Positions 1 through 64,000 of a stretch of 64,000 nucleotides of DNA are shown here, piece by piece (position 1 is the first letter of the stretch; each line of letters starts with the position of its first letter). The position numbers were made by a program, and so were the translations under genes. The notes beneath the pieces are model-generated. The model had not been told where the DNA came from. It worked only from the letters and a program-made list of their open reading frames with translations, and ran no database searches. The stretch is from Planctomycetota bacterium (lineage in GTDB: Bacteria; Planctomycetota; PLA2; JAEUHO01). The stretch spans positions 1,548,082 to 1,612,081 of the forward strand of contig CBDCTJ010000007.1 in the NCBI GenBank assembly GCA_965222115.1, written 5' to 3'.

Positions 1-134
1 CGCGCTACGACCTTGCGCCCGCAGGTGCCACCTCGGCGGCGGCTGCAGCGTCTTGAGAATCGGTCGCATGAATCCACTCGCCGCTGAAGCAAGCGCAGTG
101 GATTTGAAACGGCGGGATATCCACAGCGTCTAAT

Positions 135-710
135 ATGGGCCCGGCCGATCGGGTGACGGTCGCATGGAGCCCCGCGATTTCAGATCCATCCACCAAATAT
201 CGCGCACTGTCGAGTCGATGGGCCGGCCTTATTGTGCGCGCCGTGTGGTGGACCATGCTGCTGCTTCATGTCGTGGTGCTCGCCTTCGTATCGGTTGCCG
301 TCACGCGCGACGGCGTGTCGATGCAATCTGTCGGGGATGTCGTCGCGCTCCTAGGCGCGATCGCCTTCTTCTACTTCAAGGCGCGTGATGTCGCGTGGTT
401 ACGTATTGGCGGGCGAACGAAGGGGCTGGTCGTGTGGGCGTTGCTTGCGGCGCTTGTTCATCCCCCGGCATTTCCCGCCGACGGATCATGGGCGGAGGAG
501 ATCCCGCAGTCGTTGGTCGCCGTTTGTACGGTGGTCGCCGGCGTGGCTGTTGTGACCCGCGTCATGTCGAGTCGGTTACGCATGTCCGCGCCAAACAAGC
601 CCTCGTGGCGACGGTTGTGGCAATCGGATCCCGCGCCCATCCTGGTGCGCACACACATGGCTTGGGATGCGCGCGGACCACCTCTGTACGCGTTACCGGT
701 AATTTCCTGA
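135..710 (+). CDS. hypothetical integral membrane protein
   Basis: 191-aa ORF with several hydrophobic helix-like segments (LLLHVVVLAFVSVAV, VVALLGAIAFFYF, LVVWALLAALV). It lies upstream of the heme cluster in the same orientation. No recognisable family; coding status not certain. Confidence 0.35.
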   Translation: MGPADRVTVAWSPAISDPSTKYRALSSRWAGLIVRAVWWTMLLLHVVVLAFVSVAVTRDGVSMQSVGDVVALLGAIAFFYFKARDVAWLRIGGRTKGLVVWALLAALVHPPAFPADGSWAEEIPQSLVAVCTVVAGVAVVTRVMSSRLRMSAPNKPSWRRLWQSDPAPILVRTHMAWDARGPPLYALPVIS

Positions 711-798
711 CGCGGATATCGCTTCTTCGCGCGTTCCTCTTCTGCTGCCGGTAACCCGTGCGCCGCCCCTTCAACCGTGGGCGCCGTGTCTCGATCAC

Positions 799-3099
799 GT
801 GGTCCTCGAGAGCAACCATCCCATGTCTCATGAACAGTCTGGAGGTATAGCGCCCCCGCGCACGCGCGGCGTTTTGCTTCTCAATCTCGGCTCGCCCAGC
901 GGATGCGACCCGCGTTCGGTGCGGCGCTACTTGGCCGAGTTTCTTGCCGATCCCGAAGTGATCAAATTGCCGCGCGGTATGCGGTGGTTTGGGAAACCTC
1001 TTGCACGCATGATCGCGCGCTCTCGCGCCAAGCAATCGGCCCACGCCTATGCATCCGTATGGACCGACGATGGTTCTCCCTTGCTCGTGATTTCTGACGC
1101 GCAGGGCAGGGCGCTTGCCCATGTGTTGGGACGTGCATTCGATGTGCGGGTGGCCATGCGTTACGGTCATCCTTCCATTGATGATGTTGTTGCGTCGTTC
1201 GTCGAGGATGACATTCACGACGTCACAGCGGTTCCGATGTATCCTCAGTTTGCCGGCGCGACCACAGGCACCGCGTTGGCCGCGCTGTATCGCGCCTTTG
1301 AACGTCACGCGCGAGACACGGAACTTGTCGTTCGCAATGCGTGGTACGACGATGCGGGCTACATTCAGGCCCAAGTCGCGGTACTTAACGAGGCAATCGC
1401 GAAGCACGGCCTCACGCCCGACAACACCACGCTTGTATTTAGCGCCCACTCTCTGCCCGTGGCCTACATCAAGGCCGGCGATCCGTACCAAAAGCACATC
1501 GTGGAAACCGTTCACCTTGTGTCAAAGGCTCTTGGGTGGCCAGAAGAGCGCATCACGCTCGCCTACCAATCCAAGCTTGGTCCGGTGGAGTGGCTCGCGC
1601 CGCAAACCGCTGAAGTCATCGAATCACTTGCTAAGAATGGCACGCCCAACGTTTTCGTGTGCCCCATCAGTTTCACGGCGGACTGTTTGGAGTCGCTTGA
1701 AGAGCTCGATATCCGTGGGCGCGACGTAGTCGAGGCGCACGGCAGCAACTTCCATCTTTGTCCCGCGCTCAATGATCACCCTGCGTTCATTGAAGCGCTG
1801 GCAGGAATTGTCCGACGAGGGACGCGGCCTATCGCGTTGGAATCCAAATGTTCGGATGATGCTCCCGCTCAGCTCGATGCCGACTGGATGAGCCGGTTGG
1901 TGGTCACGGGCCTATCGCGCGAGCCTGGCGCACTCGACGCATTGCGTGATGCGGGCGTCCACATTACTAACCATGTTGATGATGCCACGTTTGCCGCGAG
2001 CAAGCGCACCCACCAAGAGGTGCGCGGACTCTGCTCGGCGCTAGGGGAGCGTGGTGTCGAGCAGAGTGTGGTTGTTTCTACGTGCGCGCGTGTGGAAGCC
2101 TATTCGCTCGCCCCGGCCGCGAGGGAAACCGAACAAAGGAGAACGATCACACGCTTACAATCAACATTGCTAACGGACGTCCATGACGCCTCCCACCCTC
2201 AAGTGCACGTTGGCCATGAGGCCTACCGACACGCGGTGTTGACCGCGGCGGGGCTATTGAGCTCTTTGCCCGGCGATAACGACGTCAGGCTTCAGCTTTG
2301 CAGTGCGGCGCGCACGGCGGAAGATGTTGCCCACGGCGCAACAGCTATCGGCATGGTCATGACACGGGCAACGGAAGCCGCCCAAGCCCTGTCGGAGGCA
2401 ACCACGTGGCGTGATTTCCGCGTGGGGTTTGCCGATGTCGCCTTGGATGGAATTTCTCGATCGGCTTCCGTGGACTGGACGCAGATGCGATCCGTTGTTG
2501 TGTTGGGTGGGTCCACGACGGCGCGAAGCACAATTCACACGTTGCGAAGGCGTCATGGCGTGCGTCCTTCTCAGCTAACGGGCATCTACCGCACGCGCAG
2601 CCGTGGAAAACAGCTCAAGGCGCTACGCCAAGCGCTGCGCGGCGCAACACCGTTGCGTGTCGATCGCTACGATGACGCGCGTGTACTCGATGCGCTGGCC
2701 CATGCCGACGTAATCGTGTTCGCGCACGATGCTCGTGAACCGATCTGGTCCGCCGAACAGGCCATGACACGCAGCGCTCAGACCAAAGTGATCATTGATT
2801 TCAACTCGTTCCCATCCACACGAGGGTTTGAAGACGACGAATCAACCGCATTGTGGCGACTCTGCGACATTGAGGCCGTTGTGCGTGACTATGCGGCTTC
2901 ACTTGCGGGTTGTGAGCGATTCCGCGTTGCCGTCCGCGAGGCGTTGGCGTGGCTTGAAGAACACATTGGTGCCACGCGCGAGGGTCGATCCATGGACGCC
3001 CGCCCGAGAAACGACCGCGTGACATGTACGCGGAGCGGTTGCGGTTGCAAGCGCGCCTTCGTGCCCGAAGTTCGCACGCGTGTGGAGACGGTGTCGTGA
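799..3099 (+). CDS. hemH: ferrochelatase (HemH) fused in-frame to a glutamyl-tRNA reductase (HemA)-like domain
   Basis: N-terminal ~330 aa match ferrochelatase (GVLLLNLGSPSGCDP...YLAEFLADPEVIKLP; C-terminal CPALNDHPAFIEALAGIV). The C-terminal ~400 aa carry HemA-like motifs: VVVSTCARVEAYSL (cf. VVLSTCNRTELY with the catalytic Cys), HAVLTAAGLLS (cf. HLMRVASGLDS), a degenerate dinucleotide-fold stretch VVVLGGSTTARSTIHTL, and ADVIVFAHD (cf. ADIIISSTAS). A single uninterrupted 766-aa ORF. The true start may be the internal Met (MSHEQSGG...) about 24 nt downstream. Confidence 0.75.
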   Translation: MVLESNHPMSHEQSGGIAPPRTRGVLLLNLGSPSGCDPRSVRRYLAEFLADPEVIKLPRGMRWFGKPLARMIARSRAKQSAHAYASVWTDDGSPLLVISDAQGRALAHVLGRAFDVRVAMRYGHPSIDDVVASFVEDDIHDVTAVPMYPQFAGATTGTALAALYRAFERHARDTELVVRNAWYDDAGYIQAQVAVLNEAIAKHGLTPDNTTLVFSAHSLPVAYIKAGDPYQKHIVETVHLVSKALGWPEERITLAYQSKLGPVEWLAPQTAEVIESLAKNGTPNVFVCPISFTADCLESLEELDIRGRDVVEAHGSNFHLCPALNDHPAFIEALAGIVRRGTRPIALESKCSDDAPAQLDADWMSRLVVTGLSREPGALDALRDAGVHITNHVDDATFAASKRTHQEVRGLCSALGERGVEQSVVVSTCARVEAYSLAPAARETEQRRTITRLQSTLLTDVHDASHPQVHVGHEAYRHAVLTAAGLLSSLPGDNDVRLQLCSAARTAEDVAHGATAIGMVMTRATEAAQALSEATTWRDFRVGFADVALDGISRSASVDWTQMRSVVVLGGSTTARSTIHTLRRRHGVRPSQLTGIYRTRSRGKQLKALRQALRGATPLRVDRYDDARVLDALAHADVIVFAHDAREPIWSAEQAMTRSAQTKVIIDFNSFPSTRGFEDDESTALWRLCDIEAVVRDYAASLAGCERFRVAVREALAWLEEHIGATREGRSMDARPRNDRVTCTRSGCGCKRAFVPEVRTRVETVS

Positions 3100-4517
3100 G
3101 CTCTCTAGAGGTTGCCGTTGATCGCGAGGTGTTTCAGCGATACGTCGGTCTTTCACTTCCGCGGCACGTCTCCTACCCCATGCCCACATGGTGGTCGGCC
3201 TTCGACTCACGTGACGCAAAGCGTCTGATTGACCGTCGCACGGAACGCACGACGTTCCACGATTTGTCTCTGTATATCCACATTCCTTACTGCCAAGCGC
3301 TCTGCAAGTTCTGTGCGTGCTCGCGCGTGATTCAACGCAAGGAGGGGCGCGGTGCGGCGGAGCGAACGCAGGCTTATGTGGATGCGTTGGTGCGGGAGAT
3401 TCGATCCGCGGGCCGCAGCAACAACGCCGCGCAGGTTAGGCAGATTCACTACGGCGGCGGCACGCCAACCTATTTGTCGATCGAACAACTCCGTGCGATC
3501 CACGATGCCATCAACGATACGTTCGACATCGCCTCCGATGCGGAAGTCGCGATGGAGATCGATCCCCGGGTGACGAGTGACGAGCAGCTGGATTTGCTTG
3601 CCGACCGTGGCTTCAATCGACTGTCCCTGGGCGTGCAGGACTTTGACCGGACGGTGCAAGAGCATGTCCATCGCGTGCAGCCCTACGAGCAAGTGAAGCA
3701 GATCGTGGATGCCTGTCGTGTGCGTGGGATCGCGTCCATCAATTTCGACCTGATCTATGGACTGCCGTACCAAACGATGGACACCGTGTCCGATACGCTC
3801 GCGCGTGTGATTGAACTTTCGCCCGATCGCGTGGCCTACTATCACTACGCACAGATTCCCGACACAATTGCTACCCAAGTTGCCATCCATCATCACGCCA
3901 TGCCCGATTCCGACGTGAAGTTGGACATGTTCACGAAGGGCGTGCGTGTGTTCACGGAAGCCGGGTATCGATTCATTGGACTCGATCACTTTGCGCGAGA
4001 CCACGAGGGGCTTGCCAAGGCTGAGGACGACGGCGGGTTGCATCGAAATTTTCAGGGCATGACCACCGGAGCGGCGCTCGATCTGGTGGCTTTCGGTGCC
4101 AGCGCAATCAGTGAGTGGCACGACCTCGGCTATCTACAAAATGTCCGGGATCCCGTTGCCTACGTGAGCGCGATCAACGCAAACGGAACCGCCGTCCATC
4201 GTGGAATGGCGCTTTCGGATGACGATCGCATCCGCAAGGCAGTGATTCACCAGATTTATTGCCATGCGCGAATAGTGCCCGCTCACATTGAATCCCAGTT
4301 TGACATTTCATTTGGAGCCTATTTCGAACGTGAACTCGACCAGTTGAATGACTTGGCATCAGACGGCATCGTGATTCCCGAGGCCGATGGCTCGTTCTCC
4401 ATTCCGTATCCTCTGGGACGGGTATTGATGCGCAATGTTGGTGCGATTTTCGACGCCTACTTGCCCGACGAGGCCTATCGCGTCGGATGTCGAAGCACCT
4501 ACTCGACGAATGCGTGA
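3096..4517 (+). CDS. hemN: oxygen-independent coproporphyrinogen III oxidase, radical SAM (HemN)
   Basis: Radical-SAM CxxxCxxC motif (YIHIPYCQALCKFCAC). Length of about 473 aa fits HemN rather than the shorter HemW. A GTG start overlaps the upstream stop (GTGA), so the ORF-track start at 3024 is re-assigned. Confidence 0.85.
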   Translation: MSSLEVAVDREVFQRYVGLSLPRHVSYPMPTWWSAFDSRDAKRLIDRRTERTTFHDLSLYIHIPYCQALCKFCACSRVIQRKEGRGAAERTQAYVDALVREIRSAGRSNNAAQVRQIHYGGGTPTYLSIEQLRAIHDAINDTFDIASDAEVAMEIDPRVTSDEQLDLLADRGFNRLSLGVQDFDRTVQEHVHRVQPYEQVKQIVDACRVRGIASINFDLIYGLPYQTMDTVSDTLARVIELSPDRVAYYHYAQIPDTIATQVAIHHHAMPDSDVKLDMFTKGVRVFTEAGYRFIGLDHFARDHEGLAKAEDDGGLHRNFQGMTTGAALDLVAFGASAISEWHDLGYLQNVRDPVAYVSAINANGTAVHRGMALSDDDRIRKAVIHQIYCHARIVPAHIESQFDISFGAYFERELDQLNDLASDGIVIPEADGSFSIPYPLGRVLMRNVGAIFDAYLPDEAYRVGCRSTYSTNA

Positions 4518-5589
4518 AGCCATGCATCAACGCCTGCCCACAAACGATCTTGTGTTGCGTGCCGCGCGCGGCGAACCGACGCCGCGCACGCCTGTGTGGT
4601 TCATGCGTCAGGCGGGCCGCTTCGATCCTGCCTATCGCGCGCTCAAGGAACGCGAGCAGCGGCCGCTTGAGGCGATGTTCGCCGACCCCGACATAGCCAC
4701 CGAGGTCACATTGCTTCCGCAACGCTATGGCGTAGATGCCCTAATTCTTTTTCAAGACATTCTCACAATCTGCGGGCCGATGGGGGCGCGCTTTGTGTTT
4801 CGGCCGGGTCCCGTTCTGGCGCATCCGATTCGAACCGCCCGTGATGTTCAGGGATTGCGTTCCATGAGCCCCGAAGACGACATGCCATATGTGTCGGCCT
4901 CGATTCGGCACGTTCTGACTTCCGTGGATGGTGCGTTGCCGCTGCTTGGGTTTGCCGGTGCACCGCTCACCGTCGCCGCCTTCATGGTTGCGGGCGAGAG
5001 TCCAGGTGCGGACCTTGCCGACCTCCGGACGATGATGCGCGAGTCACCCGAGGCACTGCACGACCTTATGCGTCATCTCGCTGCGCACACAAGCCGCTAT
5101 CTGGACATGAAAGTTCGCGCGGGCGTTCACGCCGTTCAACTCTTCGAATCCATGGCCGATCGTTTGTCTGTAGACGAATACAACACGTGGGCTCTTCCCT
5201 ATCAGCAACAAGTGTTTACGTCGATGCATGAAGCGGCCACGCGAATCATCTTCGCCAAGGGTTTTAGCGACGTTCGTGCGCTGCTTGCCAGTGGCGCCGA
5301 GTGTTTGAGTGTGTCCGGTGACGTAGACCTGCGCGTGGCTCGCGCGCGACCTGACTGTGAGACTGTGGGCATCCAAGGCAACCTTAGCAACGTCTTGCTT
5401 CGCGATGGAACGCCCGACGAAGTGGAGCGTGCCACGCGTGCGTGCATTGATGCGGGGAGGCACAGGGGCCATATCCTCAATCTCGATCACGGGCTCTTTC
5501 CTACCACGCCACCCGAGAACGTGTCGCGCGCGATTCAAACAGCAAAAACATATGTTGTCTCTGCGCCGACAGGCCCACGCACAGCATGA
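4510..5589 (+). CDS. hemE: uroporphyrinogen decarboxylase (HemE)
   Basis: N-terminal NDLVLRAARGEPTPRTPVWFMRQAGR is the classic UroD signature. The start was moved from the ORF-track Met to an internal Met that overlaps the hemN stop (ATGCGTGA). Confidence 0.9.
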   Translation: MREAMHQRLPTNDLVLRAARGEPTPRTPVWFMRQAGRFDPAYRALKEREQRPLEAMFADPDIATEVTLLPQRYGVDALILFQDILTICGPMGARFVFRPGPVLAHPIRTARDVQGLRSMSPEDDMPYVSASIRHVLTSVDGALPLLGFAGAPLTVAAFMVAGESPGADLADLRTMMRESPEALHDLMRHLAAHTSRYLDMKVRAGVHAVQLFESMADRLSVDEYNTWALPYQQQVFTSMHEAATRIIFAKGFSDVRALLASGAECLSVSGDVDLRVARARPDCETVGIQGNLSNVLLRDGTPDEVERATRACIDAGRHRGHILNLDHGLFPTTPPENVSRAIQTAKTYVVSAPTGPRTA

Positions 5590-6965
5590 GTGCCATTGAA
5601 ACGAACGTGGCCATCGTAGGTGGTGGGATTTCAGGGCTTGTTTGCGCGTGGACGCTGGCGCGCGCGGGCACGTCGGTCGCGCTTCTTGAGGCGAGCAACG
5701 AGCTCGGTGGCTGCATGCGTACGTCCCATGGTGACGGCGTGTTGTTTGAACACGGTCCCTTCAACGTCTTGGCGAGAGCGCCTGCGTTTGTCAACTTACT
5801 ACAAGCGTGTGAATCGGACGTGGGTGTGGTGTCGCTGGCCGAGGCAAGTCGCAAACGCTATCTCGCTAAGCGTGGGGCGCTTCATGCGATTCCCATGTCG
5901 CCGTGGGGTTGGCTCAAGTCGCCGTTGCTATCACCCATGGGGCGGCTGCGCCTCTTGCGAGGTGCGCTTGTTAGTCGACGCGCGCCCAAGAGAGAAGAGA
6001 CGATCCATGAGGCCGCTACGCGACGGTTGGGACGCGATGCCGCGGAGGTACTGGTGTCATCGGCCGTGGCCGGTGTGTTTGGTGGCGACAGCAAGCAGAC
6101 ATCACTTGCTGCCGCGTTTCCTCACGTAAGCGACGTCGATCGGCAAACGCGGAGTCCATTGATGGCGATGGTGCGGCGCGCCAAACAGCGAAAGCGAAGC
6201 GATCAAACCCGCCCCGCAATGATTAGCTTCAAGAACGGCTTGCAGTCACTGGCGGACTGGCTCGGCGCAAACCTCAGCGATGGCGTATACCGCGAACACT
6301 TGGTCTCCTCGATTGTGCCTCGCGACAACGGCTGGCACGTTCACGCCAAGCATCACGGTCGCGAAGTGACTGTCGAAGCAAACAAGGTCGTTCTCACCAC
6401 GCCCGCACGTGCCACGGGGTTGCTCGTGCGTGAGTTGGCGCCGAACGCCTCCGAAGAGTTGATCTCGCTCCCCACGTCCACCATGGCTGTAGTCAACTTG
6501 CTCTACGCGCGAAACGACGTCGCTCATCCGTTGGATGGCTACGGATTTCTCGTCCCCAACACAGAGAGCCAGCCGAAGTGTTTGGGCGCGCTGTTCGCCG
6601 ACGCGGCGTTTCCACACCACGCGCCGGAACATCAGTGCATTGTGCGTGTGTTCTTGGGCGGTCATCGCGAACCCGACATCTTGGCGCGCACCGACAAGGA
6701 ACTTCGTGCGCAGGCGCGCGAAAGTGTTGAACCGCTGCTGGGCATCTCGGCTCAGCCTCGTTTTGCGCCCGTCATGCGCTGGCCTCGCGCCATTCCGCAG
6801 TACGCGATTGGTCATGCCGAGCGCATGGCCACAGTCGAGCGCGACGTGGCTCGTTTACCGGGATTGCATCTCGTGGGCAACTACCTGCGTGGGGTGTCAA
6901 TCAATGACTGCGTGCGTGAGGCCGACGCACTGGCGAGGCGCATCCTTGCGGGGGAAGCATCGTGA
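5586..6965 (+). CDS. hemY: protoporphyrinogen oxidase, FAD-dependent (HemY/PgoX family)
   Basis: N-terminal Rossmann FAD motif VAIVGGGISGLVCAW. Length and internal motifs fit the HemY/PPOX family. The start ATG overlaps the hemE stop (ATGA). Confidence 0.8.
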   Translation: MSAIETNVAIVGGGISGLVCAWTLARAGTSVALLEASNELGGCMRTSHGDGVLFEHGPFNVLARAPAFVNLLQACESDVGVVSLAEASRKRYLAKRGALHAIPMSPWGWLKSPLLSPMGRLRLLRGALVSRRAPKREETIHEAATRRLGRDAAEVLVSSAVAGVFGGDSKQTSLAAAFPHVSDVDRQTRSPLMAMVRRAKQRKRSDQTRPAMISFKNGLQSLADWLGANLSDGVYREHLVSSIVPRDNGWHVHAKHHGREVTVEANKVVLTTPARATGLLVRELAPNASEELISLPTSTMAVVNLLYARNDVAHPLDGYGFLVPNTESQPKCLGALFADAAFPHHAPEHQCIVRVFLGGHREPDILARTDKELRAQARESVEPLLGISAQPRFAPVMRWPRAIPQYAIGHAERMATVERDVARLPGLHLVGNYLRGVSINDCVREADALARRILAGEAS

Positions 6966-7996
6966 CAATCAGCGAATCCTTGGGCTCCCCGCGAGGGATA
7001 CCGGAGCGTCCACGGCGCTTGCGTCGCACGCCCGTCATCGCCAATCTTGTTCGCGAGATACGTGTACACCCAAGTCAACTTGTGCTGCCCGTATTCGTTG
7101 TGGAAGGGCGCGAAATAGTTGATCCCATCGAGGCCATGCCGGGATGCGCGCGGCGTTCCATCGACGCACTGATGTCGCAATGCAAGGAAGCCTACGCATT
7201 AGGCATTCGTTCCTTTGCGCTGTTTCCCAAGATCGACGACGCATTGAAGAATCCCCAAGGATCGGAAGCGCTCAACGAAGACGGCCTTGTTTGTCGGGCC
7301 GTCCGGGCCCTGCACGACGCGCTCCCAGACGCCTGCGTATTTACCGATGTTGCACTTGACCCCTTCTCGTCCCACGGGCACGATGGACTCGTGGCCGACG
7401 ATGGTCGCGTACTCAACGATGAAACCGTTGACATCTTGGCTCGCATGGCCGTTGTACACGCGAAGGCGGGCGCCGACTTTGTGGCGCCGTCCGACATGAT
7501 GGACGGACGCGTGGGGGCGATTCGACGCGCATTGGATGGCGACGGGTATTACGACGTGGGCATTCTCTCGTATTGCGCCAAGTACGCGTCGGCGTTCTAT
7601 GGACCGTTTCGCGAAGCGCTCGATTCCGCACCCGTCGATCTTGCGCACGTACCGAAAGACAAGACGACCTATCAGATGGATCCAGCCAATGCGCGTGAAG
7701 CGTTGCGCGAAGCAAGGCTCGACGAGCAAGAGGGCGCAGACCTATTGATGGTGAAACCTGCACTGCCCTACCTCGATATCGTGCATCGACTGTCCATCGC
7801 TTCATCGCTGCCTATTGCGGCGTACCACGTGAGTGGTGAGTACGCGATGGTGCGTGCCGCCGGGGAGCGCGGCTGGCTCGATGCCGACGCCTGCATGCGC
7901 GAGTCGTTGATTGCTATCGCGCGGGCGGGCGCGCGCGTGATCTTTACTTACGCGGCCGTGGACTACGCGCGCTGGTGGCGTTCCACAATGGCTTGA
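6962..7996 (+). CDS. hemB: porphobilinogen synthase (delta-aminolevulinate dehydratase, HemB)
   Basis: PRRLRRTP...NLVREI N-terminus and the conserved ALAD core (GADFVAPSDMMDGRV, SYCAKYASAFYGPFR). A GTG start overlaps the hemY stop. Confidence 0.9.
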   Translation: MTISESLGSPRGIPERPRRLRRTPVIANLVREIRVHPSQLVLPVFVVEGREIVDPIEAMPGCARRSIDALMSQCKEAYALGIRSFALFPKIDDALKNPQGSEALNEDGLVCRAVRALHDALPDACVFTDVALDPFSSHGHDGLVADDGRVLNDETVDILARMAVVHAKAGADFVAPSDMMDGRVGAIRRALDGDGYYDVGILSYCAKYASAFYGPFREALDSAPVDLAHVPKDKTTYQMDPANAREALREARLDEQEGADLLMVKPALPYLDIVHRLSIASSLPIAAYHVSGEYAMVRAAGERGWLDADACMRESLIAIARAGARVIFTYAAVDYARWWRSTMA

Positions 7997-8631
7997 GCGA
8001 GCGCCTCAAGCGACGGCGTGGGCGCCTCCACCCAGAGTTCATGACCCGCGGACTGGACAGCCCGACTTGTTGTGGGGCCAAGGCTGGCAAAGGGTCGTGT
8101 TTCGTTCTTCAGCGCGGAGACGGCCGATGGACTCGTAACGGCAATCACCGTCGCAGATGATACGCGGTCGAAGTCAAACGCGCGCCGCGTTGTTTCATAG
8201 ACGATGGGTGCCGAGAACGATGAAAACCCGTGCGACGTAGGAACGTCTGCGAGATTCGAGCGCGCATACACGACGCGACCGGTGGGGGACTTCCTTCGTA
8301 GCGACGTAAAGAGTGCGTCAACGCCGGGACCCGGACCCATCAGCGCGCACCGTGCGCCGCGCGCTTCGAGAGCATTCTTTGTAGCTGGACCCACGGCGGC
8401 GAGTTTCGGTGTGTGCAACATGTGTTCCGGCAGTGCGTCAACCGCGAATGCACTCGTAAGGACGAGCCAGTCGTTTTCACAAAGCGATTCAAAATCAACG
8501 GGAAGCTCGTCCACCACGCGACGTTCGAGTACGGGTTCCAGGAGAACGTCTACGCCAGCATTGCGTAATGCACGTGAAAGGGGGCCACCCTCGGATTCAT
8601 CTCGCGTGACCCATACGCGCAAGCCGTCCAC
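7963..8631 (-). CDS. hemD: uroporphyrinogen-III synthase (HemD)
   Basis: 222-aa ORF (LRVWVTRDESEGGPLSRALRNAGVDV...) with the HemD fold pattern. It sits directly downstream of hemC on the - strand. Its 3' end overlaps the hemB 3' end convergently. Confidence 0.8.
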   Translation of the reverse strand: MDGLRVWVTRDESEGGPLSRALRNAGVDVLLEPVLERRVVDELPVDFESLCENDWLVLTSAFAVDALPEHMLHTPKLAAVGPATKNALEARGARCALMGPGPGVDALFTSLRRKSPTGRVVYARSNLADVPTSHGFSSFSAPIVYETTRRAFDFDRVSSATVIAVTSPSAVSALKNETRPFASLGPTTSRAVQSAGHELWVEAPTPSLEALAQAIVERHQRA

Positions 8632-8634
8632 TGA

Positions 8635-9531
8635 CTAGTCCTCACTCAGGGTATCGGCGTCGATCAGCATGCGCGCCAACTCGCGACCGACGCGTTCCGG
8701 GTCACGGCCAACGTGGGTGCCCGAGCCCACAAGCGTGCCCTCTGTCGTAAACAACTGTCCGTGCAACGAAATGACGTCACTGGCAATCGACGCCAACGCA
8801 CCAATGGGCGTTTGGCATCCCGCTTCCGCCTCATGCATGAATGCGCGTTCCGCGGTGACGGCCTTGCGTACCGTTGCATCGTCCAGATCCGAGACGAGCA
8901 CATGCGCGGCGCCATCGGCGCGTGTTTGCACCGCAAGCGCTCCTTGCGCGGGTGCGGGCACGAACTGAAATGCTGGTAGTACCAGTGAACATTCCGGTTC
9001 GATGCCGAGGCGGCGTACGCCGGCCGCGGCTAATACGATGGCGTCTAAGTTGCCTTCGTGAAGTCGTTTGATGCGGGTGGGCACGTTGCCACGAATAGGG
9101 ACGACCGTATGCGCCGCTTCCAGCAAGAGCTGTGCGCGGCGACGGGCACTGCCGGTGCCAATCGTCATGGGTGACTTTAAGCCATCGAGCGTGACAGGTC
9201 GTTTGGCGATGAGCAGGTCTTCTACCGCCGCGCGCGAGGGTACTGCTGCGATTGCGAGTCCCTCGGGAGACGTAGTCGGAAGATCCTTCATGCTATGAAC
9301 GGCGACGTCGATCGTTCCTTCGAGTAGCGCATGTTCCAATACGCTCACGAATGCGCCGCGTTCCCAGCCCGCTTCGGACGGTACGCTGCCTTGCGAGGCA
9401 TCGCCCACCGTCTTGACGACCACGGTTTCGATTTTGAGCGTCGGATGACTGCGCGCAATGGCGGCCGCAACCCAGGCGGTTTGCGTTCGTGCCAAAGCAC
9501 TGCCTCGTGTTCCCAGTCGAAGCGTTGTCAC
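8635..9531 (-). CDS. hemC: porphobilinogen deaminase / hydroxymethylbilane synthase (HemC)
   Basis: N-terminal LRLGTRGSALARTQT motif and the HemC core. A 4-bp overlap with hemL upstream. Confidence 0.9.
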   Translation of the reverse strand: MTTLRLGTRGSALARTQTAWVAAAIARSHPTLKIETVVVKTVGDASQGSVPSEAGWERGAFVSVLEHALLEGTIDVAVHSMKDLPTTSPEGLAIAAVPSRAAVEDLLIAKRPVTLDGLKSPMTIGTGSARRRAQLLLEAAHTVVPIRGNVPTRIKRLHEGNLDAIVLAAAGVRRLGIEPECSLVLPAFQFVPAPAQGALAVQTRADGAAHVLVSDLDDATVRKAVTAERAFMHEAEAGCQTPIGALASIASDVISLHGQLFTTEGTLVGSGTHVGRDPERVGRELARMLIDADTLSED

Positions 9532-10838
9532 TCGGCTATCTCTTGCAGCGACTCGCGGGCGGCACTCACGATTTGATCGATGTCGGTTTCGGTGTGGGCC
9601 GAGGAAACGAAGAATGCCTCGTAGCTACTTGGCGGAAGCCATACGCCACGCGCCAACATGGCGTGGAAGAATGCTGCGTAGCGCTTGTGATCACACGCGG
9701 TGGCATCGACATAGTCGCGCACCGGTTTCTTGGAGAACGACAGGCCGAGCATGCCGCCAAGCGCATGGGTATGGAGTGGAATCTGTAAGTCTGCGCCGGC
9801 ATTCGCAATGCCATCGGCGAGACGTTGCGAAGTGGCGTGCAACTCGTCATAGAAGCGCGGGGCTTGACACAGTTTGAGCGTGGCAAGGCCACTCGCCATG
9901 CCAAGTGGATTGCCGCTCAACGTTCCCGCTTGATACATAGGCCCGAGCGGGCTCACGAGTTCCATGATCTCGCGCCGTGCGCCATACGCTGCAACGGGCA
10001 TGCCGCCGCCCATGACTTTACCTAAGCACGTAATGTCGGGCTTGATGTTGGCGTGTACTTGGTAGCCGCCCCACGCGACGCGAAAGCCCGTCATCACCTC
10101 GTCGAACACAAGCATGGCGCCGTACTTGGTGCAGAGTTCGCGAAGTCCTTCCAGGTAGCCGACCACGGGCGCCACAAAGCCCATGTTGCCCGCTACGGGC
10201 TCAACCATAATGCCCGCGATGTCGTCACCCTGTTCACGGAACAGTGCCTCCACCGCTTCGAGATCATTGAACGGCACAAGTAGCGTCCCCGATGCAACCG
10301 GCGCCGGAACGCCCGCGGAGTTTGGCACGCCTGTCGTTGCTGCACCCGATCCCGCCGCCACGAGCAAACCATCGGCATGACCGTGGTAACAACCGATCAT
10401 CTTGACGATTTTGGTGCGCGCGGTGGCCGCTCGCGCAAGTCGCATAGCACTCATGGTTGCCTCGGTGCCGCTGTTTACGAACCGGAGCATGTCCATACTA
10501 GGCAGTGCATCGAGGATCAACTCTGCGAGTTCGGTCTCAAGTGCGCAGCATGCGCCAAAGCTCAGGCCGTTCGCAGCCGCTTCCTGTACGGCATCGACGA
10601 CTGCGGGATGGGCATGGCCCACGATGGCGGGTCCCCAACTCCCAACCAGATCGAGGTAGCGATTGCCATCCACATCGATGATCGTGGCGCCGCTTGCGGA
10701 CTTTACGAAGGCTGGCGTACCTCCCACGGAGCCGAAGGCGCGCACGGGACTGTTGACGCCACCAACCAGCACCCGCTGCGCGCGCTCAAACATGATGGTG
10801 GATCGGGATCGTGGTGTGGAACTGTCAGACGCTTGCAT
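9528..10838 (-). CDS. hemL: glutamate-1-semialdehyde 2,1-aminomutase (HemL)
   Basis: FERAQRVLVGGVNSPVRAF N-terminus and a PLP aminotransferase class-III core (VFDEVMTGFRV). Confidence 0.9.
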   Translation of the reverse strand: MQASDSSTPRSRSTIMFERAQRVLVGGVNSPVRAFGSVGGTPAFVKSASGATIIDVDGNRYLDLVGSWGPAIVGHAHPAVVDAVQEAAANGLSFGACCALETELAELILDALPSMDMLRFVNSGTEATMSAMRLARAATARTKIVKMIGCYHGHADGLLVAAGSGAATTGVPNSAGVPAPVASGTLLVPFNDLEAVEALFREQGDDIAGIMVEPVAGNMGFVAPVVGYLEGLRELCTKYGAMLVFDEVMTGFRVAWGGYQVHANIKPDITCLGKVMGGGMPVAAYGARREIMELVSPLGPMYQAGTLSGNPLGMASGLATLKLCQAPRFYDELHATSQRLADGIANAGADLQIPLHTHALGGMLGLSFSKKPVRDYVDATACDHKRYAAFFHAMLARGVWLPPSSYEAFFVSSAHTETDIDQIVSAARESLQEIAE

Positions 10839-10859
10839 GGCAGTAAGGTACCCGCATGC

Positions 10860-11237
10860 TCAATCGTCGTCTTCATTCTGGTAAGCCGCCAATCCTCGAA
10901 CGGCGCAGGCAGTCATCCAGCTGACGACGATGGCGGCGGTAGCCATGAGCGCGTAAAATATCCACTCAATGGCGATGAGCGAATGAGACGTATCGCGATC
11001 CAGTAATGAACATACAACGGGCAATGCGATGTGGCCAAGGGCATACCAGAAACCGAAGCTGTGGATTCGACGGGTGAAGAAAACGAACATGGCGGCCACT
11101 GCGACCGAGACGCCGAGTACGACACCGAAACCGTACTCCATCATCAAACTAGGGACACGAAAGAAGTCCCATTCTCGTGGCCCAATGGCGAGCCACGCAA
11201 ACCCCATCGGTAGCATGTAGGCAGCAATCGAACTCAT
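10860..11237 (-). CDS. hypothetical small membrane protein
   Basis: 125-aa ORF with 3-4 predicted transmembrane helices. It is co-directional with hemL and immediately upstream of it. Confidence 0.4.
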   Translation of the reverse strand: MSSIAAYMLPMGFAWLAIGPREWDFFRVPSLMMEYGFGVVLGVSVAVAAMFVFFTRRIHSFGFWYALGHIALPVVCSLLDRDTSHSLIAIEWIFYALMATAAIVVSWMTACAVRGLAAYQNEDDD

Positions 11238-11382
11238 GAGTCCGAGAAGTGCGTCGGTGGCGGCATTGCGCGGTGCCGATGATGGGTGGTGAGTGATCTC
11301 TGGCTCCCATAAATTCCTTGAGTGATTTCTGGCGCACGGGCGAACGAACTACGCGCAATTATCAACTAGGACGATCACGCGC

Positions 11383-12786
11383 CTATCGGCCGAGCATTTG
11401 CCAAACGGGCCCGCCAACGACGACTTCCTTGAATCCATGAATGCCCTTGTGCCTTTTCGCTTCGAGGTCACTCTCGGGAATATGGAGCGTAACGCCAATG
11501 GCCTTATTCGGCATAAGCGTCTTTAGGTGTTGCTCATTGACGCGTCGAGCAAGAAACACTTTTGAAAACGGCGCTCGGTTCATCGTAGGAATTGGCTGAG
11601 ATGAGCCGGCGAGAAACACGGTTGCGTGGCTCTTGACGGTGATATCGCCCTCGACATCGCCATATAGAATGACAACCCCTTGCGAGCCGATCGTGACGGT
11701 GCCGTAGATATTGCCCTCCACGACGAGTGTCGAGTGATGATTAATGTGTGCCGCTCCCAACAAATCCCCTGTGATGTACAATGTGCTGTGATTCCCCAGC
11801 TTGATCGTTGTTTCTTGTTCAACATCGGCGAGTACGGTGATGCCACTGTGCGAGTTGGCTTCCGTCGAAAATCGAGGCGGCTTGCGAAAAGCAATCGACT
11901 TCTGCGATGTGAGACGGATGGGCACAGGTAGCTCGTCTGCCAACAACGCAGTTCGATTCATCGTAGTTGCTGCAAGAGTCGAAAATGCGCTCAATAGTTT
12001 CGATTTCGTCAAGGTGGTCACATCCCTGAAATGCCCACCTACTTCAGTCGCCGGAGATATGTATTCCAACTTGGGAAAAATCGGCGTTGGAACAGCAGCC
12101 CCTTGCTTCGTCTCCATGGCCTCGACGTGTATCGTGCGATCGATGACTACAGGATGGGATGAAACGGCAATCGCTCGCAATCGGTAGACGCGCCCCGATG
12201 TAGACTGTGCGAAACCGACTCCCGTGCCGTAATGATTGGACTTAAGATAGATGCGCACCTGTTGCTCGCGCAGATTCTGGGGGGCATCGCTTAGCTGATC
12301 GATGATGGGCGACACGTCCATGATCTGGATTTGTGGCGCAATCGAGGGCAGCCTTTGATTCGCGCCGCCGTGGTGCGTTCCAAGCATGCCACCATGTCCG
12401 CTCCAAATCTCGTTCACTACGACGTCGGCCATGTCCTGTTGATCACGCGTAACCACACGCATCCGATCGAGGTCGATGCCCTGACCCGCCCTGAGAATGA
12501 ACTCGCCCGGAGGGAGATCTGCAGGCTGTGGGGCGATGTGATTGCTGCCTTGGTCTGGGGGGCGCTTCGAGGAGGCATTCGGTGCAGTCGTACCGCTCTT
12601 AAGGGCTTTCTGCTCGATGGCCGGGCCATGCAGTTGCGGTTGTTCTTCGATTGCGGGTTCCGAAGTCGAGGCCTTAGCTTTGGGAACGGATTGATCATGT
12701 GTATGGGCAGGAGAATCGTCGAGCAGCGCGGTGACACCCCATGCCGCCAGCACGCCGAAGAGGACGCCTAATAGAAATCTGCCCAT
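11383..12786 (-). CDS. hypothetical secreted protein with a C-terminal beta-helix-like (bactofilin-like) repeat region
   Basis: The start was re-assigned to an internal Met followed by a signal peptide or TM segment (MGRFLLGVLFGVLAAWGVTALL). The C-terminus is a run of short G/V/I-rich beta-strand repeats (TLVVEGNIYGTVTIGSQGVVILYGDVEGDITVKSHATVFLAG). Confidence 0.45.
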   Translation of the reverse strand: MGRFLLGVLFGVLAAWGVTALLDDSPAHTHDQSVPKAKASTSEPAIEEQPQLHGPAIEQKALKSGTTAPNASSKRPPDQGSNHIAPQPADLPPGEFILRAGQGIDLDRMRVVTRDQQDMADVVVNEIWSGHGGMLGTHHGGANQRLPSIAPQIQIMDVSPIIDQLSDAPQNLREQQVRIYLKSNHYGTGVGFAQSTSGRVYRLRAIAVSSHPVVIDRTIHVEAMETKQGAAVPTPIFPKLEYISPATEVGGHFRDVTTLTKSKLLSAFSTLAATTMNRTALLADELPVPIRLTSQKSIAFRKPPRFSTEANSHSGITVLADVEQETTIKLGNHSTLYITGDLLGAAHINHHSTLVVEGNIYGTVTIGSQGVVILYGDVEGDITVKSHATVFLAGSSQPIPTMNRAPFSKVFLARRVNEQHLKTLMPNKAIGVTLHIPESDLEAKRHKGIHGFKEVVVGGPVWQMLGR

Positions 12787-12841
12787 CGCACTACTATAGA
12801 CGACGGCTGTGCGCGCGCCATTCCGGCCGTAAATTGAGGGC

Positions 12842-13534
12842 ATGTGCGGACGATTCACCAAACACCTGACCCATGAGGAGCGCGCGCTTCTTGATGACCT
12901 CGATTGGAGCGAGATCAAACTCGTCTTCAAGGGCTTTGACGCCTTCGTAAAAAAGAATCCTCGCTACAACATCGCGCCCATGCAGCAAGCCTCGATGTTG
13001 CGCTTGCGTAACGGAGCGCCCGAGATTGTTTCCGCACGTTGGAGCCTCTTGCCGTCGTGGGCGAAGGAACCGAAACTCAAGTTCTCGACGTTCAACGCGC
13101 GATCAGAGACGGCTGCGGAGAAGCCTGTCTTTCGTTCGGCCTTCAAGCGCCGTCGCTGCGTGATTCCTATCGACGGGTTCTACGAATGGACGGGGCCCAA
13201 GGGTGATCGCACGCCGCATCACATCTTTCGAACGGATGGCGACGAGTTGTACATGGCAGGGCTCTGGGAGCTGTGGGAACACGACGATCATGAGCCGATC
13301 CTCTCGTTCACCGTACTCACCTGTCCCGCCAATACGTTCATGGCCAACCTGCATAAGCGTATGCCCGTTATCCTTGAGCCCCACGAGATTCAGTCGTGGC
13401 TCGACCCGGACAACACAAACAAGGAGGCGCTCAAAGCGTTTCTGGATCCGTGCCCCGAAAGAACACTCAGTGCCCACATGGTCTCGCGCTATGTGAGCAA
13501 CTCCCGCAATGAAGGCTCAAAGTGTTTGGAGTAG
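12842..13534 (+). CDS. yedK: SOS-response-associated peptidase (SRAP; YedK/HMCES family, abasic-site DNA-protein crosslink)
   Basis: Begins MCGRF, the family hallmark with the catalytic Cys at position 2. Conserved SRAP core (RYNIAPMQQ, CVIPIDGFYEW, MAGLWE). Confidence 0.85.
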   Translation: MCGRFTKHLTHEERALLDDLDWSEIKLVFKGFDAFVKKNPRYNIAPMQQASMLRLRNGAPEIVSARWSLLPSWAKEPKLKFSTFNARSETAAEKPVFRSAFKRRRCVIPIDGFYEWTGPKGDRTPHHIFRTDGDELYMAGLWELWEHDDHEPILSFTVLTCPANTFMANLHKRMPVILEPHEIQSWLDPDNTNKEALKAFLDPCPERTLSAHMVSRYVSNSRNEGSKCLE

Positions 13535-14016
13535 AACGCGTGGCTCCGAATGCGTGGAACCGCGTGCGCGCGGTTCGACTTCGCGCCCTCGCCGATTCTC
13601 CGAAGGCATTCGGCACATTGCTTTCGGAAGATGAAGCACGTCCACTGCCGGAGTGGCGAGCGCGGCTTGAGAATCCGAATGGCGCAACGTTCTTGGCGCA
13701 CACGGAAGAAGACGACATTGGCATTGTGACGATCATCGTCCATCCCGAGGACCACGAGTGCGGCCTGTTGTGTTCCATGTGGGTGGCGCCGGCAGTGCGC
13801 CGGTCGGGGCTCGGTGCGGCTTTGATTGACGCTGCGGTGGATTGGGCTCGCGGCAAGAGACTCGCGCGCGTTGTTCTAGGCGTTGGGGACTACAACCGAC
13901 CAGCCATTGCGCTCTACGAAAAAATGGGCTTTGTGCCCAACGGCGTCCTCAGTACGCTTCCATCGCCCCGCGAGCACATCACGGAGCATGAGCGTGAGTT
14001 GCGGCTGAAGGACTGA
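13522..14016 (+). CDS. GNAT family N-acetyltransferase
   Basis: Acetyl-CoA binding motif A pattern (VAPAVRRSGLGAALIDAAVDWAR) and a 164-aa GNAT fold. Its start overlaps the SRAP stop by 13 bp. Confidence 0.7.
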   Translation: MFGVERVAPNAWNRVRAVRLRALADSPKAFGTLLSEDEARPLPEWRARLENPNGATFLAHTEEDDIGIVTIIVHPEDHECGLLCSMWVAPAVRRSGLGAALIDAAVDWARGKRLARVVLGVGDYNRPAIALYEKMGFVPNGVLSTLPSPREHITEHERELRLKD

Positions 14017-14458
14017 GGCATTGGCGCGCATCCAAGAGTCCGCGTCTGCGTGCCTCTCGATAGATCGAGTGTGCAAGACTGTTAGACATGAGCGCTTTGT
14101 GGATTAGATGCGCCGCAAGCTTGGAGTATTCTCGACGTAAAATGGGATGCCCGGAACTGGCAAATTTGTAGTTATTCGATTGCTATCGCCGTTGGCGCTC
14201 AATGACACTGTCAACGATCCCGGAGGGATCACGGGTCAATAGCCCAGGGTGTAGCGCAAGCGTAGCGGCGCGGAACCCTGGGTTCACGTTCCCTCCCAAT
14301 CATCCCGCCCTGTATGGGCGGCGGAGACGTGCACGCATTCCCGGTACCTCACGTAGAACCAAAATCGTACGGCGCGAGCATTGTTGACTGTTCGTTCCAC
14401 GCATCTTGGCACGGGACATAGGTCACGAAGTTGGTGGGAACAAGCGCGGCACGGTATC

Positions 14459-14707
14459 ATGGGGACAGAGATGATGAGTGACGCCTGCCCCAATCTGAAA
14501 TACAAGCATGTCTATGTAGTAGTCCGAGTAGACATGGAGATGCTCCTTGTTGCAGAGGGCGATCTAGAGCGACAGCGTATTGAAGATTCCGTCGTAGTAA
14601 CTCGAGTATTCGAAGACTGGAACCTTGCGGTTGCGGAGGCCGATCGATTGAACGAACTCAATGGTGCCAAGGGCTGTGTGTACTTTGCGCGGGTCGGGCG
14701 CCTATGA
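14459..14707 (+). CDS. hypothetical small protein
   Basis: Small ORF (MGTEMMSDACPNLKYKHVYVVVRVD...) with no recognisable family. It is immediately followed by a copy of the GAGATACGGAGT...CAAATTCACAC repeat. Coding status uncertain. Confidence 0.25.
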   Translation: MGTEMMSDACPNLKYKHVYVVVRVDMEMLLVAEGDLERQRIEDSVVVTRVFEDWNLAVAEADRLNELNGAKGCVYFARVGRL

Positions 14708-14709
14708 GA

Positions 14710-15064
14710 GATACGGAGTCAAGATGCGGAGTCGGGACCAAATTCACACCTTTCTTGTCTTTCAAACGGGCCATGTACGAATCGTTAACAACACGTAAGC
14801 AGTAGGTGGATTGTTCAGTCGAAAAGGTGGCGCTGGAGGGGCATCGTACATGAGAGATCGCGTGACGCTGCGTAGACTTGTCTAAATGAGTTGCCAACAT
14901 GCCTCGTAACGGCGGCTTCGAGCCGACTGCGTCAGACCGCGCGCTCGCTCGATGGGCGTCGGCAAAGTGCTTGGCTTAAAGTCGGACGCGAGGGCATCAG
15001 CGCACGAATCTGAGCACAACAAGTTGCAGCACCAAATAGTGTGAATTTGGTCCTGGCACCGTAT
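14710..15064. mobile_element. MITE-like element with terminal inverted repeats
   Basis: A perfect 15-bp inverted repeat, GGACCAAATTCACAC (about 14735-14749) and GTGTGAATTTGGTCC (about 15038-15052). It extends imperfectly to GATACGG...GGACCAAATTCACAC on both sides. The arms flank about 290 bp of AT-richer non-coding DNA. A third, solo copy of the arm lies at about 25523-25553. Confidence 0.4.
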
Positions 15065-15126
15065 CCTCACTGAACTAGCGGTGAGGTTGGTCGTGAAAGC
15101 CCCAGCCGGGTGCGTCTATGAAGACA

Positions 15127-16305
15127 CTACCGGTCAAGCGCATCCGTCTGTTCTCGAATCAAGCGACGAATAGCCTGCTGATCTTGGTAGTTCTGTAGTG
15201 CAGCGCCCGGGGCGGTGAATGCCGGGAAAATCGGCGTGATAAGGGATGGCGAGCCCGAGAAACCGTGATCCGCGCCGAGAGATACTCCCCCGAGCTTTAG
15301 TTCCGCAGTTTTGTTCATTGCAGTCATGCTGAACTGTTCGCGAGACACGAGCTTCTCGAACGCGGCCGGATACAGCACTGTGAGTCTGTCGACCTTGGCG
15401 TTGATCGCTAGACCTTCTGTTTTGGCGACTGGGATCGTCAGCGGAAGATCGCCGACAACGATGTGCATGTGCCCATCCTGGTTCGGAATGCCCGCGTTGT
15501 TGGGCGTCACGAATGTAACTGTTCCGTGATAATGATGTCCGTTGTGTGGTTGCTCGCCTAAGGGAAATGAGACACTGGCGACGCGGACCATGAGTTTGGG
15601 CTTTGGCTTCGGAGACTCCCGATATCCAACGGTTTGGAGAGCGAGTTTGCGGAACGCGGCTAAGACCGTCGCATTGCCAGCTGGCACGTAGAACCACCAC
15701 GCGCCGTAGCGCTTGCATACGATTGCAGCTCCTGGACCCGGATGCACGCTGGAACGAACCACTGAATTCGGGACCTTTAGGTAATCCAGATATGCTTTGT
15801 AAACGTCCTTCGCATAGGGGGTGTCATTGACGACTGGGTCCGCAAGGATTTTCAGCTTGCTCGAAGTTTCGCCTGCGAGGCCAGCGGATGGATTGAATTT
15901 TTCAACTAGCGTGCGGCCTGCTTGGTAAGCAGTTGCAGTCGTCAACGAGTTCTCTGTCACTGTTGAGTCGTCGGCGGTTCCATCTTTATCAGTCATCACC
16001 GTCTTGCTTACGCCGGTTTGTGTCGTGGAGGGGCCTGGCCCGGATGTCCGCTCCCGCGCCCACGTGCTTCCTGCAGTTCCGCCTACGGTGTCTGTTGTGT
16101 CTGCGGAGACTTCCGTGTAGTCCACATGCACGATCGGGAGCCCGTTGTAGAGCCGAACCACGTTGTCGAACACTTGATGGGAATGCAGTTGCGTTATGGT
16201 GTTCCTGGCACCTGCATGGTCGTAGTGAACTCGCTTGACGGTTTGGCAAGCAAACAAGAAAGGCAACATGAAGCAAGCAGTTACGGGAAGAAGTCCTCGT
16301 CTCAT
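15127..16305 (-). CDS. hypothetical lipoprotein
   Basis: The start was re-assigned to MRRGLLPVTACFMLPFLFAC (signal peptide with a lipobox-like LFAC). The rest has no recognisable family. Confidence 0.45.
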   Translation of the reverse strand: MRRGLLPVTACFMLPFLFACQTVKRVHYDHAGARNTITQLHSHQVFDNVVRLYNGLPIVHVDYTEVSADTTDTVGGTAGSTWARERTSGPGPSTTQTGVSKTVMTDKDGTADDSTVTENSLTTATAYQAGRTLVEKFNPSAGLAGETSSKLKILADPVVNDTPYAKDVYKAYLDYLKVPNSVVRSSVHPGPGAAIVCKRYGAWWFYVPAGNATVLAAFRKLALQTVGYRESPKPKPKLMVRVASVSFPLGEQPHNGHHYHGTVTFVTPNNAGIPNQDGHMHIVVGDLPLTIPVAKTEGLAINAKVDRLTVLYPAAFEKLVSREQFSMTAMNKTAELKLGGVSLGADHGFSGSPSLITPIFPAFTAPGAALQNYQDQQAIRRLIREQTDALDR

Positions 16306-16949
16306 CTCCGTCCTCCTCAAGACACGCGAGAGGCTATGGGCCTCAGGTGCGCGGTCAAGTAATTGCACAGGTGGTAGAGATTTGGTACGGGTCTCGATCG
16401 CCTTTGAGACTCAAGAGGAAGGCGAGTAAATGCCTAAGCAGCCGGCGTCGAGGCGTAAGTCGCGTGGAGTTGACGTTGTTGTCGGGCACTGTGAACACCT
16501 TGACCAATTCACCGAGTAGCTCCTCGGGCGCAATTGTTTCGTCGCCGAGCCATTCACTCTCCGTGCGTACCGCGTCGCAGATGAAGAAGCCTGCCATGGC
16601 GTGTCCTCAAGACGACAGCCCATAGCTTCCCCCGCCAACACACGCCCCGGGACAGAACTAGGCGTCGTCGAAGGCAGCTCCTCAGCTGAAGATAGAAGAG
16701 TCATCGAGCCGGATAGTTGAGCGATTCCGAGAATTGTTGGCGGACGTCGCGCATGAATTACGAGATACTTAAAGGCATTTTTGATTTTCGAACACATTGT
16801 TGCAATAAGCGTCCGTGATTACCGACAGAATAACCAAGATAAGAGAGAGCAAGGGTTCGCCTTCAATGCATTGAATTCGGCTAGTAGGCGCCTTGTTCAA
16901 GGAGCTATTGGCGACTCGCCAATCTCCGCTTGATTTGATTGGCTGTGTC

Positions 16950-16984
16950 ACGCATGCGTATCTCCCACGTCACGATGTACGTGG
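16950..16984. promoter_or_regulatory. cluster of perfect palindromes in the AT-rich intergenic region upstream of the HEAT-RHS operon
   Basis: ACGCATGCGT, a 10-bp palindrome at about 16950-16959. CCACGT-N8-ACGTGG at about 16965-16984. TGTGCACA at about 16993-17000. All lie in a roughly 900-bp low-GC non-coding region. Confidence 0.2.
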
Positions 16985-17277
16985 CAAGAGTTGTGCACAT
17001 CAAGATCGACTTTCGCAGGGAAACGCGGATAGCGTGCGGGTGCGCGGCCTACGGAGAGCTACGAAGAAGATCTCGAATCGCGTAAGAGCAACAATCTTTG
17101 CATAACTTTCGCCGTGGAATTTCGCGCCACTCGAAACTCTCATCCTTACCGTCGATCTTGCGCAATCGAGAAGCACGCGCAAAGCGCCGTGTTCCTCCGG
17201 TAGCGCGAAACGCACACATGCGGGGGGTGCATCCACGCCGATTGTGGACCGGATGGCTTCCTCGGATTGGGGGCAAC

Positions 17278-18501
17278 ATGGCCAGAATAGGGAACAGCGA
17301 GCCAAAACGGGGCCGCGAAGTCGGCGATAGCTCGCGGATTCGCTTAGATCGTGCGCAGAAGGTGAGACGCGCCGCACCTGTCGTCGGTGTGATGATCGTC
17401 GCATTCCTAGCTGCTGTGATCACGGCAGCACCATCGAAATTTGAGAAGGACGTCTCGTTGCTGGCGAGCATCGATCCCGCCAAGCGACAAGCAGCAAGCG
17501 ATCGACTCGGCAAGGGTGACGCATCTCAAGTTACGAAGCTCTTAAACGAGCTGGATAAGAACCACTCTTCTGTTACTCGCGCCGGATTGGTTCGATCTGT
17601 ATCGAAGCTGCCGGTCGATGGTTCGCACGCGCGTCTAATCTCCGATTTGTTTGAACACGAAGATCCAAGCGCGCGAGCAAGCGCCGCCGAAGTGTTGCAG
17701 AGATCAACGGCTGCTCGTGACAAGGTGCTGGAGAAGCTCTTGGGCGTAGCCACGAATTCGGAAGAACTGACTGGAGTAAGAACGACGGCGATTCGCGCAC
17801 TTCGCGGCGCAGGCGGCAAAGCTGCGACAACTTTGGAGTCGTTGGCCGCTAGTGAATCATCCACATTGCGAAAGGCGGCGATCTCTTCTCTTGGTTTCGT
17901 TCCGACCACCGGACCATCCAAGTTGGCAGGTATTGCGACTGACGAAGGGCGTGAGCGCAAGGACAGAGAGCTTGCGATGCGTTCCCTCGGACTCGTTTCG
18001 GGATCGAATGCTTCATCGGCGTCTAGTCAGCTCAAGACCCTGGTGAAGAATTCGTCCGGATTTGTTCGTGAACACGCAACCGTTGCGTTGTCTGCCAGGG
18101 CGGAAAGTGGGAATACTACGACGTTTGCCACTCTTATGAAGGACAAGGATGCACGTGTTCGCTTAGAGGCACTTCGCGCGATTATCGATGCCAAGGCCGT
18201 CTCAGCTCAGAAGGGGACGATCAAGACGCTCTTGTCAGACTCAGATGTCCGCGTGCAAGTGCTTGCGTGTCGGTGTGCGGCATCGAGCAAGCCCTGGCCG
18301 CTGGTCGAAGTTCGCAGCACATTGATCTCGCTTCTCTCTTCATCGACGTTTCAAGTTCGCCACAAGGCTGCCATGGCGCTCGCCGCCTATGGTGACAAGG
18401 GTGGTCTCTCCCAAATGAATACAGACAAGTCCTCCAAGAACAAGATCGTCGCGGCTGAGGCCAAGGCGGCATACGACATCATCAATCAGCTTGGCAAGTA
18501 G
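17278..18501 (+). CDS. HEAT-repeat (PBS-lyase-like) protein with N-terminal TM/signal segment
   Basis: The start was re-assigned to MARIGNS... A hydrophobic segment (VVGVMIVAFLAAVITAA) is followed by repeated HEAT-like units (SVTRAGLVRSV, DPSARASAAEVL, FVREHATVALSA, DARVRLEALRAI, DSDVRVQVLACR, TFQVRHKAAMALA). It ends 30 bp before the RHS gene. Confidence 0.55.
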   Translation: MARIGNSEPKRGREVGDSSRIRLDRAQKVRRAAPVVGVMIVAFLAAVITAAPSKFEKDVSLLASIDPAKRQAASDRLGKGDASQVTKLLNELDKNHSSVTRAGLVRSVSKLPVDGSHARLISDLFEHEDPSARASAAEVLQRSTAARDKVLEKLLGVATNSEELTGVRTTAIRALRGAGGKAATTLESLAASESSTLRKAAISSLGFVPTTGPSKLAGIATDEGRERKDRELAMRSLGLVSGSNASSASSQLKTLVKNSSGFVREHATVALSARAESGNTTTFATLMKDKDARVRLEALRAIIDAKAVSAQKGTIKTLLSDSDVRVQVLACRCAASSKPWPLVEVRSTLISLLSSSTFQVRHKAAMALAAYGDKGGLSQMNTDKSSKNKIVAAEAKAAYDIINQLGK

Positions 18502-18530
18502 CATCGGAATCGGCAACGGGGAGTATTGAT

Positions 18531-21500
18531 ATGGCTCGCAAGCAAGAAGCGAAGAACGCAAAGACTCTAGGTCGCCAAGATTACGCGCGACCGTTTGTTC
18601 AACGTCCGTTGGGGTTGCTCCTGGTCGGCGTTTGTACCTACCTGGCTTCGATCGCAATGCTCTCTGGAGTACTGCGTCCTGATGCTGACGCTGCTCCTCC
18701 GCCCATGATCCCTTTGGGGGCGAATCTAAAAGACACTGCGATCACGTCGGACACACAAAGCAGTCTCAAGATGGGGTATGCCGTTGACCCTGGTGCAGGA
18801 GGCGTGCACGAGTTTGACCTCAGCTCTTCCTTGCCAACAAAGTTCATCGACTTGGGGCCTCCCAACCAAAATACGATCTCAAAGGTCGATATGAACGACA
18901 CCACCGGCGAGCTTGCCATGGGCAATGCAAACGGCGACGTGATGCGGATTGACCCATCTTCGAGCACCGTTACCACAGTAGCCACAATCTCAGGCGACGC
19001 GAAGGTCCTCATGGCGGATGAGAGTTCTCCTAGCACCGAGGCCTGGGCAACTGACGGCGCCACGAGTCAGTTGATGGAAATCAAGACTTCCGGAGCGACC
19101 TACGGTCAGGGCATGATGTCATTTCCCAATGGACCATTTGAGATGTCGGGAAAGCCTAGTCAGCCAGATTCAAACGTTTTCGCATTGGGGAAGGGGTCGG
19201 CAGAGATTGTTCGGTTTGACAGCGCGACTCTGACGTTCTATGACGACTCTTACGGTACCGCAGTTGTGAAGCCGACTGGGCTTGCAGTGGGCGATGGAGA
19301 CTATTGTTACGTGTCGGTTGAGAACGGAGCAGACAGCGAGCTGCTCCAAGTGGATACACGTGCCGCCACATTTGGATTCGTCACACCGATCTTGCACACG
19401 TTCACTGGAACCGCCGCAGTCGACGTTTCGATTGCCGGACCATGGGTGACTGTACTCCTGGAGGACTCGGGAACGAGCAGCACGGTTGCTCATGTCTTTG
19501 ATGTTGGAAATCCAGGCAGCACGCTTGAAGTCGGAACGGTAATGCTTCACGGCGGCCAACTTCCCTATGGTGGACTGACGACCTGGCTCGAAGATGGTGA
19601 GAGTTACGACGACTTGAATTTTCTCTACTCGGGCGCTACGCAAGATGTCGGGTATGTTCCGGGAACAGAGGTCATGGAGGATTGGAGCTATGGTCCTTCG
19701 ACCGTAGTCACAACCGCAACGAACAAGCCGATCATAACCAACGCGGCTTCCGGTGCGTTTGCGCAAGAGGCGCTGAACTGCACAGACTGCCCGTGCCCTC
19801 CCTTTGACGCCGAGGCACAGGGCATGATCCCCGGACCGACGCCAGATGCGCACGGGAGTACGGAGACTGGCGTATCCAACGCAGCCGCAAGCCCAGGAAG
19901 TGTCCAGTACAGCACCGGCGAAGAAGTGCTGACTCATAACCTGGTCACGTTTCCGGGCGTCGGCCTTGATCTGACGCTGAGCCTCACCTACCGATCAAGG
20001 AGAGACTACAAGCACCGCTACGGGAACAATTGGTTCTTCAATCACGACGTCCGAGTGCATCCAGAGACAAATGGTGATGTGACGTATCAAAGTCCGTATG
20101 GGCGACTGGATACGTACAAGACGATCGGCTCCGGGAGCTTCCAGTCGCCGGTGCATTACGATACTACCTTGGTTGTGCTGCCCGGCATCGGCCACCAAGT
20201 AACCGATCGCTTCGGCACAGTAAGCACATTCGATCTCCTCGGACAGCGCATTAGTCTGGCAGATCGATACCAGAATACGATTGCATACACGTGGCAAAAC
20301 GGGCTATTGACAGGGATCAGGGACACCCTCCTGCGGGACTACGTACTCAACTACGACGCCAACGCAAGGCTCTCAAGTATCGTGGACTACGGCGGTCGTA
20401 TTTGGACGTTCAACTATGACTACATGGGGAACCTTAGAACCATCAGTGCACATGGCTCAAACGGGGTCGCCGGCACGTTCTTCTCATACACCAGTAACGA
20501 TCCTCAGGTGAAGTTCCAGGGGAACCTCCTGCATGTCACGAATCCCAACGGTGAGCGGGCTCAAACGCTTGAGTATGACGAACACGATATGGTCGTGAGG
20601 GAGAAGCTGGGAGATGGTGAATACTTCTTTAGCTACGACACCAATCTTCAGCAGACAACCGTCATAGACAGAGTCGGTACCAAGACGCGGTGGACATTCG
20701 GCGCCTTTGCCGTTGCTACTGAAAAACGTATTTACAATCAGGGTATTCGCCCGAACGCGCCGGTCGGAAGCTGGGAAGACACGAAATGGGAAGTCGACCC
20801 CAACACCGGAATGGTGGTCACTGAGTCCTACTACGCAGGCGGGCGAACTGAGTTCATCTATGATAACAAACTAAACCTGACTAACGTTCGCCGCAAGTTG
20901 ATCGATACCGCTACGGATAGTTCTACCGATCTCGTTACGACATACGAATACGCCGTTCAGAAGTTTAATCAGCTGAAAGGGATTACCGATCCCATGGGCA
21001 ACTACACTGCCATGACGATCGATCTGAGCGGGAACACTATCTCTACTACGCGACCTACCGTGACGCAGCCCGTTTCGCAGACGGCGACGGAGGGCGCGAC
21101 ATTTGATACCCGAGGGCGGATCACATCCTCAACCGACTCCGAGGGGCGCCTCACGACGTTTACTTACTACAACACAGGTGTTCAGTTCGGCTATTTGTAT
21201 CAAGTCATCCGCGATCCAAGTGGACTCGCTCTCACGACGACGTTTGATTATGACCAGTACGGAAATGTGATCGCCGTAACCGATCCGCTAGGCAAGAAGA
21301 CGGAAATGACGGTGAACCTAGGAAACTACGTCACCGAGATCAAGGCGCCTGCACCGCTCAACTACCGAAAGAAGCTGAGTTACGACAAGAACGGGAATCT
21401 GACGCTTGTTGAGACGGAGAACATTGATAAGGACGGCGTACTTGACGCGACGACCCCCTGGATTGAAGAGAGCTACACCTACAACGAGCTGGGTTGGCGT

Positions 21501-24500
21501 CTATCGTCAACCAGGAGCCTCACCGCGACAGAGGCAGCCACCACGTCGTTTGAGTACGATTTTGAGGGACGAGTAGTCCGGGTGGCTGATCCGACCGGAA
21601 TTTGGACGAAGTTTCAGTATGACGAGCGGGGGTTCTTGTTCAAGATCAAGCGCGCGGTGCAGGATGCCCCGAACACAACAACGGTAACGACGCTCCATGA
21701 CGCTCGCGGCAATTTGATTAGCACGACTGACGCCGAAGGAAATACAACAGCCAGTATCTATGACAACTATGATCGCATTACTAGGCGAACGAACGCACTA
21801 GGAAACTATATAGCGTGGACGTATGACAAGAACGGGAACGTGTTGACTTCGGCTGCGTACGACGCATCCGCCGTTCTCCAGTCTCAGACGACCAATCACT
21901 TTGACGAGCGCGATCGAATTTGGAAGCGCGTGCGAAGCCGGTTTGGGCCGGGGCTTACGCCAAGTTATCCAACGATGACGATTCAGCACGATATGACGAA
22001 CCGTGTCACTGAGATCAGAGATCCACTCAACAACAAGACGACCTACTCGTACGACGCCGTAGGACGGCAAGTCTTGGTCCAAGACGCCATCGGAAATGAA
22101 ACCGAGTGGATTCTCGATGCGCGCGGGCAAGCTACAAAGATCAAGCGCAAAGACATTCCTACCGCCGGTGGATCGGAGACATTTGAGACGGAGTTCGTCT
22201 ATGACGTGCTCGGGCGCATGACTTCGCGTCGTGAGATCGATCGACTTAACGCATCCAATATTCTCACGACCAATTTTTCCTACGATAGTCGTGGGAATCT
22301 GACGTTCCGAGTTGACGCCGAGGGCAACCCGGTGCGTTGGACGTACGATCTGGCCAGCCGTCAGACAAGTTACGAGCGCGCGTTGGCAACGGGTACGGGT
22401 ATTGAGGACTTTACGAACAGCATTCTTGAGACGGCGACCTATGACGCGGCGGGTCGGCTTAAGACGATTTCCGATGACAACCTGAACACGACAATCTACG
22501 CGTACGACAGTCATGGGCGGATGCATCAGACGACGTTTGCCGACGCCAAGACGGTTTCGCTCACATTTGACAAGAACAACCTCGTAAAGACCCGTACGGA
22601 TCAAAACGGTACGGTTGTTACCAATTCGCGTGACGTTCTTGGCAGGCTGACCTCCCGATCGATTGCGAGGGCCAGCGGGGTCTTGGGAGATTCCTCAGAA
22701 GTCTACACTTACGACGCGCTCAATCGCGTTACGAAGGCGTGGGATTCAGACTATCAGGTGGTGTTCACTCGTGACAGCATGGGGAACCTTCTGTCGGAGA
22801 AGCAAGGATACTCGGTTGCCGGTCAGGAGAAGTGGAAGACTGTAACGTCTTCGTATACCGACGCGGGTTCTCGGAGCGTATTGAGTTATCCCAGCGGATT
22901 CATTGTTTCCTATCAGCGTGACGCGATTTACCGCATGACGATCATGACGGATGCGTTGGCGTCGGCAAATATCGCCACCTTCACGTTCCAGGGGGCGAAT
23001 CGGCTTGCTAAGACGACGAACCAAAACTCGACCACGACCGATCACGGCTACGATGGCTTTGCGCGACTCTCGCAACTTGATCACAAGAATGGTTCGAGCC
23101 AGAGTTTCCACATGTTTGATTATTTGTATGACAAAGTGCACAACCGGCGAATGGAGAAGAATTCGTTCAATTCCACCTGGATCAACGCGCTGCCCTCCGG
23201 CATTCAGCCGTTCCTAAATGGGAGAAACGGCAAGGGCGATGTCTATGCCTACGATATGGCCTATCGCATGGTGGACACGCGATATGACGTGACTAGTCCT
23301 GCGGCGGAGGTGGCCACGCCCGGTTCGCAAACCTACGTCACCAAGCAGATCTACACGCTTGATGGGCTAGGTAATCGTAGCCAGACACAACAGACGCCTT
23401 GGGGAGGCTCAAGTTCGACGACAACCTACACGTTCAACGCCATGAACGAGTACACGGCGATCGGAAGCACCTCGCGGACACACGACAGCAACGGCAGTCT
23501 GACGAATGATGGCACCCAGACGTATCACTATGACTATCAGAATCGTTTGATCGAGGTCAGGGCCGTTGGGCCGAGTACGCTTATCGCAAGGTATAAGTAC
23601 GATGCGCTGGGTCGGCGTGTAGAGAAGTACGTCGCGTCAGGAACGGCCACCACACGCTATGTGCTTGATGGCTCGGACATAGCCGAGGAGTACGACGGCG
23701 CGGACACTTGGGCAGCGCGATACTTCCATGAAGACCGCATTGACCATCCGCGGGCGATGGATCGTGCTGACATCTCGGATGTAGATGGGGATAGCGATAC
23801 GAGCGAAGTGCTACGCTTTCATTATCACCAGAATGCACTGGGGAGCGTAAGCGAGGTTTCCGCTCCCGGTGGCGGTGTGGTTGAGTGGGTGACGTATGAC
23901 GTCTATGGAAAGGCGACTGTTCGCAACTCGGCTGGAACGACGCAGGGCTCAAGCTTTGTCGGCAACCCGTTCCTGTTCACGGGGCGAGAGTTCGACGCCG
24001 AATCGGGAATGTATCACTATCGCGCGAGAGCGTATGACCCCGAGGCGGGGAGATTCTTGCAGAGAGACCCGTTGGGGTATGTGGATGGACTCAACTTGCT
24101 AGCCTACGTTGCTAGCAACCCTGTAACACTCAATGACCCGTTGGGGCAGGCGATTCAGCTGCACAGTGGGGTAGGTGGAGGTGCACCATTCAGCCATTTT
24201 AGTGCCGTCGGTTGGGGGACAAAACCCGTAAGTGAGGTTATTGGAAGTATCGGAAGCAGTCTACAAGGAGGATTTGAGACGCTCGGCAATTTGATGGCAG
24301 ATGTGGGCGAAGAGATGGCGAGCAGCGTATCGTTGGTCTTGAGGCCGGTCACAGAACTCGGGAATGGCATCAATAGCGCTCTTGGAATAGATGATGAACT
24401 CGCGGCTGCTGAGGAGTACGTAGGTAAGAAAGTTGAGGCGGGAATGAACTGGGCGGGCAGTAAAGTAGGTCTATCTGGGCGAGCACTAGGTGGACTTACG

Positions 24501-24944
24501 GGTGCCTTTGGCGGAGGTACGGCTCTGGCCAGGCGGTTAAGGAGTCGTGGCGCAAGGTCAGCTCCCTCACCAGTCGACTTTGTGGATGATCCTACTCCTC
24601 CGACGACTGTCGTGACGACTGGGACGAGCGCTGCTAAGAAGGCAAAGTGCCCAGTTGTAGTAAAAGAGAGGGTGAGCAAAGGCGCGGATGGCGCAACGTC
24701 GAGGCATATCATTGAGAAGGACGCTGGCGGAAACACTAATTCAAAGACTCATGTCGTAGAAAAGGATGGTGAAATCATCCACCAGCATCAAGAGCATGTA
24801 GGTAAGGAAGGGAGTACTCGGAGATTTCCCGATTCATGGACGGGGACGAAAAGTGTGAATGCGCGCGATCACGTAAAGACTGGCCCAAGAATGCGACCCG
24901 ATCCATCCAGGCCCGATGGGAAAGAGGGTCCCCATGGGAGATGA
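18531..24944 (+). CDS. RHS/YD-repeat polymorphic toxin (2137 aa) with an uncharacterised C-terminal toxin domain
   Basis: N-terminal signal anchor (LLLVGVCTYLASIAMLSGV). Dozens of YD repeats (YTYDALNRVT, YAYDSHGRM, FEYDFEGRVV...). The RHS core ends with the canonical sequence ...YRARAYDPEAGRFLQRDPLGYVDGLNLLAYVASNPVTLNDPLGQ (DPxGL aspartyl-autoprotease motif). A ~265-aa C-terminal extension follows. Confidence 0.9.
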   Translation: MARKQEAKNAKTLGRQDYARPFVQRPLGLLLVGVCTYLASIAMLSGVLRPDADAAPPPMIPLGANLKDTAITSDTQSSLKMGYAVDPGAGGVHEFDLSSSLPTKFIDLGPPNQNTISKVDMNDTTGELAMGNANGDVMRIDPSSSTVTTVATISGDAKVLMADESSPSTEAWATDGATSQLMEIKTSGATYGQGMMSFPNGPFEMSGKPSQPDSNVFALGKGSAEIVRFDSATLTFYDDSYGTAVVKPTGLAVGDGDYCYVSVENGADSELLQVDTRAATFGFVTPILHTFTGTAAVDVSIAGPWVTVLLEDSGTSSTVAHVFDVGNPGSTLEVGTVMLHGGQLPYGGLTTWLEDGESYDDLNFLYSGATQDVGYVPGTEVMEDWSYGPSTVVTTATNKPIITNAASGAFAQEALNCTDCPCPPFDAEAQGMIPGPTPDAHGSTETGVSNAAASPGSVQYSTGEEVLTHNLVTFPGVGLDLTLSLTYRSRRDYKHRYGNNWFFNHDVRVHPETNGDVTYQSPYGRLDTYKTIGSGSFQSPVHYDTTLVVLPGIGHQVTDRFGTVSTFDLLGQRISLADRYQNTIAYTWQNGLLTGIRDTLLRDYVLNYDANARLSSIVDYGGRIWTFNYDYMGNLRTISAHGSNGVAGTFFSYTSNDPQVKFQGNLLHVTNPNGERAQTLEYDEHDMVVREKLGDGEYFFSYDTNLQQTTVIDRVGTKTRWTFGAFAVATEKRIYNQGIRPNAPVGSWEDTKWEVDPNTGMVVTESYYAGGRTEFIYDNKLNLTNVRRKLIDTATDSSTDLVTTYEYAVQKFNQLKGITDPMGNYTAMTIDLSGNTISTTRPTVTQPVSQTATEGATFDTRGRITSSTDSEGRLTTFTYYNTGVQFGYLYQVIRDPSGLALTTTFDYDQYGNVIAVTDPLGKKTEMTVNLGNYVTEIKAPAPLNYRKKLSYDKNGNLTLVETENIDKDGVLDATTPWIEESYTYNELGWRLSSTRSLTATEAATTSFEYDFEGRVVRVADPTGIWTKFQYDERGFLFKIKRAVQDAPNTTTVTTLHDARGNLISTTDAEGNTTASIYDNYDRITRRTNALGNYIAWTYDKNGNVLTSAAYDASAVLQSQTTNHFDERDRIWKRVRSRFGPGLTPSYPTMTIQHDMTNRVTEIRDPLNNKTTYSYDAVGRQVLVQDAIGNETEWILDARGQATKIKRKDIPTAGGSETFETEFVYDVLGRMTSRREIDRLNASNILTTNFSYDSRGNLTFRVDAEGNPVRWTYDLASRQTSYERALATGTGIEDFTNSILETATYDAAGRLKTISDDNLNTTIYAYDSHGRMHQTTFADAKTVSLTFDKNNLVKTRTDQNGTVVTNSRDVLGRLTSRSIARASGVLGDSSEVYTYDALNRVTKAWDSDYQVVFTRDSMGNLLSEKQGYSVAGQEKWKTVTSSYTDAGSRSVLSYPSGFIVSYQRDAIYRMTIMTDALASANIATFTFQGANRLAKTTNQNSTTTDHGYDGFARLSQLDHKNGSSQSFHMFDYLYDKVHNRRMEKNSFNSTWINALPSGIQPFLNGRNGKGDVYAYDMAYRMVDTRYDVTSPAAEVATPGSQTYVTKQIYTLDGLGNRSQTQQTPWGGSSSTTTYTFNAMNEYTAIGSTSRTHDSNGSLTNDGTQTYHYDYQNRLIEVRAVGPSTLIARYKYDALGRRVEKYVASGTATTRYVLDGSDIAEEYDGADTWAARYFHEDRIDHPRAMDRADISDVDGDSDTSEVLRFHYHQNALGSVSEVSAPGGGVVEWVTYDVYGKATVRNSAGTTQGSSFVGNPFLFTGREFDAESGMYHYRARAYDPEAGRFLQRDPLGYVDGLNLLAYVASNPVTLNDPLGQAIQLHSGVGGGAPFSHFSAVGWGTKPVSEVIGSIGSSLQGGFETLGNLMADVGEEMASSVSLVLRPVTELGNGINSALGIDDELAAAEEYVGKKVEAGMNWAGSKVGLSGRALGGLTGAFGGGTALARRLRSRGARSAPSPVDFVDDPTPPTTVVTTGTSAAKKAKCPVVVKERVSKGADGATSRHIIEKDAGGNTNSKTHVVEKDGEIIHQHQEHVGKEGSTRRFPDSWTGTKSVNARDHVKTGPRMRPDPSRPDGKEGPHGR

Positions 24945-25521
24945 TAAGAAGTTGGTTTCGCGAGAAGAGGAGCAGACAAGAGTGGAAGGTTGTGAAACGC
25001 TGCTGCGCCACTTGGTTCAGATCGCAATGGGACTGGCAAGAGTACCTCGGGCCGGCGATGTATATATGCAACGGATCTTGAATTGCGCCATAGGATGGCT
25101 CAACGATGAGAGTGGTCTTAGGGGCATCCGCGATGCGTTTCTTGAATTGTATGCAGATCTTCATTCGAGCACTGACAGCCGAAAGCCGTACGAAAAATTC
25201 ATGAATGCTGTGCTCCATGACCCGGCCGCCGAGGTCAGGGCACCTCTGGAGTTTGCTACGTACTATCTCAGTGCCGCGTGCTCTGATACAGAGATGGACT
25301 TGACGACCCGTTTTGAATTACTAGATGCAATCTTGTGGGATTCGGTAATTCCAAACACTCAAGATTCAGTTCGAACGCACTGCGATGATTTTCGATCGTT
25401 GGTTGAAGCTGCAAGCCACGACTTGGAAGATGGATTCGAGATCGCGGACATGCGCTTAGACGAATTACTGAGAGAAGGACGAAATCTCTTAGCTGTCATA
25501 CGAGAACTTGCTAGCTCGTAG
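24934..25521 (+). CDS. putative cognate immunity protein of the RHS toxin
   Basis: 196-aa predicted all-alpha ORF whose start (MGDDKK...) overlaps the RHS stop. This position is typical for RHS immunity genes. No recognisable family. Confidence 0.45.
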   Translation: MGDDKKLVSREEEQTRVEGCETLLRHLVQIAMGLARVPRAGDVYMQRILNCAIGWLNDESGLRGIRDAFLELYADLHSSTDSRKPYEKFMNAVLHDPAAEVRAPLEFATYYLSAACSDTEMDLTTRFELLDAILWDSVIPNTQDSVRTHCDDFRSLVEAASHDLEDGFEIADMRLDELLREGRNLLAVIRELASS

Positions 25522-25522
25522 A

Positions 25523-25553
25523 GATACGGAGTACGGGCAAAATCCACACTTTT
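25523..25553. repeat. solo copy of the GAGATACGGAGT...CAAAATCCACAC repeat (same family as the 14710-15064 element arms)
   Basis: GAGATACGGAGTACGGGCAAAATCCACAC lies immediately after the immunity-gene stop. It aligns with both arms of the element at 14710-15064. Confidence 0.4.
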
Positions 25554-25662
25554 CGGGGAAGTGCCGGATTCATTGCCAGAGGCCGAGCAAGGACTAGGTC
25601 CTCATCCTTCGACAACAAGAACGGCGCCTGAGCGCATCTCCCCGCCACGGTAAACTAGCACC

Positions 25663-26511
25663 ATGCCCGGTCGCCCACTGCCCCACCGCTTGCGTCGCCT
25701 GACGTGGATGGCCTGTGTTCCCGTAGCGGTCGCCGTGATCCTATTGACCATTGATTTCGTGGAAGACAAGCAGCGCGCAACACCGGCGCCATTCACCCGG
25801 ATTCGACCTCAAGCGCGAACACCAGTAACGGTAATGGCGCCCACCGACAACACGTTGCTCCGTCTCGTTGAACAGATGTATCCAGATTCACCCAGAGCAA
25901 ACGCGCCAATAAGCAATCAAGAATCTGCACCGACCATTCCACCCCTCCGCGCCTTCGCCATCTCCATGTGGATTCACGGTGATTCTGGAACCACATTGAC
26001 ATTGCGTTGCAAAGATCCAGCCCACGACATCGCCTATTGCATTGGCACCGACAACCCTGATCGAGACGTGAAGTTGGTAGGAGTGGATGTGGACGACAAA
26101 CTTGCGCGCTTTACTGTCAGTCGCGGCGATGAGCAGTACACCTTCGAGTTCGATCGAAGCCGTGAGTTCCACAGCCCCGTCATTCGGTTCAGTTCGCCTG
26201 GAACAGTGCTAGGCGCTCAAGGCTATCACTCCCAAGTGGCCGCAAGCGCCAAGCACCCAGACCTCAAGGCGGTTCCTTACTTCGATAACCGCGGCAAGTG
26301 CATTGGCATGCGTGTCACCGGACTTCGCTCGGATTCGTCATGGGCGAACCGTGGGATTGAGCGTGGTGACGTGCTACTCGCGGCAGATGACATCGCGATG
26401 CACCAGCCTGCCGTGTTTCGCAAGCGAGTGAAGGGCGGATGGGCGCCAAAGAGTCTCAAGATCGGGAAGATCGAAGGTGGCGGGCTTCGTGAGGTAGAGC
26501 TGGGCGGGTAG
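25663..26511 (+). CDS. PDZ-domain membrane protein (GspC-like architecture)
   Basis: N-terminal TM segment (MACVPVAVAVILLTI). C-terminal PDZ-like segment (GMRVTGLRSDSSWANRGIERGDVLLAADDIAM). Confidence 0.45.
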   Translation: MPGRPLPHRLRRLTWMACVPVAVAVILLTIDFVEDKQRATPAPFTRIRPQARTPVTVMAPTDNTLLRLVEQMYPDSPRANAPISNQESAPTIPPLRAFAISMWIHGDSGTTLTLRCKDPAHDIAYCIGTDNPDRDVKLVGVDVDDKLARFTVSRGDEQYTFEFDRSREFHSPVIRFSSPGTVLGAQGYHSQVAASAKHPDLKAVPYFDNRGKCIGMRVTGLRSDSSWANRGIERGDVLLAADDIAMHQPAVFRKRVKGGWAPKSLKIGKIEGGGLREVELGG

Positions 26512-26512
26512 T

Positions 26513-26588
26513 TGGTAGGGGCAGAGGGATTCGAACCCCCGACCAATGGATTAAAAGTCCACTGCTCTACCGACTGAGCTATGCCCCC
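26513..26588 (-). tRNA. tRNA-Lys (anticodon UUU)
   Basis: The reverse complement reads GGGGGCATAGCTCAGTCGGTAGAGCAGTGGACTTTTAATCCATTGGTCGGGGGTTCGAATCCCTCTGCCCCTACCA. A cloverleaf can be drawn with a 7-bp acceptor stem, D-arm GCTC/GAGC, anticodon loop CTTTTAA (UUU), T-arm GGGGG-TTCGAAT-CCCTC and an encoded CCA. Coordinates are +/-1. Confidence 0.85.
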
Positions 26589-26660
26589 ACGTCGGAATTG
26601 GGGCGGTCAGTGTAGCGACGGGGCGGGCGGCGTCGAGGTGGAGAATAGGGCCGGAATCAC

Positions 26661-27659
26661 CTACTGCGAGATCAGGTGGTCGGCGAGTGCGTGCGCGCTG
26701 TCCCACGCGAGGGCCGGCGGGTTGTCGTTTCCGAGGCACCAGCTGCCTACACAACCCAAGTTCTCTTCCGCGTCGAACAAGTACGGCGCGCCCAACGCGA
26801 CTTCAGTGTGGGCGAAGTCCCAGCGGAACGTGCTTGCGTGAATCAGATCGGGTAGCGACGAGCGACCCAGTGCTCGCGCAAACGCTTCAGTAAGTAAGGG
26901 CAACGTCTCGGCTTCGGTGCGCAGCTGCTGTGGAATGCTCCATGACGTTGTCGCGTGTGCCATCCATAATTCTGGGAGCTGTTCGCGGCCCGGCTTATGG
27001 GATTCACACACGAGTAGCGCCAAGGGGGAGTTGTTGATGTGGGCACAGTCGTAGGGGACATCAAGTGAGTTTTCAAAAGCCACAGCGAGCGTCCATCTCG
27101 GGTGGGCCGAAACGCGGTCGAGCTGAGCAACAACGCGAGGCACCGCGTCCATGACCGACGCTGCCTGTGCTGCCGGAATGGCCGTGATCACGCCATCAAA
27201 CGGGCCCGCATGTTGGTGATCGATGTCCATCAAGTGCCATGCGTCACCACCACGCATGACACGCGCAATCCGTCGTCCCCGCTGAACGTCGACGCCCTCC
27301 AACAATGAGGCAACGACTCTCGACGCATATGGCCCGGCAGCATTCGGATCGCGTACCTCGATTGCAACCCGCTTGTTGACGCCGTTTTCGAATTGTGGAT
27401 TCCACCACGTGAGGAGCCCCTCGCCGCACCATCGATCGATCTGTTTGTCCAGCGATCGATTGGATTGCCAAAGCCATGGCAGGTGGCGCCCAACATGCAA
27501 CTCGCCGCGGGTCGTAGGACGTAGCGTTCCGCCAACTGCTAAGTCTTTTTCAAAGACGGTAACGTTGCGCCCGGCGTCAACCAGGCGACGTGCCAGCGCC
27601 GCACCCGCAAGGCCGGCACCAATGATTGCAATGCTTGATTGGATTGAAGGCTGAATCAC
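26661..27659 (-). CDS. NAD(P)/FAD-dependent oxidoreductase (renalase/amine-oxidase-like)
   Basis: N-terminal dinucleotide-binding motif IAIIGAGLAGAALARRLVDAGRNVTVFEK. 332 aa. Confidence 0.65.
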   Translation of the reverse strand: MIQPSIQSSIAIIGAGLAGAALARRLVDAGRNVTVFEKDLAVGGTLRPTTRGELHVGRHLPWLWQSNRSLDKQIDRWCGEGLLTWWNPQFENGVNKRVAIEVRDPNAAGPYASRVVASLLEGVDVQRGRRIARVMRGGDAWHLMDIDHQHAGPFDGVITAIPAAQAASVMDAVPRVVAQLDRVSAHPRWTLAVAFENSLDVPYDCAHINNSPLALLVCESHKPGREQLPELWMAHATTSWSIPQQLRTEAETLPLLTEAFARALGRSSLPDLIHASTFRWDFAHTEVALGAPYLFDAEENLGCVGSWCLGNDNPPALAWDSAHALADHLISQ

Positions 27660-27689
27660 GCCGAGAGCATACGGCCTAACCGCTGCGTG

Positions 27690-28118
27690 TTACGCGCATT
27701 CTGCGCAGCGACCGCGAATCTCGATGTTGTAGGCGCGTGCATGAAAGTCGCTGGGCGCCAGCGCGTCGATGTCCAACGACTCCAGCGACTCGTGTTGAAT
27801 GTCGCGCACCGCGCCGCAACGGTCACAGAGCAAATGGTGGTGACGCACGGGGTTGGCGTCATAGCGCGCACTGCTACTGGGATGACTGATTCGATGCACA
27901 AGCCCAAGCTCGGCGAATGTTTCGAGCGAACGATAGACGGTTGTACGGGACATTCCTGAGAGGCTGCTCGACACCGCATCAAATACCATGTCGGCTGTGG
28001 GATGATCCGTGCGCGATGCCAACTCGCGATAGATCGCCAAGCGCTGCACCGTGACGGGAATCCCGCGTTCGCGAAACAGCCGCTTCAGCGCATCGGTGGC
28101 GAGGGCGCCTTGTTGCAT
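27690..28118 (-). CDS. Fur-family metalloregulator (Fur/Zur/PerR)
   Basis: A start at the internal Met gives about 142 aa. DNA-binding helix region (TVQRLAIYRELASRTDHPTADMVFDAV...RTTVYRSLETFAELGLV). Metal-site HHH...C-x2-C (RHHHLLCDRCG) and a C-terminal CxxC (RGRCAECA). Confidence 0.8.
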   Translation of the reverse strand: MQQGALATDALKRLFRERGIPVTVQRLAIYRELASRTDHPTADMVFDAVSSSLSGMSRTTVYRSLETFAELGLVHRISHPSSSARYDANPVRHHHLLCDRCGAVRDIQHESLESLDIDALAPSDFHARAYNIEIRGRCAECA

Positions 28119-28225
28119 GGAAACGATCCTTCCGTCCAGGGCGGTTGGCGCGATCTTCCGGTCGTCGCCCACCGGATCCATAACGTACCTTGCACGTTGC
28201 CCGCGCAAAATCCGTGGTCGGGCTG

Positions 28226-31200
28226 TTACTTGGCCATAGGCAGTTTGAGCACCAGCATCTTGTCGTCCTCGGCGCTTGCCGCGAGGCGCGAACCGGGTAG
28301 CAGGCTGGGCGCAAATGCGGGCGATCCCTTGAGATCGGCTTCGATCGATACAGCGCCTTCGTGGGCGTTGTAGACCCACAGTCGTCCATCTGCGCGATGC
28401 GCAATGAAGTGGCCGCTCGTTCCCAGCAAGCCGCCTTGCGATACGCCGCCAAGTTCTTCGACGGACCGCGGCGTTCCATCGCGCATATTGAACATGAATA
28501 CGCGCCCGCGTCGGTCACTCACCGCGGCAACATGGCCGGCTTCGGCAGGCGCACCCACGAGGTCTCCGATGCCCTGCTTCATCCAACGAACACGACCGTC
28601 TTCCGCAAGCGCAATCAAGGAGCCGTTGTGAGTGACAGCGAGTACGCCGCTCGGTCCCGAAACCACGTCGCGAATCGAGGAGCGATTGCCCTTGAGGTCA
28701 ATCACCGACTTGGTGCCCGTGCGCGCCAGAACGCGAACGATCTTGCCACTTCCGGTTCCTACCCATAGGGCACCGTGACCGTAGGCCGCTCCTGTGCTGG
28801 GCTGTACACCGAGTTCAATCTGCTTGTCGATCGCGCGCGACCCAATGATGAATAGCGTGCCTTTAGAACTCACAAGGCCCACGGACGAACCCATGGGGGC
28901 GAGTTTGCCTATGGGACGATCGCAACGAAGTGTGTGAATCTTGGATCCATCACGCTGACTCAGAATATCGACATTGCCACTTACGTAGGCGACGACCAGG
29001 CCATGCGGTGTAGCGATGGGCGACGTGCGCAACCCCTCCACGCCGGAGTGAGACACCGACCACATGATGTTGCCCGTGTCTCCGTTGTGCAGCGACACCC
29101 GTCCCGATCGTTCTGCGGTGGCCACATGATTGCCAAACGGCGAAACGGGAAAGGTCACACGGTTGCCAACGGGCTGTTTCCACGAGGTCTCAGGAATCAG
29201 GCGGAAGTTAAGCGTGGTCACCGGTTTTTCGGCCGCCGTTTCCACGAGCAAGCTCTGAGGTGTAAATCCAGGCGCGCTTACGCGTACGCTGGTGTTTTGG
29301 CCCCAGCCATAACGAATCACCATGGGCGCTTTGCCAACTTCCTGTCCATTGACGGTCACCGTGGCACCGCGCGGACTGGATTCAACGCGGAGTGGTAAGG
29401 TAAACACCTGCTCGAATCGCACGAACATGTACTTGCGAATCAAGTTGACGTAGGCCTGGGCCGCTCCGTCCAGATTGCCCTGCTCTTCCAGGCCGCGAGC
29501 CACGTCAATATTGCGCCGAATCTCGGCAATGCGGCTTCGGCGGCCTTTGACCCAGTTGGGAATGCCACGGCGCTGCAACGCTGTCCATTGTGACGCGAAC
29601 GTCTGGTCTTCCGCGGCACGACTCAGGAGCGATTCAAACTCCTTGTAGACGGCGTCGGCCTCTTCGAGGTCGCCATTGACCATCAGCTCGGGCCCGCGCT
29701 CGCGGCAGCGTCGTTCCGCGGTTGTCAAGTCGTGGCCAATCACAATGCGTCGGCACTCGGCGATATCGGATTCGATGGTCGTCGCCATGTCACGCAACGC
29801 CTTGGAACTCGCGCCCAACTTAGCAGTCGCACTCCGCAGCGCATCGTGATCTGCCAGATCGGCGAGGCGTTGCATGGTTTCGGTGGCGCTTAGGAGATTC
29901 TCCGGATACGCGGGATCGCGAACGCCTTCGGCTTCGTGGATCAAACGCTCAAGTGAACGGGGATCGTTCTTAAGCAGTCTCGGCGCCTCGCGAATTCGTT
30001 GCAGCGTATCCATGCGCTTGGCCGCATCGCGCTCCATGCGAAATGCGTTGTTGCGCGCGGCACCTGCCACGCTGGCAAGGCGCTTGGGCAATACGGTGCG
30101 CAGTTCGGTGAGATCAATCGAGTCGAGAATCGTCGTCATCTTCTTGCTGACGTCGGGCTTGGGCAGTTCGGTGAGCAACGGTGCGAGTTCGCCGGCGGAC
30201 ATCTTGAGACGCTTGGACAACTCGGGGCTGATCTTGTTGCGCTTGGTACGGCCCAGGTCGGGATTCACGATGCGTGCCTGAAGCAACCAGGCCTCTTCGG
30301 CTTCCACCGACTCCGGAAACTCTTCAATAATTTTGGCAATGATCTCGCGCGCTTCACCCGTGCGGCCCGCTTGGGCGGCCGCGCGAGCATTGTCGAGGAG
30401 TTTGGTGGGTGATTTGGGCCAGAAGACGACGCCCGCGGCGGCCACGAGGGCCAGCAACGCGCCCATGATCGCAACGCGGCGGCGGCGCCCCACAGGGGGA
30501 GAAAGCAAAGCACGGAAATGATTGAGCGTTGCCGTTTCACTCGGCGCAACTTCTTGGAGTGAATCCCGGAAAAACAGGGCGAGTTCGCGCTCATCGCGGT
30601 TGGCACACGTCTTGCCAATCAAGCGCGCAACTTGCTTGCCTTGTACCGTTAGCTCTTCGGTGTTGCGCGCGCGCAAGAGTGCATGGGCATAGCGCAATCG
30701 CGCCGCCAAATTGTTGGGATCGCGCGCAACAATGGGCGCCAAAATCTCTACCGCACGCTCGGGTTCGTCCGAGTCCATGGCATGACGCGCAAGGCGAATC
30801 GTGGAGTCGTTGTAAACCTCGTTATTGCCAGCGACTTCAGCCGCGTGTTGCCGCGCGCGAAGAATCGTGAGGCTCTGCGGGTCACGATCGAGCGCCAGAT
30901 TGAGCGTGTCCACCGCGGCGCTGGCTCGACCGGTGTGAATTTGAACCGATCCCAAGGCGAGTAGCGATGCGAGCTCCGCCTTCGTGTTGCCGCTTTGCTT
31001 TGCAATGTTTACCAGCGCTTGAACCGGAACTTCGTTACCTGGTTCCACTTCACCCCATTGAAGCAAGAGACGACGTGCGCCACGGAAGTCACCGCCATTG
31101 GCGCGCACTTCGGCGGCGCGCTGCAACTCTTCGGGTTGTGCCAAGCGCGCTGCGCCGGAATCCACCAAGATGTGTGCGGCGCGCACCGCACGGAAGCGGG

Positions 31201-31846
31201 AGATACCGAGGAAGAGAGCAATCTCGCCAATAAGCGCATGGCCATCCAGGCATGCATGCACGCCGGAGATCGGATCTTCTTCGTCTTCTGGGGCTGGCGG
31301 TTCTTCTCCGGGCGTCACAACAAAGAGCGCGGCATGGCGACCGAGTGACGCATTGATCTGGCGCCGTTCATCCAGTCGTTGTGCAGCGCGCAGCATCAAA
31401 CCCGTGGGGTCAACGAGCACGCGGCCCAGGAGCCCGAGTTTCGACTCATCCAATTCGCGCTCGTCGAAACTAAACTCGCCAGTGTTCCACGTGAGCAGAT
31501 CAATGACGGTGTCGTGGGCAGCACTGCTAATGAGGAGGTTGACGTCTTGCCTCGGCAGTTGACCACTCTCCAGCAACGCGTCGAGCAGGGCTTCGCCGTC
31601 GCCGTGTTCCGTGCGCGCCATCTTGACGACATCGGCCGTCACCACGCCACGCATGGTGAATGCGTGAATCAAATCTTCCGTGTCGAGTGACTCGGGTTCG
31701 AGCACCATGAGCCCTTCGGGACTCACATAGAGGGCCGCACGACTCGCGCCGTCTCGAAGTTGGAGGATGCCCGCCCCCTGACCCGTCAAACCCGTTTGAA
31801 GGAGGTCGGCTAGGCCAAGATTGCCAAGATCACCTGTAAGCGCCAT
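28226..31846 (-). CDS. large multidomain protein: N-terminal DUF4388-like domain, TPR repeats, a PEGA domain and a C-terminal PQQ/WD-like beta-propeller
   Basis: N-terminus MALTGDLGNLGLADLLQTG... matches the DUF4388 hallmark. Central TPR-like helical repeats. PEGA-like segment (RVESSPRGATVTVNGQEVGKAPMVIRYGWGQNTSVRVSAPGFTPQSL). C-terminal repeated beta-propeller blades (GRVSLHNGDTGNIMWSV, LWVGTGSGKIVRV, GRLWVYNAHEGAV). One internal TM segment. Confidence 0.65.
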   Translation of the reverse strand: MALTGDLGNLGLADLLQTGLTGQGAGILQLRDGASRAALYVSPEGLMVLEPESLDTEDLIHAFTMRGVVTADVVKMARTEHGDGEALLDALLESGQLPRQDVNLLISSAAHDTVIDLLTWNTGEFSFDERELDESKLGLLGRVLVDPTGLMLRAAQRLDERRQINASLGRHAALFVVTPGEEPPAPEDEEDPISGVHACLDGHALIGEIALFLGISRFRAVRAAHILVDSGAARLAQPEELQRAAEVRANGGDFRGARRLLLQWGEVEPGNEVPVQALVNIAKQSGNTKAELASLLALGSVQIHTGRASAAVDTLNLALDRDPQSLTILRARQHAAEVAGNNEVYNDSTIRLARHAMDSDEPERAVEILAPIVARDPNNLAARLRYAHALLRARNTEELTVQGKQVARLIGKTCANRDERELALFFRDSLQEVAPSETATLNHFRALLSPPVGRRRRVAIMGALLALVAAAGVVFWPKSPTKLLDNARAAAQAGRTGEAREIIAKIIEEFPESVEAEEAWLLQARIVNPDLGRTKRNKISPELSKRLKMSAGELAPLLTELPKPDVSKKMTTILDSIDLTELRTVLPKRLASVAGAARNNAFRMERDAAKRMDTLQRIREAPRLLKNDPRSLERLIHEAEGVRDPAYPENLLSATETMQRLADLADHDALRSATAKLGASSKALRDMATTIESDIAECRRIVIGHDLTTAERRCRERGPELMVNGDLEEADAVYKEFESLLSRAAEDQTFASQWTALQRRGIPNWVKGRRSRIAEIRRNIDVARGLEEQGNLDGAAQAYVNLIRKYMFVRFEQVFTLPLRVESSPRGATVTVNGQEVGKAPMVIRYGWGQNTSVRVSAPGFTPQSLLVETAAEKPVTTLNFRLIPETSWKQPVGNRVTFPVSPFGNHVATAERSGRVSLHNGDTGNIMWSVSHSGVEGLRTSPIATPHGLVVAYVSGNVDILSQRDGSKIHTLRCDRPIGKLAPMGSSVGLVSSKGTLFIIGSRAIDKQIELGVQPSTGAAYGHGALWVGTGSGKIVRVLARTGTKSVIDLKGNRSSIRDVVSGPSGVLAVTHNGSLIALAEDGRVRWMKQGIGDLVGAPAEAGHVAAVSDRRGRVFMFNMRDGTPRSVEELGGVSQGGLLGTSGHFIAHRADGRLWVYNAHEGAVSIEADLKGSPAFAPSLLPGSRLAASAEDDKMLVLKLPMAK

Positions 31847-32128
31847 GTCGTTTCCACCCGCGGAGGGAGCCCGAGCCCGGGCATTGATTTGGCTCTCCTA
31901 TCGACGCGGATGGACGTGCATCTGTAGTGTTCGTGTGTGGCGGTGTGCAGAAAAATCGTCAAATAACGCCTGCGCGTACCCCAGTACTTCAGCTAGGCGC
32001 GAACGCGTTTCTGGCATCCGCTCTAACGACCTAGAACGTAAAGGGTTAGGTCGGGCCGCAGGAGATGTCACGGGCGCTGTTTGTCGTCGTGTGAGTCCCT
32101 ACATGTTCATTCGGATGAACGGTCGCCG

Positions 32129-33052
32129 CTACGTTTGCTGAGACGTAGAGGTCGCCTGAGACGTAAAGCTCGACCCCGTGAGTCGTTCGTAGATCTCGCG
32201 ATAGGTGTTTGATGTTTGTTGCACGACTTCATCGGGAAGCGTGGGGGCCGGTGGATTGCGATCCCATCCATGGTCGTCGAGCCAATTGCGCACGAGTTGT
32301 TTGTCGAAGGACTTCTGAGACTTGCCGGGCGCGTAGAGCGAGGCGTCCCAAAAGCGACTCGAATCAGGCGTTAACACTTCATCACCCAACGTGAGCGTTC
32401 CCTTGTCGTCGGCGCCAAACTCAAACTTGGTGTCGGCAATGATGACGCCGCGTTCCGCCGCGATGGATCGCGCACGTTCGTACACCGCCTTGGAGACGGT
32501 ACGCAGCGCTTCGGCCAGTTCCTTCCCTACGATGGAGATCATGGTGTCAAAGTCGATGTTTTCGTCGTGGCCCTCTTCGGCTTTGGTGGCTGGCGTGAAG
32601 AGAGGCGGAGCGAGTTTGCAACTCTGCTCCAATCCGGCAGGCAGTGCGTGCCCACAAACCGCTCCGGTGCGCGTGTAGTCTTTCCATCCGCTACCGACCA
32701 AGTATCCACGAACCACACACTCAACCGGTGCCATCTTGAGACGCTTGACCAACATGCTGCGGCCGGCCAAGACGGAACGATGCGCGCGAACCTCGGGCGG
32801 CATGGCGTCGACATCGGCCGTAATCAGATGATTGGGCGTGAGATCGCTCAGTTGATCAAACCAAAATAGTGAAAGCCGCGTGAGGATTTCGCCCTTGAAG
32901 GGAATCGCCGGCGACAAGACGACGTCATAGGCGCTGAGCCGGTCGGTGGCCACCAAGAGCAGGTCTTCGCCAACCTCATAGATGTCGCGCACCTTTCCGC
33001 GTTGCACGAGTTTCAATCCATCAAGCGTGGTGCTGGATACGGCGGTGGTCAT
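32129..33052 (-). CDS. purC: phosphoribosylaminoimidazole-succinocarboxamide synthase (PurC, SAICAR synthetase)
   Basis: GKVRDIYEVGEDLLLVATDRLSAYDVVL and downstream SAICAR synthetase motifs. The start was re-assigned to an internal Met. Confidence 0.85.
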   Translation of the reverse strand: MTTAVSSTTLDGLKLVQRGKVRDIYEVGEDLLLVATDRLSAYDVVLSPAIPFKGEILTRLSLFWFDQLSDLTPNHLITADVDAMPPEVRAHRSVLAGRSMLVKRLKMAPVECVVRGYLVGSGWKDYTRTGAVCGHALPAGLEQSCKLAPPLFTPATKAEEGHDENIDFDTMISIVGKELAEALRTVSKAVYERARSIAAERGVIIADTKFEFGADDKGTLTLGDEVLTPDSSRFWDASLYAPGKSQKSFDKQLVRNWLDDHGWDRNPPAPTLPDEVVQQTSNTYREIYERLTGSSFTSQATSTSQQT

Positions 33053-33165
33053 GGTGTCTCCTGCTATGGGCTTGTCGTGATTGCGAATCACGTTTTTGCC
33101 CGGCGAAATGCGCGTCACTCGACGCCAAAATACGGTCCGAATGAGCGCTTCCTATACTCGCGCGC

Positions 33166-34434
33166 GTGCAATGGCATGTACCTAGAATTCGCGGACCCGT
33201 CGATGTGCGTGTGGCGGTTCCGCCCTCCAAGTCTCAGCATCAGCGCTACCTCATTTTGCAGGCGCTAGCCGACACGCCGGTGCCCATTCACTCCTCAGGC
33301 GATGCCGAACCTTCCCAGGACGTCGTGGCGCTATGGCGTGCGATGCAGTGCCTGGGCACGTGGGCGGACGGTGCGCTTGGGGCGAGTCGCGAGTCCCGCA
33401 CACTAAACTTGGGCTATTGCGGCGCGGGGTTTCGATTCTCGATGGTCGCCGCGGCACTCCGGCCGGCGGGTAGCCGAACGCTCGTCACGGGTAGACCCGC
33501 ACTGCTTGCGCGTCCTCATCGCCCACTTCTAAGATCGCTCATCCGACTGGGTGTCGCTGGCAAACGACGCGGAAGCGGGGCCATGCGCGTGCTTTCGCGA
33601 GTCGTTCCGCCAGACTCCCGCGTGTGGGCGGACGCAACGACCAGTAGTCAGTTCGTGTCGGCACTTGCCCTGGCTGCGCCGCGCTGGGGTGGACTTCGCA
33701 TCGACATGGTGAAGGATCCCGTATCGCTGCCCTATATCGAAACGACGCGCGATGCGCTTCGTAGCGCCGGCATTGGGTCGGCGTGGGTACTTGAGACCGA
33801 TCGTCGTTCGCTCTTGATTGATGGTGGCGCGCCCGCGGCAACGAGCTTTGTCGTCGAGCCCGATGCATCGAGTGCTGCGGTATGGTGGGCGCTCGCCGCA
33901 ATGCGTGGCGGACGCACGCAGGTGCAAGGACTTACGTCCACCAGCCTTCAGGCGGATATGAATCTGCTGGACGTACTCGATCTTCGCAGCGCCGTGGAGC
34001 CCAACGCAAACGACGGGTTCGTGCTCAATGTGTCTACGCCGCTCCGCGATCGAACACTTCCGAAGACGTTTGATCTGCAAGCAAGTTCGGACCTAGTGCC
34101 CATCGTCGCTGCCGCCGCCACGCAACTGCCCGGTCACACGCGCATCGTTGGCGCGTCCCACGTGCAGTGGAAGGAGAGCCGTCGGCTCCACACCATGGCG
34201 GAGGGGATCTGCGCGCTCGGCGGTGAGGCGGATGTAACGAATGGCGTACTCACGGTCGGCGATGCTCCACTCTCCGGCGGCGTTGTCGATTGCCATGGGG
34301 ATCATCGTTTGGTCATGGCGTTTGCGCTCCTGGGTGCGGGGCGCGGGGATGTCGTCGTGCGTGGAGCCCAGGCAGTTGCGAAGTCCTACCCCGAATTTCC
34401 GAATCACTTCCTGCACATCGCGCAGGCGTCGTAG
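33166..34434 (+). CDS. aroA: 3-phosphoshikimate 1-carboxyvinyltransferase (EPSP synthase, AroA), divergent
   Basis: N-terminal PPSKSQHQRYLILQAL (cf. GSKSxSxRALLLAAL). C-terminal GDHRLVMAFALLG...AVAKSYPEF (cf. DHRMAMxFSL...CTAKTFPDYF), which distinguishes it from MurA. Confidence 0.7.
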   Translation: MQWHVPRIRGPVDVRVAVPPSKSQHQRYLILQALADTPVPIHSSGDAEPSQDVVALWRAMQCLGTWADGALGASRESRTLNLGYCGAGFRFSMVAAALRPAGSRTLVTGRPALLARPHRPLLRSLIRLGVAGKRRGSGAMRVLSRVVPPDSRVWADATTSSQFVSALALAAPRWGGLRIDMVKDPVSLPYIETTRDALRSAGIGSAWVLETDRRSLLIDGGAPAATSFVVEPDASSAAVWWALAAMRGGRTQVQGLTSTSLQADMNLLDVLDLRSAVEPNANDGFVLNVSTPLRDRTLPKTFDLQASSDLVPIVAAAATQLPGHTRIVGASHVQWKESRRLHTMAEGICALGGEADVTNGVLTVGDAPLSGGVVDCHGDHRLVMAFALLGAGRGDVVVRGAQAVAKSYPEFPNHFLHIAQAS

Positions 34435-34491
34435 CCGTCAAATGGGGCAGGGAACCTGCGGTTTTGCCCGTCCACAAAGTACGATTTCCTG

Positions 34492-36306
34492 ATGCGACGC
34501 TACCGCAGCCTTGGGGCCCTTGCGCTTCCGACCGTACTCGTCTTGCTTTGCATGCCGCCCGCGCATGCCAAAGAGGGGAACCGTCCGTACTTGATGGGCC
34601 TTCCTTGGGAGAGCGCCGTTGTTCGTGGCATCGATCGTCAAGACCGAGATCGACGCCGCTTGCAGGGTGCCGGCTTCGACTCGATGGTGCGTAAGTACGC
34701 CACCGCTGCGCGCCGGGATCCCAGCCTGGCCAACCTCTACTTGCTGGGCCGAGGCAACGCCCTTCGCTATGTCTGGCGCAGGAATCGAATCAAGAACGAG
34801 AAGAACGTCTTGGAGCGCACGAATCACGAACGGCGGGCACCTCGCGATTACTCCGATGCCGTTGCCGCCTATCGCGATGTTATGAAGAAGGAGCCGCGCT
34901 GCTACTTCGCCTATCACGATCTCGGCATGCTTGAACTTGCGCGCGCCAAACCCAATCGTCGGCGCGCGTTTGACTACCTTGTGCAGGCGCTGCACATCAA
35001 CGATCGTTATATAGACGCTCGCCGCAAGCTGATTTTGATGTATTTGGAAGGCAAGCAGTTTCCCGAAGCGATTCCACTGCTCGTGCGGTTGATTCAACAA
35101 GAGCCCGCAGATCGTATCGCGCGCGTTCAATTGATCAATGCGTATGCGAAAGTCGGTCGCTATGACGTGGCGCGATCACATTTGTCACCCTTGCTACAAA
35201 CCGAACCCAACAATCCGGTGTTTCGCGACCTGTCCGCGCAACTCGATTCCAAGGTGGGACGCGCCGACCAGGCAATCGCAACGTACCGCGGTCTTGCAAA
35301 AGAGAATCCCACGTCCCCGGCGCCCTTCCTTGGCATCCTTCGCATCATTGAAAGCAAGCGTACCGCTAAGCAGCAATTCAAATTGGAAGACTACCATTTT
35401 GCATTGAGCGGCATCATGCGTATTGAGCGAGATCCTGCGCGACGCGCGGCCCTGCAAAGGGATCTCGAAAAGCTCGAACGCGCCATGGCAGCGCCCAAGA
35501 CGCCGCGCGATCCCAATAAACCGCCATCGGAGTCAGAGATCATCGCTGTGTTGGATCGTGGGACATTGGAACAGCGTCGTCAGGCGCTGCTCTACGTGTT
35601 GACGCGTGAGGAGAATCCGTCTCCCGCCATCATGAAAGCCGTCATGCGCCGTATTGCCGCGCGAACAGAGAGCGATCCGGCGAGCCGCGTGATTGCGGTG
35701 CGCACGCTGGGGCGCCGCGGCGGTTCAGCGCTAATTCCCCTCATTCGATTGGCTCTGCGGGATGCAAATGAACACGTGCGCAGTCAAGCCGCCGACACCT
35801 TGACCCGGATCGCCGAGCGCGACGGTCGCGTCAGTCGGTCCGTCATGATCATTCTGGGCCGTCATGCGTTGGCGCCCGAGATTGAGTTTCCCGCTGCGGT
35901 CCGCCTGCACATTCTGCGGTTGGCGGAAGCCCACTTGGATGTGGATTCGAAGAGTTCGGACCGTGAGCACCGCGAGGCCTTCCGCACGTGGTGGCGCACG
36001 CCCCGAGTCGAGGACTTGATCATTCAGGGTCTGGATGGCTATGACCGTCTGGGTGATCGCTTTGCCGAGCAGATACTTGGACCGTTCGTCCGCTCGCCTT
36101 CCTTCTTGGTGTTCAAGACGGCCTGGCGCGCGCTTGAGGCCCATCGCACGGTCATGATGGCAGATGGTGGCGCGAAGGCCGGAGGTGCGACACGTTTGGC
36201 GTGGTTTCGCGCGATGCCTCGTTACGTTGAGTCGTCGTGCGTCCCCGCCAATCACAACACCGGGCGTACGGCGTTGGAGGCATGGCTTGCGCGTGCCCCT
36301 CGTTGA
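34492..36306 (+). CDS. secreted TPR- and HEAT-repeat protein
   Basis: Signal peptide (ALALPTVLVLLCMPPAHA). TPR-like repeats in the N-terminal half. HEAT/PBS-lyase-like repeats in the C-terminal half (DPASRVIAVRTLGRRG, DANEHVRSQAADTLTRI). Confidence 0.55.
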   Translation: MRRYRSLGALALPTVLVLLCMPPAHAKEGNRPYLMGLPWESAVVRGIDRQDRDRRRLQGAGFDSMVRKYATAARRDPSLANLYLLGRGNALRYVWRRNRIKNEKNVLERTNHERRAPRDYSDAVAAYRDVMKKEPRCYFAYHDLGMLELARAKPNRRRAFDYLVQALHINDRYIDARRKLILMYLEGKQFPEAIPLLVRLIQQEPADRIARVQLINAYAKVGRYDVARSHLSPLLQTEPNNPVFRDLSAQLDSKVGRADQAIATYRGLAKENPTSPAPFLGILRIIESKRTAKQQFKLEDYHFALSGIMRIERDPARRAALQRDLEKLERAMAAPKTPRDPNKPPSESEIIAVLDRGTLEQRRQALLYVLTREENPSPAIMKAVMRRIAARTESDPASRVIAVRTLGRRGGSALIPLIRLALRDANEHVRSQAADTLTRIAERDGRVSRSVMIILGRHALAPEIEFPAAVRLHILRLAEAHLDVDSKSSDREHREAFRTWWRTPRVEDLIIQGLDGYDRLGDRFAEQILGPFVRSPSFLVFKTAWRALEAHRTVMMADGGAKAGGATRLAWFRAMPRYVESSCVPANHNTGRTALEAWLARAPR

Positions 36307-36342
36307 GGCAGGTGTCGTTGCCTCGTTGGAGAGAGAGTTCCT

Positions 36343-38358
36343 ATGCGATCGCGAAAGCCCCGCACTCGAATCTCAACCGTCATCCTCATCGGGTTTGTTG
36401 CTTGCATGCTGTTCACGGCGCGCGGCGGACCCACGTGCTTTGCCGATGACGCCTTGGACGCGCGCGTAGAACGAGCGCGCGCCTCCCAAGATGCAGAACT
36501 TCGGCAGGCGCGCAAACGCGATCCGAAGCGCGGCGTCTACTCTTATGCCCAAGAAGTGGTCAAACGAGCCATTGAGCGACCCAACGATGCCCTGTTGCTC
36601 TACATGGCGGGCCGCGCGGCGTTTTACGCCGGACAAAAGGACCACGCCGCCACGTATATGCGTCGCGCACACAGCATTCGCCCGGATCTTTGGCACGCCG
36701 CGTTGTCCATGGCGCAGTTGAGCTACGCAAGCAAGTCTTGGGACGTGCTCGACCAGTGGCTCGCGGAAGTCTACAAACACAACCCGGAGAGCATTCGCGC
36801 ACGAGACATCGAAGTGCAGGGCCTCATTGCGCGTGGGCGACATGCGGACGCGATTCCAATCCTAAAGAAGCTCGTGGCGGCCCATCCCACCGAGTTGCGC
36901 CTACGCGCGCTTCTTGCGGAGAGCCATTTCAAGGAGAAGGACGCGAAGAACGCCATCTATCACCTGGAAAAGCTGCGAGGCTCGGCGTTGTGGAACGCGG
37001 ACGCGCGCGTGCGCTACCTCCTGGCCCGCTGTTATGCCGCCTCGTCCCGTTGGGACCAAGCGCTTTTGGTTATGGAAGAGTTGCGTCGCGAAGGCGCGTT
37101 TGAGAAACAGCGCGAGTTGCACCAGCAGTACGTATTTATGCTCTGGCAAGCGAAGCGAACCGAAGACTTTCTTCGGGAGGCTGCGGCCTACGTGCGGGTC
37201 GTGCCCAAAGACGCTGGGATGTGGGCCCACTTGGAAGCCATCTATGCGACACGAAAGGAACATACCAAACGCGTGCATGCGCTCCGACAGCTCTTGACCC
37301 TTGCGAAGGACGACAAGGCGAGGAAACAGATCGCGCAACTGATCAAGAACTTTGAGCGCGCATTTGCCGACGGATTGAAGGACGGCGACCCACTGCCGGA
37401 TAGTTCGGCGTCGGCCAAGACGCCAAGCACAGGCGTGATGAAGAATTCGCTCATGGAGCTTATGAGTCGCTGCATTCACAAAGACGTGAAGGTGCGGCGT
37501 GCCGCGTTGCGCGAGTACTACGAGTATGACATTGGTGGTGTGTACCCGATCGTCTACACGCGCTTTGATCACTCGATCGAACCCGATCCCGAGTGCCGCA
37601 TATGGGCGTTGAAGATTCTGGGGCGGTTCGGCGTGTCGAGCGTCTCCGACGCAAGCCTCGTACAGGACACTGCGTGGCGCCTGGCTACAGCGCTTACCGA
37701 TCCCGATAGCGGCGTGCGAAGGATCGCCGCCGAAGAGATTGGCAATCTTGGCGTGAAGTCCGCCAGTCTCTATGTTCTTCCCTACTTCTTTATTCTTCCT
37801 GTGACGAACGTGCCCAGTGTTGAGGAGCACAAAAAGTCATTGGAGGCCGAGTACAACGCCGCTCGACTGACGCTTCGAGAACTGATGGGGTTCCGCGATA
37901 CGAGTGTTGGCGAAGAGAAATGGATCAAGTTGGCCGATGCCGCGGCCAATCGCTCCACGTGGGAAACATGGCTTTCGAGTCCCGCCGGTTCTGAGGCCAA
38001 GCTTGAGGCGATTCAAGACATCAAAGACCTCAAGGCACGCTCGTCGCATGTGCGTCATGCCCACTGGTTGGCGCGCTACCTTAACTCCTACATTGTTGCC
38101 CCAGGGAGTCCTCCAGCCGTCGCCCGCGCGGCATACAAAATCGTGCGAGATGCGCGCGTTGCGATTCGCACTTCTAAGGAAAAGGACACGTTCTTCTCCG
38201 GATTTCCCGTCGTACGCGATGCTGAACTCACCGACGACGCCATGGCCAATCTTGGCAAACAAATTCAACAGTGGCGCCTTGCCGCGAATCGGCGTTTGCA
38301 GAAGAAGGCGCCGCGGGCGCCCGCCGATCCACCGGCGGGTTTTCCCGGTTCAAAGTAG
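36343..38358 (+). CDS. secreted TPR- and HEAT-repeat protein
   Basis: Signal peptide (ILIGFVACMLFTARGGPTCFA). Multiple TPR-like repeats. HEAT-like units (DPDSGVRRIAAEEIGNLG). 671 aa. Confidence 0.55.
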   Translation: MRSRKPRTRISTVILIGFVACMLFTARGGPTCFADDALDARVERARASQDAELRQARKRDPKRGVYSYAQEVVKRAIERPNDALLLYMAGRAAFYAGQKDHAATYMRRAHSIRPDLWHAALSMAQLSYASKSWDVLDQWLAEVYKHNPESIRARDIEVQGLIARGRHADAIPILKKLVAAHPTELRLRALLAESHFKEKDAKNAIYHLEKLRGSALWNADARVRYLLARCYAASSRWDQALLVMEELRREGAFEKQRELHQQYVFMLWQAKRTEDFLREAAAYVRVVPKDAGMWAHLEAIYATRKEHTKRVHALRQLLTLAKDDKARKQIAQLIKNFERAFADGLKDGDPLPDSSASAKTPSTGVMKNSLMELMSRCIHKDVKVRRAALREYYEYDIGGVYPIVYTRFDHSIEPDPECRIWALKILGRFGVSSVSDASLVQDTAWRLATALTDPDSGVRRIAAEEIGNLGVKSASLYVLPYFFILPVTNVPSVEEHKKSLEAEYNAARLTLRELMGFRDTSVGEEKWIKLADAAANRSTWETWLSSPAGSEAKLEAIQDIKDLKARSSHVRHAHWLARYLNSYIVAPGSPPAVARAAYKIVRDARVAIRTSKEKDTFFSGFPVVRDAELTDDAMANLGKQIQQWRLAANRRLQKKAPRAPADPPAGFPGSK

Positions 38359-38444
38359 AATCAATCGCTGCACCTCGGCGCGCTCCTGAAGCGTCGATCT
38401 GCCAGAGAGACACTCAGTCATTTTATTTTCATGATGGAGATTCC

Positions 38445-38981
38445 ATGTCCGATGGTTCGTTCCTGAGCGATATCAAAACGCTGCGTGAGCGCGCGCGTAA
38501 ACACATCGAGAAGGGTGCTCTTACCGAAGGCTACCGCGCCGATGTCGATACGATTCTCAAGTTACTCAATGAAGCGCTGGCCACGGAGATTGTCTGCGTG
38601 CTGCGCTACAAGCGCCACTACTTCATGGCGGAAGGCATGAATGCACCCGCCGCGCAGGCCGAATTTCTTGAGCATGCTAACGAGGAGCAGATGCACGCGG
38701 ACCGACTTGCGGCACGCATCGTGCAGTTGGGTGGAGAACCCAATTTTAGCCCCGAAGGCTTGGCCACGCGCAGTCACTCGGAATACGTTCCCGGCGAAAC
38801 ACTCAGAGAGATGATCGAGGAAGACCTTGTCGCGGAACGCATCGCGATCGAGAGCTATGGCGAGATGATTCGCTATATCGGCGATAAGGACCCCACAACC
38901 CGCCGACTGCTTGAAGACCTATTGGCGATTGAGGAGGAGCACGCAGACGATCTCGTGGGACTTCTGAAGCAAGAGGCGTAG
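38445..38981 (+). CDS. ferritin-like / bacterioferritin family protein
   Basis: Ferritin-like four-helix motifs (LLNEALATEIVCVLRYKRHY...EEQMHADRLAARIVQLGGEP...EDLVAERIAIESYGEMIRYI...EEEHADDLVGLL). The start was re-assigned to Met with an upstream purine-rich stretch. About 20-aa N-terminal extension relative to E. coli Bfr. Confidence 0.7.
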   Translation: MSDGSFLSDIKTLRERARKHIEKGALTEGYRADVDTILKLLNEALATEIVCVLRYKRHYFMAEGMNAPAAQAEFLEHANEEQMHADRLAARIVQLGGEPNFSPEGLATRSHSEYVPGETLREMIEEDLVAERIAIESYGEMIRYIGDKDPTTRRLLEDLLAIEEEHADDLVGLLKQEA

Positions 38982-39079
38982 GCACCGAAGTGGCCCCACG
39001 ACGAGCACGCGTCGGCGTGATCAACATGTTTAGGCGCCGTGCGCTACTCAGCGAAGCGCTACCGCGTGGGGCAGCGTTT

Positions 39080-39406
39080 TTACGGGAACGTGGTGCCATC
39101 CGTTTTGTAGCCAGGCGTAAAGTTGACACCCACTTCTACGTTGTAGTGTTGGTCAAACATAGCGGGCGTGGACCATGTGCCCTCGTCAACACGCTGCAGG
39201 CTCACGCCGTCTTCCCACTCTGGACCGGGTCCGCCTGAACCGAAGTAGTCGTAGCGGAAAAGCTCCGTCGACTGATCCGGCGTGAGCAACATGACGCTGT
39301 CTCCCGGTGAGCTGTTCTCCTCATTTACCCAGCGGACTCGTCTGTTCAGAGGCCTGTTATGCTGCTGAAAGGCACGACAAGTCGCGGACTCGCGTGTTGC
39401 AGGCAA
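39080..39406 (-). CDS. hypothetical small protein
   Basis: ORF with no recognisable family (…LFRYDYFGSGGPGPEWEDGVSLQRVDEGTWSTP…). Coding status uncertain. Confidence 0.2.
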   Translation of the reverse strand: MPATRESATCRAFQQHNRPLNRRVRWVNEENSSPGDSVMLLTPDQSTELFRYDYFGSGGPGPEWEDGVSLQRVDEGTWSTPAMFDQHYNVEVGVNFTPGYKTDGTTFP

Positions 39407-39521
39407 ATCGGCACAGAATTCACATCAGCCTCCTTGAGACTTGATCGACGTTATGCTCGTCTGTGCTTAACTCACGTTGAGGATCCCCCGACGGATTGGG
39501 CGAAACGTAGGAGATAGTTCG

Positions 39522-40556
39522 ATGACTGAGTCAACGCCCGCATCGGTGGACAAGTCCGCCATCAATGAAACGGACGCCGGTGGCAAGGCGGGCCCCTTGG
39601 CCGACGTCGATAGTGCGGCGATAGATGGCAGCGCCGCTATCGAAGCTACCGCGCGTGTGAGCGATGATTCCAAAGCGAAGAGGGGGTCGGCGCGTCCTTC
39701 CGACGATCGTTCGAAGCGCAAGAAGAATCGCAAGGTTGAGCATGCACGCCGTCGAGACGTCTTTCGCAACGGCATCTATCCGTACGCGACCAAGCTCAAG
39801 CGCAAAGAATATGAGAAGCAGAAGGCCGACCTTCAGATCGAACTGCTCAAAGTCATGTCCTGGGTCAAGGAAACCGGTCAGCGCGTCGTCGCACTCTTTG
39901 AGGGGCGTGACGCCGCAGGCAAGGGTGGCACCATCAAGCGCTTCATGGAGCACCTCAATCCGCGCGCGGCGCGCGTGGTGGCGCTTGAGAAGCCCACCGA
40001 CATGGAACAGGGGCAGTGGTACTTCCAACGTTATGTCCAACACCTACCCACCCGCGGCGAAATCGTTCTTTTTGACCGCAGTTGGTACAACCGCGCCGGG
40101 GTCGAGCGCGTCATGGGATTTTGTACGTCAAGGCAGTACCTTGAATTCATGCGTCAAGCTCCGCAGTTGGAACGGATGCTTGTTCAGGATGGTGTGCACA
40201 TGTTCAAGTACTGGTTCTCGGTCTCGCAAGCCGAGCAGACCCGGCGGTTTCAGTCCCGCGAGCATGACCCGCTGAAACAGTGGAAGCTGAGTCCCATCGA
40301 CCGTGTATCCCGTGAGAAGTGGGCGGAGTACACATCCGCCAAAGAGGCCATGTTCTTCTACACCGATACGGCCGATGCGCCCTGGACGGTAATCAAATCG
40401 GACGACAAGAAGCGCGCACGCCTCAATTGCATGCGTCACTTCCTTTCGGGACTCGATTACCCTCAAAAGGACGTATCGATCGTGGGGCAGCCCGATCCCT
40501 TAATTGTGGGGACACCGGATTTGGTGTTGGAGCTTGATCGCCACCAAATTTCGTAG
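39522..40556 (+). CDS. ppk2: polyphosphate kinase 2 (PPK2 family)
   Basis: Walker A ALFEGRDAAGKGGTIKR and PPK2 core (VVALEKPTDMEQGQWYFQRYVQHLPTRGEIVLFDRSWYNRAGVERVMGF). About 70-aa low-complexity N-terminal extension. Confidence 0.8.
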   Translation: MTESTPASVDKSAINETDAGGKAGPLADVDSAAIDGSAAIEATARVSDDSKAKRGSARPSDDRSKRKKNRKVEHARRRDVFRNGIYPYATKLKRKEYEKQKADLQIELLKVMSWVKETGQRVVALFEGRDAAGKGGTIKRFMEHLNPRAARVVALEKPTDMEQGQWYFQRYVQHLPTRGEIVLFDRSWYNRAGVERVMGFCTSRQYLEFMRQAPQLERMLVQDGVHMFKYWFSVSQAEQTRRFQSREHDPLKQWKLSPIDRVSREKWAEYTSAKEAMFFYTDTADAPWTVIKSDDKKRARLNCMRHFLSGLDYPQKDVSIVGQPDPLIVGTPDLVLELDRHQIS

Positions 40557-40604
40557 GTGTCTCGCGCACCGTAGACTCTTTGCCTGAGGCGGCTCTTCCA
40601 CGTT

Positions 40605-41123
40605 ATGCCCGCCTCAGGTCACTCCGTGTTCAAGGAGCCACGCGTGCGAGTCGGCATTGGCTACGACATTCATCCATTTGAACCAGGGCGGGTCCTCGTG
40701 CTCGGCGGCATCAAGATGGACGGTGCGTGGGGACTTAAAGGTCATTCCGACGCCGACGTTGTGCTGCACGCCATTGCCGATGCGCTGCTCGGTGCGGCGG
40801 GGCTTGGCGACTTGGGAGACCACTTTCCCGATACCGATCCGCAGTGGAAGGACGTGCCGTCCGCCGTGCTGGTTTCCGAAGTCATGACGAAGGTGCGGGC
40901 GAAGGGGTGGCGCGTCGTGAATGCCGATGTGACGGTTATCGCCGAGCGGCCAAAGATAGCGACCTATCGACACGCCATGATCGAGCGCATCGCTGCACTT
41001 CTCGATGTGACGGCTCGAGAAATCAATGTGAAGGCCACCACACACGAAGGGTTGGGCGCCGTGGGTCGGGGCGAGGGCATTGCCACACAGGCCGTGGTGT
41101 TGCTCGCGGACGCAGATGCATGA
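40605..41123 (+). CDS. ispF: 2-C-methyl-D-erythritol 2,4-cyclodiphosphate synthase (IspF)
   Basis: VRVGIGYDIHPF...HSDADVVLHAIADALLGAAGLGDLGDHFPDTDPQWK are canonical IspF metal and substrate motifs. The true start may be the internal GTG (VRVGIG). Confidence 0.85.
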   Translation: MPASGHSVFKEPRVRVGIGYDIHPFEPGRVLVLGGIKMDGAWGLKGHSDADVVLHAIADALLGAAGLGDLGDHFPDTDPQWKDVPSAVLVSEVMTKVRAKGWRVVNADVTVIAERPKIATYRHAMIERIAALLDVTAREINVKATTHEGLGAVGRGEGIATQAVVLLADADA

Positions 41124-41653
41124 TTCGCTATGTTGTGCTCGCGACTTGCGTCAGCTTGGTTGCTGTGTGCGGTTGTAGCGGTATCTCCGACAATACGCGC
41201 GAGATCATCGCCAATGTGAAGAGCCTTCGTTTTGGATCCATGACGCAACTACGCGAGAGACGGGATACGGGCCCGTTTCGAACTTACGCGGTTGCACCAC
41301 GCGCCATGTTGGACATCCTCGAGCGGGCCGCACGTAAGGCGCGCGGCGAAGGCGGAAAGCCCGTTAAAGCGGTATTCGTCTCAGAACGAAAGCTTGAGGT
41401 CGTCGCGAAAGAGCGTGAACCCGAGTTCTCCGAGCAGACTGGCTACAGCGATCAGTTCGTGTCGGCCATGCTCGCCGTGGTGCATCCTGTAGCAAGTGAC
41501 CCCAATCAGTGCCGCGTTGAGATACACGAGATACGCGGCGGGCCGCTCCACCGCGGCGTAGTCAACTGGGAAGCCGACATGCCTCGCTGGATTGATGAAG
41601 TCATGCGCGAACCAATCTCGAATCCACACACAGAGCAGCCCGCACCGAAATAG
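41120..41653 (+). CDS. hypothetical lipoprotein
   Basis: ATG overlapping the ispF stop (ATGA). N-terminal signal peptide and lipobox (MIRYVVLATCVSLVAVCGCSG). Confidence 0.45.
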   Translation: MIRYVVLATCVSLVAVCGCSGISDNTREIIANVKSLRFGSMTQLRERRDTGPFRTYAVAPRAMLDILERAARKARGEGGKPVKAVFVSERKLEVVAKEREPEFSEQTGYSDQFVSAMLAVVHPVASDPNQCRVEIHEIRGGPLHRGVVNWEADMPRWIDEVMREPISNPHTEQPAPK

Positions 41654-41660
41654 CCGACGT

Positions 41661-42116
41661 TTACGTTTCTTTCGCGGTGATCTTGATCATCCGGTCGCCT
41701 TGTCCAATGGACGTCACGACGTCCAGTCCGTCGGTGACCTTGCCAAACACCGTGTGATTGCCGTCCAAGTGAGGCGTATCCCTAAGTGTGATGAAAAACT
41801 GGCTACCGCCCGTATTTCGGCCCGCGTGGGCCATGCTCAAGATGCCGGCCGATTCGTGCTTCTTGGGATTGTTGTCCACCTCGCACTTAATCTTGTAGCC
41901 GGGACCGCCTGTGCCGGGCATGCCGCTCGCGCCTTCACGGGTGTTGGGGCACCCGCCCTGAATCACGAAGTTTGGCACCACCCGGTGAAACGTAAGTCCG
42001 TCATAAAAGCCCTTCTGTATCAGGGTCACGAAGTTTTCGACGGTCTTGGGGGCCTCGGCATCGAATAACTCGAGTTCGATGTTGCCCTTGCCGGTTTCAA
42101 TCGTTGCGGTCCACAT
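41661..42116 (-). CDS. ppiB: peptidyl-prolyl cis-trans isomerase, cyclophilin type
   Basis: Cyclophilin core ([15 protein letters not shown]...[18 protein letters not shown]...HTVFGKV). The start was re-assigned to an internal Met ([18 protein letters not shown]). Confidence 0.85.
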
Positions 42117-42520
42117 GCGTTTGGGTCTCCTGGCACCCCGAAGCCTCGCGGGGGCAGTTAATGGCGCAGGAAGGTTAACCGCTGGCGCAGCCCCCTCGAT
42201 GGTTTTCCCTGTAACCTCCCCAAACTTGCGGCGTTCCAGGGGTAGGGCGCCGACGCGCGACCGGATCCAAGGAGCCTCGGATCCAGCGAGCATCGGAAGC
42301 TGCGATGTCCTCGTGGCGGCGCCCGCCTATCAAACCATTCAAGCCATGGTCTGTTCGGGGTCATGGTCCAATGAGGACGCGCCCTTGTGAGGCGAGACGT
42401 TTTTTGGATCCAATCGTTTTGTTCGATCAAAGCAATTGCGGGTCCATTGGCCGGAGTCGGACGTTGATTCGAATCGTGCGAGAGATCTTGAGAACCCCAG
42501 ATGCTCCGCGTCTACGTTCC

Positions 42521-43747
42521 ATGGCGTCCATGGGCTGTGCTTGCGCACTGACCTTGTTCTGCATTGCGGCCTCAAGTCATCGGTCGATCAGCGCCTCAGA
42601 AGAGCAGGTTCCCGCGAACAAGTCCTCGGCGAATGATGACGCCGACGCACTAAAGGCTGTCAAGGACGACGCCGTGGCGGCGTACCGGCTTGCCCTGCGC
42701 GCTGAGCACAACCAGAACAAGGCGCTAGCCACGAAAGCGCTTGAAGCCGTGATTAAGCTCGATCCAAATCACCGCGCGGCCCGCCGCGCCCTCGGCTACG
42801 AAAAGGTGGACACTCGTTGGCTTCGCGGCGCCGAACTCTATCGTGCGCGTGGATTCGTTCACTACAAACAGCGCTGGATGACGGCGACCGAGTTTGCCGA
42901 CGCCACGCGACCGCAACGTGAAGCGGCAGAACAAAAGCGCGGTGAAGCCCGTGTGTTGATCCAGTTGGCTCGTGTCACCGATGTAAATCCCGATGTCGTC
43001 GCCTCGGCCAAGCGTGCAATCGCCACGATGGACGATCGCTTCAAGTTGGCGCCCATGGCGCAGGCGCTTCGATGTGAACCGCCTGCCCTGCGCATCTACG
43101 CTGCTGAGACCCTGGGGCGGATGGGGAACCCGCTGGCTGTTCCCGCATTGCTCAAGCGTGCGATTCACGACGATCAAGAATCCGTGCGTGAAATTGCGGT
43201 GGATGCACTTCGCGCCATTGATTCGCCGGCCACCGTCGTGCCGCTGGGTCGAGCACTTCAGAGTCGTCATCTCGCGGTGCGTGTCAATGCGTCCAAGGCG
43301 CTCGCGCGACTCGGCGACATTGGCGGCATGCCCTTGATCATCAAGCGGTGGGTCGGTCGCTCGGGCGATTTCCCCCGCGTCTACTTCGCGCAGATGAATC
43401 AGGTGAGTTACATCCAAGACTTCGACGTGGAAGTTGCGCAGACGTCATTCATTGCCGATCCCATTGTGGGCGTGTTGCAAGAAGGCGTCGTTCATTCGCA
43501 TAAGATTTTGGCTACCGAGTACAGCTTCACCACGGTTGAAGCGCCCGCTTACCGCGGTGCATTGGCAAAACTCGCCGGCGTTGATGAAGGCCACCAAGTC
43601 GGCGCCTGGGTGAAGTTCTGGCAGAAAGAGGGCGAGCGCCTCATGACCGAGCGCGCCGAAGCCTACGACAAACGAGCCAAAGTGCGCGAGCGTTCGAAGC
43701 GCCGACGATCCGGTGAGCGAGCACGAGGCGCACCCGCCGCGCGGTAG
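42521..43747 (+). CDS. secreted/lipoprotein HEAT-repeat protein with conserved C-terminal module (paralog A)
   Basis: Signal peptide (MASMGCACALTLFCIAAS). PBS-lyase HEAT repeats (PALRIYAAETLGRMGNP, DQESVREIAVDALRAI, RHLAVRVNASKALARLGD). C-terminal module GDFPRVYFAQMNQVSYIQDFDVEVAQTSFIADPIVGVLQEGV, shared with the next gene. Confidence 0.55.
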   Translation: MASMGCACALTLFCIAASSHRSISASEEQVPANKSSANDDADALKAVKDDAVAAYRLALRAEHNQNKALATKALEAVIKLDPNHRAARRALGYEKVDTRWLRGAELYRARGFVHYKQRWMTATEFADATRPQREAAEQKRGEARVLIQLARVTDVNPDVVASAKRAIATMDDRFKLAPMAQALRCEPPALRIYAAETLGRMGNPLAVPALLKRAIHDDQESVREIAVDALRAIDSPATVVPLGRALQSRHLAVRVNASKALARLGDIGGMPLIIKRWVGRSGDFPRVYFAQMNQVSYIQDFDVEVAQTSFIADPIVGVLQEGVVHSHKILATEYSFTTVEAPAYRGALAKLAGVDEGHQVGAWVKFWQKEGERLMTERAEAYDKRAKVRERSKRRRSGERARGAPAAR

Positions 43748-43756
43748 CGCGAAACG

Positions 43757-44761
43757 ATGAAGAATTCGAGATTCTTAGGAGCGTTCTGTATGTACCACCT
43801 GAAGCTACGCACACACGCGCGACTCATTTTCGCGTGTGTCATCTGCCTATCGGCCAGTGCATTTGCTGGTGCCGACCGGGAAGCCCCAGCAAAGGGAGTT
43901 GCTGACGCGCCGACAAACCGGCAGGGTGCATCCAGCGCGAAGGTGTCAGCCGACGAAGGCTCAACGGAGGCCGCAACCCGGGTGGCAATCAACAAGAGTC
44001 CTGCGGTGCGGCGCGCGCGCGTCTTTCTCGCGTGGATGGCGGGAAAAGACGAGCAACTCAAGGCCCAGGGCAAGGCGTCACTTGAGAAGGAGACCGAGGC
44101 GGTTCAATACGCGCTGCTTCAGGAAGCACTGCGCCACAAGTCGCCTGTTTTGCGTTCGTATGCGGCCAAGCGCCTGTCCAATGTTTCGGTTCCCAAGGGA
44201 TTCAAGACGCTCCTAACCACCGCGCTGCGTGATACAGATCCGTCGGTTCGCGTTACGGCGGCGAAGGCACTCAAGCACCCTGCCTATTCGCGCGCGGTGC
44301 ATGTGTTTGGGCGGGGTCTATTCACCGCGTCCACGGCCATTCAGCGTCGGTCATTGGCAGCGTTGACGTCGATTGGCGACGAGCTCGCCGTGGGCTACAT
44401 CGTTCAGCGTTGGGAGAAGCGCAGCGGTGATTTCACCCGCGTCTATTTCATGCAGATGAACCAACTCGGCTACATCCAAGACTTCGATGTTGAGGTTGCG
44501 AGTACGTCGTTTATCGCAGACCCTGTGGTCGGCGTCTTGCAAGAAGGCGTCTTGCAAGACGTCCGCATCCTTGCCACGTCCCAAGAAGGAACCACCGTCC
44601 GCGCCGCCACCTATCGCCGCGCGCTATCTTCAATCGCGGGCATAGACAAAGGCGCCAAGGTCAGCGCCTGGCGCAAGTACTGGGACACCAAGAAGCACGA
44701 CCTCGCCACAAAGCGCGCCAACCGCCTCCGCACCGCCAATCGCCCAACCACTGAACGCTAG
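43757..44761 (+). CDS. secreted HEAT-repeat protein with conserved C-terminal module (paralog B)
   Basis: Signal peptide (LIFACVICLSASAFAGA). HEAT repeats. C-terminal GDFTRVYFMQMNQLGYIQDFDVEVASTSFIADPVVGVLQEGV is about 75% identical to the preceding gene's C-terminal module. Confidence 0.55.
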   Translation: MKNSRFLGAFCMYHLKLRTHARLIFACVICLSASAFAGADREAPAKGVADAPTNRQGASSAKVSADEGSTEAATRVAINKSPAVRRARVFLAWMAGKDEQLKAQGKASLEKETEAVQYALLQEALRHKSPVLRSYAAKRLSNVSVPKGFKTLLTTALRDTDPSVRVTAAKALKHPAYSRAVHVFGRGLFTASTAIQRRSLAALTSIGDELAVGYIVQRWEKRSGDFTRVYFMQMNQLGYIQDFDVEVASTSFIADPVVGVLQEGVLQDVRILATSQEGTTVRAATYRRALSSIAGIDKGAKVSAWRKYWDTKKHDLATKRANRLRTANRPTTER

Positions 44762-44800
44762 CTTCCTCATGCGCCACAGAAACCAGGTATTTTTGGCGCA

Positions 44801-47800
44801 TTAGCGTTGGTTTCCCGGCAGTAGCGTGCGCTCGATTCGCCATGCGCGGTCGATTGGCGCAAGCATCAGCTCGTCGAGTTGCGGGGCACGTGCCTCGTGC
44901 CACCATGACGACGTATCCTTCAGGAATTCGTCATCAACGAATTCGACACCGCTACCACTTCTGAGCGCCCATCGTCCCTTCCCTGCGACCGTCGATGTTT
45001 GACCCTCGATTAGTCGCAGGCCGAGCGTTACACCCGTTCCGTCTGTGTCGCGTGATGCAATGATCGAAACACCGGCCACAACTCGCGTCCGATTGACAGC
45101 GACGTGTTGTAGTACTGACAATACGTCCTTACCCCGCAGCGGTTGACCAATCAATGACTCTGTGAGCTGCTTCAACTTGTCACTGGGTGAAGCACCTGGC
45201 GTTTCCCAGTGAACGTCATGCACAATGCATGAGAGGCGTCGAATGAGCCAGTCGAGTTGCTCTGCTTCACTCGATGTGGGAGCCTTCACTTGTCTGAGGA
45301 CGGGAATCACACCTAGCCCGAGACGTACGAGTACACCCTCCGCACGTGAGCGCTCTTTGTCGTCTGAGGCGCGCTGCCAATGTTGCAATGCAGCCTTTAC
45401 TCGCTGGCCAGAAACGGGTTTGGGTTTCGGACGCGTAGGTACCGCTACCGCTTCCAGGTTGTTTGCCTTCCGCCATGTGTTCAGAAAGCGGTAGCGCGTA
45501 GTCAACGAAGATGCCATGTAGGCCGTTTCGTCATAGAGGTAACGATTCGGCCAAAGGAGTCCCAACCGCTTTGCGGCTAGATCGCCGACTCGCTTGGGGT
45601 CGAGGTGACGCATATTCGACGGTCCGGTATGTGACGTGATTATGCGACGGTCCCGAAGCATTTGGACAAGTAGCGCTTCAAGCAGCATTGACGTCTGTTC
45701 TGGGACGAAGACGTCAGAAAAGAGTATGTGATTGGGCGTCGTTTCCGGCGACAAAGGCGCTTCGCTATTGTCTCGTACGGCAATCTCCCTCGCGACGTAG
45801 GCGCAAAGAGCAGGTGAGGCCTTTTCGATCGACTCCTTCATACGTCGTAGCGACCGTTGCGGATCCGCCTTGCACATAAAACGAATCAGCTCCCTGGGCT
45901 CGACGCCCTGCTTCGCCGGCCCCAAGCTCACAAAACTCACCGTCAACGTGTCACTGGCAAGCGTGTACCAGTCCGGGAGAATCGCATTCAATCCACTGAC
46001 ATCGTCCCGAGCAAGAAGCGTCTCCGCGGCGGCCAATCGTGGTGCGGCATCACCTTTGCGCGCAAGCGACCGTAGAAGCGCGCTCGCCTCCTTTGTCCGG
46101 ATCGGTGCCAAGGCACGAGTTAGCGCACTCGCTCGAAGTGGACCCTTGCTGGCCGCGATCGCGTCTCGTATTGGATCAAGAGCCTGTTTTGGAAAACGAA
46201 GCGCGAGTCGCTCAGCCTGTTTGACAGACGCGGAGGTCCCAGCGCGAATCCCGTCAATGAGGACGGCGGCCTCACCCTTCTTCTTTGCGGACTTCCACCA
46301 GTGTTCGACGATCTCTCGCGGCGTGGGTGACGTATCGTCGACTCGTCGAATGTTGACATCGAATTCTATCCGAGGCGTCTCAACGAACTTGCGTCCCGCA
46401 ATGTGTTCGAGGAGTGCGTGAGCAAGTTCATTGACTCGGACGACTCTGAATTGAAAGGGGTGCCAAGTCTTCCATCGACGATCTTGTATCGCCACCCGTG
46501 TAAATCGAGTGTCTTCCAGCGCCTCTATGAGCGCAGGCACCGCTTCATAGCCAAGGCGCTTAAGATGTGTTACGGGCGCTTGGCGCCCCTCTACGATTCG
46601 ATTGTGAATCGTGAAGCGGTCTGACAAAAACAGCTTGCCAACGCACCATCGTTGCACATTGGGTAGCGCGCGAACAAGGGTCTTTGGGTCCAGGGTAGCC
46701 CCTTGGACGGCTCCTAAATCAGGTAGCTTGTAGTGCACCTCTTCAGCCGCCATCGCGCGCAACGTCTCAACGTCCTGAGAATAGTCAACTTGCATTCGTC
46801 GCTGAAGATCCTCAAGCGCTTTCAAGGATTCCCGCCACGTCTTGTGCTCCCTCACAAGGTCGTGCTGCCAACTCGTGTGCAGGCGGTGAATGACGCCACT
46901 GCGAAGCTGCTCTACGACGCTCCACGTGCCGTATCCCGCGTGAAACCGAATGTCGATGCTTCCTACGTGCTTCCAGATTCGCAGCGCAAGCTGCTTCTGT
47001 CCTCGACCGTATAGCGCCATGGCGATTAGAAATCCTCGCCGTCGGTTGAAATCTGCGAACGCGAAGTCCATAAAGGGGTTGTTCTTTGTCTTCTTCGCCG
47101 AATGCTCAAGGCGGGCTAGTGGTTTGGCTATCTCCCGATCGATCGCTAGCGACTCAATACGCGGGTACCTGCTCGAGCCCGGCAGCTGCTTTGGGAACTT
47201 TGCGCGCCGCATCATGACGTCGAACACCGTCGTGTGAGTAGGCGTTTCGCTAACGACAAATCCATGAACGACGTCGCCCGGTCCGTCGTCTCCCGCAACC
47301 CGTGATGCATGGGTAACTTTGACCATTGGAATCGAACTGACGTCCGGAAGTCCCGTCGTCTTCCACCAGGCGATGGCGCGTTGAAGTCCGGCTTCATCCG
47401 CGTCAACGGGAAATCGCAGTGCGTGTACTTTTCGCCGATTCTCACGCCATTCGTCGGCCTTGAGATTCGTGTACCACTCATCCCACGCTGGTCGATTCCA
47501 TCCTTCGCCCGATCCCCCAAACCGTTTTCCCGACACATCTCGAAGGTAACTCCAACCCAAGTGACCAGTTACATTGAGCGAATCGATCAGTATCTTCAGG
47601 CCGCGTCGTTCGCCCTGTTCCGCCAAGGCCCAGGCCAGCGCCAAGCGAACATGGAAGTCCTTTTCGCTTGTCAATTGCTTTGTAAGCCATGGGACCAGTT
47701 GATCGGGCGCATAGTGCTCGCGCGCAATCGACTTCGCTGATTGCTCGCGAGTTCGTGTGTCATTCGACTCAAACTGCAAGAGCAGCGCCTGCAACTTGGC

Positions 47801-47908
47801 GTGTGCCGCATTCTTGGCCGCAGCCTCGTCTTCCTTTGCCCACACAGTCCCGGTTGTCGAAACTGTGAGCACCCCAAACATCACCAAGCACGCGACTACA
47901 CGCTTCAT
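44801..47908 (-). CDS. large secreted protein with N-terminal HEAT-like repeats
   Basis: Start re-assigned to MKRVVACLVMFGVLTVSTTGTVWA (signal peptide). HEAT-like units near the N-terminus (DFHVRLALAWALAEQGERRGLKILIDSL). About 1035 aa, otherwise unrecognised. Confidence 0.5.
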   Translation of the reverse strand: MKRVVACLVMFGVLTVSTTGTVWAKEDEAAAKNAAHAKLQALLLQFESNDTRTREQSAKSIAREHYAPDQLVPWLTKQLTSEKDFHVRLALAWALAEQGERRGLKILIDSLNVTGHLGWSYLRDVSGKRFGGSGEGWNRPAWDEWYTNLKADEWRENRRKVHALRFPVDADEAGLQRAIAWWKTTGLPDVSSIPMVKVTHASRVAGDDGPGDVVHGFVVSETPTHTTVFDVMMRRAKFPKQLPGSSRYPRIESLAIDREIAKPLARLEHSAKKTKNNPFMDFAFADFNRRRGFLIAMALYGRGQKQLALRIWKHVGSIDIRFHAGYGTWSVVEQLRSGVIHRLHTSWQHDLVREHKTWRESLKALEDLQRRMQVDYSQDVETLRAMAAEEVHYKLPDLGAVQGATLDPKTLVRALPNVQRWCVGKLFLSDRFTIHNRIVEGRQAPVTHLKRLGYEAVPALIEALEDTRFTRVAIQDRRWKTWHPFQFRVVRVNELAHALLEHIAGRKFVETPRIEFDVNIRRVDDTSPTPREIVEHWWKSAKKKGEAAVLIDGIRAGTSASVKQAERLALRFPKQALDPIRDAIAASKGPLRASALTRALAPIRTKEASALLRSLARKGDAAPRLAAAETLLARDDVSGLNAILPDWYTLASDTLTVSFVSLGPAKQGVEPRELIRFMCKADPQRSLRRMKESIEKASPALCAYVAREIAVRDNSEAPLSPETTPNHILFSDVFVPEQTSMLLEALLVQMLRDRRIITSHTGPSNMRHLDPKRVGDLAAKRLGLLWPNRYLYDETAYMASSLTTRYRFLNTWRKANNLEAVAVPTRPKPKPVSGQRVKAALQHWQRASDDKERSRAEGVLVRLGLGVIPVLRQVKAPTSSEAEQLDWLIRRLSCIVHDVHWETPGASPSDKLKQLTESLIGQPLRGKDVLSVLQHVAVNRTRVVAGVSIIASRDTDGTGVTLGLRLIEGQTSTVAGKGRWALRSGSGVEFVDDEFLKDTSSWWHEARAPQLDELMLAPIDRAWRIERTLLPGNQR

Positions 47909-48138
47909 CGTCAAGACCTCCATGCGCCCAATAAACCAGGCTTTCTTGACGCAATTGTCACCGTGCGCCACAAAAGCCTGGCATTTGTGGCGCGTACCCC
48001 GTGGAGAGGGGGAAGTTGCGGAGAAGTGGGATAGGTGTTTGACGGATTGGGCGGGCAACTCTTAGGGACTGGTTGGGTTTCAAAACGCAACATCGAACGG
48101 CGAACCGGCCGCGACGATCCCGCGAAAGGAACAGTCCC

Positions 48139-48846
48139 ATGAAAAATCAACGAGAACCTCGAACAACTCGCACGCTACGCATTGGCGTTGCAGCAGGAGC
48201 AGCACTCGCTCTTGCGCTCCTAACGGTAGCTCCCACGTCTGCTTCGGCGGAAGAGGGTGCGCGCAAGGGCAAGCGCGGACGCGCTGGCAAGTGCCACAAG
48301 CGTCCCTTCAAGAAACTTGATACGAATGGTGATGGCGTTCTCACGAAAGATGAGGTGCCCGAGCGTGCTTGGAAGCGTCTCGCCAAAGCCGACAAAGACG
48401 GCGACGGAAGTGTGAGTCGCGAGGAAGCGCGCGCGGCCGGCAAGAAGCGCCGTGCCAAACGTGGTAAGCGTGGCAAGCGACGTGCGCGTCGAGGGCACAT
48501 GCGCCGTCGGCTCAAGCAAGCCGACACGAATGGCGATGGCGCGATTGGCAAGGACGAAGTATCGGCCGAGGCATGGACACGATTGGCCGCACTGGACACG
48601 GACGGCGACCTTGTTGTTACCCGTGCAGAAGTTCGCGCCAAGGCGAAGGAACGCGCAGAAGCACGTTTCGCCAAGAAGGATGCGAATGGCGACGGTGCAC
48701 TGAGCGAAGATGAAGTCGGCGAGCGGTTGTGGAAGCGCATCGCTCGTGCCGACAGCAATGCCGATGGCGTCGTCACGCTTGACGAGCTCCGTGAGGCCCG
48801 CAAGGCCCGTCGTGCGAAGCGCAAGGCGTCACGCGACGCCAAGTAA
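48139..48846 (+). CDS. secreted EF-hand calcium-binding repeat protein
   Basis: Start re-assigned to ATG with an upstream AAGGA RBS. Signal peptide (GVAAGAALALALLTVAPTSASA). Six canonical EF-hand loops (DTNGDGVLTKDEV, DKDGDGSVSREEA, DTNGDGAIGKDEV, DTDGDLVVTRAEV, DANGDGALSEDEV, DSNADGVVTLDEL), separated by K/R-rich linkers. Confidence 0.7.
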   Translation: MKNQREPRTTRTLRIGVAAGAALALALLTVAPTSASAEEGARKGKRGRAGKCHKRPFKKLDTNGDGVLTKDEVPERAWKRLAKADKDGDGSVSREEARAAGKKRRAKRGKRGKRRARRGHMRRRLKQADTNGDGAIGKDEVSAEAWTRLAALDTDGDLVVTRAEVRAKAKERAEARFAKKDANGDGALSEDEVGERLWKRIARADSNADGVVTLDELREARKARRAKRKASRDAK

Positions 48847-48851
48847 CGCTG

Positions 48852-50099
48852 TTACACGTCTTCTGATTCGACAGGGTTGGATTCGATAGTGACGGGTTCG
48901 CTTGATGGTGCCGGTACGGCGGGTGTGGCCATGCGTGTCATGCCCGCCGCTTCCAGAGCACCCATCTTACGCTCGTAGTCGGCAGCTTCATTCGTTCCGA
49001 TGAAGGCTTTGGATGCTGCGTACTGCCGACTCAAGCCAGCCAGCATGTAGTCAGAGGCAACGGCCATCGTGAGTAATAAGTTGGCGCCTGCCAAGACGAA
49101 GAAGTTGAGCGCCGAAAGAAAGTCGATGCCCTCCATGCTAAATACGTAGATCGCTATCAACACGACGCCAAGTCCGCTAAACACCATGGATATAAATCCA
49201 GCGGATTGAACGCTACGAATCGCTTCATCTTTGCTGTGAACACGAACCAAATCGCGCGCACGGATTAGGTAGATACCCGCACTCAGCAGTAGGCAAAGTA
49301 GCCCCAACATGATTGTCCACTTGCCCTCAAGCTGAATCATAGTGGAGAACATGATGAGCAGCATCATCATAAAGACTGGCGCCGCCAGCACAGTGACATA
49401 GGCGGGCGTTGGGCTTTCGTGAAACATGGTTTTGAGCATCATCCCCGCTCGCATGAGGCCAGGGAAGATCGACACAAGCTTCGGTGCCAGTGCGAAGAAC
49501 ACTTGTAGACTAAATAGGAATGCAAGCGTCTTTGTCATCATCTCTGCTTTCGGACCAAGATGCGTAAAGTCGAGTAGCGAAGACCAGGGAATCACGCACA
49601 GTGCGAGAGGCGTAATCAAGGACACGAAGAAAGCGCTCCGCGCGAGGCGTCTCGAAGCGGCAACGTGGAGCCACTTCCATGCGGCAAGCACAACCAAAAT
49701 AGCGATCGCCACGGCCGCGAGTGCGGAAACGACGTTCCATATTTCAAGCGTTGAGAGATTTCCATCTCCGACGTTTGCTACAACATTTCGGCGCACGTGC
49801 TCGATTTGTTCGGCCGATAGTTCTCCGTTTGCACTTTGCTCTTCAACGGCACCGTCTGTCATGATTGACTCGAACGACGAGTAGTTGACGAGCAGAAATA
49901 TGGCGTGGAGAACAAAGAGGACGGCCGCTAAGAGAAGGAGTGATCGCCGCCACACGACATAGTCTTGCACGTGGGGCTCTTCGATGGGCGGGTCAAGTTT
50001 GCTAAGCGTCGAGCGTTCCCCGTCCACCGCCATGGGCGTAAAGAATTCGCCTTGCGTCACTCGCCGAATTGCCAATTCGAAGTCCTTTCCGGAAGCCAT
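48852..50099 (-). CDS. hypothetical polytopic membrane protein
   Basis: 415 aa with about 8-10 predicted transmembrane helices. No recognisable family. Confidence 0.5.
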   Translation of the reverse strand: MASGKDFELAIRRVTQGEFFTPMAVDGERSTLSKLDPPIEEPHVQDYVVWRRSLLLLAAVLFVLHAIFLLVNYSSFESIMTDGAVEEQSANGELSAEQIEHVRRNVVANVGDGNLSTLEIWNVVSALAAVAIAILVVLAAWKWLHVAASRRLARSAFFVSLITPLALCVIPWSSLLDFTHLGPKAEMMTKTLAFLFSLQVFFALAPKLVSIFPGLMRAGMMLKTMFHESPTPAYVTVLAAPVFMMMLLIMFSTMIQLEGKWTIMLGLLCLLLSAGIYLIRARDLVRVHSKDEAIRSVQSAGFISMVFSGLGVVLIAIYVFSMEGIDFLSALNFFVLAGANLLLTMAVASDYMLAGLSRQYAASKAFIGTNEAADYERKMGALEAAGMTRMATPAVPAPSSEPVTIESNPVESEDV

Positions 50100-50157
50100 A
50101 GCTAGTTACCCTTCGCCAACGAAACGCTGCGCACATGTCTACGCATCGACCGTGAGT

Positions 50158-50850
50158 TTACTTGGGGCCGTTCACGGGACGCATCGCAATCATCCGCATC
50201 ATGCTGGGGGGCAGCCCGTCATCATCGTTTTCGATAGTGAAGTGCTCGCGTGCGATGGTTGTCAAATCTCCCAGCCCCGAGAGCTCATCGGGATGAAGCG
50301 GCCATGGTGGACCCTCTGGAGGCGCAACATCGGCACGTACGCGTGTGGCCAATGCGAGATAGCCGCCGGGTGAGAGCAGTGAACGAACGCAAGCCACGGC
50401 GCGCTCTCGCATACCCACCGGTATAGCCTGCAACGTATAGACCTCGAACACCAGGTCGAAGGCGCCGGCCCATGCATCGGGAAGTTCGAACAGGTCTTCA
50501 ACCCGGTAGTTGACCTGTGAATCGGGAAAGCGCTCACGGCACCAATCGATGGCCGTAGCAGATACATCGAATGCGGTCACCGACCAGCCGTGTGCCGCAA
50601 GGTGTTCGGCATCGTCGCCGAGTCCGCAGCCAATCACGATGGCTTCGCCGGGCGCAACGCCTTCGAGTTGCTCAAATATCCAGGGAAATAGATGCCGACT
50701 TGGGCCCAAGTCAGCCCACGGAATCCCATCGGGATTGCCGTTTGCCCTAGCATAGAGTTCCTCAAACCATCCCAGCGCGTCATCCTCGGCGATGGCGCGA
50801 TGGGCGAGATCGCGTGCCTCGTTGCGGGCGGGGTCGTGTTCGTCTGCCAC
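50158..50850 (-). CDS. class I SAM-dependent methyltransferase
   Basis: SAM-binding motif I VIGCGLGDDAEHLAAHGWSVTAFDVS, the acidic post-I residue, and motif II/III patterns (FDLVFEVYTLQAIP...LLSPGGYLALATR). Confidence 0.75.
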   Translation of the reverse strand: MADEHDPARNEARDLAHRAIAEDDALGWFEELYARANGNPDGIPWADLGPSRHLFPWIFEQLEGVAPGEAIVIGCGLGDDAEHLAAHGWSVTAFDVSATAIDWCRERFPDSQVNYRVEDLFELPDAWAGAFDLVFEVYTLQAIPVGMRERAVACVRSLLSPGGYLALATRVRADVAPPEGPPWPLHPDELSGLGDLTTIAREHFTIENDDDGLPPSMMRMIAMRPVNGPK

Positions 50851-53558
50851 TACTTAGATTCGTCCTTCGGTTCTTGAAATAGCACATCAATGTCACTGCG
50901 CCCGCGCAGCGACTCGAATGCGGGGTCGACGCGCGCAGTCTCTCGCAAGTCGGGGCTCTCGGTGAGCGCGCGCACCACGTGGTCGCCTGCTGCGCCCTTC
51001 TTGTTTAGCCCAATTAGCGCCTTTGCTAGTGCCAAGCGTGCTCCGCCGTTGGTCGGATCTTCTTCAACGACCTTTGCAAGCAGGCGTTCGGCTTGTTGCC
51101 ACTGCTTCGCGGCCAACATCTCCGCGCCCAGCAGCATGTGCCCCTGATGGAAGTAGTTGCGCGCCAACTTGGCGTCGAAGCGTGCCGCGGCCTTGGCCGC
51201 CGAGATCAGCCAGTCGGCGCGCTTCGCACTCGGCACCACCGATTGTCCGCGGTCATCCGTTATCGTTGTGAGCACAAGCAGTGCGCGCCACCACGCCACG
51301 CTCCGCCGAAAGCGTCGTTCTTTGCTCAGTTCCGTTGCTCGAGAGGCTACGCGATCCGGATGAAACCACCCGGCCAATGACAATGCCGCCAGTCGAATGG
51401 TTGCAGCCCGAAAGGCGCGATCTGCCCCTTGGGTATCGAGCTTGGGCCTCTCGATGGACACCTCTTTGCGTGCTGCTTCGATGCGCGCTTCGCCGATATC
51501 AAGGAAGCGTGTAGCCTCGCGCTCTATACTCCCGCACACGCGTCGGTCTTTCTCAAGACCCAGTTGCAAAATGCCCGCCAGCATGGGTTCCGAGGCCCGC
51601 CCCTCGGTTTCTGCCAATCGAAACGACTCAACGACGATCTCGGTGGGGGCGTCGGGACTCTCGACGCCGAGTCGTTTGAGGGCCTCGCGTAGGCGTCCGC
51701 CCGCCTTCTCTACATTCTCCTTTCCACCGCTGCGGCGCAACTGGCGTGCGTCCGCCACGAGGTTTTCAAATCGCTCGGGCGCAAGGGCGCGCGCACGGTT
51801 GTACGCCATCAAAACGTCTGCCGATGGGTTCGCTTCGGGTGGATCGCCCGGTACGGGTTCCGGCCCGAGTTCAAGATGGGCAAGTCGAATCGCAACGTCG
51901 AAACGCGTGGGGTCGTGTTCTCGTGCTTCGCGAAGCACGTTCTTTGCATCTTCGCGACGACCCAAAATTGACAACACCTCCGATCGGTCCAGGCGCGCTT
52001 CCGTTCTACCTGAATCGAATTGTGTGGCCCGGCGAAAGGCCGCGTTGGCCTTGTCGAGTTCTGCGATTCGAGCAAAGGAAACGCCGCGAATGTAGTGTGC
52101 TTCTGCATTGTCGTTTCGCGCCGCAAGCGCCTGATCGGCGCGTGCAATCCGCCGCCGTTCAATGTCGGCATAATCTTTGGACAACGTGTCGTCGTCGTGC
52201 GGCCCGCCGGTTTGACGGGCGAGCATGACGTACCGATCGGAAACCATGTCTCGCTGGAGATGCCAGCCAACAAAGAACATTGCCGCCGCGGTACCCAACC
52301 AAAGTAGTCGTGGCGGAAATGGACAGTCCATCTCGCGATCGGGGTTACGCGTCCCCAGTCCAATCGCAACGGCTGCGCAAAGCGCGGGGGCCGGATCAAT
52401 AAAGACGCCTTCGGAAAGTGCAGCAGCGGCTAACGCGGCGAATGAACCAGTTGAAGCCACGCGAATCAATCTGCCGCCCGGCGACTTGGCGCCGTCCACG
52501 GCTTGTAGGAATCGAATCAACGCGATTACGACAAACAAGACGAGCGCAAGACCCGCCAACACGCCGCCTTCAGTAGCAACATGCATGTAGTCATTGTGCG
52601 CGTGAGTTGGGCGACGTCCCGTTTCAAGGCGTGCTTCATTGAGATCTCGTACACGCAACACTTCTGGGGCGAATGATCCTAGGCCATGACCTGTAACGGG
52701 CGCCTCCGAAATCAGCCGCGAACTCGCTCGCGCCAGTCCCGTTCGTACGTCCAACGTGTCGGTATCACCGGGAACCGGAATCTTGTGTAGGAACGCGAGC
52801 GTAGCAAGTACGCCTACCGCGACGCCGAATCCCAAGACGGGTAGCCTCAATCGCTTTCGCAGGGACGGTGCGGCCATGGCGAAGAGCAATACGACGAATC
52901 CAATACACGTCGCCAGCCACGCTGTTCGACTACCTGTGGCGATGAGTGCCAGTAGCAGTGGGAGCAAAAACAGCGCGCGTGTGAGTTGACGGCCCGGCGC
53001 GAACGCCATGGCCCATGGCATGAAGCTCGCGATCACAACGCCGGCAACACCCGGACGTCCAAACGGACCTACGGGGGAGCGACCGCGTATTCCATCCGAG
53101 AAAATCCACGCGGCTGCTACAACGCCCGCAAGCATCCAGATGCGCATGACGGCTGCGGCGTGCAGATCGCGCCGTATCAACTGCAGCAAGAGCCACGCCT
53201 GAATCGCAAGGGCGATCCAAACATATCCGTGTCGAATGGCGGCGGCGGCGGATTGCGGTCCCGCGAGCAGGCCTAGCAGCGCGACGAGAATCGGAAATGC
53301 GAGCCAAAATTGCCGACAACAACTTCCGTGTGACGGCAACAGTCGAAAGGCGACGATGCTGGTCGTGATGAGCAGCGCAAGGCTCCATACGAATCCGCGC
53401 AGGACATAGCCACTCGTAAAGAAACCCGGTAGACCAACAAGGAGCACGAACGCAACTGCGAATCCAAGCCACGTGGGAAGCTTTGTATGGACATCCGCGC
53501 TCTCGTCGTAGTCGGCCACGTCGTTCATGCCCGGCGCGAAACTCCTCGAATGGTTCAA
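50850..53558 (-). CDS. O-antigen ligase family (Wzy_C) polytopic membrane protein fused to a C-terminal TPR-repeat domain
   Basis: The N-terminal ~420 aa have about 10-12 TM helices and the O-antigen-ligase-like loop (IATGSRTAWLATCIGFVVLLFA). The C-terminal ~450 aa are TPR-like helical repeats (AEAHYIRGVSFARIAELDKANAAFRRATQF...). Confidence 0.6.
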   Translation of the reverse strand: MNHSRSFAPGMNDVADYDESADVHTKLPTWLGFAVAFVLLVGLPGFFTSGYVLRGFVWSLALLITTSIVAFRLLPSHGSCCRQFWLAFPILVALLGLLAGPQSAAAAIRHGYVWIALAIQAWLLLQLIRRDLHAAAVMRIWMLAGVVAAAWIFSDGIRGRSPVGPFGRPGVAGVVIASFMPWAMAFAPGRQLTRALFLLPLLLALIATGSRTAWLATCIGFVVLLFAMAAPSLRKRLRLPVLGFGVAVGVLATLAFLHKIPVPGDTDTLDVRTGLARASSRLISEAPVTGHGLGSFAPEVLRVRDLNEARLETGRRPTHAHNDYMHVATEGGVLAGLALVLFVVIALIRFLQAVDGAKSPGGRLIRVASTGSFAALAAAALSEGVFIDPAPALCAAVAIGLGTRNPDREMDCPFPPRLLWLGTAAAMFFVGWHLQRDMVSDRYVMLARQTGGPHDDDTLSKDYADIERRRIARADQALAARNDNAEAHYIRGVSFARIAELDKANAAFRRATQFDSGRTEARLDRSEVLSILGRREDAKNVLREAREHDPTRFDVAIRLAHLELGPEPVPGDPPEANPSADVLMAYNRARALAPERFENLVADARQLRRSGGKENVEKAGGRLREALKRLGVESPDAPTEIVVESFRLAETEGRASEPMLAGILQLGLEKDRRVCGSIEREATRFLDIGEARIEAARKEVSIERPKLDTQGADRAFRAATIRLAALSLAGWFHPDRVASRATELSKERRFRRSVAWWRALLVLTTITDDRGQSVVPSAKRADWLISAAKAAARFDAKLARNYFHQGHMLLGAEMLAAKQWQQAERLLAKVVEEDPTNGGARLALAKALIGLNKKGAAGDHVVRALTESPDLRETARVDPAFESLRGRSDIDVLFQEPKDESK

Positions 53559-53578
53559 TCTGACTATAGAGGTTGAAA

Positions 53579-54490
53579 CTACTCGAACATTGCTTCGGCA
53601 AACGCGTCCGGATCGAACGGTTCAATATCGTCGATCCCTTCTCCCAGGCCGATGAACTTGACGGGGAGGCGTATCGTGTCGCCAATCGCCAGGACGGCGC
53701 CGCCCTTTGCGGTGCCATCGAGCTTCGTGATAAAGAGCCCCGTGACATTGGCGATGCCGTGAAAGAGCTCGGCTTGGCGGACGGCGTTTTGTCCTGTGGT
53801 GGCGTCAAGTACGAGCAACACTTCATGCGGGGCACCGGGAATCGCTTTCCCGGCCACGCGTCGAATTTTGCCGAGTTCCTGCATGAGGTTGTCTTGGGTA
53901 TGCAGGCGCCCCGCCGTGTCGATAATCACATAGTCCGCATTGCGTGCCGTGCCCGCTTGGCAGGCATCAAAAGCAACCGCCGCAGGATCCGAACCGGTGG
54001 ACTGCTTCACAATATCCACGTTATTGCGCTCGCTCCAAATGGTGAGTTGCTCAACGGCGGCTGCGCGAAAGGTATCGGCGGCGCCAAGCACGACTTTGTT
54101 CCCCTGTTGACTCAGATAGCGCGTGAGTTTTCCAATTGACGTTGTCTTGCCCGCGCCATTGACGCCGCACACCAGGACAACCGTGGGCGAGTCATCGCTC
54201 CTGGCCAACTCGGTACCCTGCGAACGAAGTCGATCGGCGACGACCTTCTTGAGAAATCCTCGCACATCGTCGGCCGTTTTCAGGCGTCCCGCCTTTGCGC
54301 CTGCACGCACGTCATCGAGCAGCGTTGCGGTGGCCTGTGGGCCAACGTCGGATAGCAGTAAGACCTCTTCGAGCTCTTCGAGCAGTTTCTCGTCAACGGC
54401 GCGCCCTAGGGTCAATACGGTTTTCAGACCGCCCGAGAGCTTGCTGCGCGTCTTGCTCAGGCCCTTCTTGAACTTGCTAAACACACCCAT
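53579..54490 (-). CDS. ftsY: signal recognition particle receptor FtsY (short form, NG domain only)
   Basis: NG-domain motifs VVLVCGVNGAGKTTSIGKL, DTFRAAAVEQL, IIDTAGRLH. Confidence 0.9.
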   Translation of the reverse strand: MGVFSKFKKGLSKTRSKLSGGLKTVLTLGRAVDEKLLEELEEVLLLSDVGPQATATLLDDVRAGAKAGRLKTADDVRGFLKKVVADRLRSQGTELARSDDSPTVVLVCGVNGAGKTTSIGKLTRYLSQQGNKVVLGAADTFRAAAVEQLTIWSERNNVDIVKQSTGSDPAAVAFDACQAGTARNADYVIIDTAGRLHTQDNLMQELGKIRRVAGKAIPGAPHEVLLVLDATTGQNAVRQAELFHGIANVTGLFITKLDGTAKGGAVLAIGDTIRLPVKFIGLGEGIDDIEPFDPDAFAEAMFE

Positions 54491-54537
54491 GGCCGTGCCA
54501 CCCTATATCGTTGGAAACCGAAGCGAAACGATCCAGC

Positions 54538-54960
54538 TCACGATAGACCTCGATCTTTTCGAATCCGATCCAATATGCCGTTGATGAACGCACCCGACGC
54601 TTCGGATGAAAACTTCTTGCCCAAATTGATGGCTTCGTTGATGGCGACGCGCGTGGGAATGCTCTCATCGAATAGCATTTCGTAGCAGCCGATGCGCAGC
54701 GCATTGCGGTCCACCGCCGCCATACGGGCCACGCTCCAGTTGGATGCTGCCGACGCCAAGACCTTGTCGAGTTCGTCGCGGCGCTCATATACACCTTCCA
54801 CCAGGGAGCGCGCGTAGCGCTTGGCTTCGTCCTCGCCCGAGCGGTCGCGCAGGTTTTCGTCGAGGAAGGCCTCCAACTCAAAGAGGTAGCCCTCGCCGTG
54901 GAAGTCGAGCTGAAAAAGAAACTGAAGCGCAAGTTCTCGCGCGTGGGTCCGGATGCGCAT
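54538..54960 (-). CDS. nusB: transcription antitermination factor NusB
   Basis: RELALQFLFQLDF N-terminus and a NusB fold of 140 aa. Canonical nusB-ribH neighbourhood. Confidence 0.85.
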   Translation of the reverse strand: MRIRTHARELALQFLFQLDFHGEGYLFELEAFLDENLRDRSGEDEAKRYARSLVEGVYERRDELDKVLASAASNWSVARMAAVDRNALRIGCYEMLFDESIPTRVAINEAINLGKKFSSEASGAFINGILDRIRKDRGLS

Positions 54961-54972
54961 CGGATGAGCCTG

Positions 54973-55497
54973 CTACGTGGCCCGACGCTTGCGTTCGAGG
55001 TCGCGGTACAGCTTGATCATGTCGAGCGCCGCTTCCATGGCCTCCACGCCTTTGTTGCCGCCTTTGCCGCCTTTGCCGCGCTTGTCCGACGAACGCGCTT
55101 CGGCTTGGGCCAACGTCTCGGCCGTGATCACGCCGAGCCCCACCGGTATGCCCGACTCGCTCGCCACGCGCGAAAGGCCGTCAACGCATGCACGTGCCAC
55201 GTGATCGAAATGCGATGTCTCGCCGCGCACAATGCAGCCCAGGGCAACCACGGCGTCTACGCCTTCTCCACGTGCAAGCCAGCCGGCGGCTTGAGGAAGT
55301 TCAAACGCTCCCGGCACTTCCGCGCGAATGAATTGTGACTCGGTGATGCCCGCAGCCAACGCAGTCGCAACGGCAGCCGCTTCCAAACGCTTCGTAATCT
55401 CGGGATACCAACGCGACACGACAATACCGATGTGTGTGTTGGCCCATTCGTGCGCGGCGTCGCGGGGTTCAGACGTGGCGGGTTGGAAAGGGGGCAT
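54973..55497 (-). CDS. ribH: 6,7-dimethyl-8-ribityllumazine synthase (RibH)
   Basis: HIGIVVSRWYPEIT...GAFELP...VVALGCIVRGETSHFDHV and a C-terminal KGGNKGVEAMEAALDMI tail, as in E. coli RibH. The start was re-assigned to an internal Met. Confidence 0.9.
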   Translation of the reverse strand: MPPFQPATSEPRDAAHEWANTHIGIVVSRWYPEITKRLEAAAVATALAAGITESQFIRAEVPGAFELPQAAGWLARGEGVDAVVALGCIVRGETSHFDHVARACVDGLSRVASESGIPVGLGVITAETLAQAEARSSDKRGKGGKGGNKGVEAMEAALDMIKLYRDLERKRRAT

Positions 55498-55603
55498 GAC
55501 ACCTCGTCGGGCTACATGGGAAAGAACGGCGATCCACGGAATGCTACCCACGACGAAGCGACCCGGAGCAAGGAACGCACGCCACTTCCGCTACTATTCC
55601 TCG

Positions 55604-56845
55604 ATGATCTTGTTTGACGAGGCCATCGCGCGGATTGCATCCGCCTTCCCACGGCGAGTCGCCGCCACCGAACGCGTTGACCTCGCCGATGCCTCGGGAC
55701 GCGTGTTGGCCGAGTCCATCACCATGGATGCTGACATGCCGCCGTTTCGGCGCTCCACCATGGACGGGTTTGCGATACGTATCTCGGATCGCCGTGTGGG
55801 CGCTACGCTCGATGTCGACGGGCGGATCACCGCGGGCGAAAACGTCAACGCGGCACTTACTCCCGGCCACGCCATTCGGGTGATGACGGGTGCGCCCGTC
55901 CCCGCCGAAGCCGAAGACGTGATTCCATTTGAGTGGACCAACGCATCGTCTACGGCGGGCCGCGTCGGTGAGCACGTGCGGATTGAACGTCTTCCGCGGG
56001 ATGGTGCCAATATTGTCGAGCGCGGGTCGTTTTATAAAGCGGGCGCTGAAATCTTGACGCCGGGAACGAGTTTACGCGCAGCACATATGGGGATGTTGGC
56101 TTCTGTGGGACGTTCACAGATTGACGTGTACGTGCGTCCGCGTGTTTCTATTCTTCCGACGGGCAACGAACTCATTCCCATCGATCAGCCGCCTGTGCCG
56201 GGCAAGATCCGAAACTCCAATGCGTATGCGCTGCGTGCTCAGGTTACGCGTGAGGGCGCCATCGCCTCGGCGAGCGACCCTGTGGGTGACGATCGCGAGG
56301 CCTTGATTCGTGCAATACGTGCTGGTCTCGACAGCGAACTCTTGTTGCTGAGTGGCGGCGTGAGCAAAGGGGACTTGGACTTGGTCCCAAGCGCGCTCGA
56401 AGCGGCGGGTGTTCGATGTCTATTCCACGGCTGGGCACTTCAACCGGGCGGACCGATGTGGTGTGGTGTTACCGACACGACGCTGGTGTTGGGGTTGCCC
56501 GGCAATCCCGCGGCGACATTCGTGGGCTTCGAACTGCTTGGCGTTCCAGCCCTCCGTGCGTGGATGGGTGCGCCGTTCTGTGCGCGCAAGACGCTCTCGT
56601 GTCGGCATCAACTGGAGGACATTGGCATGTCGGCCCGTCGTCGGATTCGTCCCGTGCGCTTGATGGCCCGCGCTGCGAGGGGGCTGGAGGCTGTGCCGCT
56701 CCGGTGGCACGGCAGTGGTGACCCGCTCGCGTTTGGGGACGCAGACGCCCTGGCCGTCCTGCCTGCAAACACACCCCTCGGTGACCGGGTGGACGTCATT
56801 GTGCTCGGCCCCATGTCGGTCGATTCGATGGAGCAAGCCTCGTGA
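55604..56845 (+). CDS. moeA: molybdopterin molybdotransferase (MoeA)
   Basis: MILFDEAIARI...MPPFRRSTMDGFA and the MoeA core. The start was re-assigned to an internal Met. Confidence 0.85.
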   Translation: MILFDEAIARIASAFPRRVAATERVDLADASGRVLAESITMDADMPPFRRSTMDGFAIRISDRRVGATLDVDGRITAGENVNAALTPGHAIRVMTGAPVPAEAEDVIPFEWTNASSTAGRVGEHVRIERLPRDGANIVERGSFYKAGAEILTPGTSLRAAHMGMLASVGRSQIDVYVRPRVSILPTGNELIPIDQPPVPGKIRNSNAYALRAQVTREGAIASASDPVGDDREALIRAIRAGLDSELLLLSGGVSKGDLDLVPSALEAAGVRCLFHGWALQPGGPMWCGVTDTTLVLGLPGNPAATFVGFELLGVPALRAWMGAPFCARKTLSCRHQLEDIGMSARRRIRPVRLMARAARGLEAVPLRWHGSGDPLAFGDADALAVLPANTPLGDRVDVIVLGPMSVDSMEQAS

Positions 56846-58722
56846 ACGCGTCGCCCCGCAAGTCCGGTTCACGTTCTCCGCTTCGATTCATCCCGTGGAT
56901 CCACCGGGGCGCCTCGATCTACATCATGTTCATCGCGTTGGGCATGACGCTGCTCGCATTGCATCTACCGCCCGGGCCGTTGCCCTACGCCGTGTTTATC
57001 GCCGACGCTCCCTTTCTTTGGCTGCTGTTTTTCTCCGGCGGTGGCGATCGATGGAAGCGCTGGGCACTTGTCTATGGCGCCGTTCACTTTGCCTTTGCCA
57101 TGCGTTGGCTCTACGAAGTACAGCCCATGCAAGTGCTTGCTTCGGCCGTGATCTTGGGACCCACATTTCTGGTTTGGGGCAGCGCACTTCGCATGCTTGT
57201 TCGTCGCGGCGTTCCCCTTGCGATTGCTACGGGCACTGTGGTTGTGCTCGAAGAGATCATGCGCACACGTTGGATGGGCGGCATGCCTTGGCCCGCGCGT
57301 TCCCTTGCCTTTGCTTCCGATCAATCGATCGCGGCACCCATGGATGCGCTTGTGTCCTCCAGCGCCTTCTTCGGTTCCTATGCGCTGTCCTTTTTCGCTG
57401 GCGCGACGTCGGCTGTTGTCGCGCGAATTCCGTTTTGGCTCATGAGTCAAGGTGACGCGCGCACGGTTACGCGCCGTTCGGTGATTCGCGAGGCGGTATT
57501 CGTTCTCTGTGTTCTCGTCTTGCTGGGCGTACTAGGGAGTGTGCGTCGCAGTGGATTCCGCGAGCGTGTTGAAAACGGGCAGTGCCACAAGACTCAGCAC
57601 GAGTTGTTGGTGATTCAGGCCGCCATTCCTCAGTCCCTCAAGAATGCGCGCGACGATTGGGATGGGCTCAAACAGATGTTTGCGCGCCACGAAGAGATTT
57701 CGAAACAGGCGCTCGGTGCCGCGCCCGGAGGGAACGCGCCCTATTTTGGCGTTTTATGGCCGGAAACGATGATTCCCTGGCCGTTTCTGTCTCCCGATCT
57801 CGCCGCGCGCTTTCCCCGCAAGTGGATGGACCAAGTCAATGTGATGCGTCGCATCAAGGCAATTCCGAGTGGCGAGGACCTGCATTGGCTGATTGGTGCC
57901 ATTCAGTTGGTGCGCCGCGGGGATGAGCGTCACGAAAACATGTGGGCCTACGGCACGCGTGACAGCGTCTTCTACGTGCGTCCTCGTTATGCGCCCGGTC
58001 AAGGCGAGAAACCGCCACTTCCGGATCCACTCAATCCGCATTGGATTCCACCGTGGACCACCAAAAACGCGCGCCACGACAAAGTTCGACTCGTACCGGG
58101 TGGTGAATACACGCCGCTGGGTGATTGGATTCCGCCGCTCAAGCTCTTCCGCGAGTGGGTCGCGGGCATTCCCGAACTCGATCCTGGCGATGTCAATCAA
58201 CCGCCGTTTCGACTCCACTTTGAAGGCGCACATCTTGAGCATCTCAATGACGGTTCTGACCTCGTCATGCCGGTGGGAACGGTGATCTGCTTTGAGATTG
58301 CGTTTCCCGCGCGTTGCCGCAAGTGGCGATCGCTTGGCGCGAAGGTGCTGCTCAACGCCGCCAACTATGGATGGTTTGGCAAGACTGATTTTCGCAGTCA
58401 GGTGCAGTCCATGGCGCGCCTGCGAAGTGCGGAGTGTGGTGTAACCACAGCCATGGCCGGCAATACGGGCCCCAGCGCGTTCTTCGATCCCATCGGGGGT
58501 CGCTATGGCACATTCGTGGATGCCGAGACCGGTGAGAGCGAACCCTGTGGTCCACTTGAGACGACCCACCGTGCGGGGTGGGCAAGAGCACCGCTCTATC
58601 TAGATGCCAAGGTGCCGCTATACGTGAAGATCGGTGACCTTCCCTGGTTCGCCCTTGGTGCGGCGCTGCTCGCTTGGGCCTTCCTCCGATCGAGACGCGT
58701 GAAAATTCGCGGCACCGGCTAG
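56842..58722 (+). CDS. lnt: apolipoprotein N-acyltransferase (Lnt)
   Basis: N-terminal polytopic membrane domain. C-terminal carbon-nitrogen hydrolase domain with catalytic-Cys context (VGTVICFEIAFP) and LLNAANYGWFGKT. The start overlaps the moeA stop (GTGA). Confidence 0.8.
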   Translation: MNASPRKSGSRSPLRFIPWIHRGASIYIMFIALGMTLLALHLPPGPLPYAVFIADAPFLWLLFFSGGGDRWKRWALVYGAVHFAFAMRWLYEVQPMQVLASAVILGPTFLVWGSALRMLVRRGVPLAIATGTVVVLEEIMRTRWMGGMPWPARSLAFASDQSIAAPMDALVSSSAFFGSYALSFFAGATSAVVARIPFWLMSQGDARTVTRRSVIREAVFVLCVLVLLGVLGSVRRSGFRERVENGQCHKTQHELLVIQAAIPQSLKNARDDWDGLKQMFARHEEISKQALGAAPGGNAPYFGVLWPETMIPWPFLSPDLAARFPRKWMDQVNVMRRIKAIPSGEDLHWLIGAIQLVRRGDERHENMWAYGTRDSVFYVRPRYAPGQGEKPPLPDPLNPHWIPPWTTKNARHDKVRLVPGGEYTPLGDWIPPLKLFREWVAGIPELDPGDVNQPPFRLHFEGAHLEHLNDGSDLVMPVGTVICFEIAFPARCRKWRSLGAKVLLNAANYGWFGKTDFRSQVQSMARLRSAECGVTTAMAGNTGPSAFFDPIGGRYGTFVDAETGESEPCGPLETTHRAGWARAPLYLDAKVPLYVKIGDLPWFALGAALLAWAFLRSRRVKIRGTG

Positions 58723-59099
58723 CGGCACTCGCACTCTTTCCGATCCAGCTTGTGCTGGCATTGTTAGGCAGCACCCACCAATCCGCGAATTCATGAGTTC
58801 TGGAGGGGCTAGCGGAGCGCAAATCGTTTGACTCGACCGGGTAGTTTTGTCATAAAACGGCAACCACAGCGGTATCGCCGATCCTTGAGGGAGGGTCGTC
58901 GGGAGTCCCAGCGCGTCGAATGGCCCCAAAAAATGCGGGCCGGGATGGCGCGCTGCGGGCGTGCAGGGAGGGCATCACGGTAGGATTGGATCGACGCGGC
59001 GTGGTGTCGCGGCGAATCCGTCGCCGAATGCGCGTTCTTAGTTACGAGCGCTCGTTATGGTTCGAGCCGTCGATGCGTTGACCGACAGGAGAGTTCTCA

Positions 59100-59939
59100 A
59101 TGAGTACCTTTGGCAAGATTCTTGTCGTCGTGAACTTGGGCTTGGCAGCCGCCTTCTTGGGCAGCGCAGCCAACTACCTGGGTCACCAAGACACCGTGGC
59201 GCATAAGTTTGATGCGTTTAAGAAGAAGACCACCGACGAAAAGTCGTTGATGCAGGAAGAGATCGACAAGAAGAATCGCGACCTGCAAGCCGCCAACACC
59301 AACTTGCGCAAGGCGATTTCCGAACGCGATATCGCGCAGACGGCCGCCTCGCGTTCCGACGCACAGTCAAAGAATGACCAAGAGGCCTACAAGGTCCTTG
59401 CGGGCAATCTTTCCGTTGCGCAGCGCGCCGTGGACCGCATGTCGGCCACCGCCAATGCCGACAAGGCCATGATCAGTAGTCTTCGTCAAGATCGCGACCA
59501 GATGAAGACGGCTTGGGACGACGCCAAGGAACGCTTGAATAGCGCCTTGAGCCGACTCGCCGCCGCCACACGCAACGTTGAGAAGCTTGAAAACATAGGC
59601 CAGATCACGGCCGCCAAGCTCGGTTCACTTGAGGAAGAGAACCGCCAGCTTCGCTTCCAACTCGAAGGCGTGGCCCGCAAGGCGCCCAGCCTCGTGAAGT
59701 TCAATCAGCCCGCCCAGCAAGGCCGTGTCGTAACGGCCGGTGGCGATCTCGTCACGATCTCGCTCGGCGAGGAAGATGGCGTCAAGCGCGGCTACCGCTA
59801 CACCGTTGCGCGTGGTCGTGAATACATCGCCACCATTCAAATCGAAGACACGCAGGCCAAGCAGTCCTCGGGTGTTATCGTCCGCAACATGTCCAAGGGC
59901 GACGTCCAACAGGGCGACTCGGTCATTAACGCCAACTAG
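59100..59939 (+). CDS. hypothetical membrane-anchored coiled-coil protein
   Basis: RBS-like GGAGAG upstream. N-terminal TM segment (ILVVVNLGLAAAFLGSAA). Long predicted coiled coil. C-terminal small beta-rich domain. It lies upstream of mreBCD. Confidence 0.5.
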   Translation: MSTFGKILVVVNLGLAAAFLGSAANYLGHQDTVAHKFDAFKKKTTDEKSLMQEEIDKKNRDLQAANTNLRKAISERDIAQTAASRSDAQSKNDQEAYKVLAGNLSVAQRAVDRMSATANADKAMISSLRQDRDQMKTAWDDAKERLNSALSRLAAATRNVEKLENIGQITAAKLGSLEEENRQLRFQLEGVARKAPSLVKFNQPAQQGRVVTAGGDLVTISLGEEDGVKRGYRYTVARGREYIATIQIEDTQAKQSSGVIVRNMSKGDVQQGDSVINAN

Positions 59940-60077
59940 GAACCCGGCTCGTTGCGTCGGGTCCCTCGGGATCCGGCAGACGAGAACCACAAAGGCAATA
60001 GCGGCGAAGCAGCCGTACCCGCTCGTTCCGAGAACTCCGGGCGGCAAGGCGCAGCGTCGAGAGAGGATTCTTGAGTT

Positions 60078-60275
60078 ATGGCACGCGGTAGAGATCGATT
60101 CGAAGATTACGATGAGCACAGCCCCGAGCCCAAGCGCGACGGGCTGGCCACGGGACTCGTCTGCTTGACCACGCTGGTGTTGCTTGCAGCGGTCTTCTTT
60201 ATGCAGAAGGCCCTGAAGGACCACTTCAACGCGGGCATGTTCAAAGACAAGGGCGCCGCCACAGGCACCCCCTAA
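60078..60275 (+). CDS. hypothetical small membrane protein
   Basis: 65-aa ORF with one TM segment (GLVCLTTLVLLAAVFF). Coding status uncertain. Confidence 0.3.
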   Translation: MARGRDRFEDYDEHSPEPKRDGLATGLVCLTTLVLLAAVFFMQKALKDHFNAGMFKDKGAATGTP

Positions 60276-60651
60276 CTCCTGAATGTAGCTTCTACGCACT
60301 CGTCCACGCATCCCTGCGATGAGGCGATCAGCTTCAATTCCTGATTGAGGGCGGGCACGATGTCGATCGCGTCCGCCCCTTTTGCGTTTTGGGGTCTACC
60401 CCGAGAGCCCATCGAGACGAACGAAGGGCCAATTTGCCAACTTCGGACATGCGTGAGCACCGCCCCTGCCGATCTACCGTTCGTAGCGGCCCAGCCCGCG
60501 CCGCGACGCAAACCGCGCGACCTGGTCGTCTTGGCGCTGCCGCGGCTGTCCGCCGTCCCCACGCGCCTGTATATGGTGGGCATTCTGCGGCCGCGAATCT
60601 AGGGATCGCTGCGCGGGGTGAGCATAGGTTCCAAGAAGAAGGCGGGCGTGC

Positions 60652-61704
60652 ATGGCCAAACTCTTTGAGTGGCTGATCGGCAAGTTTTCAGTCGACATGG
60701 GTATCGACTTGGGAACCGCGAACACGCTCGTTTGTGTTCAAGGTCGCGGCATCATTCTTAATGAGCCAAGCGTTGTGGCCGTAAAGAAGGGAACCAACAA
60801 GGTTCTGCTCGATGGTCGCGCCGTCGGTGACACCGCCAAGGAAATGCTTGGAAAAACACCGGGCAATATCGTGGCCATTCGTCCCTTGAAGGACGGCGTA
60901 ATTGCCGACTTCGAGATCACCGAAGCCATGTTGCGCTATTTTATCTACAAGGTACACGACCGCACCTGGGCGGTGCATCCCCGTGTGGTCATTGCCATTC
61001 CGTATGGCATTACACCGGTTGAAAAGCGCGCTGTGATCAACTCGGCCGAACGCGCGGGCGCACGCAAAGTCTACTTGATTGAAGAGCCCATGGCCGCTGG
61101 CATTGGCGTGGGGTTGCCCATCACCGAACCGCAGGCCTCCATGATTGTTGACATTGGTGGCGGTACTACTGAGGTGGCCGTGATTTCGCTGGCCGGCATT
61201 GTCAAAGCCAACTCGCTGCGAACTGCCGGTGACTCGATGGACGAAGCCATCGTCACGCATATGCGCAACACCTACAACCTGCTCATCGGCGAGCAGACAG
61301 CGGAGAAGGTAAAGATCGGCATTGGCAGTGCGTATCCCCTCAAGCGTGAAATGACCATGGACGTGCGCGGGCGCGACGTGAAGCAGGGCTTGCCCCGCAA
61401 GGTCGTGGTCACCAGCGAAGAGATTCGCGAGGCGCTGCAAGATCCTGTGCGCGGCATTGTGGACACGGTCAAGAACACCCTCGAGCAGACGCCGCCCGAG
61501 TTGGCGGCCGATTTGATCGACAGCGGCGTGGTGGTGGCGGGCGGCGGCGCGCTACTGCGAGGGCTCGATCGCGTGCTCGCCGAAGAAATCAACCTTCCGG
61601 TGCGCGTGGCCGAGGACCCACTCACCGCGGTGGCCCGTGGCACAGGCGTATTCCTCGAGAAGATCAAAGACCTCAAAGTGGCCATGGACTCGGCGGAAGA
61701 CTAG
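60652..61704 (+). CDS. mreB: rod shape-determining protein MreB
   Basis: [12 protein letters not shown]...actin-fold phosphate-1/2 and adenosine motifs ([17 protein letters not shown]). 350 aa. Confidence 0.95.
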
Positions 61705-61910
61705 CCGTTCCAGGCGGCGCGAAATCGTTGCACAGAGCTTGCAATCAGATGCGGCTCGAATGGCTAGACTGTCTAGCGGTTGGGGGATAATCGGGAAAGG
61801 TCCCCAAGGTCTGGTGTGAGGCGAATTCTCTGCGATTGCAGGGTCGTCATTACAGCCCACCACGCGGGGACGGGCGTGGCAATAGGTCATGAGTCGATTC
61901 GTTTTGAATC

Positions 61911-62837
61911 TTGGAGGCACAACGGTTCTGCATGCGACTCCATCGTCAACATGCCTGGGGTGCATTCTTGCTGGTGCTCTTCGCATTGCCGCTCATCAAG
62001 CCGAACGGACTCGAGCTTATTGAGCGTCCGGTGGGGGCCGTGGACTCGTGGTTTGCGGAAGTGCCGGGTCTCAATCCGCGTTTGCTCAAGTCAACGGCCG
62101 AGTCAGCGGACGGTAATGATCAACGTACCAAGACGCTTGAGCGCGCCTTGCAGCAGTTGTGGCATCACGTGCAGCGAGTGCGTGCGCAGGCCGCAAAGGC
62201 CAATGAACTTAGCCAAACGCTGTCGCGCAGCGAGTTGGATCGCCGTCCATTGGTTGTTCCGGCGCGTGTGCTTCGTGCTCATGATCCCGCACGGCGCCGG
62301 CGCTCGATTTTGATCGATGTGGGGGCCGACGATGGGGTGGTGGAGGGGCACCCAGTTGTATTTGGCAGTACCTATTTCGGTCGCGTGCGCGTTGTTCGCG
62401 CGCGTTCAGCACGCGTGCAGCTCATCACCGACCGCGACAGTCGCTTGGAGGTTCTGATCCCCACCACGAGCGGAGAAATGGTGCGTGGGTATGCGCGGCG
62501 CATGGGTCGGCGAGACGGCGCGGATGTGCTTTCCATCGACTTTGCGCGTATGAAGCGTTCCTATGGTTCGATTCCCGAATCAGCGCCCGTCTTTACGGCC
62601 AATTTCGATGAGCGCGTTCCTGCCCACCTGTTGGTGGGTCGCATTGTGGAGATGACCGACGCCGACGGCGACGGCATTCCATCCATTCTGGTCGAGCCCG
62701 CGATGGATTTGGACACCACAACGGATGTGTTCGTGCTCAAGACGCGTTCGCCTCTGGCGGGGAGGGCCACGCGGAATACAAAGCCAGCGAAGCGCACCGA
62801 ACCCGGTCTTCATCGCAACGCGAAACGAAAGCAGTAG
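61911..62837 (+). CDS. mreC: rod shape-determining protein MreC
   Basis: Position directly after mreB. N-terminal TM. Coiled-coil then beta-rich domains typical of MreC (VVFGSTYFGRVRVVRARSARVQLITD). Confidence 0.8.
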   Translation: MEAQRFCMRLHRQHAWGAFLLVLFALPLIKPNGLELIERPVGAVDSWFAEVPGLNPRLLKSTAESADGNDQRTKTLERALQQLWHHVQRVRAQAAKANELSQTLSRSELDRRPLVVPARVLRAHDPARRRRSILIDVGADDGVVEGHPVVFGSTYFGRVRVVRARSARVQLITDRDSRLEVLIPTTSGEMVRGYARRMGRRDGADVLSIDFARMKRSYGSIPESAPVFTANFDERVPAHLLVGRIVEMTDADGDGIPSILVEPAMDLDTTTDVFVLKTRSPLAGRATRNTKPAKRTEPGLHRNAKRKQ

Positions 62838-62853
62838 CTCTGTGGGTGCGGTC

Positions 62854-63354
62854 ATGCTTTTCATGCTGCTTCTCTTGGCGGCCGCCATTCCCGATGTAGC
62901 GCCCTCCTTCTTGGGGCTCGCGAGCTACCCCCCCGACGTTTGGCTCGCACTCACCATCTACTTGGCCGCGCGAGCCAAGGGCTTCCGCGCTGTGGGATGG
63001 GGCATCACCATCGGGCTCATTCGCGACTGCCTCTCACTCGACCCGCTGGGCACCAACGGCTTTGTGCTTGGCGCCGTGGCGCTCATCTTCGCGGAGGGAG
63101 CGCGGTCGCGGGGGCGTATGGACTCGGCGAGTCGCTTCGTTTCGCTGTTCGCGGCTTCCGTCTTGGCGAGCTGGATCTATGCACTGCGCGTGATTCCGCT
63201 AGAGGGGGCATGGCCCTCCTTTGCCACGTGGCTTGAAGCGTTTCCCGTTGCGCTGTGGACCACGCTTTTCGCGGGGTTGTTGTTGTATCCCTTGATGGAT
63301 CGCTTTGCGCTCCTTGACGACTTGTGTGGGAGGTCCCATGCGTTTTCGTCGTAG
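62854..63354 (+). CDS. mreD: rod shape-determining protein MreD
   Basis: Small polytopic membrane protein (MLFMLLLLAAAIPDVAPSFLGLA...) directly after mreC. The start was re-assigned to an internal Met. Confidence 0.7.
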   Translation: MLFMLLLLAAAIPDVAPSFLGLASYPPDVWLALTIYLAARAKGFRAVGWGITIGLIRDCLSLDPLGTNGFVLGAVALIFAEGARSRGRMDSASRFVSLFAASVLASWIYALRVIPLEGAWPSFATWLEAFPVALWTTLFAGLLLYPLMDRFALLDDLCGRSHAFSS

Positions 63355-64000
63355 GTTGATGGTGCTCTATCTCGCCTTTGCGTGCGCGCTCAGCATCGTG
63401 TGGATTCGCGTGGCGCATATGCAGTGGGTCGAAGGCGCCGCGTGGACCGAGAAGGCTGACAAAGCGCGGCAGACCGAACGCATGCTTGAGGCCCGGCGAG
63501 GCGCCATCGTGGATCGCCAAGGCGTGGTCCTGGCCGAAGATGAACCGGTGTTTCAGTTACTACTCATTGCGCGCGACTGGAAGCATCGCGATCGCGGTCG
63601 CAAACGATGCACGGCTTGCGGGGTTGTTCACTTCCCCGGCTACGGTGGGCGTTTCTCCAAGACGTGTTCATGCCAACGCTATCGATCCGGTAGCAAGAAG
63701 CCCTATCAACCCGAAGCCGGATCTCGGGGGCGCAAGGACACGCTGGTTGATCTGGCACCGGGCGATGTGTGGCCCATTGAGAAGGCGCTCGGTATGCCGC
63801 GCGGTGAACTCGAGGCGCGTGCCCAACGACGTTTGACAGAGATTGAGAAACTTGTCAAGGCCCATAAGCGCACGTGGATCGAGGCCGGAGCACGCGAGTT
63901 CGTTATCAAGGAAGCCGTTCGGCAACGACGCGACGACCTTTCGGCGCGGCCCCATGTGCTTGCCACGGATGTCGATGAATCGGTGGTGCGCCTGATTCAA
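63338..64000 (+). CDS. mrdA: penicillin-binding protein 2 (MrdA), N-terminal part; ORF runs off the window end
   Basis: Not in the ORF track because there is no stop codon in the window. ATG at about 63338. Product MRFRRRLMVLYLAFACALSIVWI (TM anchor) ... RRGAIVDRQGVVLAEDEPVF (PBP dimerisation-domain signature). Position after mreBCD. Confidence 0.7.
   Translation, partial: MRFRRRLMVLYLAFACALSIVWIRVAHMQWVEGAAWTEKADKARQTERMLEARRGAIVDRQGVVLAEDEPVFQLLLIARDWKHRDRGRKRCTACGVVHFPGYGGRFSKTCSCQRYRSGSKKPYQPEAGSRGRKDTLVDLAPGDVWPIEKALGMPRGELEARAQRRLTEIEKLVKAHKRTWIEAGAREFVIKEAVRQRRDDLSARPHVLATDVDESVVRLIQ

Follow-up and report, generated by a model that had tools for sequence, protein, structure and literature searches.

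The 64-kb stretch of DNA analyzed here, which we call the window, comes from a Phycisphaerae-like bacterium and carries one reading frame that joins a ferrochelatase to a domain resembling glutamyl-tRNA reductase (GluTR). The locus raises the question of whether such a fusion is real and, if it is, what its second half does. The features of the reading frame are the following.

799-3099, + strand: fusion ORF, 766 aa from the GTG at 799, uninterrupted
865-1818, + strand: ferrochelatase domain, aa 23-340, matched by Pfam and TIGR00109
1819-1893, + strand: linker, aa 341-365, from the alignment and the model
1894-2418, + strand: GluTR-like catalytic domain, aa 366-540, from Pfam GlutR_N, profile comparison with 1GPJ/4N7R and Foldseek
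2419-2859, + strand: Rossmann (NADPH-type) domain, aa 541-687, from the profile, the AF2 model and Foldseek
2860-2979, + strand: two short terminal helices, aa 688-727, the sole remnant of the spinal helix, with no dimerization domain
2980-3096, + strand: disordered tail, with Cys743-x4-Cys748-x-Cys750 at nt 3025-3048

In the 766-aa product, a disordered linker connects the ferrochelatase of aa 23-340 to a GluTR-like module that spans aa ~366-727. The database copy of the protein, P0001, is 100% identical but has 758 aa, a length from which we infer the ATG at nt 823 (Met9) as its start.

The ferrochelatase/GluTR-like fusion is real and conserved. More than 100 full-length homologs (120 were compared), with about 40% identity, all span the junction, and a survey of 45 species-representative genomes (Phycisphaerae/Planctomycetota MAGs), covering 10 kb on either side of the fusion, found a single ORF at 44 of the 45 loci. 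The in-frame fusion proposed by an earlier, sequence-only reading of this DNA was thereby confirmed, and the related genomes in which it had suggested looking carry the same arrangement. That reading had also called the fusion unusual, which is true of the literature only, as the fusion is commonplace in Phycisphaerae MAGs. Could two separate genes have been joined only by a sequencing or assembly error, through a lost stop codon or a frameshift? The one exception among the 45 genomes, L019, carries the two parts in different frames with a stop codon between them, and genuinely unfused pairs of hemH and a GluTR-like gene do occur. Nevertheless, the 120 homologs that cover the junction come from many projects and assemblers, and the linker of the window protein aligns in frame with those of its relatives, so that an artifact is extremely improbable. 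Given these homologs and the 44 loci with one ORF, a missed stop codon near nt 1800-1900, which the sequence-only reading had kept in view, is excluded.

The N-terminal half is a complete ferrochelatase, as had been claimed, and appears to be of the ordinary protoporphyrin type. It matches PF00762 at 329.7 bits (gathering score 27; E 2e-98) over profile positions 2-315 of 317, and TIGR00109 (hemH) at 286.5 bits (cut-off 124.6). His217 (FSAHSLP) and Glu298 (DCLESLEE), whose catalytic roles are well established for ferrochelatases, are kept in all 120 relatives. A catalytic histidine of ferrochelatase is also mentioned in the literature (PMC8529089).

The second half is a GluTR homolog of a distinct, short subfamily that comprises a catalytic and a Rossmann domain. 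When searched against the PDB, the family profile covered both domains of its matches, with E 6.7e-22 for 1GPJ and 3.5e-19 for 4N7R, and the significant matches were to GluTR only. The AF2 model of the module (pLDDT 86.8, pTM 0.85) retrieved GluTRs as its best seven Foldseek matches in the PDB (E 3e-14 to 4e-12), with the next match at 8e-5. Pfam GlutR_N (PF05201) covers aa 406-533 at 47.5-48 bits (gathering score 27) and is present in 31 of 31 family members. The Rossmann domain is less readily classified by PF01488, which reaches 16.6 bits in the window protein, under the gathering score of 24.3, and matches weakly in 22 of the 31 members. PF01488 is common to GluTR and the shikimate/quinate dehydrogenases, and NCBIfam models of shikimate dehydrogenase also give weak matches (17-21 bits), restricted to the Rossmann part, which might suggest that the domain belongs to that or another Rossmann family. 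However, the GluTR models score above these and cover both domains, the PDB profile search contains no AroE match, and Foldseek separates the two families at about 5e-4 for AroE and about 1e-13 for GluTR. Together with the GlutR_N matches, these searches refute assignment to the AroE family and leave it a negligible chance; the better fit to shikimate dehydrogenase that the sequence-only reading had allowed for was not seen, GluTR being ahead by many orders of magnitude. A weak match between the Rossmann segment and the GTPase EngA/Der (E 2e-4) was set aside as a beta-alpha-beta resemblance rather than homology.

The homology is, however, to a shortened enzyme. Canonical GluTR has a three-domain architecture (PMC4726326), while the models show only about 40 helical residues after the Rossmann domain, and the dimerization domain PF00745 matches none of 31 subfamily members, against 69-76 bits in canonical controls. 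The GluTR domain of about 400 aa described previously is thus a GluTR homolog, but one of about 360 aa in which the whole C-terminal spinal-helix/dimerization domain is missing. TIGR01035 gives the fusion 43.9-46.2 bits against a cut-off of 209.55 (canonical controls, 387-397 bits), and NCBI hemA equivalog models give 44-51 bits against cut-offs of 209-429, scores that count against reading the module as a GluTR. The missing dimerization domain is a further point on that side. The Chlamydia-type short HemA (NF001909, a 338-position profile) was considered as a parent and rejected; the window protein has no match to it at E<=0.1, and one member of the sister clade described below reaches only 25 bits.

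Three stretches of the module had attracted attention from the outset, namely VVVSTCARVEAY (aa 424-435), HAVLTAAGLLS (aa 478-488) and VVVLGGSTTAR (aa 566-576). Alignment with canonical GluTR places the following motifs in the module.

2080-2103, + strand: nucleophile motif T428-C429-A-R431-V-E433-A-Y435, equivalent to Cys48/Arg50/Glu52 of Methanopyrus (M.) kandleri GluTR
2230-2295, + strand: substrate-recognition helix/loop H478...G485-L-L-S488-S-L-P-G-D493-N-D495...Q499
2494-2526, + strand: nucleotide loop VVVL-G570-G-S572-T-T574-A-R, non-canonical, replacing GxGxxG
2587-2592, + strand: Y597-R598, where beta-2 ends, matching the canonical N-R-T motif in the alignment
2797-2820, + strand: subfamily motif D667-F-N669-S-F-P-S673-T, standing for the canonical D-(I/L)-x-v-P-R-D

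The catalytic residues are kept although the GluTR-like half has a pairwise identity of only 43% within the family. T428, C429, R431 and E433 (T-C-x-R-x-E) and Q499 are found in 120 of 120 sequences, S488 in 118 and H478 in 107; position 493 is Asp or Glu in all 120, and position 495 in 119, with a single Ser. The recognition segment corresponds to H84, S94, E99, E101 and Q105 of the M. kandleri enzyme, in which Arg50, His84, Ser94, Glu99 and Glu/Gln101 reportedly serve glutamate recognition, according to work by Moser et al. from 2001. C429 falls on position 48 of 1GPJ in the alignment; Cys48 of M. kandleri is the nucleophile, and no other Cys is shared by all GluTRs (PMC3778395). The cysteine context and the HAVLTAAGLLS helix are therefore real GluTR motifs, as first read, that align with M. 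kandleri and are kept in relatives. The description of the glycine stretch as a weakened or degenerate GxGxxG did not hold up: G570, S572 and T574 occur in 120 of 120 sequences, so that G-G-S-T-T is a near-invariant motif of the subfamily and not the product of decay. Position 598 is basic throughout, with Arg in 111 sequences and Lys in the other 9. Since the alignment with canonical GluTR shows no GxGxxG, no N-terminal H-x-x-A-P-x-x-x-R-E and no v-P-R-D motif in the module, NADPH binding is considered putative.

The genes around the fusion indicate what the module might contribute.

3024-4517, + strand: hemN (oxygen-independent coproporphyrinogen III oxidase), TIGR00538, 450 bits against a cut-off of 325
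4435-5589, + strand: hemE (uroporphyrinogen decarboxylase)
5586-6965, + strand: hemY-type protoporphyrinogen oxidase, TIGR00562, 243 bits against a cut-off of 98
6962-7996, + strand: hemB (ALA dehydratase)
7963-8631, - strand: hemD (uroporphyrinogen-III synthase)
8635-9531, - strand: hemC (hydroxymethylbilane synthase), TIGR00212, 266 bits against a cut-off of 164
9528-10838, - strand: hemL (glutamate-1-semialdehyde aminomutase), TIGR00713, 585 bits against a cut-off of 527

The fusion gene heads the operon, which together with its divergent arm comprises hemN, hemE, hemY, hemB, hemD, hemC and hemL. The product of hemL consumes what GluTR makes. The cluster covers every step of the pathway except GluTR, with its genes above the curated cut-offs where tested. 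Neighboring operon genes overlap by 4 nt, and the GTG at 3096, which overlaps the TGA of the fusion (GTGA), is likely to be the coupled start of hemN. A profile of the GluTR-like domain, which detects canonical GluTR (1GPJ, E 7e-22), matched the fusion ORF alone among the 547 six-frame ORFs of the window, in agreement with the earlier statement that the window holds no separate hemA. Most of the 45 genome loci have the same operon, and no further GluTR lies in the 10-kb flanks of any of the 45. These searches covered the window and the flanks, and a canonical hemA or an ALA synthase could lie beyond them.

Unfused members of the subfamily sit in hemA-type slots of siroheme and heme clusters. 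In two independent samples, hemH (349 aa) overlaps by 4 nt with a GluTR-like gene (403 aa), followed by hemN and hemE. Elsewhere, the unfused gene lies between a sirC-like gene and a CbiX/uroporphyrinogen-III methyltransferase fusion, or directly before a cobA/hemD fusion. Fused and unfused members are interspersed within one clade.

A clade of short stand-alone GluTR-like proteins (tier 2: P0192-P0207, 348-378 aa) is sister to the fusion subfamily, and where its members are named, JGI and NCBI call them glutamyl-tRNA reductase. The sister clade shares with the fusion module the truncated architecture, the GLNS and IDFNS motifs and S-T-C-N-R-F-E, but its loop is G-S-G-S-T-A, which fits GxGxxA, and it has Gln at the equivalent of His84. 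In contrast to the fusion family, it was never fused in the examples seen and belongs to a low-GC flagellated lineage. One member adjoins ResB/CcsA, with hemD nearby. Another lies in a queF-queC-queE-X-tgt cluster, but two others do not, and a link to queuosine was dismissed as coincidental.

Taken together, the residues and the gene neighborhoods point to a bifunctional HemH-GluTR that probably arose by loss of a stop codon between translationally coupled neighbors, and this second half most likely serves the organism as its functional GluTR, missed by current annotation. In this scheme, Cys429 would attack Glu-tRNA(Glu) to form a thioester, while Arg431, Ser488, Asp493, Asp495 and Gln499 would hold the glutamate. 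A nicotinamide cofactor, probably NADPH, would then reduce the thioester to glutamate-1-semialdehyde. The cofactor would sit at the G-G-S-T-T loop, with Arg598 in the place of the residue that binds the 2'-phosphate. HemL, whose gene lies about 7 kb away, would take over the semialdehyde. The ancestral state may have been hemH and a short hemA at the head of a heme operon, and the interspersion of fused and unfused members as well as the 4-nt overlaps of operon neighbors fit the proposed loss of the stop codon between them.

An alternative is that the module is non-catalytic or half-catalytic and that the real GluTR is encoded elsewhere. It could be a pseudo-GluTR that binds Glu-tRNA or heme in a regulatory or scaffolding role, or it could have changed its chemistry or cofactor through the G-G-S-T-T loop, acting, for example, only as an esterase or with a different reductant. 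Scores under the curated hemA cut-offs and the combined lack of the canonical GxGxxG, H..AP...RE and vPRD motifs and of the dimerization domain favor such a view. Against it, pseudoenzymes do not typically keep, as this module does, an invariant nucleophilic Cys and invariant glutamate-binding residues. Arg or Lys is conserved at the 2'-phosphate position, and the loop of the sister clade, built on the same scaffold, is a proper GxGxxA. Moreover, the operon has all steps bar GluTR, and unfused members fill the hemA-type slots. We thus regard this alternative as unlikely, and the invariant catalytic residues and the placement of unfused members in tetrapyrrole clusters disfavor the purely regulatory role that the sequence-only reading had offered. 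We found no assayed member of the subfamily in the searchable literature.

How the two halves of a bifunctional enzyme would communicate is a separate matter. The linker measures 19 to 46 aa across the family, is poorly conserved and rich in Pro, Ala, Arg and Ser, and has pLDDT values below 50 at aa 347-356 of the full-length model. The individual domains are confident in that model, but pTM falls from 0.85 for the GluTR-like domain alone to 0.65 at full length. With a disordered linker of varying length and a lower pTM, no defined interface is predicted, and rigid packing between the domains was dropped as an idea. The linker would instead act as a flexible tether of 19 to 46 aa, and the main benefit of fusion is probably fixed 1:1 coexpression and colocalization rather than an obligatory structural interface. 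A catalytic GluTR could additionally carry a control device, in which heme or porphyrin, held either by the tethered ferrochelatase or by the Cys-rich tail, inhibits GluTR in cis, so that the end product slows the first committed step. Such a coupling of end-product sensing to flux, which the sequence-only reading had suggested, is purely speculative. It would extend the bifunctional enzyme rather than exclude it. Canonical GluTRs are established targets of heme feedback (PMC4726326), the fusion is kept in 44 of 45 genomes, and the tail has at least three Cys in 53 of 118 relatives, about half. The Cys tail is missing from 32 of the 118, however, and the loose linker, the lower full-length pTM and the existence of interspersed unfused forms all speak against cis inhibition, which we consider quite unlikely. 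A fuller version, in which heme/porphyrin occupancy of the ferrochelatase, or iron/redox state sensed by the tail, is passed in cis to GluTR and G-G-S-T-T is a regulatory or alternative-ligand site rather than a plain NADPH site, seems very unlikely to us; if true, it would be a self-contained control of tetrapyrrole flux in which the first enzyme senses the last.

For annotation, the proposed bifunctional enzyme has a direct consequence. NCBI and JGI label the fusion proteins just as ferrochelatase, and the curated hemA model does not pick up the GluTR half, so that reconstructions of Phycisphaerae and related MAGs will report GluTR as missing and may wrongly infer ALA or heme auxotrophy. With the last enzyme of heme synthesis covalently tied by nature to the first committed one, the fusion also offers a ready-made system for studying whether product formation feeds back physically on pathway entry.

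Compared with canonical GluTR (HemA/GtrR; TIGR01035; 1GPJ, 4N7R/5CHE/5YJL), the module has the same two-domain core fold, the T-C-x-R-x-E nucleophile motif, the His, the GL.S..G(D/E).(D/E)..Q segment, the Arg after Rossmann beta-2 and a gene that lies near hemL and other heme genes. It differs in lacking the spinal helix, the dimerization domain and the N-terminal H-x-x-A-P-x-x-x-R-E, in having G-G-S-T-T for GxGxxG and D-F-N-x-F-G-S-T for D-l-x-v-P-R-D, and in being fused to ferrochelatase. The dimerization domain underlies the V-shaped GluTR dimer, into which a dimer of the GSA aminotransferase has been modeled for GSA channeling (PMC3778395). If the module is active, neither the spinal helix nor the dimerization domain nor a canonical GxGxxG loop is indispensable to GluTR, which would bear on the long-standing model of a V-shaped dimer that channels GSA to the HemL dimer.

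Fusions of operon neighbors are frequent in tetrapyrrole synthesis (PMC4921024). CysG, CobA-HemD and HemC-HemD are among them, and examples adjoin unfused members of the present subfamily. These fusions join consecutive enzymes around unstable intermediates, which explains them by channeling, a rationale that is not applicable to HemH and GluTR. A ferrochelatase fusion has already been described in Cutibacterium acnes, HemH-ChdC (HemQ) (PMC8529089; PMC13564367), and there too a second heme-pathway enzyme is attached to the ferrochelatase C terminus. HemH-ChdC, however, joins consecutive steps of the coproporphyrin pathway, whereas the fusion in the window brings together the final reaction and the first committed one, which have no metabolite in common.

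Our data confirmed that one uninterrupted open reading frame (ORF) of the window (799-3099, forward strand; GTG start, 766 aa) encodes a ferrochelatase (HemH) followed by a glutamyl-tRNA reductase (GluTR)-like module, as the sequence-only reading had claimed. By Pfam and NCBIfam, the ferrochelatase is complete (aa 23-340), with PF00762 matching at an E value of 2e-98 over profile positions 2-315 of 317 and TIGR00109 scoring 286.5 bits against a cutoff of 124.6; all 120 fusions in an alignment share its His217 and Glu298. PF05201, the GluTR N-terminal domain, matches aa 406-533 with 47.5 bits (gathering score, 27), and the three GluTR motifs that reading had pointed to are present at aa 424-435, 478-488, and 566-576. 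The identical database protein P0001 is encoded on a 3,070,730-bp contig, and its length of 758 aa would fit an ATG start at nt 823.

One concern was an artifactual junction, with a stop codon missed near nt 1800-1900. At least 285 relatives were found among 5.8 billion proteins; both domains are present in each of the top 120, at roughly 40% identity. Where named, they are called "ferrochelatase" and come from Phycisphaerae, Phycisphaerales, or Planctomycetota metagenome-assembled genomes (MAGs). Scanning one genome per species placed the family at 45 loci, all in MAGs, nearly all of Phycisphaerae/Planctomycetota and two labeled Gemmatimonadales; several loci are on chromosome-scale contigs. 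Because a single ORF spans both parts in 44 of the 45 loci, the fusion is not explained by an overlooked stop codon in this assembly; it is real and conserved. The two loci not labeled Planctomycetota (L025 and L045) could reflect misbinning or lateral transfer; there, and on the Phycisphaerales chromosome CP070691.1 (L005), no heme genes lie within 10 kb on either side of the fusion. Two relatives, P0049 (1270 aa) and P0052 (1269 aa), are triple fusions of ferrochelatase, GluTR-like module, and radical-SAM HemN, the next operon gene having also been absorbed into the protein.

The second concern was that the C-terminal half might fit shikimate dehydrogenase better than GluTR. As a single sequence, the fusion scores 44-51 bits against the NCBIfam hemA models (cutoffs, 209-429), and the module matches the Methanopyrus kandleri GluTR structure 1GPJ weakly (E = 3e-4). 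A profile built from 31 diverse domain sequences (A1) proved decisive: it matched residues 12-323 of 1GPJ (E = 6.7e-22) and also the Arabidopsis GluTR structure 4N7R (E = 3.5e-19), and shikimate dehydrogenase was absent from its results. AlphaFold2 predicts the module with confidence (pLDDT 86.8, pTM 0.85); the seven top PDB matches of this model are all GluTR chains (E = 3e-14 to 4e-12), followed by an unrelated Rossmann enzyme (E = 8e-5). Since profile and structure matches point to GluTR and the junction is conserved, neither concern holds. A Rossmann segment (window ~2650-2830, aa ~618-675; V-x-x-Y...A-D-V-V-x-F-G-x-D...D-F-N-x-F) is weakly similar, by profile, to EngA/Der GTPases (1MKY, E = 2e-4), probably a generic beta-alpha-beta resemblance.

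In the alignment of 120 fusions, T428, C429, R431, E433, and Q499 of the GluTR-like half are invariant. C429 aligns with M. kandleri Cys48, the nucleophile that forms a thioester with Glu-tRNA and the sole cysteine conserved across all GluTRs (PMC3778395). H478 (107/120), S488 (118/120), and positions 493 and 495, which are Asp/Glu throughout with one Ser excepted, correspond to His84, Ser94, Glu99, and Glu101 in the 1GPJ alignment. These four residues reportedly act in glutamate recognition, a result attributed to Moser et al. in 2001. The glycine stretch, earlier described as degenerate, does not represent decay but is a conserved motif, G570-G-S572-T-T574-(S/A), in which G570, S572, and T574 are invariant, and Arg/Lys598 is retained where canonical GluTR has N-R-T. 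Unlike canonical GluTR with its three-domain architecture (PMC4726326), the subfamily lacks the N-terminal H-x-x-A-P-x-x-x-R-E motif, the GxGxxG loop, and the entire C-terminal spinal helix and dimerization domain, and it has an invariant D-F-N in place of v-P-R-D. PF00745 was found in 0 of 31 members, whereas canonical controls strongly match all three Pfam domains. Pairs of sequences share on average 58% identity over the ferrochelatase half and 43% over the GluTR-like half, the latter value being similar across its two subdomains. This pattern shows a putative enzyme that is altered and kept by purifying selection rather than decaying. As the module has the catalytic domain, nucleophile, recognition residues, and genomic context of a GluTR but neither the dimerization domain nor the curated score, and a putative NADPH site that keeps the Arg/Lys with a noncanonical loop, it is a GluTR homolog of a new short subfamily, not canonical HemA; it most likely works as a GluTR.

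Searching 1.84 billion representatives exhaustively with the profile resolved three tiers: the subfamily itself (97 representatives at E <= 1e-30, including fused proteins as well as fragments and a number that stand alone), a group of stand-alone 348- to 378-aa proteins scoring 140-177 bits, and canonical-length GluTRs at about 120 bits and lower. In a neighbor-joining tree, fused and stand-alone members are intermixed within one clade, which is sister to the 350-aa clade, with canonical GluTR separate from both. Genes of the sister clade (P0192-P0207) lie at the following loci:

L046, 10001-11137: stand-alone GluTR-like, 348-378 aa
L052, 6001-7047: the same
L053, 766-1893: the same

This sister clade, from a low-GC, flagellated lineage, has the motif S-T-C-N-R-F-E, a G-S-G-S-T-A (GxGxxA) loop, and Gln at the His84 equivalent, and it lacks the dimerization domain. 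One member lies within a queF-queC-queE-X-tgt cluster, a setting not seen for two others; one adjoins ResB/CcsA with hemD nearby, and one is flanked by dnaG and an endonuclease III-like gene.

Unfused relatives bear on the autonomy of the module:

L048, 8955-11212: unfused hemH (349 aa)/GluTR-like (403 aa) pair, 4-nt overlap
L049, 4587-6844: the same arrangement, from an independent sample
L019, 8760-11098: split pair, a stop codon separating parts that lie in different frames

The gene for the stand-alone member P0164 (403 aa) begins within the last 4 nt of the gene for a 349-aa ferrochelatase, with hemN and hemE downstream, an arrangement shared by two independent samples. P0150 has a sirC-like precorrin-2 dehydrogenase gene on one side and a CbiX/uroporphyrinogen-III methyltransferase fusion on the other, with sulfite-reductase genes adjoining, and a cobA/hemD fusion follows P0138. 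These positions, like those of the L019 pair and the sister-clade member beside ResB/CcsA, are typical for hemA, which identifies the module as a predicted autonomous protein of the tetrapyrrole pathway. The fused form seems to be derived and easily gained or lost, and it probably arose by loss of the stop codon between translationally coupled neighbors.

In the window, the fusion is the first gene of an operon continuing with hemN, hemE, hemY, and hemB, with hemD, hemC, and hemL on the opposite strand; hemN, hemY, hemC, and hemL pass NCBI equivalog cutoffs, and the operon order is the same in most of the 45 loci. Neighboring genes overlap by 4 nt, including hemE/hemY, hemY/hemB, and hemL/hemC. 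Read from its first ATG, the hemN ORF overlaps the fusion end by 76 nt (window 3024-3099); the GTG at nt 3096, which shares bases with the fusion TGA (GTGA start/stop), is more likely the coupled hemN start. By this gene content, each step from glutamate-1-semialdehyde to protoheme has its own gene in the window, where GluTR, the supplier of HemL's substrate, is represented solely by the fused module. The claim that the window holds no separate hemA was borne out, as the A1 profile finds no second GluTR across the 64 kb, nor in the 10 kb flanking any of the 45 loci on each side. Elsewhere, the window contains very long ORFs at 18531-24944 (forward strand, 2137 aa) and 28226-31846 (reverse strand, 1206 aa).

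The best-supported reading is that the fusion would be a bifunctional HemH-GluTR; what the analysis shows is homology, fold, catalytic-residue conservation, pathway context, and separable halves. In this scenario, Cys429 would form the glutamyl thioester, a nicotinamide cofactor at the G-G-S-T-T loop would reduce it, and the product would be handed to HemL. Since the linker (19-46 aa, rich in Pro, Ala, Arg, and Ser) is disordered and the full-length model combines confident domains (pLDDT 89.3) with a pTM of just 0.65, a flexible tether appears more likely than a fixed interface between the halves. Because canonical GluTR is regulated by heme (PMC4726326), heme feedback in cis within the fusion is, by analogy, an attractive possibility. 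Beyond the module lies a further element:

2980-3096, forward strand: Cys-rich disordered tail, C-x4-C-x-C (Cys743, Cys748, and Cys750 at nt 3025-3048)

Among 118 relatives, the tail has at least three Cys in 53 and none in 32, with patterns such as CPCP-x6-9-CP(K/R)RL or RWxKCxxC. It is reminiscent of the C-terminal [2Fe-2S] Cys motifs that some ferrochelatases have (PMC8529089), although here it is positioned after the second enzyme.

The searchable literature yielded no account of a natural HemH-GluTR fusion, nor of this short GluTR subfamily. Our finding corrects a systematic annotation gap and provides a natural test case for whether GluTR can do without a dimerization domain and whether signals can pass from the last heme enzyme to the first. 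The sole ferrochelatase fusion described in that literature is HemH-ChdC of Cutibacterium acnes (PMC8529089, PMC13564367), and the tetrapyrrole fusions listed in a systematic fusion survey all join consecutive enzymes (PMC4921024).

Follow-up and report, generated by a model that had tools for sequence, protein, structure and literature searches.

The window analysed here is a stretch of 64,000 nucleotides from a Planctomycetota bacterium, in which an RHS locus occupies positions 17278-25521. It consists of a HEAT-repeat gene, an RHS gene whose product carries a 264-aa extension behind a complete core, and an ORF coupled to it (Table 1). The 407-, 2137- and 195-aa products, together with the 282-aa product of a further gene, are exact gene calls recorded on one NCBI/ENA contig. 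The original prediction of an RHS polymorphic-toxin module with a linked HEAT accessory gene was borne out by Pfam and NCBIfam RHS matches, by close relatives that share the core but carry unrelated tips, by the Pfam HEAT_2 match, and by the HEAT genes kept in the relatives' loci. The HEAT and RHS genes are adjacent as described, with the HEAT gene ending 29 nt, not 30 bp, before the RHS start. The module is larger than first described, as it also includes an N-terminal propeller in the RHS protein and the transmembrane-PDZ (TM-PDZ) gene at 25663-26511.

Table 1. Features of the RHS locus and its surroundings (positions in the window)
Feature	Positions	Strand	Basis or remarks
Accessory gene 1, HEAT repeats, 407 aa	17278..18501	+	Pfam HEAT_2 3.4e-21; hydropathy peak at residues 28-38
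RHS polymorphic toxin gene, 2137 aa	18531..24944	+	ORF; Pfam RHS_repeat 4e-51, DUF6531; NCBIfam YD_repeat_2x, Rhs_assc_core; relatives P0006-P0014
Putative export signal, residues 1 to ~55	18531..18695	+	Hydropathy; basic n-region, 22-residue hydrophobic segment, AxA-type site (...DADA/A)
Seven-bladed YVTN-type beta-propeller, residues ~59-376	18705..19658	+	Profile search, AF2, Foldseek
DUF6531 domain, residues 458-529, start of RHS shell	19902..20117	+	Pfam PF20148, 3.2e-10
Rhs-associated core domain, residues 1789-1873	23895..24149	+	TIGR03696 2.1e-22, positions 1-76 of 76
Variable cassette: last 20 core codons, linker, toxin core, immunity gene	24089..25520	+	blastn against L001; GC
Gly/Ala/Ser-rich linker, residues 1874-2046	24150..24668	+	Composition, GxxxG-type motifs; low-confidence AF2 helices
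Conserved candidate toxin core, residues 2047-2103	24669..24839	+	Seven metagenome loci, 45-60% identity, 52-85 bits
Pro/Arg/Gly-rich C-terminal tail, residues 2104-2137, and stop codon	24840..24944	+	AF2 pLDDT <50; unaligned in family
Candidate immunity gene, 195 aa	24934..25521	+	Acidic, pI 4.6; no TM segment or signal; inside swapped cassette
Conserved right flank: intergenic region and first 41 PDZ-gene codons	25521..25785	+	91% identity to L001 16754-17017
Accessory gene 2, GspC-like TM-PDZ, 282 aa	25663..26511	+	blastp, PDZ profile, NCBIfam
tRNA-Lys(TTT)	26513..26588	-	ARAGORN; Rfam tRNA, 76.9 bits

The N-terminus of the RHS protein, originally taken for a signal anchor, looks instead like a long cleavable signal peptide, since residue A54 is invariant and AxA-like motifs occur at the matching position in all eight aligned clade members. 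For the propeller that follows, the profile A3 matched the YVTN propeller 1L0Q in the PDB with E = 1.4e-17. An AF2 model built from an eight-sequence alignment showed 28 strands (pTM 0.70, pLDDT 75-89), and its best Foldseek matches were seven-bladed propellers (E ~1e-10, TM 0.65-0.73). At the end of the core the aspartyl autoproteolysis motifs are intact; they had been placed at about 24090-24150, and their positions are 24066-24089 for DPLGYVDG and, within PVTLNDPLGQ, 24132-24149 for NDPLGQ. From the established biochemistry of RHS and TcC proteins, cleavage here would be expected to free residues 1874-2137. The last invariant column of the clade alignment is G1872, beyond which the tips of the eight members are unrelated.

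To the closest relative, the locus L001, the window aligned by blastn with 77% DNA identity up to position 24088, not at all from 24089 to 25520, and with about 91% identity from 25521 onwards. Homology is thus lost at the codons of DPLGYVDG and regained at the last base of the stop codon of the 195-aa ORF. At 52.3%, the GC content of this segment is below that of the window (58.8%). In close relatives the HEAT gene and the RHS core are retained, and the tips and downstream ORFs are unrelated. The tip and the ORF are therefore one exchangeable cassette that has been replaced as a unit. Identity to L001 is higher in the right flank (91%) than in the core (77%), and no significant RNA structure was found in this flank (25521..25785). 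Paralogues show a mosaic pattern in the 3' core: P0006 and P0007 share 97-98% identity in residues 1429-1727 but only 31-63% in the N-terminal half. Related MAGs contain arrays of orphan core-end fragments. Exchange of the cassette would proceed by recombination between the conserved 3' core and the conserved downstream sequence. The 3' end of the tRNA-Lys(TTT) gene abuts the stop codon of the PDZ gene, and here the low-GC stretch ends on its right side; a search found no att-like repeat.

The extension had been described as about 265 aa with a Gly/Ala/Ser-rich linker, which agrees with the 264 aa found behind the core and with a linker from 1874 to about 2046. This linker is a candidate pre-toxin or membrane-entry segment. 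The 57-aa core that follows is the sole confident part of the AF2 model of the tail (pLDDT 66-90) and is modelled as a three-strand beta-meander followed by an R-x-FPD-x-W loop. Its invariant residues are R2047, G2051, D2053, G2054, S2057, E2062, D2064, S2071, T2073 and H2074 in the first half and V2076, D2079, G2080, H2084, Q2085, H2086, H2089, R2097, F2099, P2100, D2101 and W2103 in the second. No family in Pfam, NCBIfam or the PDB matched this core, and Foldseek, run on a low-confidence single-sequence AF2 model, returned nothing below E = 0.3. The absence of a known toxin family thus stands as first reported; the basic unit of about 95 aa does not, as the conserved core is shorter and its computed charge is near neutral. 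The end is His-rich as noted, with only four of the His residues invariant. The remaining residues, 2104-2137, are not conserved and are predicted to be disordered.

It had been proposed that the tip, if a polymorphic toxin, should occur on other delivery scaffolds, and this is what the metagenome loci showed. Three further kinds of protein end in a sequence with 45-60% identity to the core: a Bacteroidota-type DUF6443-RHS protein, a short lipoprotein with an RHS end, and a stand-alone protein with a signal peptide. The GC contents of their contigs are 38%, 47% and 59-63%. Judged from this distribution, the tip is a candidate toxin domain that moves between scaffolds, of a small family that is in none of the searched libraries. 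One of the homologous loci adjoins a Tox-SHH cassette.

The most likely start of the downstream ORF is the ATG at 24934, downstream of GAAAGAGGG, which gives an 11-nt overlap with the end of the RHS gene, an arrangement of translational coupling. The overlap had been recognised, with the ORF given as 196 aa ending at 25553; it encodes 195 aa and ends at 25521. Every homologue of the tip is likewise adjoined or overlapped by an acidic ORF, with a 4- or 11-nt overlap or a start 6 nt past the stop. Conservation of this ORF with the toxin, expected of an immunity gene, is weak: the ORF of the window and the partner ORF of L028 aligned over their full length with E = 3e-4, and pairwise comparison of the candidates of different tip homologues detected mostly no kinship. 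An exhaustive HMMER search with the 195-aa ORF found no relative. We regard its product as the candidate cognate immunity protein, which would neutralise toxin entering from sibling cells. Since this partner is acidic and predicted to be cytoplasmic, the toxin most likely would act in the cytoplasm of the target cell. As to its activity, a metal-dependent enzyme hydrolysing nucleic acid or another phosphoester seems to us the best guess; the analogy with nucleases is weakened because the core is not basic, and the 57-residue domain could act by binding instead of catalysis.

An alternative, modelled on the C-terminus of Pseudomonas aeruginosa Tse5, is that the Gly/Ala/Ser-rich region 1874-2046 is itself the toxin, a glycine-zipper pore-former depolarising the membrane, with the His-rich end as an accessory or targeting part. 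The linker does have GxxxG and small-xxx-small motifs, positive hydropathy, three long helices in a low-confidence AF2 model and a weak match to Collagen_mid (E = 0.006), and in L030 and L033, too, the tip comes after hydrophobic Gly/Ala-rich stretches. However, these linkers, although similar in composition, are not homologous to that of the window, while the 57-aa core is conserved, and the stand-alone homologue (L027-L029) has no linker and still has a coupled ORF. Moreover, no 19-residue segment of the tail reaches TM-like hydropathy. Immunity proteins to membrane pore-formers are usually membrane-bound, and the candidates here have no TM segment. We therefore consider a pore-former unlikely and take the 57-residue domain as the probable toxic unit.

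The protein of the HEAT gene has an N-terminal hydrophobic helix and is predicted to face the periplasm. It is 79.6% identical to the product of the gene at the same position in L001, and HEAT genes with 28-33% identity lie directly upstream of RHS genes in L002-L007, L011 and L022. The 282-aa protein has a GspC-like layout, with a TM helix at the N-terminus, a beta-rich domain in the middle and a PDZ domain at the C-terminus, and is homologous (blastp 7e-13 to 4e-29) to genes of about 290 aa directly upstream of the HEAT gene in L002-L004; homologues occur at other loci as well. Its PDZ profile matched DegP PDZ2 with 4e-11. GspC models were the top and most consistent matches, all far below the curated cut-offs; for example, NCBIfam GspC_delta was matched by six of six PDZ members, at best with 1.3e-9. 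In sequence the middle domain matched neither GspC-HR nor PilP structures, and no secretin or T2SS gene was found in the 64-kb window, so that the likeness to GspC is thin and comes from the PDZ domain and the overall architecture. The PDZ-HEAT-RHS trio was found at no fewer than nine loci from at least five MAGs, only in Planctomycetota MAGs, and was absent beside the more distant RHS genes examined. The PDZ gene precedes the HEAT gene in most loci but follows the cassette in the window, and its co-function here is thus inferred from the other loci.

As the original prediction had noted, there is no PAAR, VgrG or other T6SS element in the RHS protein or the 34 other ORFs scanned across the window, and this absence, along with the Sec-type N-terminus, supports its preference for Sec-type over T6SS-type delivery. 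Most characterised Gram-negative RHS toxins are described in the literature as T6SS cargo, and the 64 kb inspected belong to a contig of 3.07 Mb or more; the delivery machine, be it a T6SS or some other one of contractile or Tc type, might thus be encoded elsewhere in the genome, with the HEAT and PDZ proteins as loading chaperones. We consider this very unlikely. Neither the protein nor its surroundings contain a PAAR, prePAAR, VgrG-binding, SpvB or TcA-type element, related loci show no T6SS genes among their called neighbours, and both accessory proteins are predicted to face the periplasm, where the Sec-type N-terminus would also put the RHS protein and where a T6SS loader in the cytoplasm could not reach it.

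We also weighed whether the locus might encode a teneurin-like surface or periplasmic protein of adhesion or signalling, with a non-toxic variable tail and a coincidental ORF. Teneurins have a similar series of membrane or signal segment, propeller, YD shell and C-terminal domain, and TEN_YD-shell is among the precomputed Pfam matches of the clade. Moreover, all eight sister tips stay below the Pfam toxin cut-offs, and no delivery machine is nearby. This reading is highly improbable in view of the precise joint exchange of the tip with a translationally coupled ORF, the recurrence of the tip as the C-terminus of secreted proteins that are unrelated, each time beside a small acidic ORF, the Tox-SHH neighbour of one homologue, the orphan cassette arrays in related genomes and the intact autoproteolysis motifs. 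That the HEAT protein is the immunity protein and the 195-aa ORF unrelated is scarcely credible: HEAT repeats are listed among immunity proteins, including those of some Tox-REase-7 toxins in planctomycetes (Zhang et al. 2012, PMC3482391), and there is tight linkage between the HEAT and RHS genes, but the HEAT genes stay homologous across unrelated tips, and the one in the window lies outside the cassette in which the 195-aa ORF is swapped with the tip and encodes a protein that the hydrophobic helix would place outside the cytoplasm.

The explanation that we favour, and hold as a whole to be likely, is a chromosomal RHS polymorphic-toxin locus of four genes, whose RHS protein would be exported by Sec through its long signal peptide. 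In the periplasm the seven-bladed propeller would fold, then the DUF6531 domain and the YD-repeat cage, whose motifs DPLGYVDG and NDPLGQ would sever the last 264 residues; the fragment would stay enclosed as cargo. This cargo would comprise the partly hydrophobic linker and the 57-residue beta-meander displaying E2062, D2064, H2074, H2084, H2086 and H2089 as an invariant cluster, a domain whose family is also carried by other Sec-exported scaffolds in other phyla. The HEAT and GspC-like proteins may be periplasm-facing, clade-specific factors that handle the cage after export, and would either pass it to an outer-membrane conduit or hold it at the envelope.

Several known systems share parts of this arrangement. 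GspC of the T2SS resembles the 282-aa protein in size (about 280-310 aa), TM helix, middle beta-rich domain and C-terminal PDZ; the window protein, however, scores far below the equivalog cut-offs, its middle domain is unlike GspC-HR, and its gene is linked to RHS genes and not to gspD-M operons. Teneurins and the TcB-TcC cocoon also combine a propeller with a YD shell enclosing a C-terminal toxin-like domain, and the TEN_YD-shell model matches the clade, but their propellers are of another type (NHL or integrin-like) and in another position, and the window protein has no TcA partner, SpvB domain, EGF repeats or Tox-GHH domain.

The T6SS Rhs effectors (for example Enterobacter cloacae or Serratia Rhs, P. 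aeruginosa Tse5, Acinetobacter baumannii Tse15) share the YD-repeat cage, the C-terminal DPxG...PxxxxDPxG aspartyl autoprotease, the encapsulated variable toxin and the immunity gene next to it, as well as orphan cassettes and recombination where the core ends. Unlike them, the present locus has no PAAR, prePAAR, clade domain, Eag, DUF1795 or DUF2169 chaperone or VgrG, and its protein has a Sec-type N-terminus and an N-terminal propeller. WapA of the Gram-positive Bacillus subtilis and Streptococcus suis is likewise a YD/RHS protein exported by Sec, independently of T6SS, and it too combines a polymorphic toxin at its C-terminus with an immunity gene further downstream. WapA, however, lacks the HEAT/PDZ trio and the N-terminal propeller and is attached to a monoderm cell wall; the planctomycete host is diderm, so that an outer-membrane step would be needed. 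The Sec/T2SS-class RHS polymorphic toxins, reported in planctomycetes (Zhang, de Souza, Anantharaman, Iyer and Aravind 2012, Biol Direct 7:18, Table 1), have in common with the locus an N-terminal signal peptide, presentation of the toxin by a propeller and RHS repeats, a toxin that varies at the C-terminus, an immunity gene directly behind it and cassette recombination. They differ in that the tip of the window matches none of the Pfam toxin-domain models, which include Tox- and Ntox- families, and in that the class is listed without signature neighbour genes, whereas the present clade has two, HEAT and GspC-like TM-PDZ.

The window carries four consecutive ORFs on the plus strand between positions 17098 and 26511, which encode a HEAT-repeat protein, an RHS protein, a small acidic protein and a PDZ protein. 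Their coordinates are collected in the table, together with the segments compared with L001, the locus that encodes P0006, the closest relative of the RHS protein. When the ORFs, domains and motifs were read again, the original prediction was confirmed with minor corrections of coordinates. The products of 407, 2137, 195 and 282 aa are on record exactly as read, as singleton clusters, all from one NCBI/ENA contig of 3.07 Mb. Two candidate starts are available for the immunity ORF, of which the ATG at 24934 has GAAAGAGGG just upstream.

Features of the RHS module and segments compared with the related locus L001
Feature	Position in the window	Strand	Remarks
HEAT gene	17278-18501	+	407 aa; one N-terminal hydrophobic helix; HEAT repeats (Pfam HEAT_2, 3.4e-21)
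RHS gene	18531-24944	+	2137 aa; start 29 nt past the HEAT gene
Core-end motif DPLGYVDG	24066-24089	+
Core-end motif NDPLGQ	24132-24149	+
Immunity ORF	24934-25521	+	ATG at 24934; 195 aa; 11-nt overlap with the RHS stop
PDZ gene	25663-26511	+	282 aa
Segment left of the cassette	17203-24088		L001 8670-15576; 77% DNA identity
Cassette (tip and immunity ORF)	24089-25520		L001 15577-16753; no DNA identity
Segment right of the cassette	25521-25784		L001 16754-17017; 91% DNA identity

The YD/RHS repeats that form the shell of the RHS protein were matched by Pfam RHS_repeat (4.2e-51, in 11 stretches), by TIGR01643 (1.8e-39) and by YD_repeat_2x, and DUF6531 was found at residues 458-529. The Rhs-associated core, TIGR03696, was matched over the full model at residues 1789-1873 (2.1e-22). 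Both parts of the autoproteolysis signature DPxG…PxxxxDPxG are intact, as DPLGYVDG and PVTLNDPLGQ, and cleavage is predicted. With the repeats, the full core model and both motifs present, the gene is an RHS gene with the canonical core end that had been claimed for it.

The N-terminus of the RHS protein reads as an export signal, with a basic n-region, one hydrophobic segment whose h-region is long (22 residues) and an AxA site conserved in the family. An AxA-type motif follows the hydrophobic segment in all eight clade members and A54 is invariant, which favours a cleavable signal peptide over an anchor. The N-terminus had been described as a signal anchor rather than a PAAR or VgrG-associated domain; the latter part of this description stands, since neither Pfam nor NCBIfam gave a match to such domains, and the former probably does not, a cleavable signal peptide being more likely from the sequence. 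Residues ~59-376 are a seven-bladed YVTN-type β-propeller (profile match to 1L0Q, 1.4e-17). An AF2 model of this region built with eight sequences had a pTM of 0.70 and 28 strands, and a Foldseek search with the model retrieved propellers of the Gbeta/WD40 type at ~1e-10.

A search with the RHS core retrieved a tight clade, in which the identity to the core of the window protein is 83% for P0006, 70% for P0007 and 48-54% for P0008-P0014. P0007 is encoded on the window's own contig, outside the window, and is therefore a paralogue in this genome. In all full-length members, a basic N-terminus with a single hydrophobic stretch is followed by an N-terminal domain of ~400 aa, by DUF6531 and by the RHS shell; P0009 is without the N-terminal part. 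A genome scan with the single RHS protein returned nothing, and a profile scan with the clade alignment (A1), using one genome per species, returned 22 loci, all of them in MAGs of the Planctomycetota, with Planctomycetia and Phycisphaerales among them; certain of these MAGs hold 6-8 RHS copies.

In alignment A1, G1872 is the last invariant column and conservation beyond it is zero. The C-termini of close homologues thus vary, and the same is seen at the DNA level, where the alignment with L001 breaks at 24088 (table). The boundaries could be placed to the base: the left breakpoint lies directly after the DPLGYVDG codons, and the right one is the last base of the stop codon of the immunity ORF. 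L001 has an overlapping ORF of its own, 186 aa long and unrelated to that of the window. The GC content of the immunity ORF is 49.7% against 58.8% for the window. P0007 and P0006, which comes from another sample, are 97-98% identical in core residues 1429-1727, but their identity drops to 31-63% over the N-terminal half; this indicates recent recombination or transfer of the 3' core. At L012-L021 (from MFD05684.bin.2.230, MFD05442.bin.2.37 and other Planctomycetota MAGs), RHS core-end fragments are arranged in tandem, as many as six in an array, and seem to be reserves of orphan tip-immunity cassettes. The P0006/P0007 mosaic and these arrays correspond to the usual recombination behaviour of RHS genes. 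Even if assays of toxicity should prove negative, the locus shows cleanly, with boundaries placed to the base, how a cassette has been replaced.

In the intergenic stretch 25521-25662 the identity to L001 is ~93%, much higher than in the coding core (77%). It matched no Rfam family, its folding energy is not unusual (z = -0.4), and a search of 16300-26800 for sigma-70-like promoters gave none. This stretch may serve as an arm for recombination, or it may be a regulatory element of a kind not recognised. Further on in L001, the PDZ-gene homologue runs for its first 41 codons only, up to an IS21-type element with IstA and IstB (17210-19535), and the homology to the window stops there; the L001 copy of this gene is therefore truncated.

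The window is ordinary chromosome, with haem biosynthesis genes, purC, aroA, mreB, mreC, lnt and many HEAT and TPR proteins, and none of its scanned ORFs proved to be a T6SS, T2SS or phage-tail-like gene. A tRNA-Lys(TTT) gene (26513-26588, minus strand) lies directly against the PDZ gene stop, its 3' end pointing towards the module, and the GC content is 0.52-0.57 over ~14000-25500, compared with 0.58-0.61 in the flanks. The tRNA gene and the lower-GC stretch hint at an island at a tRNA; an att-like repeat of the tRNA-Lys 3' end was not found, nor was an integrase family in the flanking ORFs scanned. Within the lower-GC stretch, between a GNAT gene and the module, a 413-aa lipoprotein-like ORF (…LPFLFAC…) lies at 15127-16368 on the minus strand, with no Pfam or PDB match.

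The immunity ORF overlaps the RHS stop and lies wholly in the replaced cassette, so that it co-varies with the tip, and its product is predicted to protect against the toxin. The product has a pI of 4.6, a net charge of -16 and no hydrophobic segment. Equivalent small acidic ORFs (pI 4.2-5.1) follow the tip homologues found in metagenomes (loci L027-L033, described below). At L027 and L028 the acidic ORF begins with a GTG overlapping the toxin TGA, at L030-L032 its overlap with the toxin is 11 nt, the same length as in the window, and at L033 it begins 6 nt past the toxin stop; the L029 contig ends inside the toxin ORF, where the position is not visible. The overlap, the place inside the swapped cassette and the acidic ORFs beside the tip homologues all agree with the overlapping candidate immunity gene of the original prediction. 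The window ORF and that of L028 could be aligned over the full length (21% identity, pairwise E = 3e-4), and the other pairs of immunity ORFs among the tip homologues have no detectable relationship. An exhaustive HMMER search of 1.84 billion representative proteins gave no relative of the window ORF; the sole match besides the ORF itself, P0002, a 4807-aa acidic repeat protein, was judged from its sequence to be a compositional artefact. From these comparisons the immunity ORF is conserved with the toxin in position and physical character, with a sequence that diverges fast or was replaced. Such fast divergence or replacement is common for immunity proteins (Zhang 2012, PMC3482391).

The 264-aa tail beyond the RHS core begins with a Gly/Ala/Ser-rich linker with GxxxG-type motifs (residues 1874-~2046), which is followed by a His-rich end. 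The window tip had no match to Pfam, NCBIfam or the PDB sequences at E values up to 10, whether searched alone or as the alignment of its family (A6), and a Foldseek search of the tail model against the PDB gave only generic β-meander matches (E >= 0.3). The claim that the C-terminal domain fits no known toxin family therefore holds for the Pfam Tox- and Ntox families, NCBIfam and the PDB. It is not surprising to a specialist that another RHS tip is unassigned, because none of the eight sister tips (P0006-P0013) passes the Pfam toxin cut-off, the weak match of P0012 to Ntox35 (E = 0.02) included. The RHS clade thus seems to harbour a range of toxin domains that have yet to be classified.

When metagenomes were scanned with residues 2013-2137, matches with 45-60% identity to the core (52-85 bits) were obtained at seven loci, on contigs of 38-63% GC. 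They have three architectures: a stand-alone signal-peptide protein of ~169 aa ending in the tip (L027-L029, 59-63% GC); a 325-aa lipoprotein-like protein in which a hydrophobic Gly/Ala linker joins an RHS core end to the tip (L030-L032, 47% GC); and a protein of the Bacteroidota type with a signal peptide, DUF6443 and RHS repeats (L033, 38% GC). The occurrence of the same C-terminal domain on other delivery modules, which had been proposed as the test for a polymorphic toxin, was thus observed. At L028, a second ORF pair (1247-2184) lies right after the tip homologue and its partner, and its first ORF is weakly matched by Tox-SHH (HNH/EndoVII, E = 5e-4), so that the stand-alone tip homologue is part of a toxin array with more than one cassette. 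Searches for the tip in plasmids, phages and viral contigs found nothing. A word-indexed protein search with the tail and with the N-terminal 460 aa came back empty; these results were taken as false negatives and not used. The same collection contains P0006, with an 80%-identical N-terminal domain, and tip homologues of the P0130 cluster. Queries rich in Gly, Ala and Thr appear to swamp the word filter of the indexed search, and negatives of this kind are untrustworthy.

The family alignment A6 delimits a core of 57 residues (2047-2103 of the window protein), in which R2047, G2051, D2053, G2054, S2057, E2062, D2064, S2071, T2073, H2074, V2076, D2079, G2080, H2084, Q2085, H2086, H2089, R2097, F2099, P2100, D2101 and W2103 are invariant. 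In a single-sequence AF2 model of the tail, the core alone is confident, as a three-strand β-meander (pLDDT 66-90); helices of low confidence were modelled for the linker, and disorder for the last 34 residues. From the strand register, E2062 and D2064 on strand 1, H2074 on strand 2, and H2084 and H2086 on strand 3 should share one face of the sheet. On β-sheets, metal is classically bound by an HxH pair together with a third His from an adjacent strand, and these residues may form such a site. The putative toxin activity would be metal-dependent hydrolysis; a metal-dependent nuclease or phosphoesterase is conceivable, if somewhat improbable. The GxxxG-type motifs of the linker would suit a pore-former of the glycine-zipper type, which we rank low: the linkers of the different tip hosts are not homologous to one another, whereas the core is 45-60% identical. 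The 57-aa domain, which ranks with the smallest candidate toxin modules, is present in at least three lineages and matches no model or structure among those searched, and for these reasons it is a promising place to look for a new activity.

The HEAT gene adjoins the RHS gene in every full-length locus, with 79.6% identity to the L001 copy and 28-33% to the others, in agreement with its original description as a linked accessory gene. Large HEAT- or TPR-repeat proteins are also encoded at 34492-36306, 36343-38358 and 42305-48058 of the window. Since the HEAT fold is abundant in this genome, a HEAT match alone says little, and it is synteny, not fold, that ties the gene at 17278-18501 to the RHS gene. 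This constant neighbour was weighed as an immunity protein and ranked low. Because the tips differ at loci sharing the HEAT gene, its product is not the immunity protein; it is conserved, lies outside the cassette and has an N-terminal hydrophobic helix, whereas a HEAT-repeat immunity protein would be cytoplasmic and co-vary with the toxin domain.

The module as first delimited left out the PDZ gene, and its extent has to be revised. The PDZ protein is homologous (7e-13 to 4e-29) to the products of ~290-aa genes that directly precede the HEAT gene at L002, in three copies, and at L003 and L004, and tblastn located a similarly placed homologue in L005-L007, L011 and L022. The gene order is HEAT, RHS, cassette, PDZ in the window and L001, and PDZ, HEAT, RHS elsewhere. 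Both neighbours are absent beside more distant RHS genes, namely P0018, P0021 and, from the planctomycete Singulisphaera, P0074; the trio is therefore specific to this clade. In the PDZ protein a TM helix at the N-terminus is followed by a middle domain, which is conserved, and by the PDZ domain at the C-terminus (profile matches to DegP PDZ2, 4e-11). NCBIfam GspC_delta matched all six members examined (best 1.3e-9, far below the 150-bit cut-off) and a second GspC model matched five of the six; the GspC models outrank those of the DegP type, all of them far below the curated cut-offs. The middle domain had no sequence match to the solved GspC-HR or PilP structures among the PDB sequences, and no gsp operon was found near the PDZ gene among the window ORFs scanned. 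Full-text literature searches found nothing on the PDZ-HEAT-RHS trio or on this tip domain.

The interpretation of the locus as an RHS toxin-immunity system was supported and extended; that it is a genuine toxin-immunity cassette with clade-specific accessory genes is very probable. By analogy with established RHS biochemistry, the shell would enclose the C-terminal region and the aspartyl motifs would cut after the core. From its context the RHS protein would be exported by Sec, and by the positive-inside rule all three large proteins would be periplasmic. There, the HEAT and GspC-like proteins might stabilise the cage or pass it to an outer-membrane conduit; that the accessory pair serves export via a secretin-type route is a tentative suggestion, somewhere between doubtful and possible. 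The toxin would act on a cytoplasmic target, as the presumably cytoplasmic immunity protein implies. On the most far-reaching reading, the trio would be an undescribed, Planctomycetota-specific and T6SS-independent RHS route, in which the GspC-like and periplasmic HEAT proteins would hand the Sec-exported propeller-RHS cage to a secretin-type conduit or to surface display, and the 57-residue domain with its His/Glu/Asp cluster would be a new minimal enzymatic toxin fold moving between phyla on different scaffolds. We consider this unlikely.

To our knowledge, the exit of RHS toxins without PAAR or VgrG from diderm cells is poorly understood, and we know of almost no study of interbacterial weaponry in Planctomycetota. 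Two constant partners of every full-length RHS gene in the clade, presumably facing the periplasm and one of them GspC-like, offer a testable handle on T6SS-independent RHS export in diderms.

Compared with T6SS Rhs effectors and Tc toxins, the locus fails their defining features. Pfam and NCBIfam found no PAAR, prePAAR or VgrG-interacting domain in the RHS protein, and no T6SS, VgrG or chaperone genes were found in the 34 other window ORFs scanned or among the called neighbours of the related loci; the original prediction had likewise noted no T6SS genes nearby. There is no SpvB match, the propeller is N-terminal and of the YVTN type, not integrin-like inside the shell, and no gene of TcA size is present in the window as a TcA partner. 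The locus would be Sec-dependent like WapA, but its host is diderm, and the likeness to teneurins is limited to the combination of propeller and YD shell. It appears to fit the T2SS/Sec-dependent class (Zhang et al. 2012, PMC3482391), which has a signal peptide, a β-propeller and RHS repeats, was reported in planctomycetes, and was described without signature neighbour genes. As an RHS polymorphic toxin the system belongs to a kind already described, and what is new is the conserved accessory pair with a GspC-like protein, the N-terminal YVTN propeller and a 57-aa toxin domain family absent from the libraries searched.
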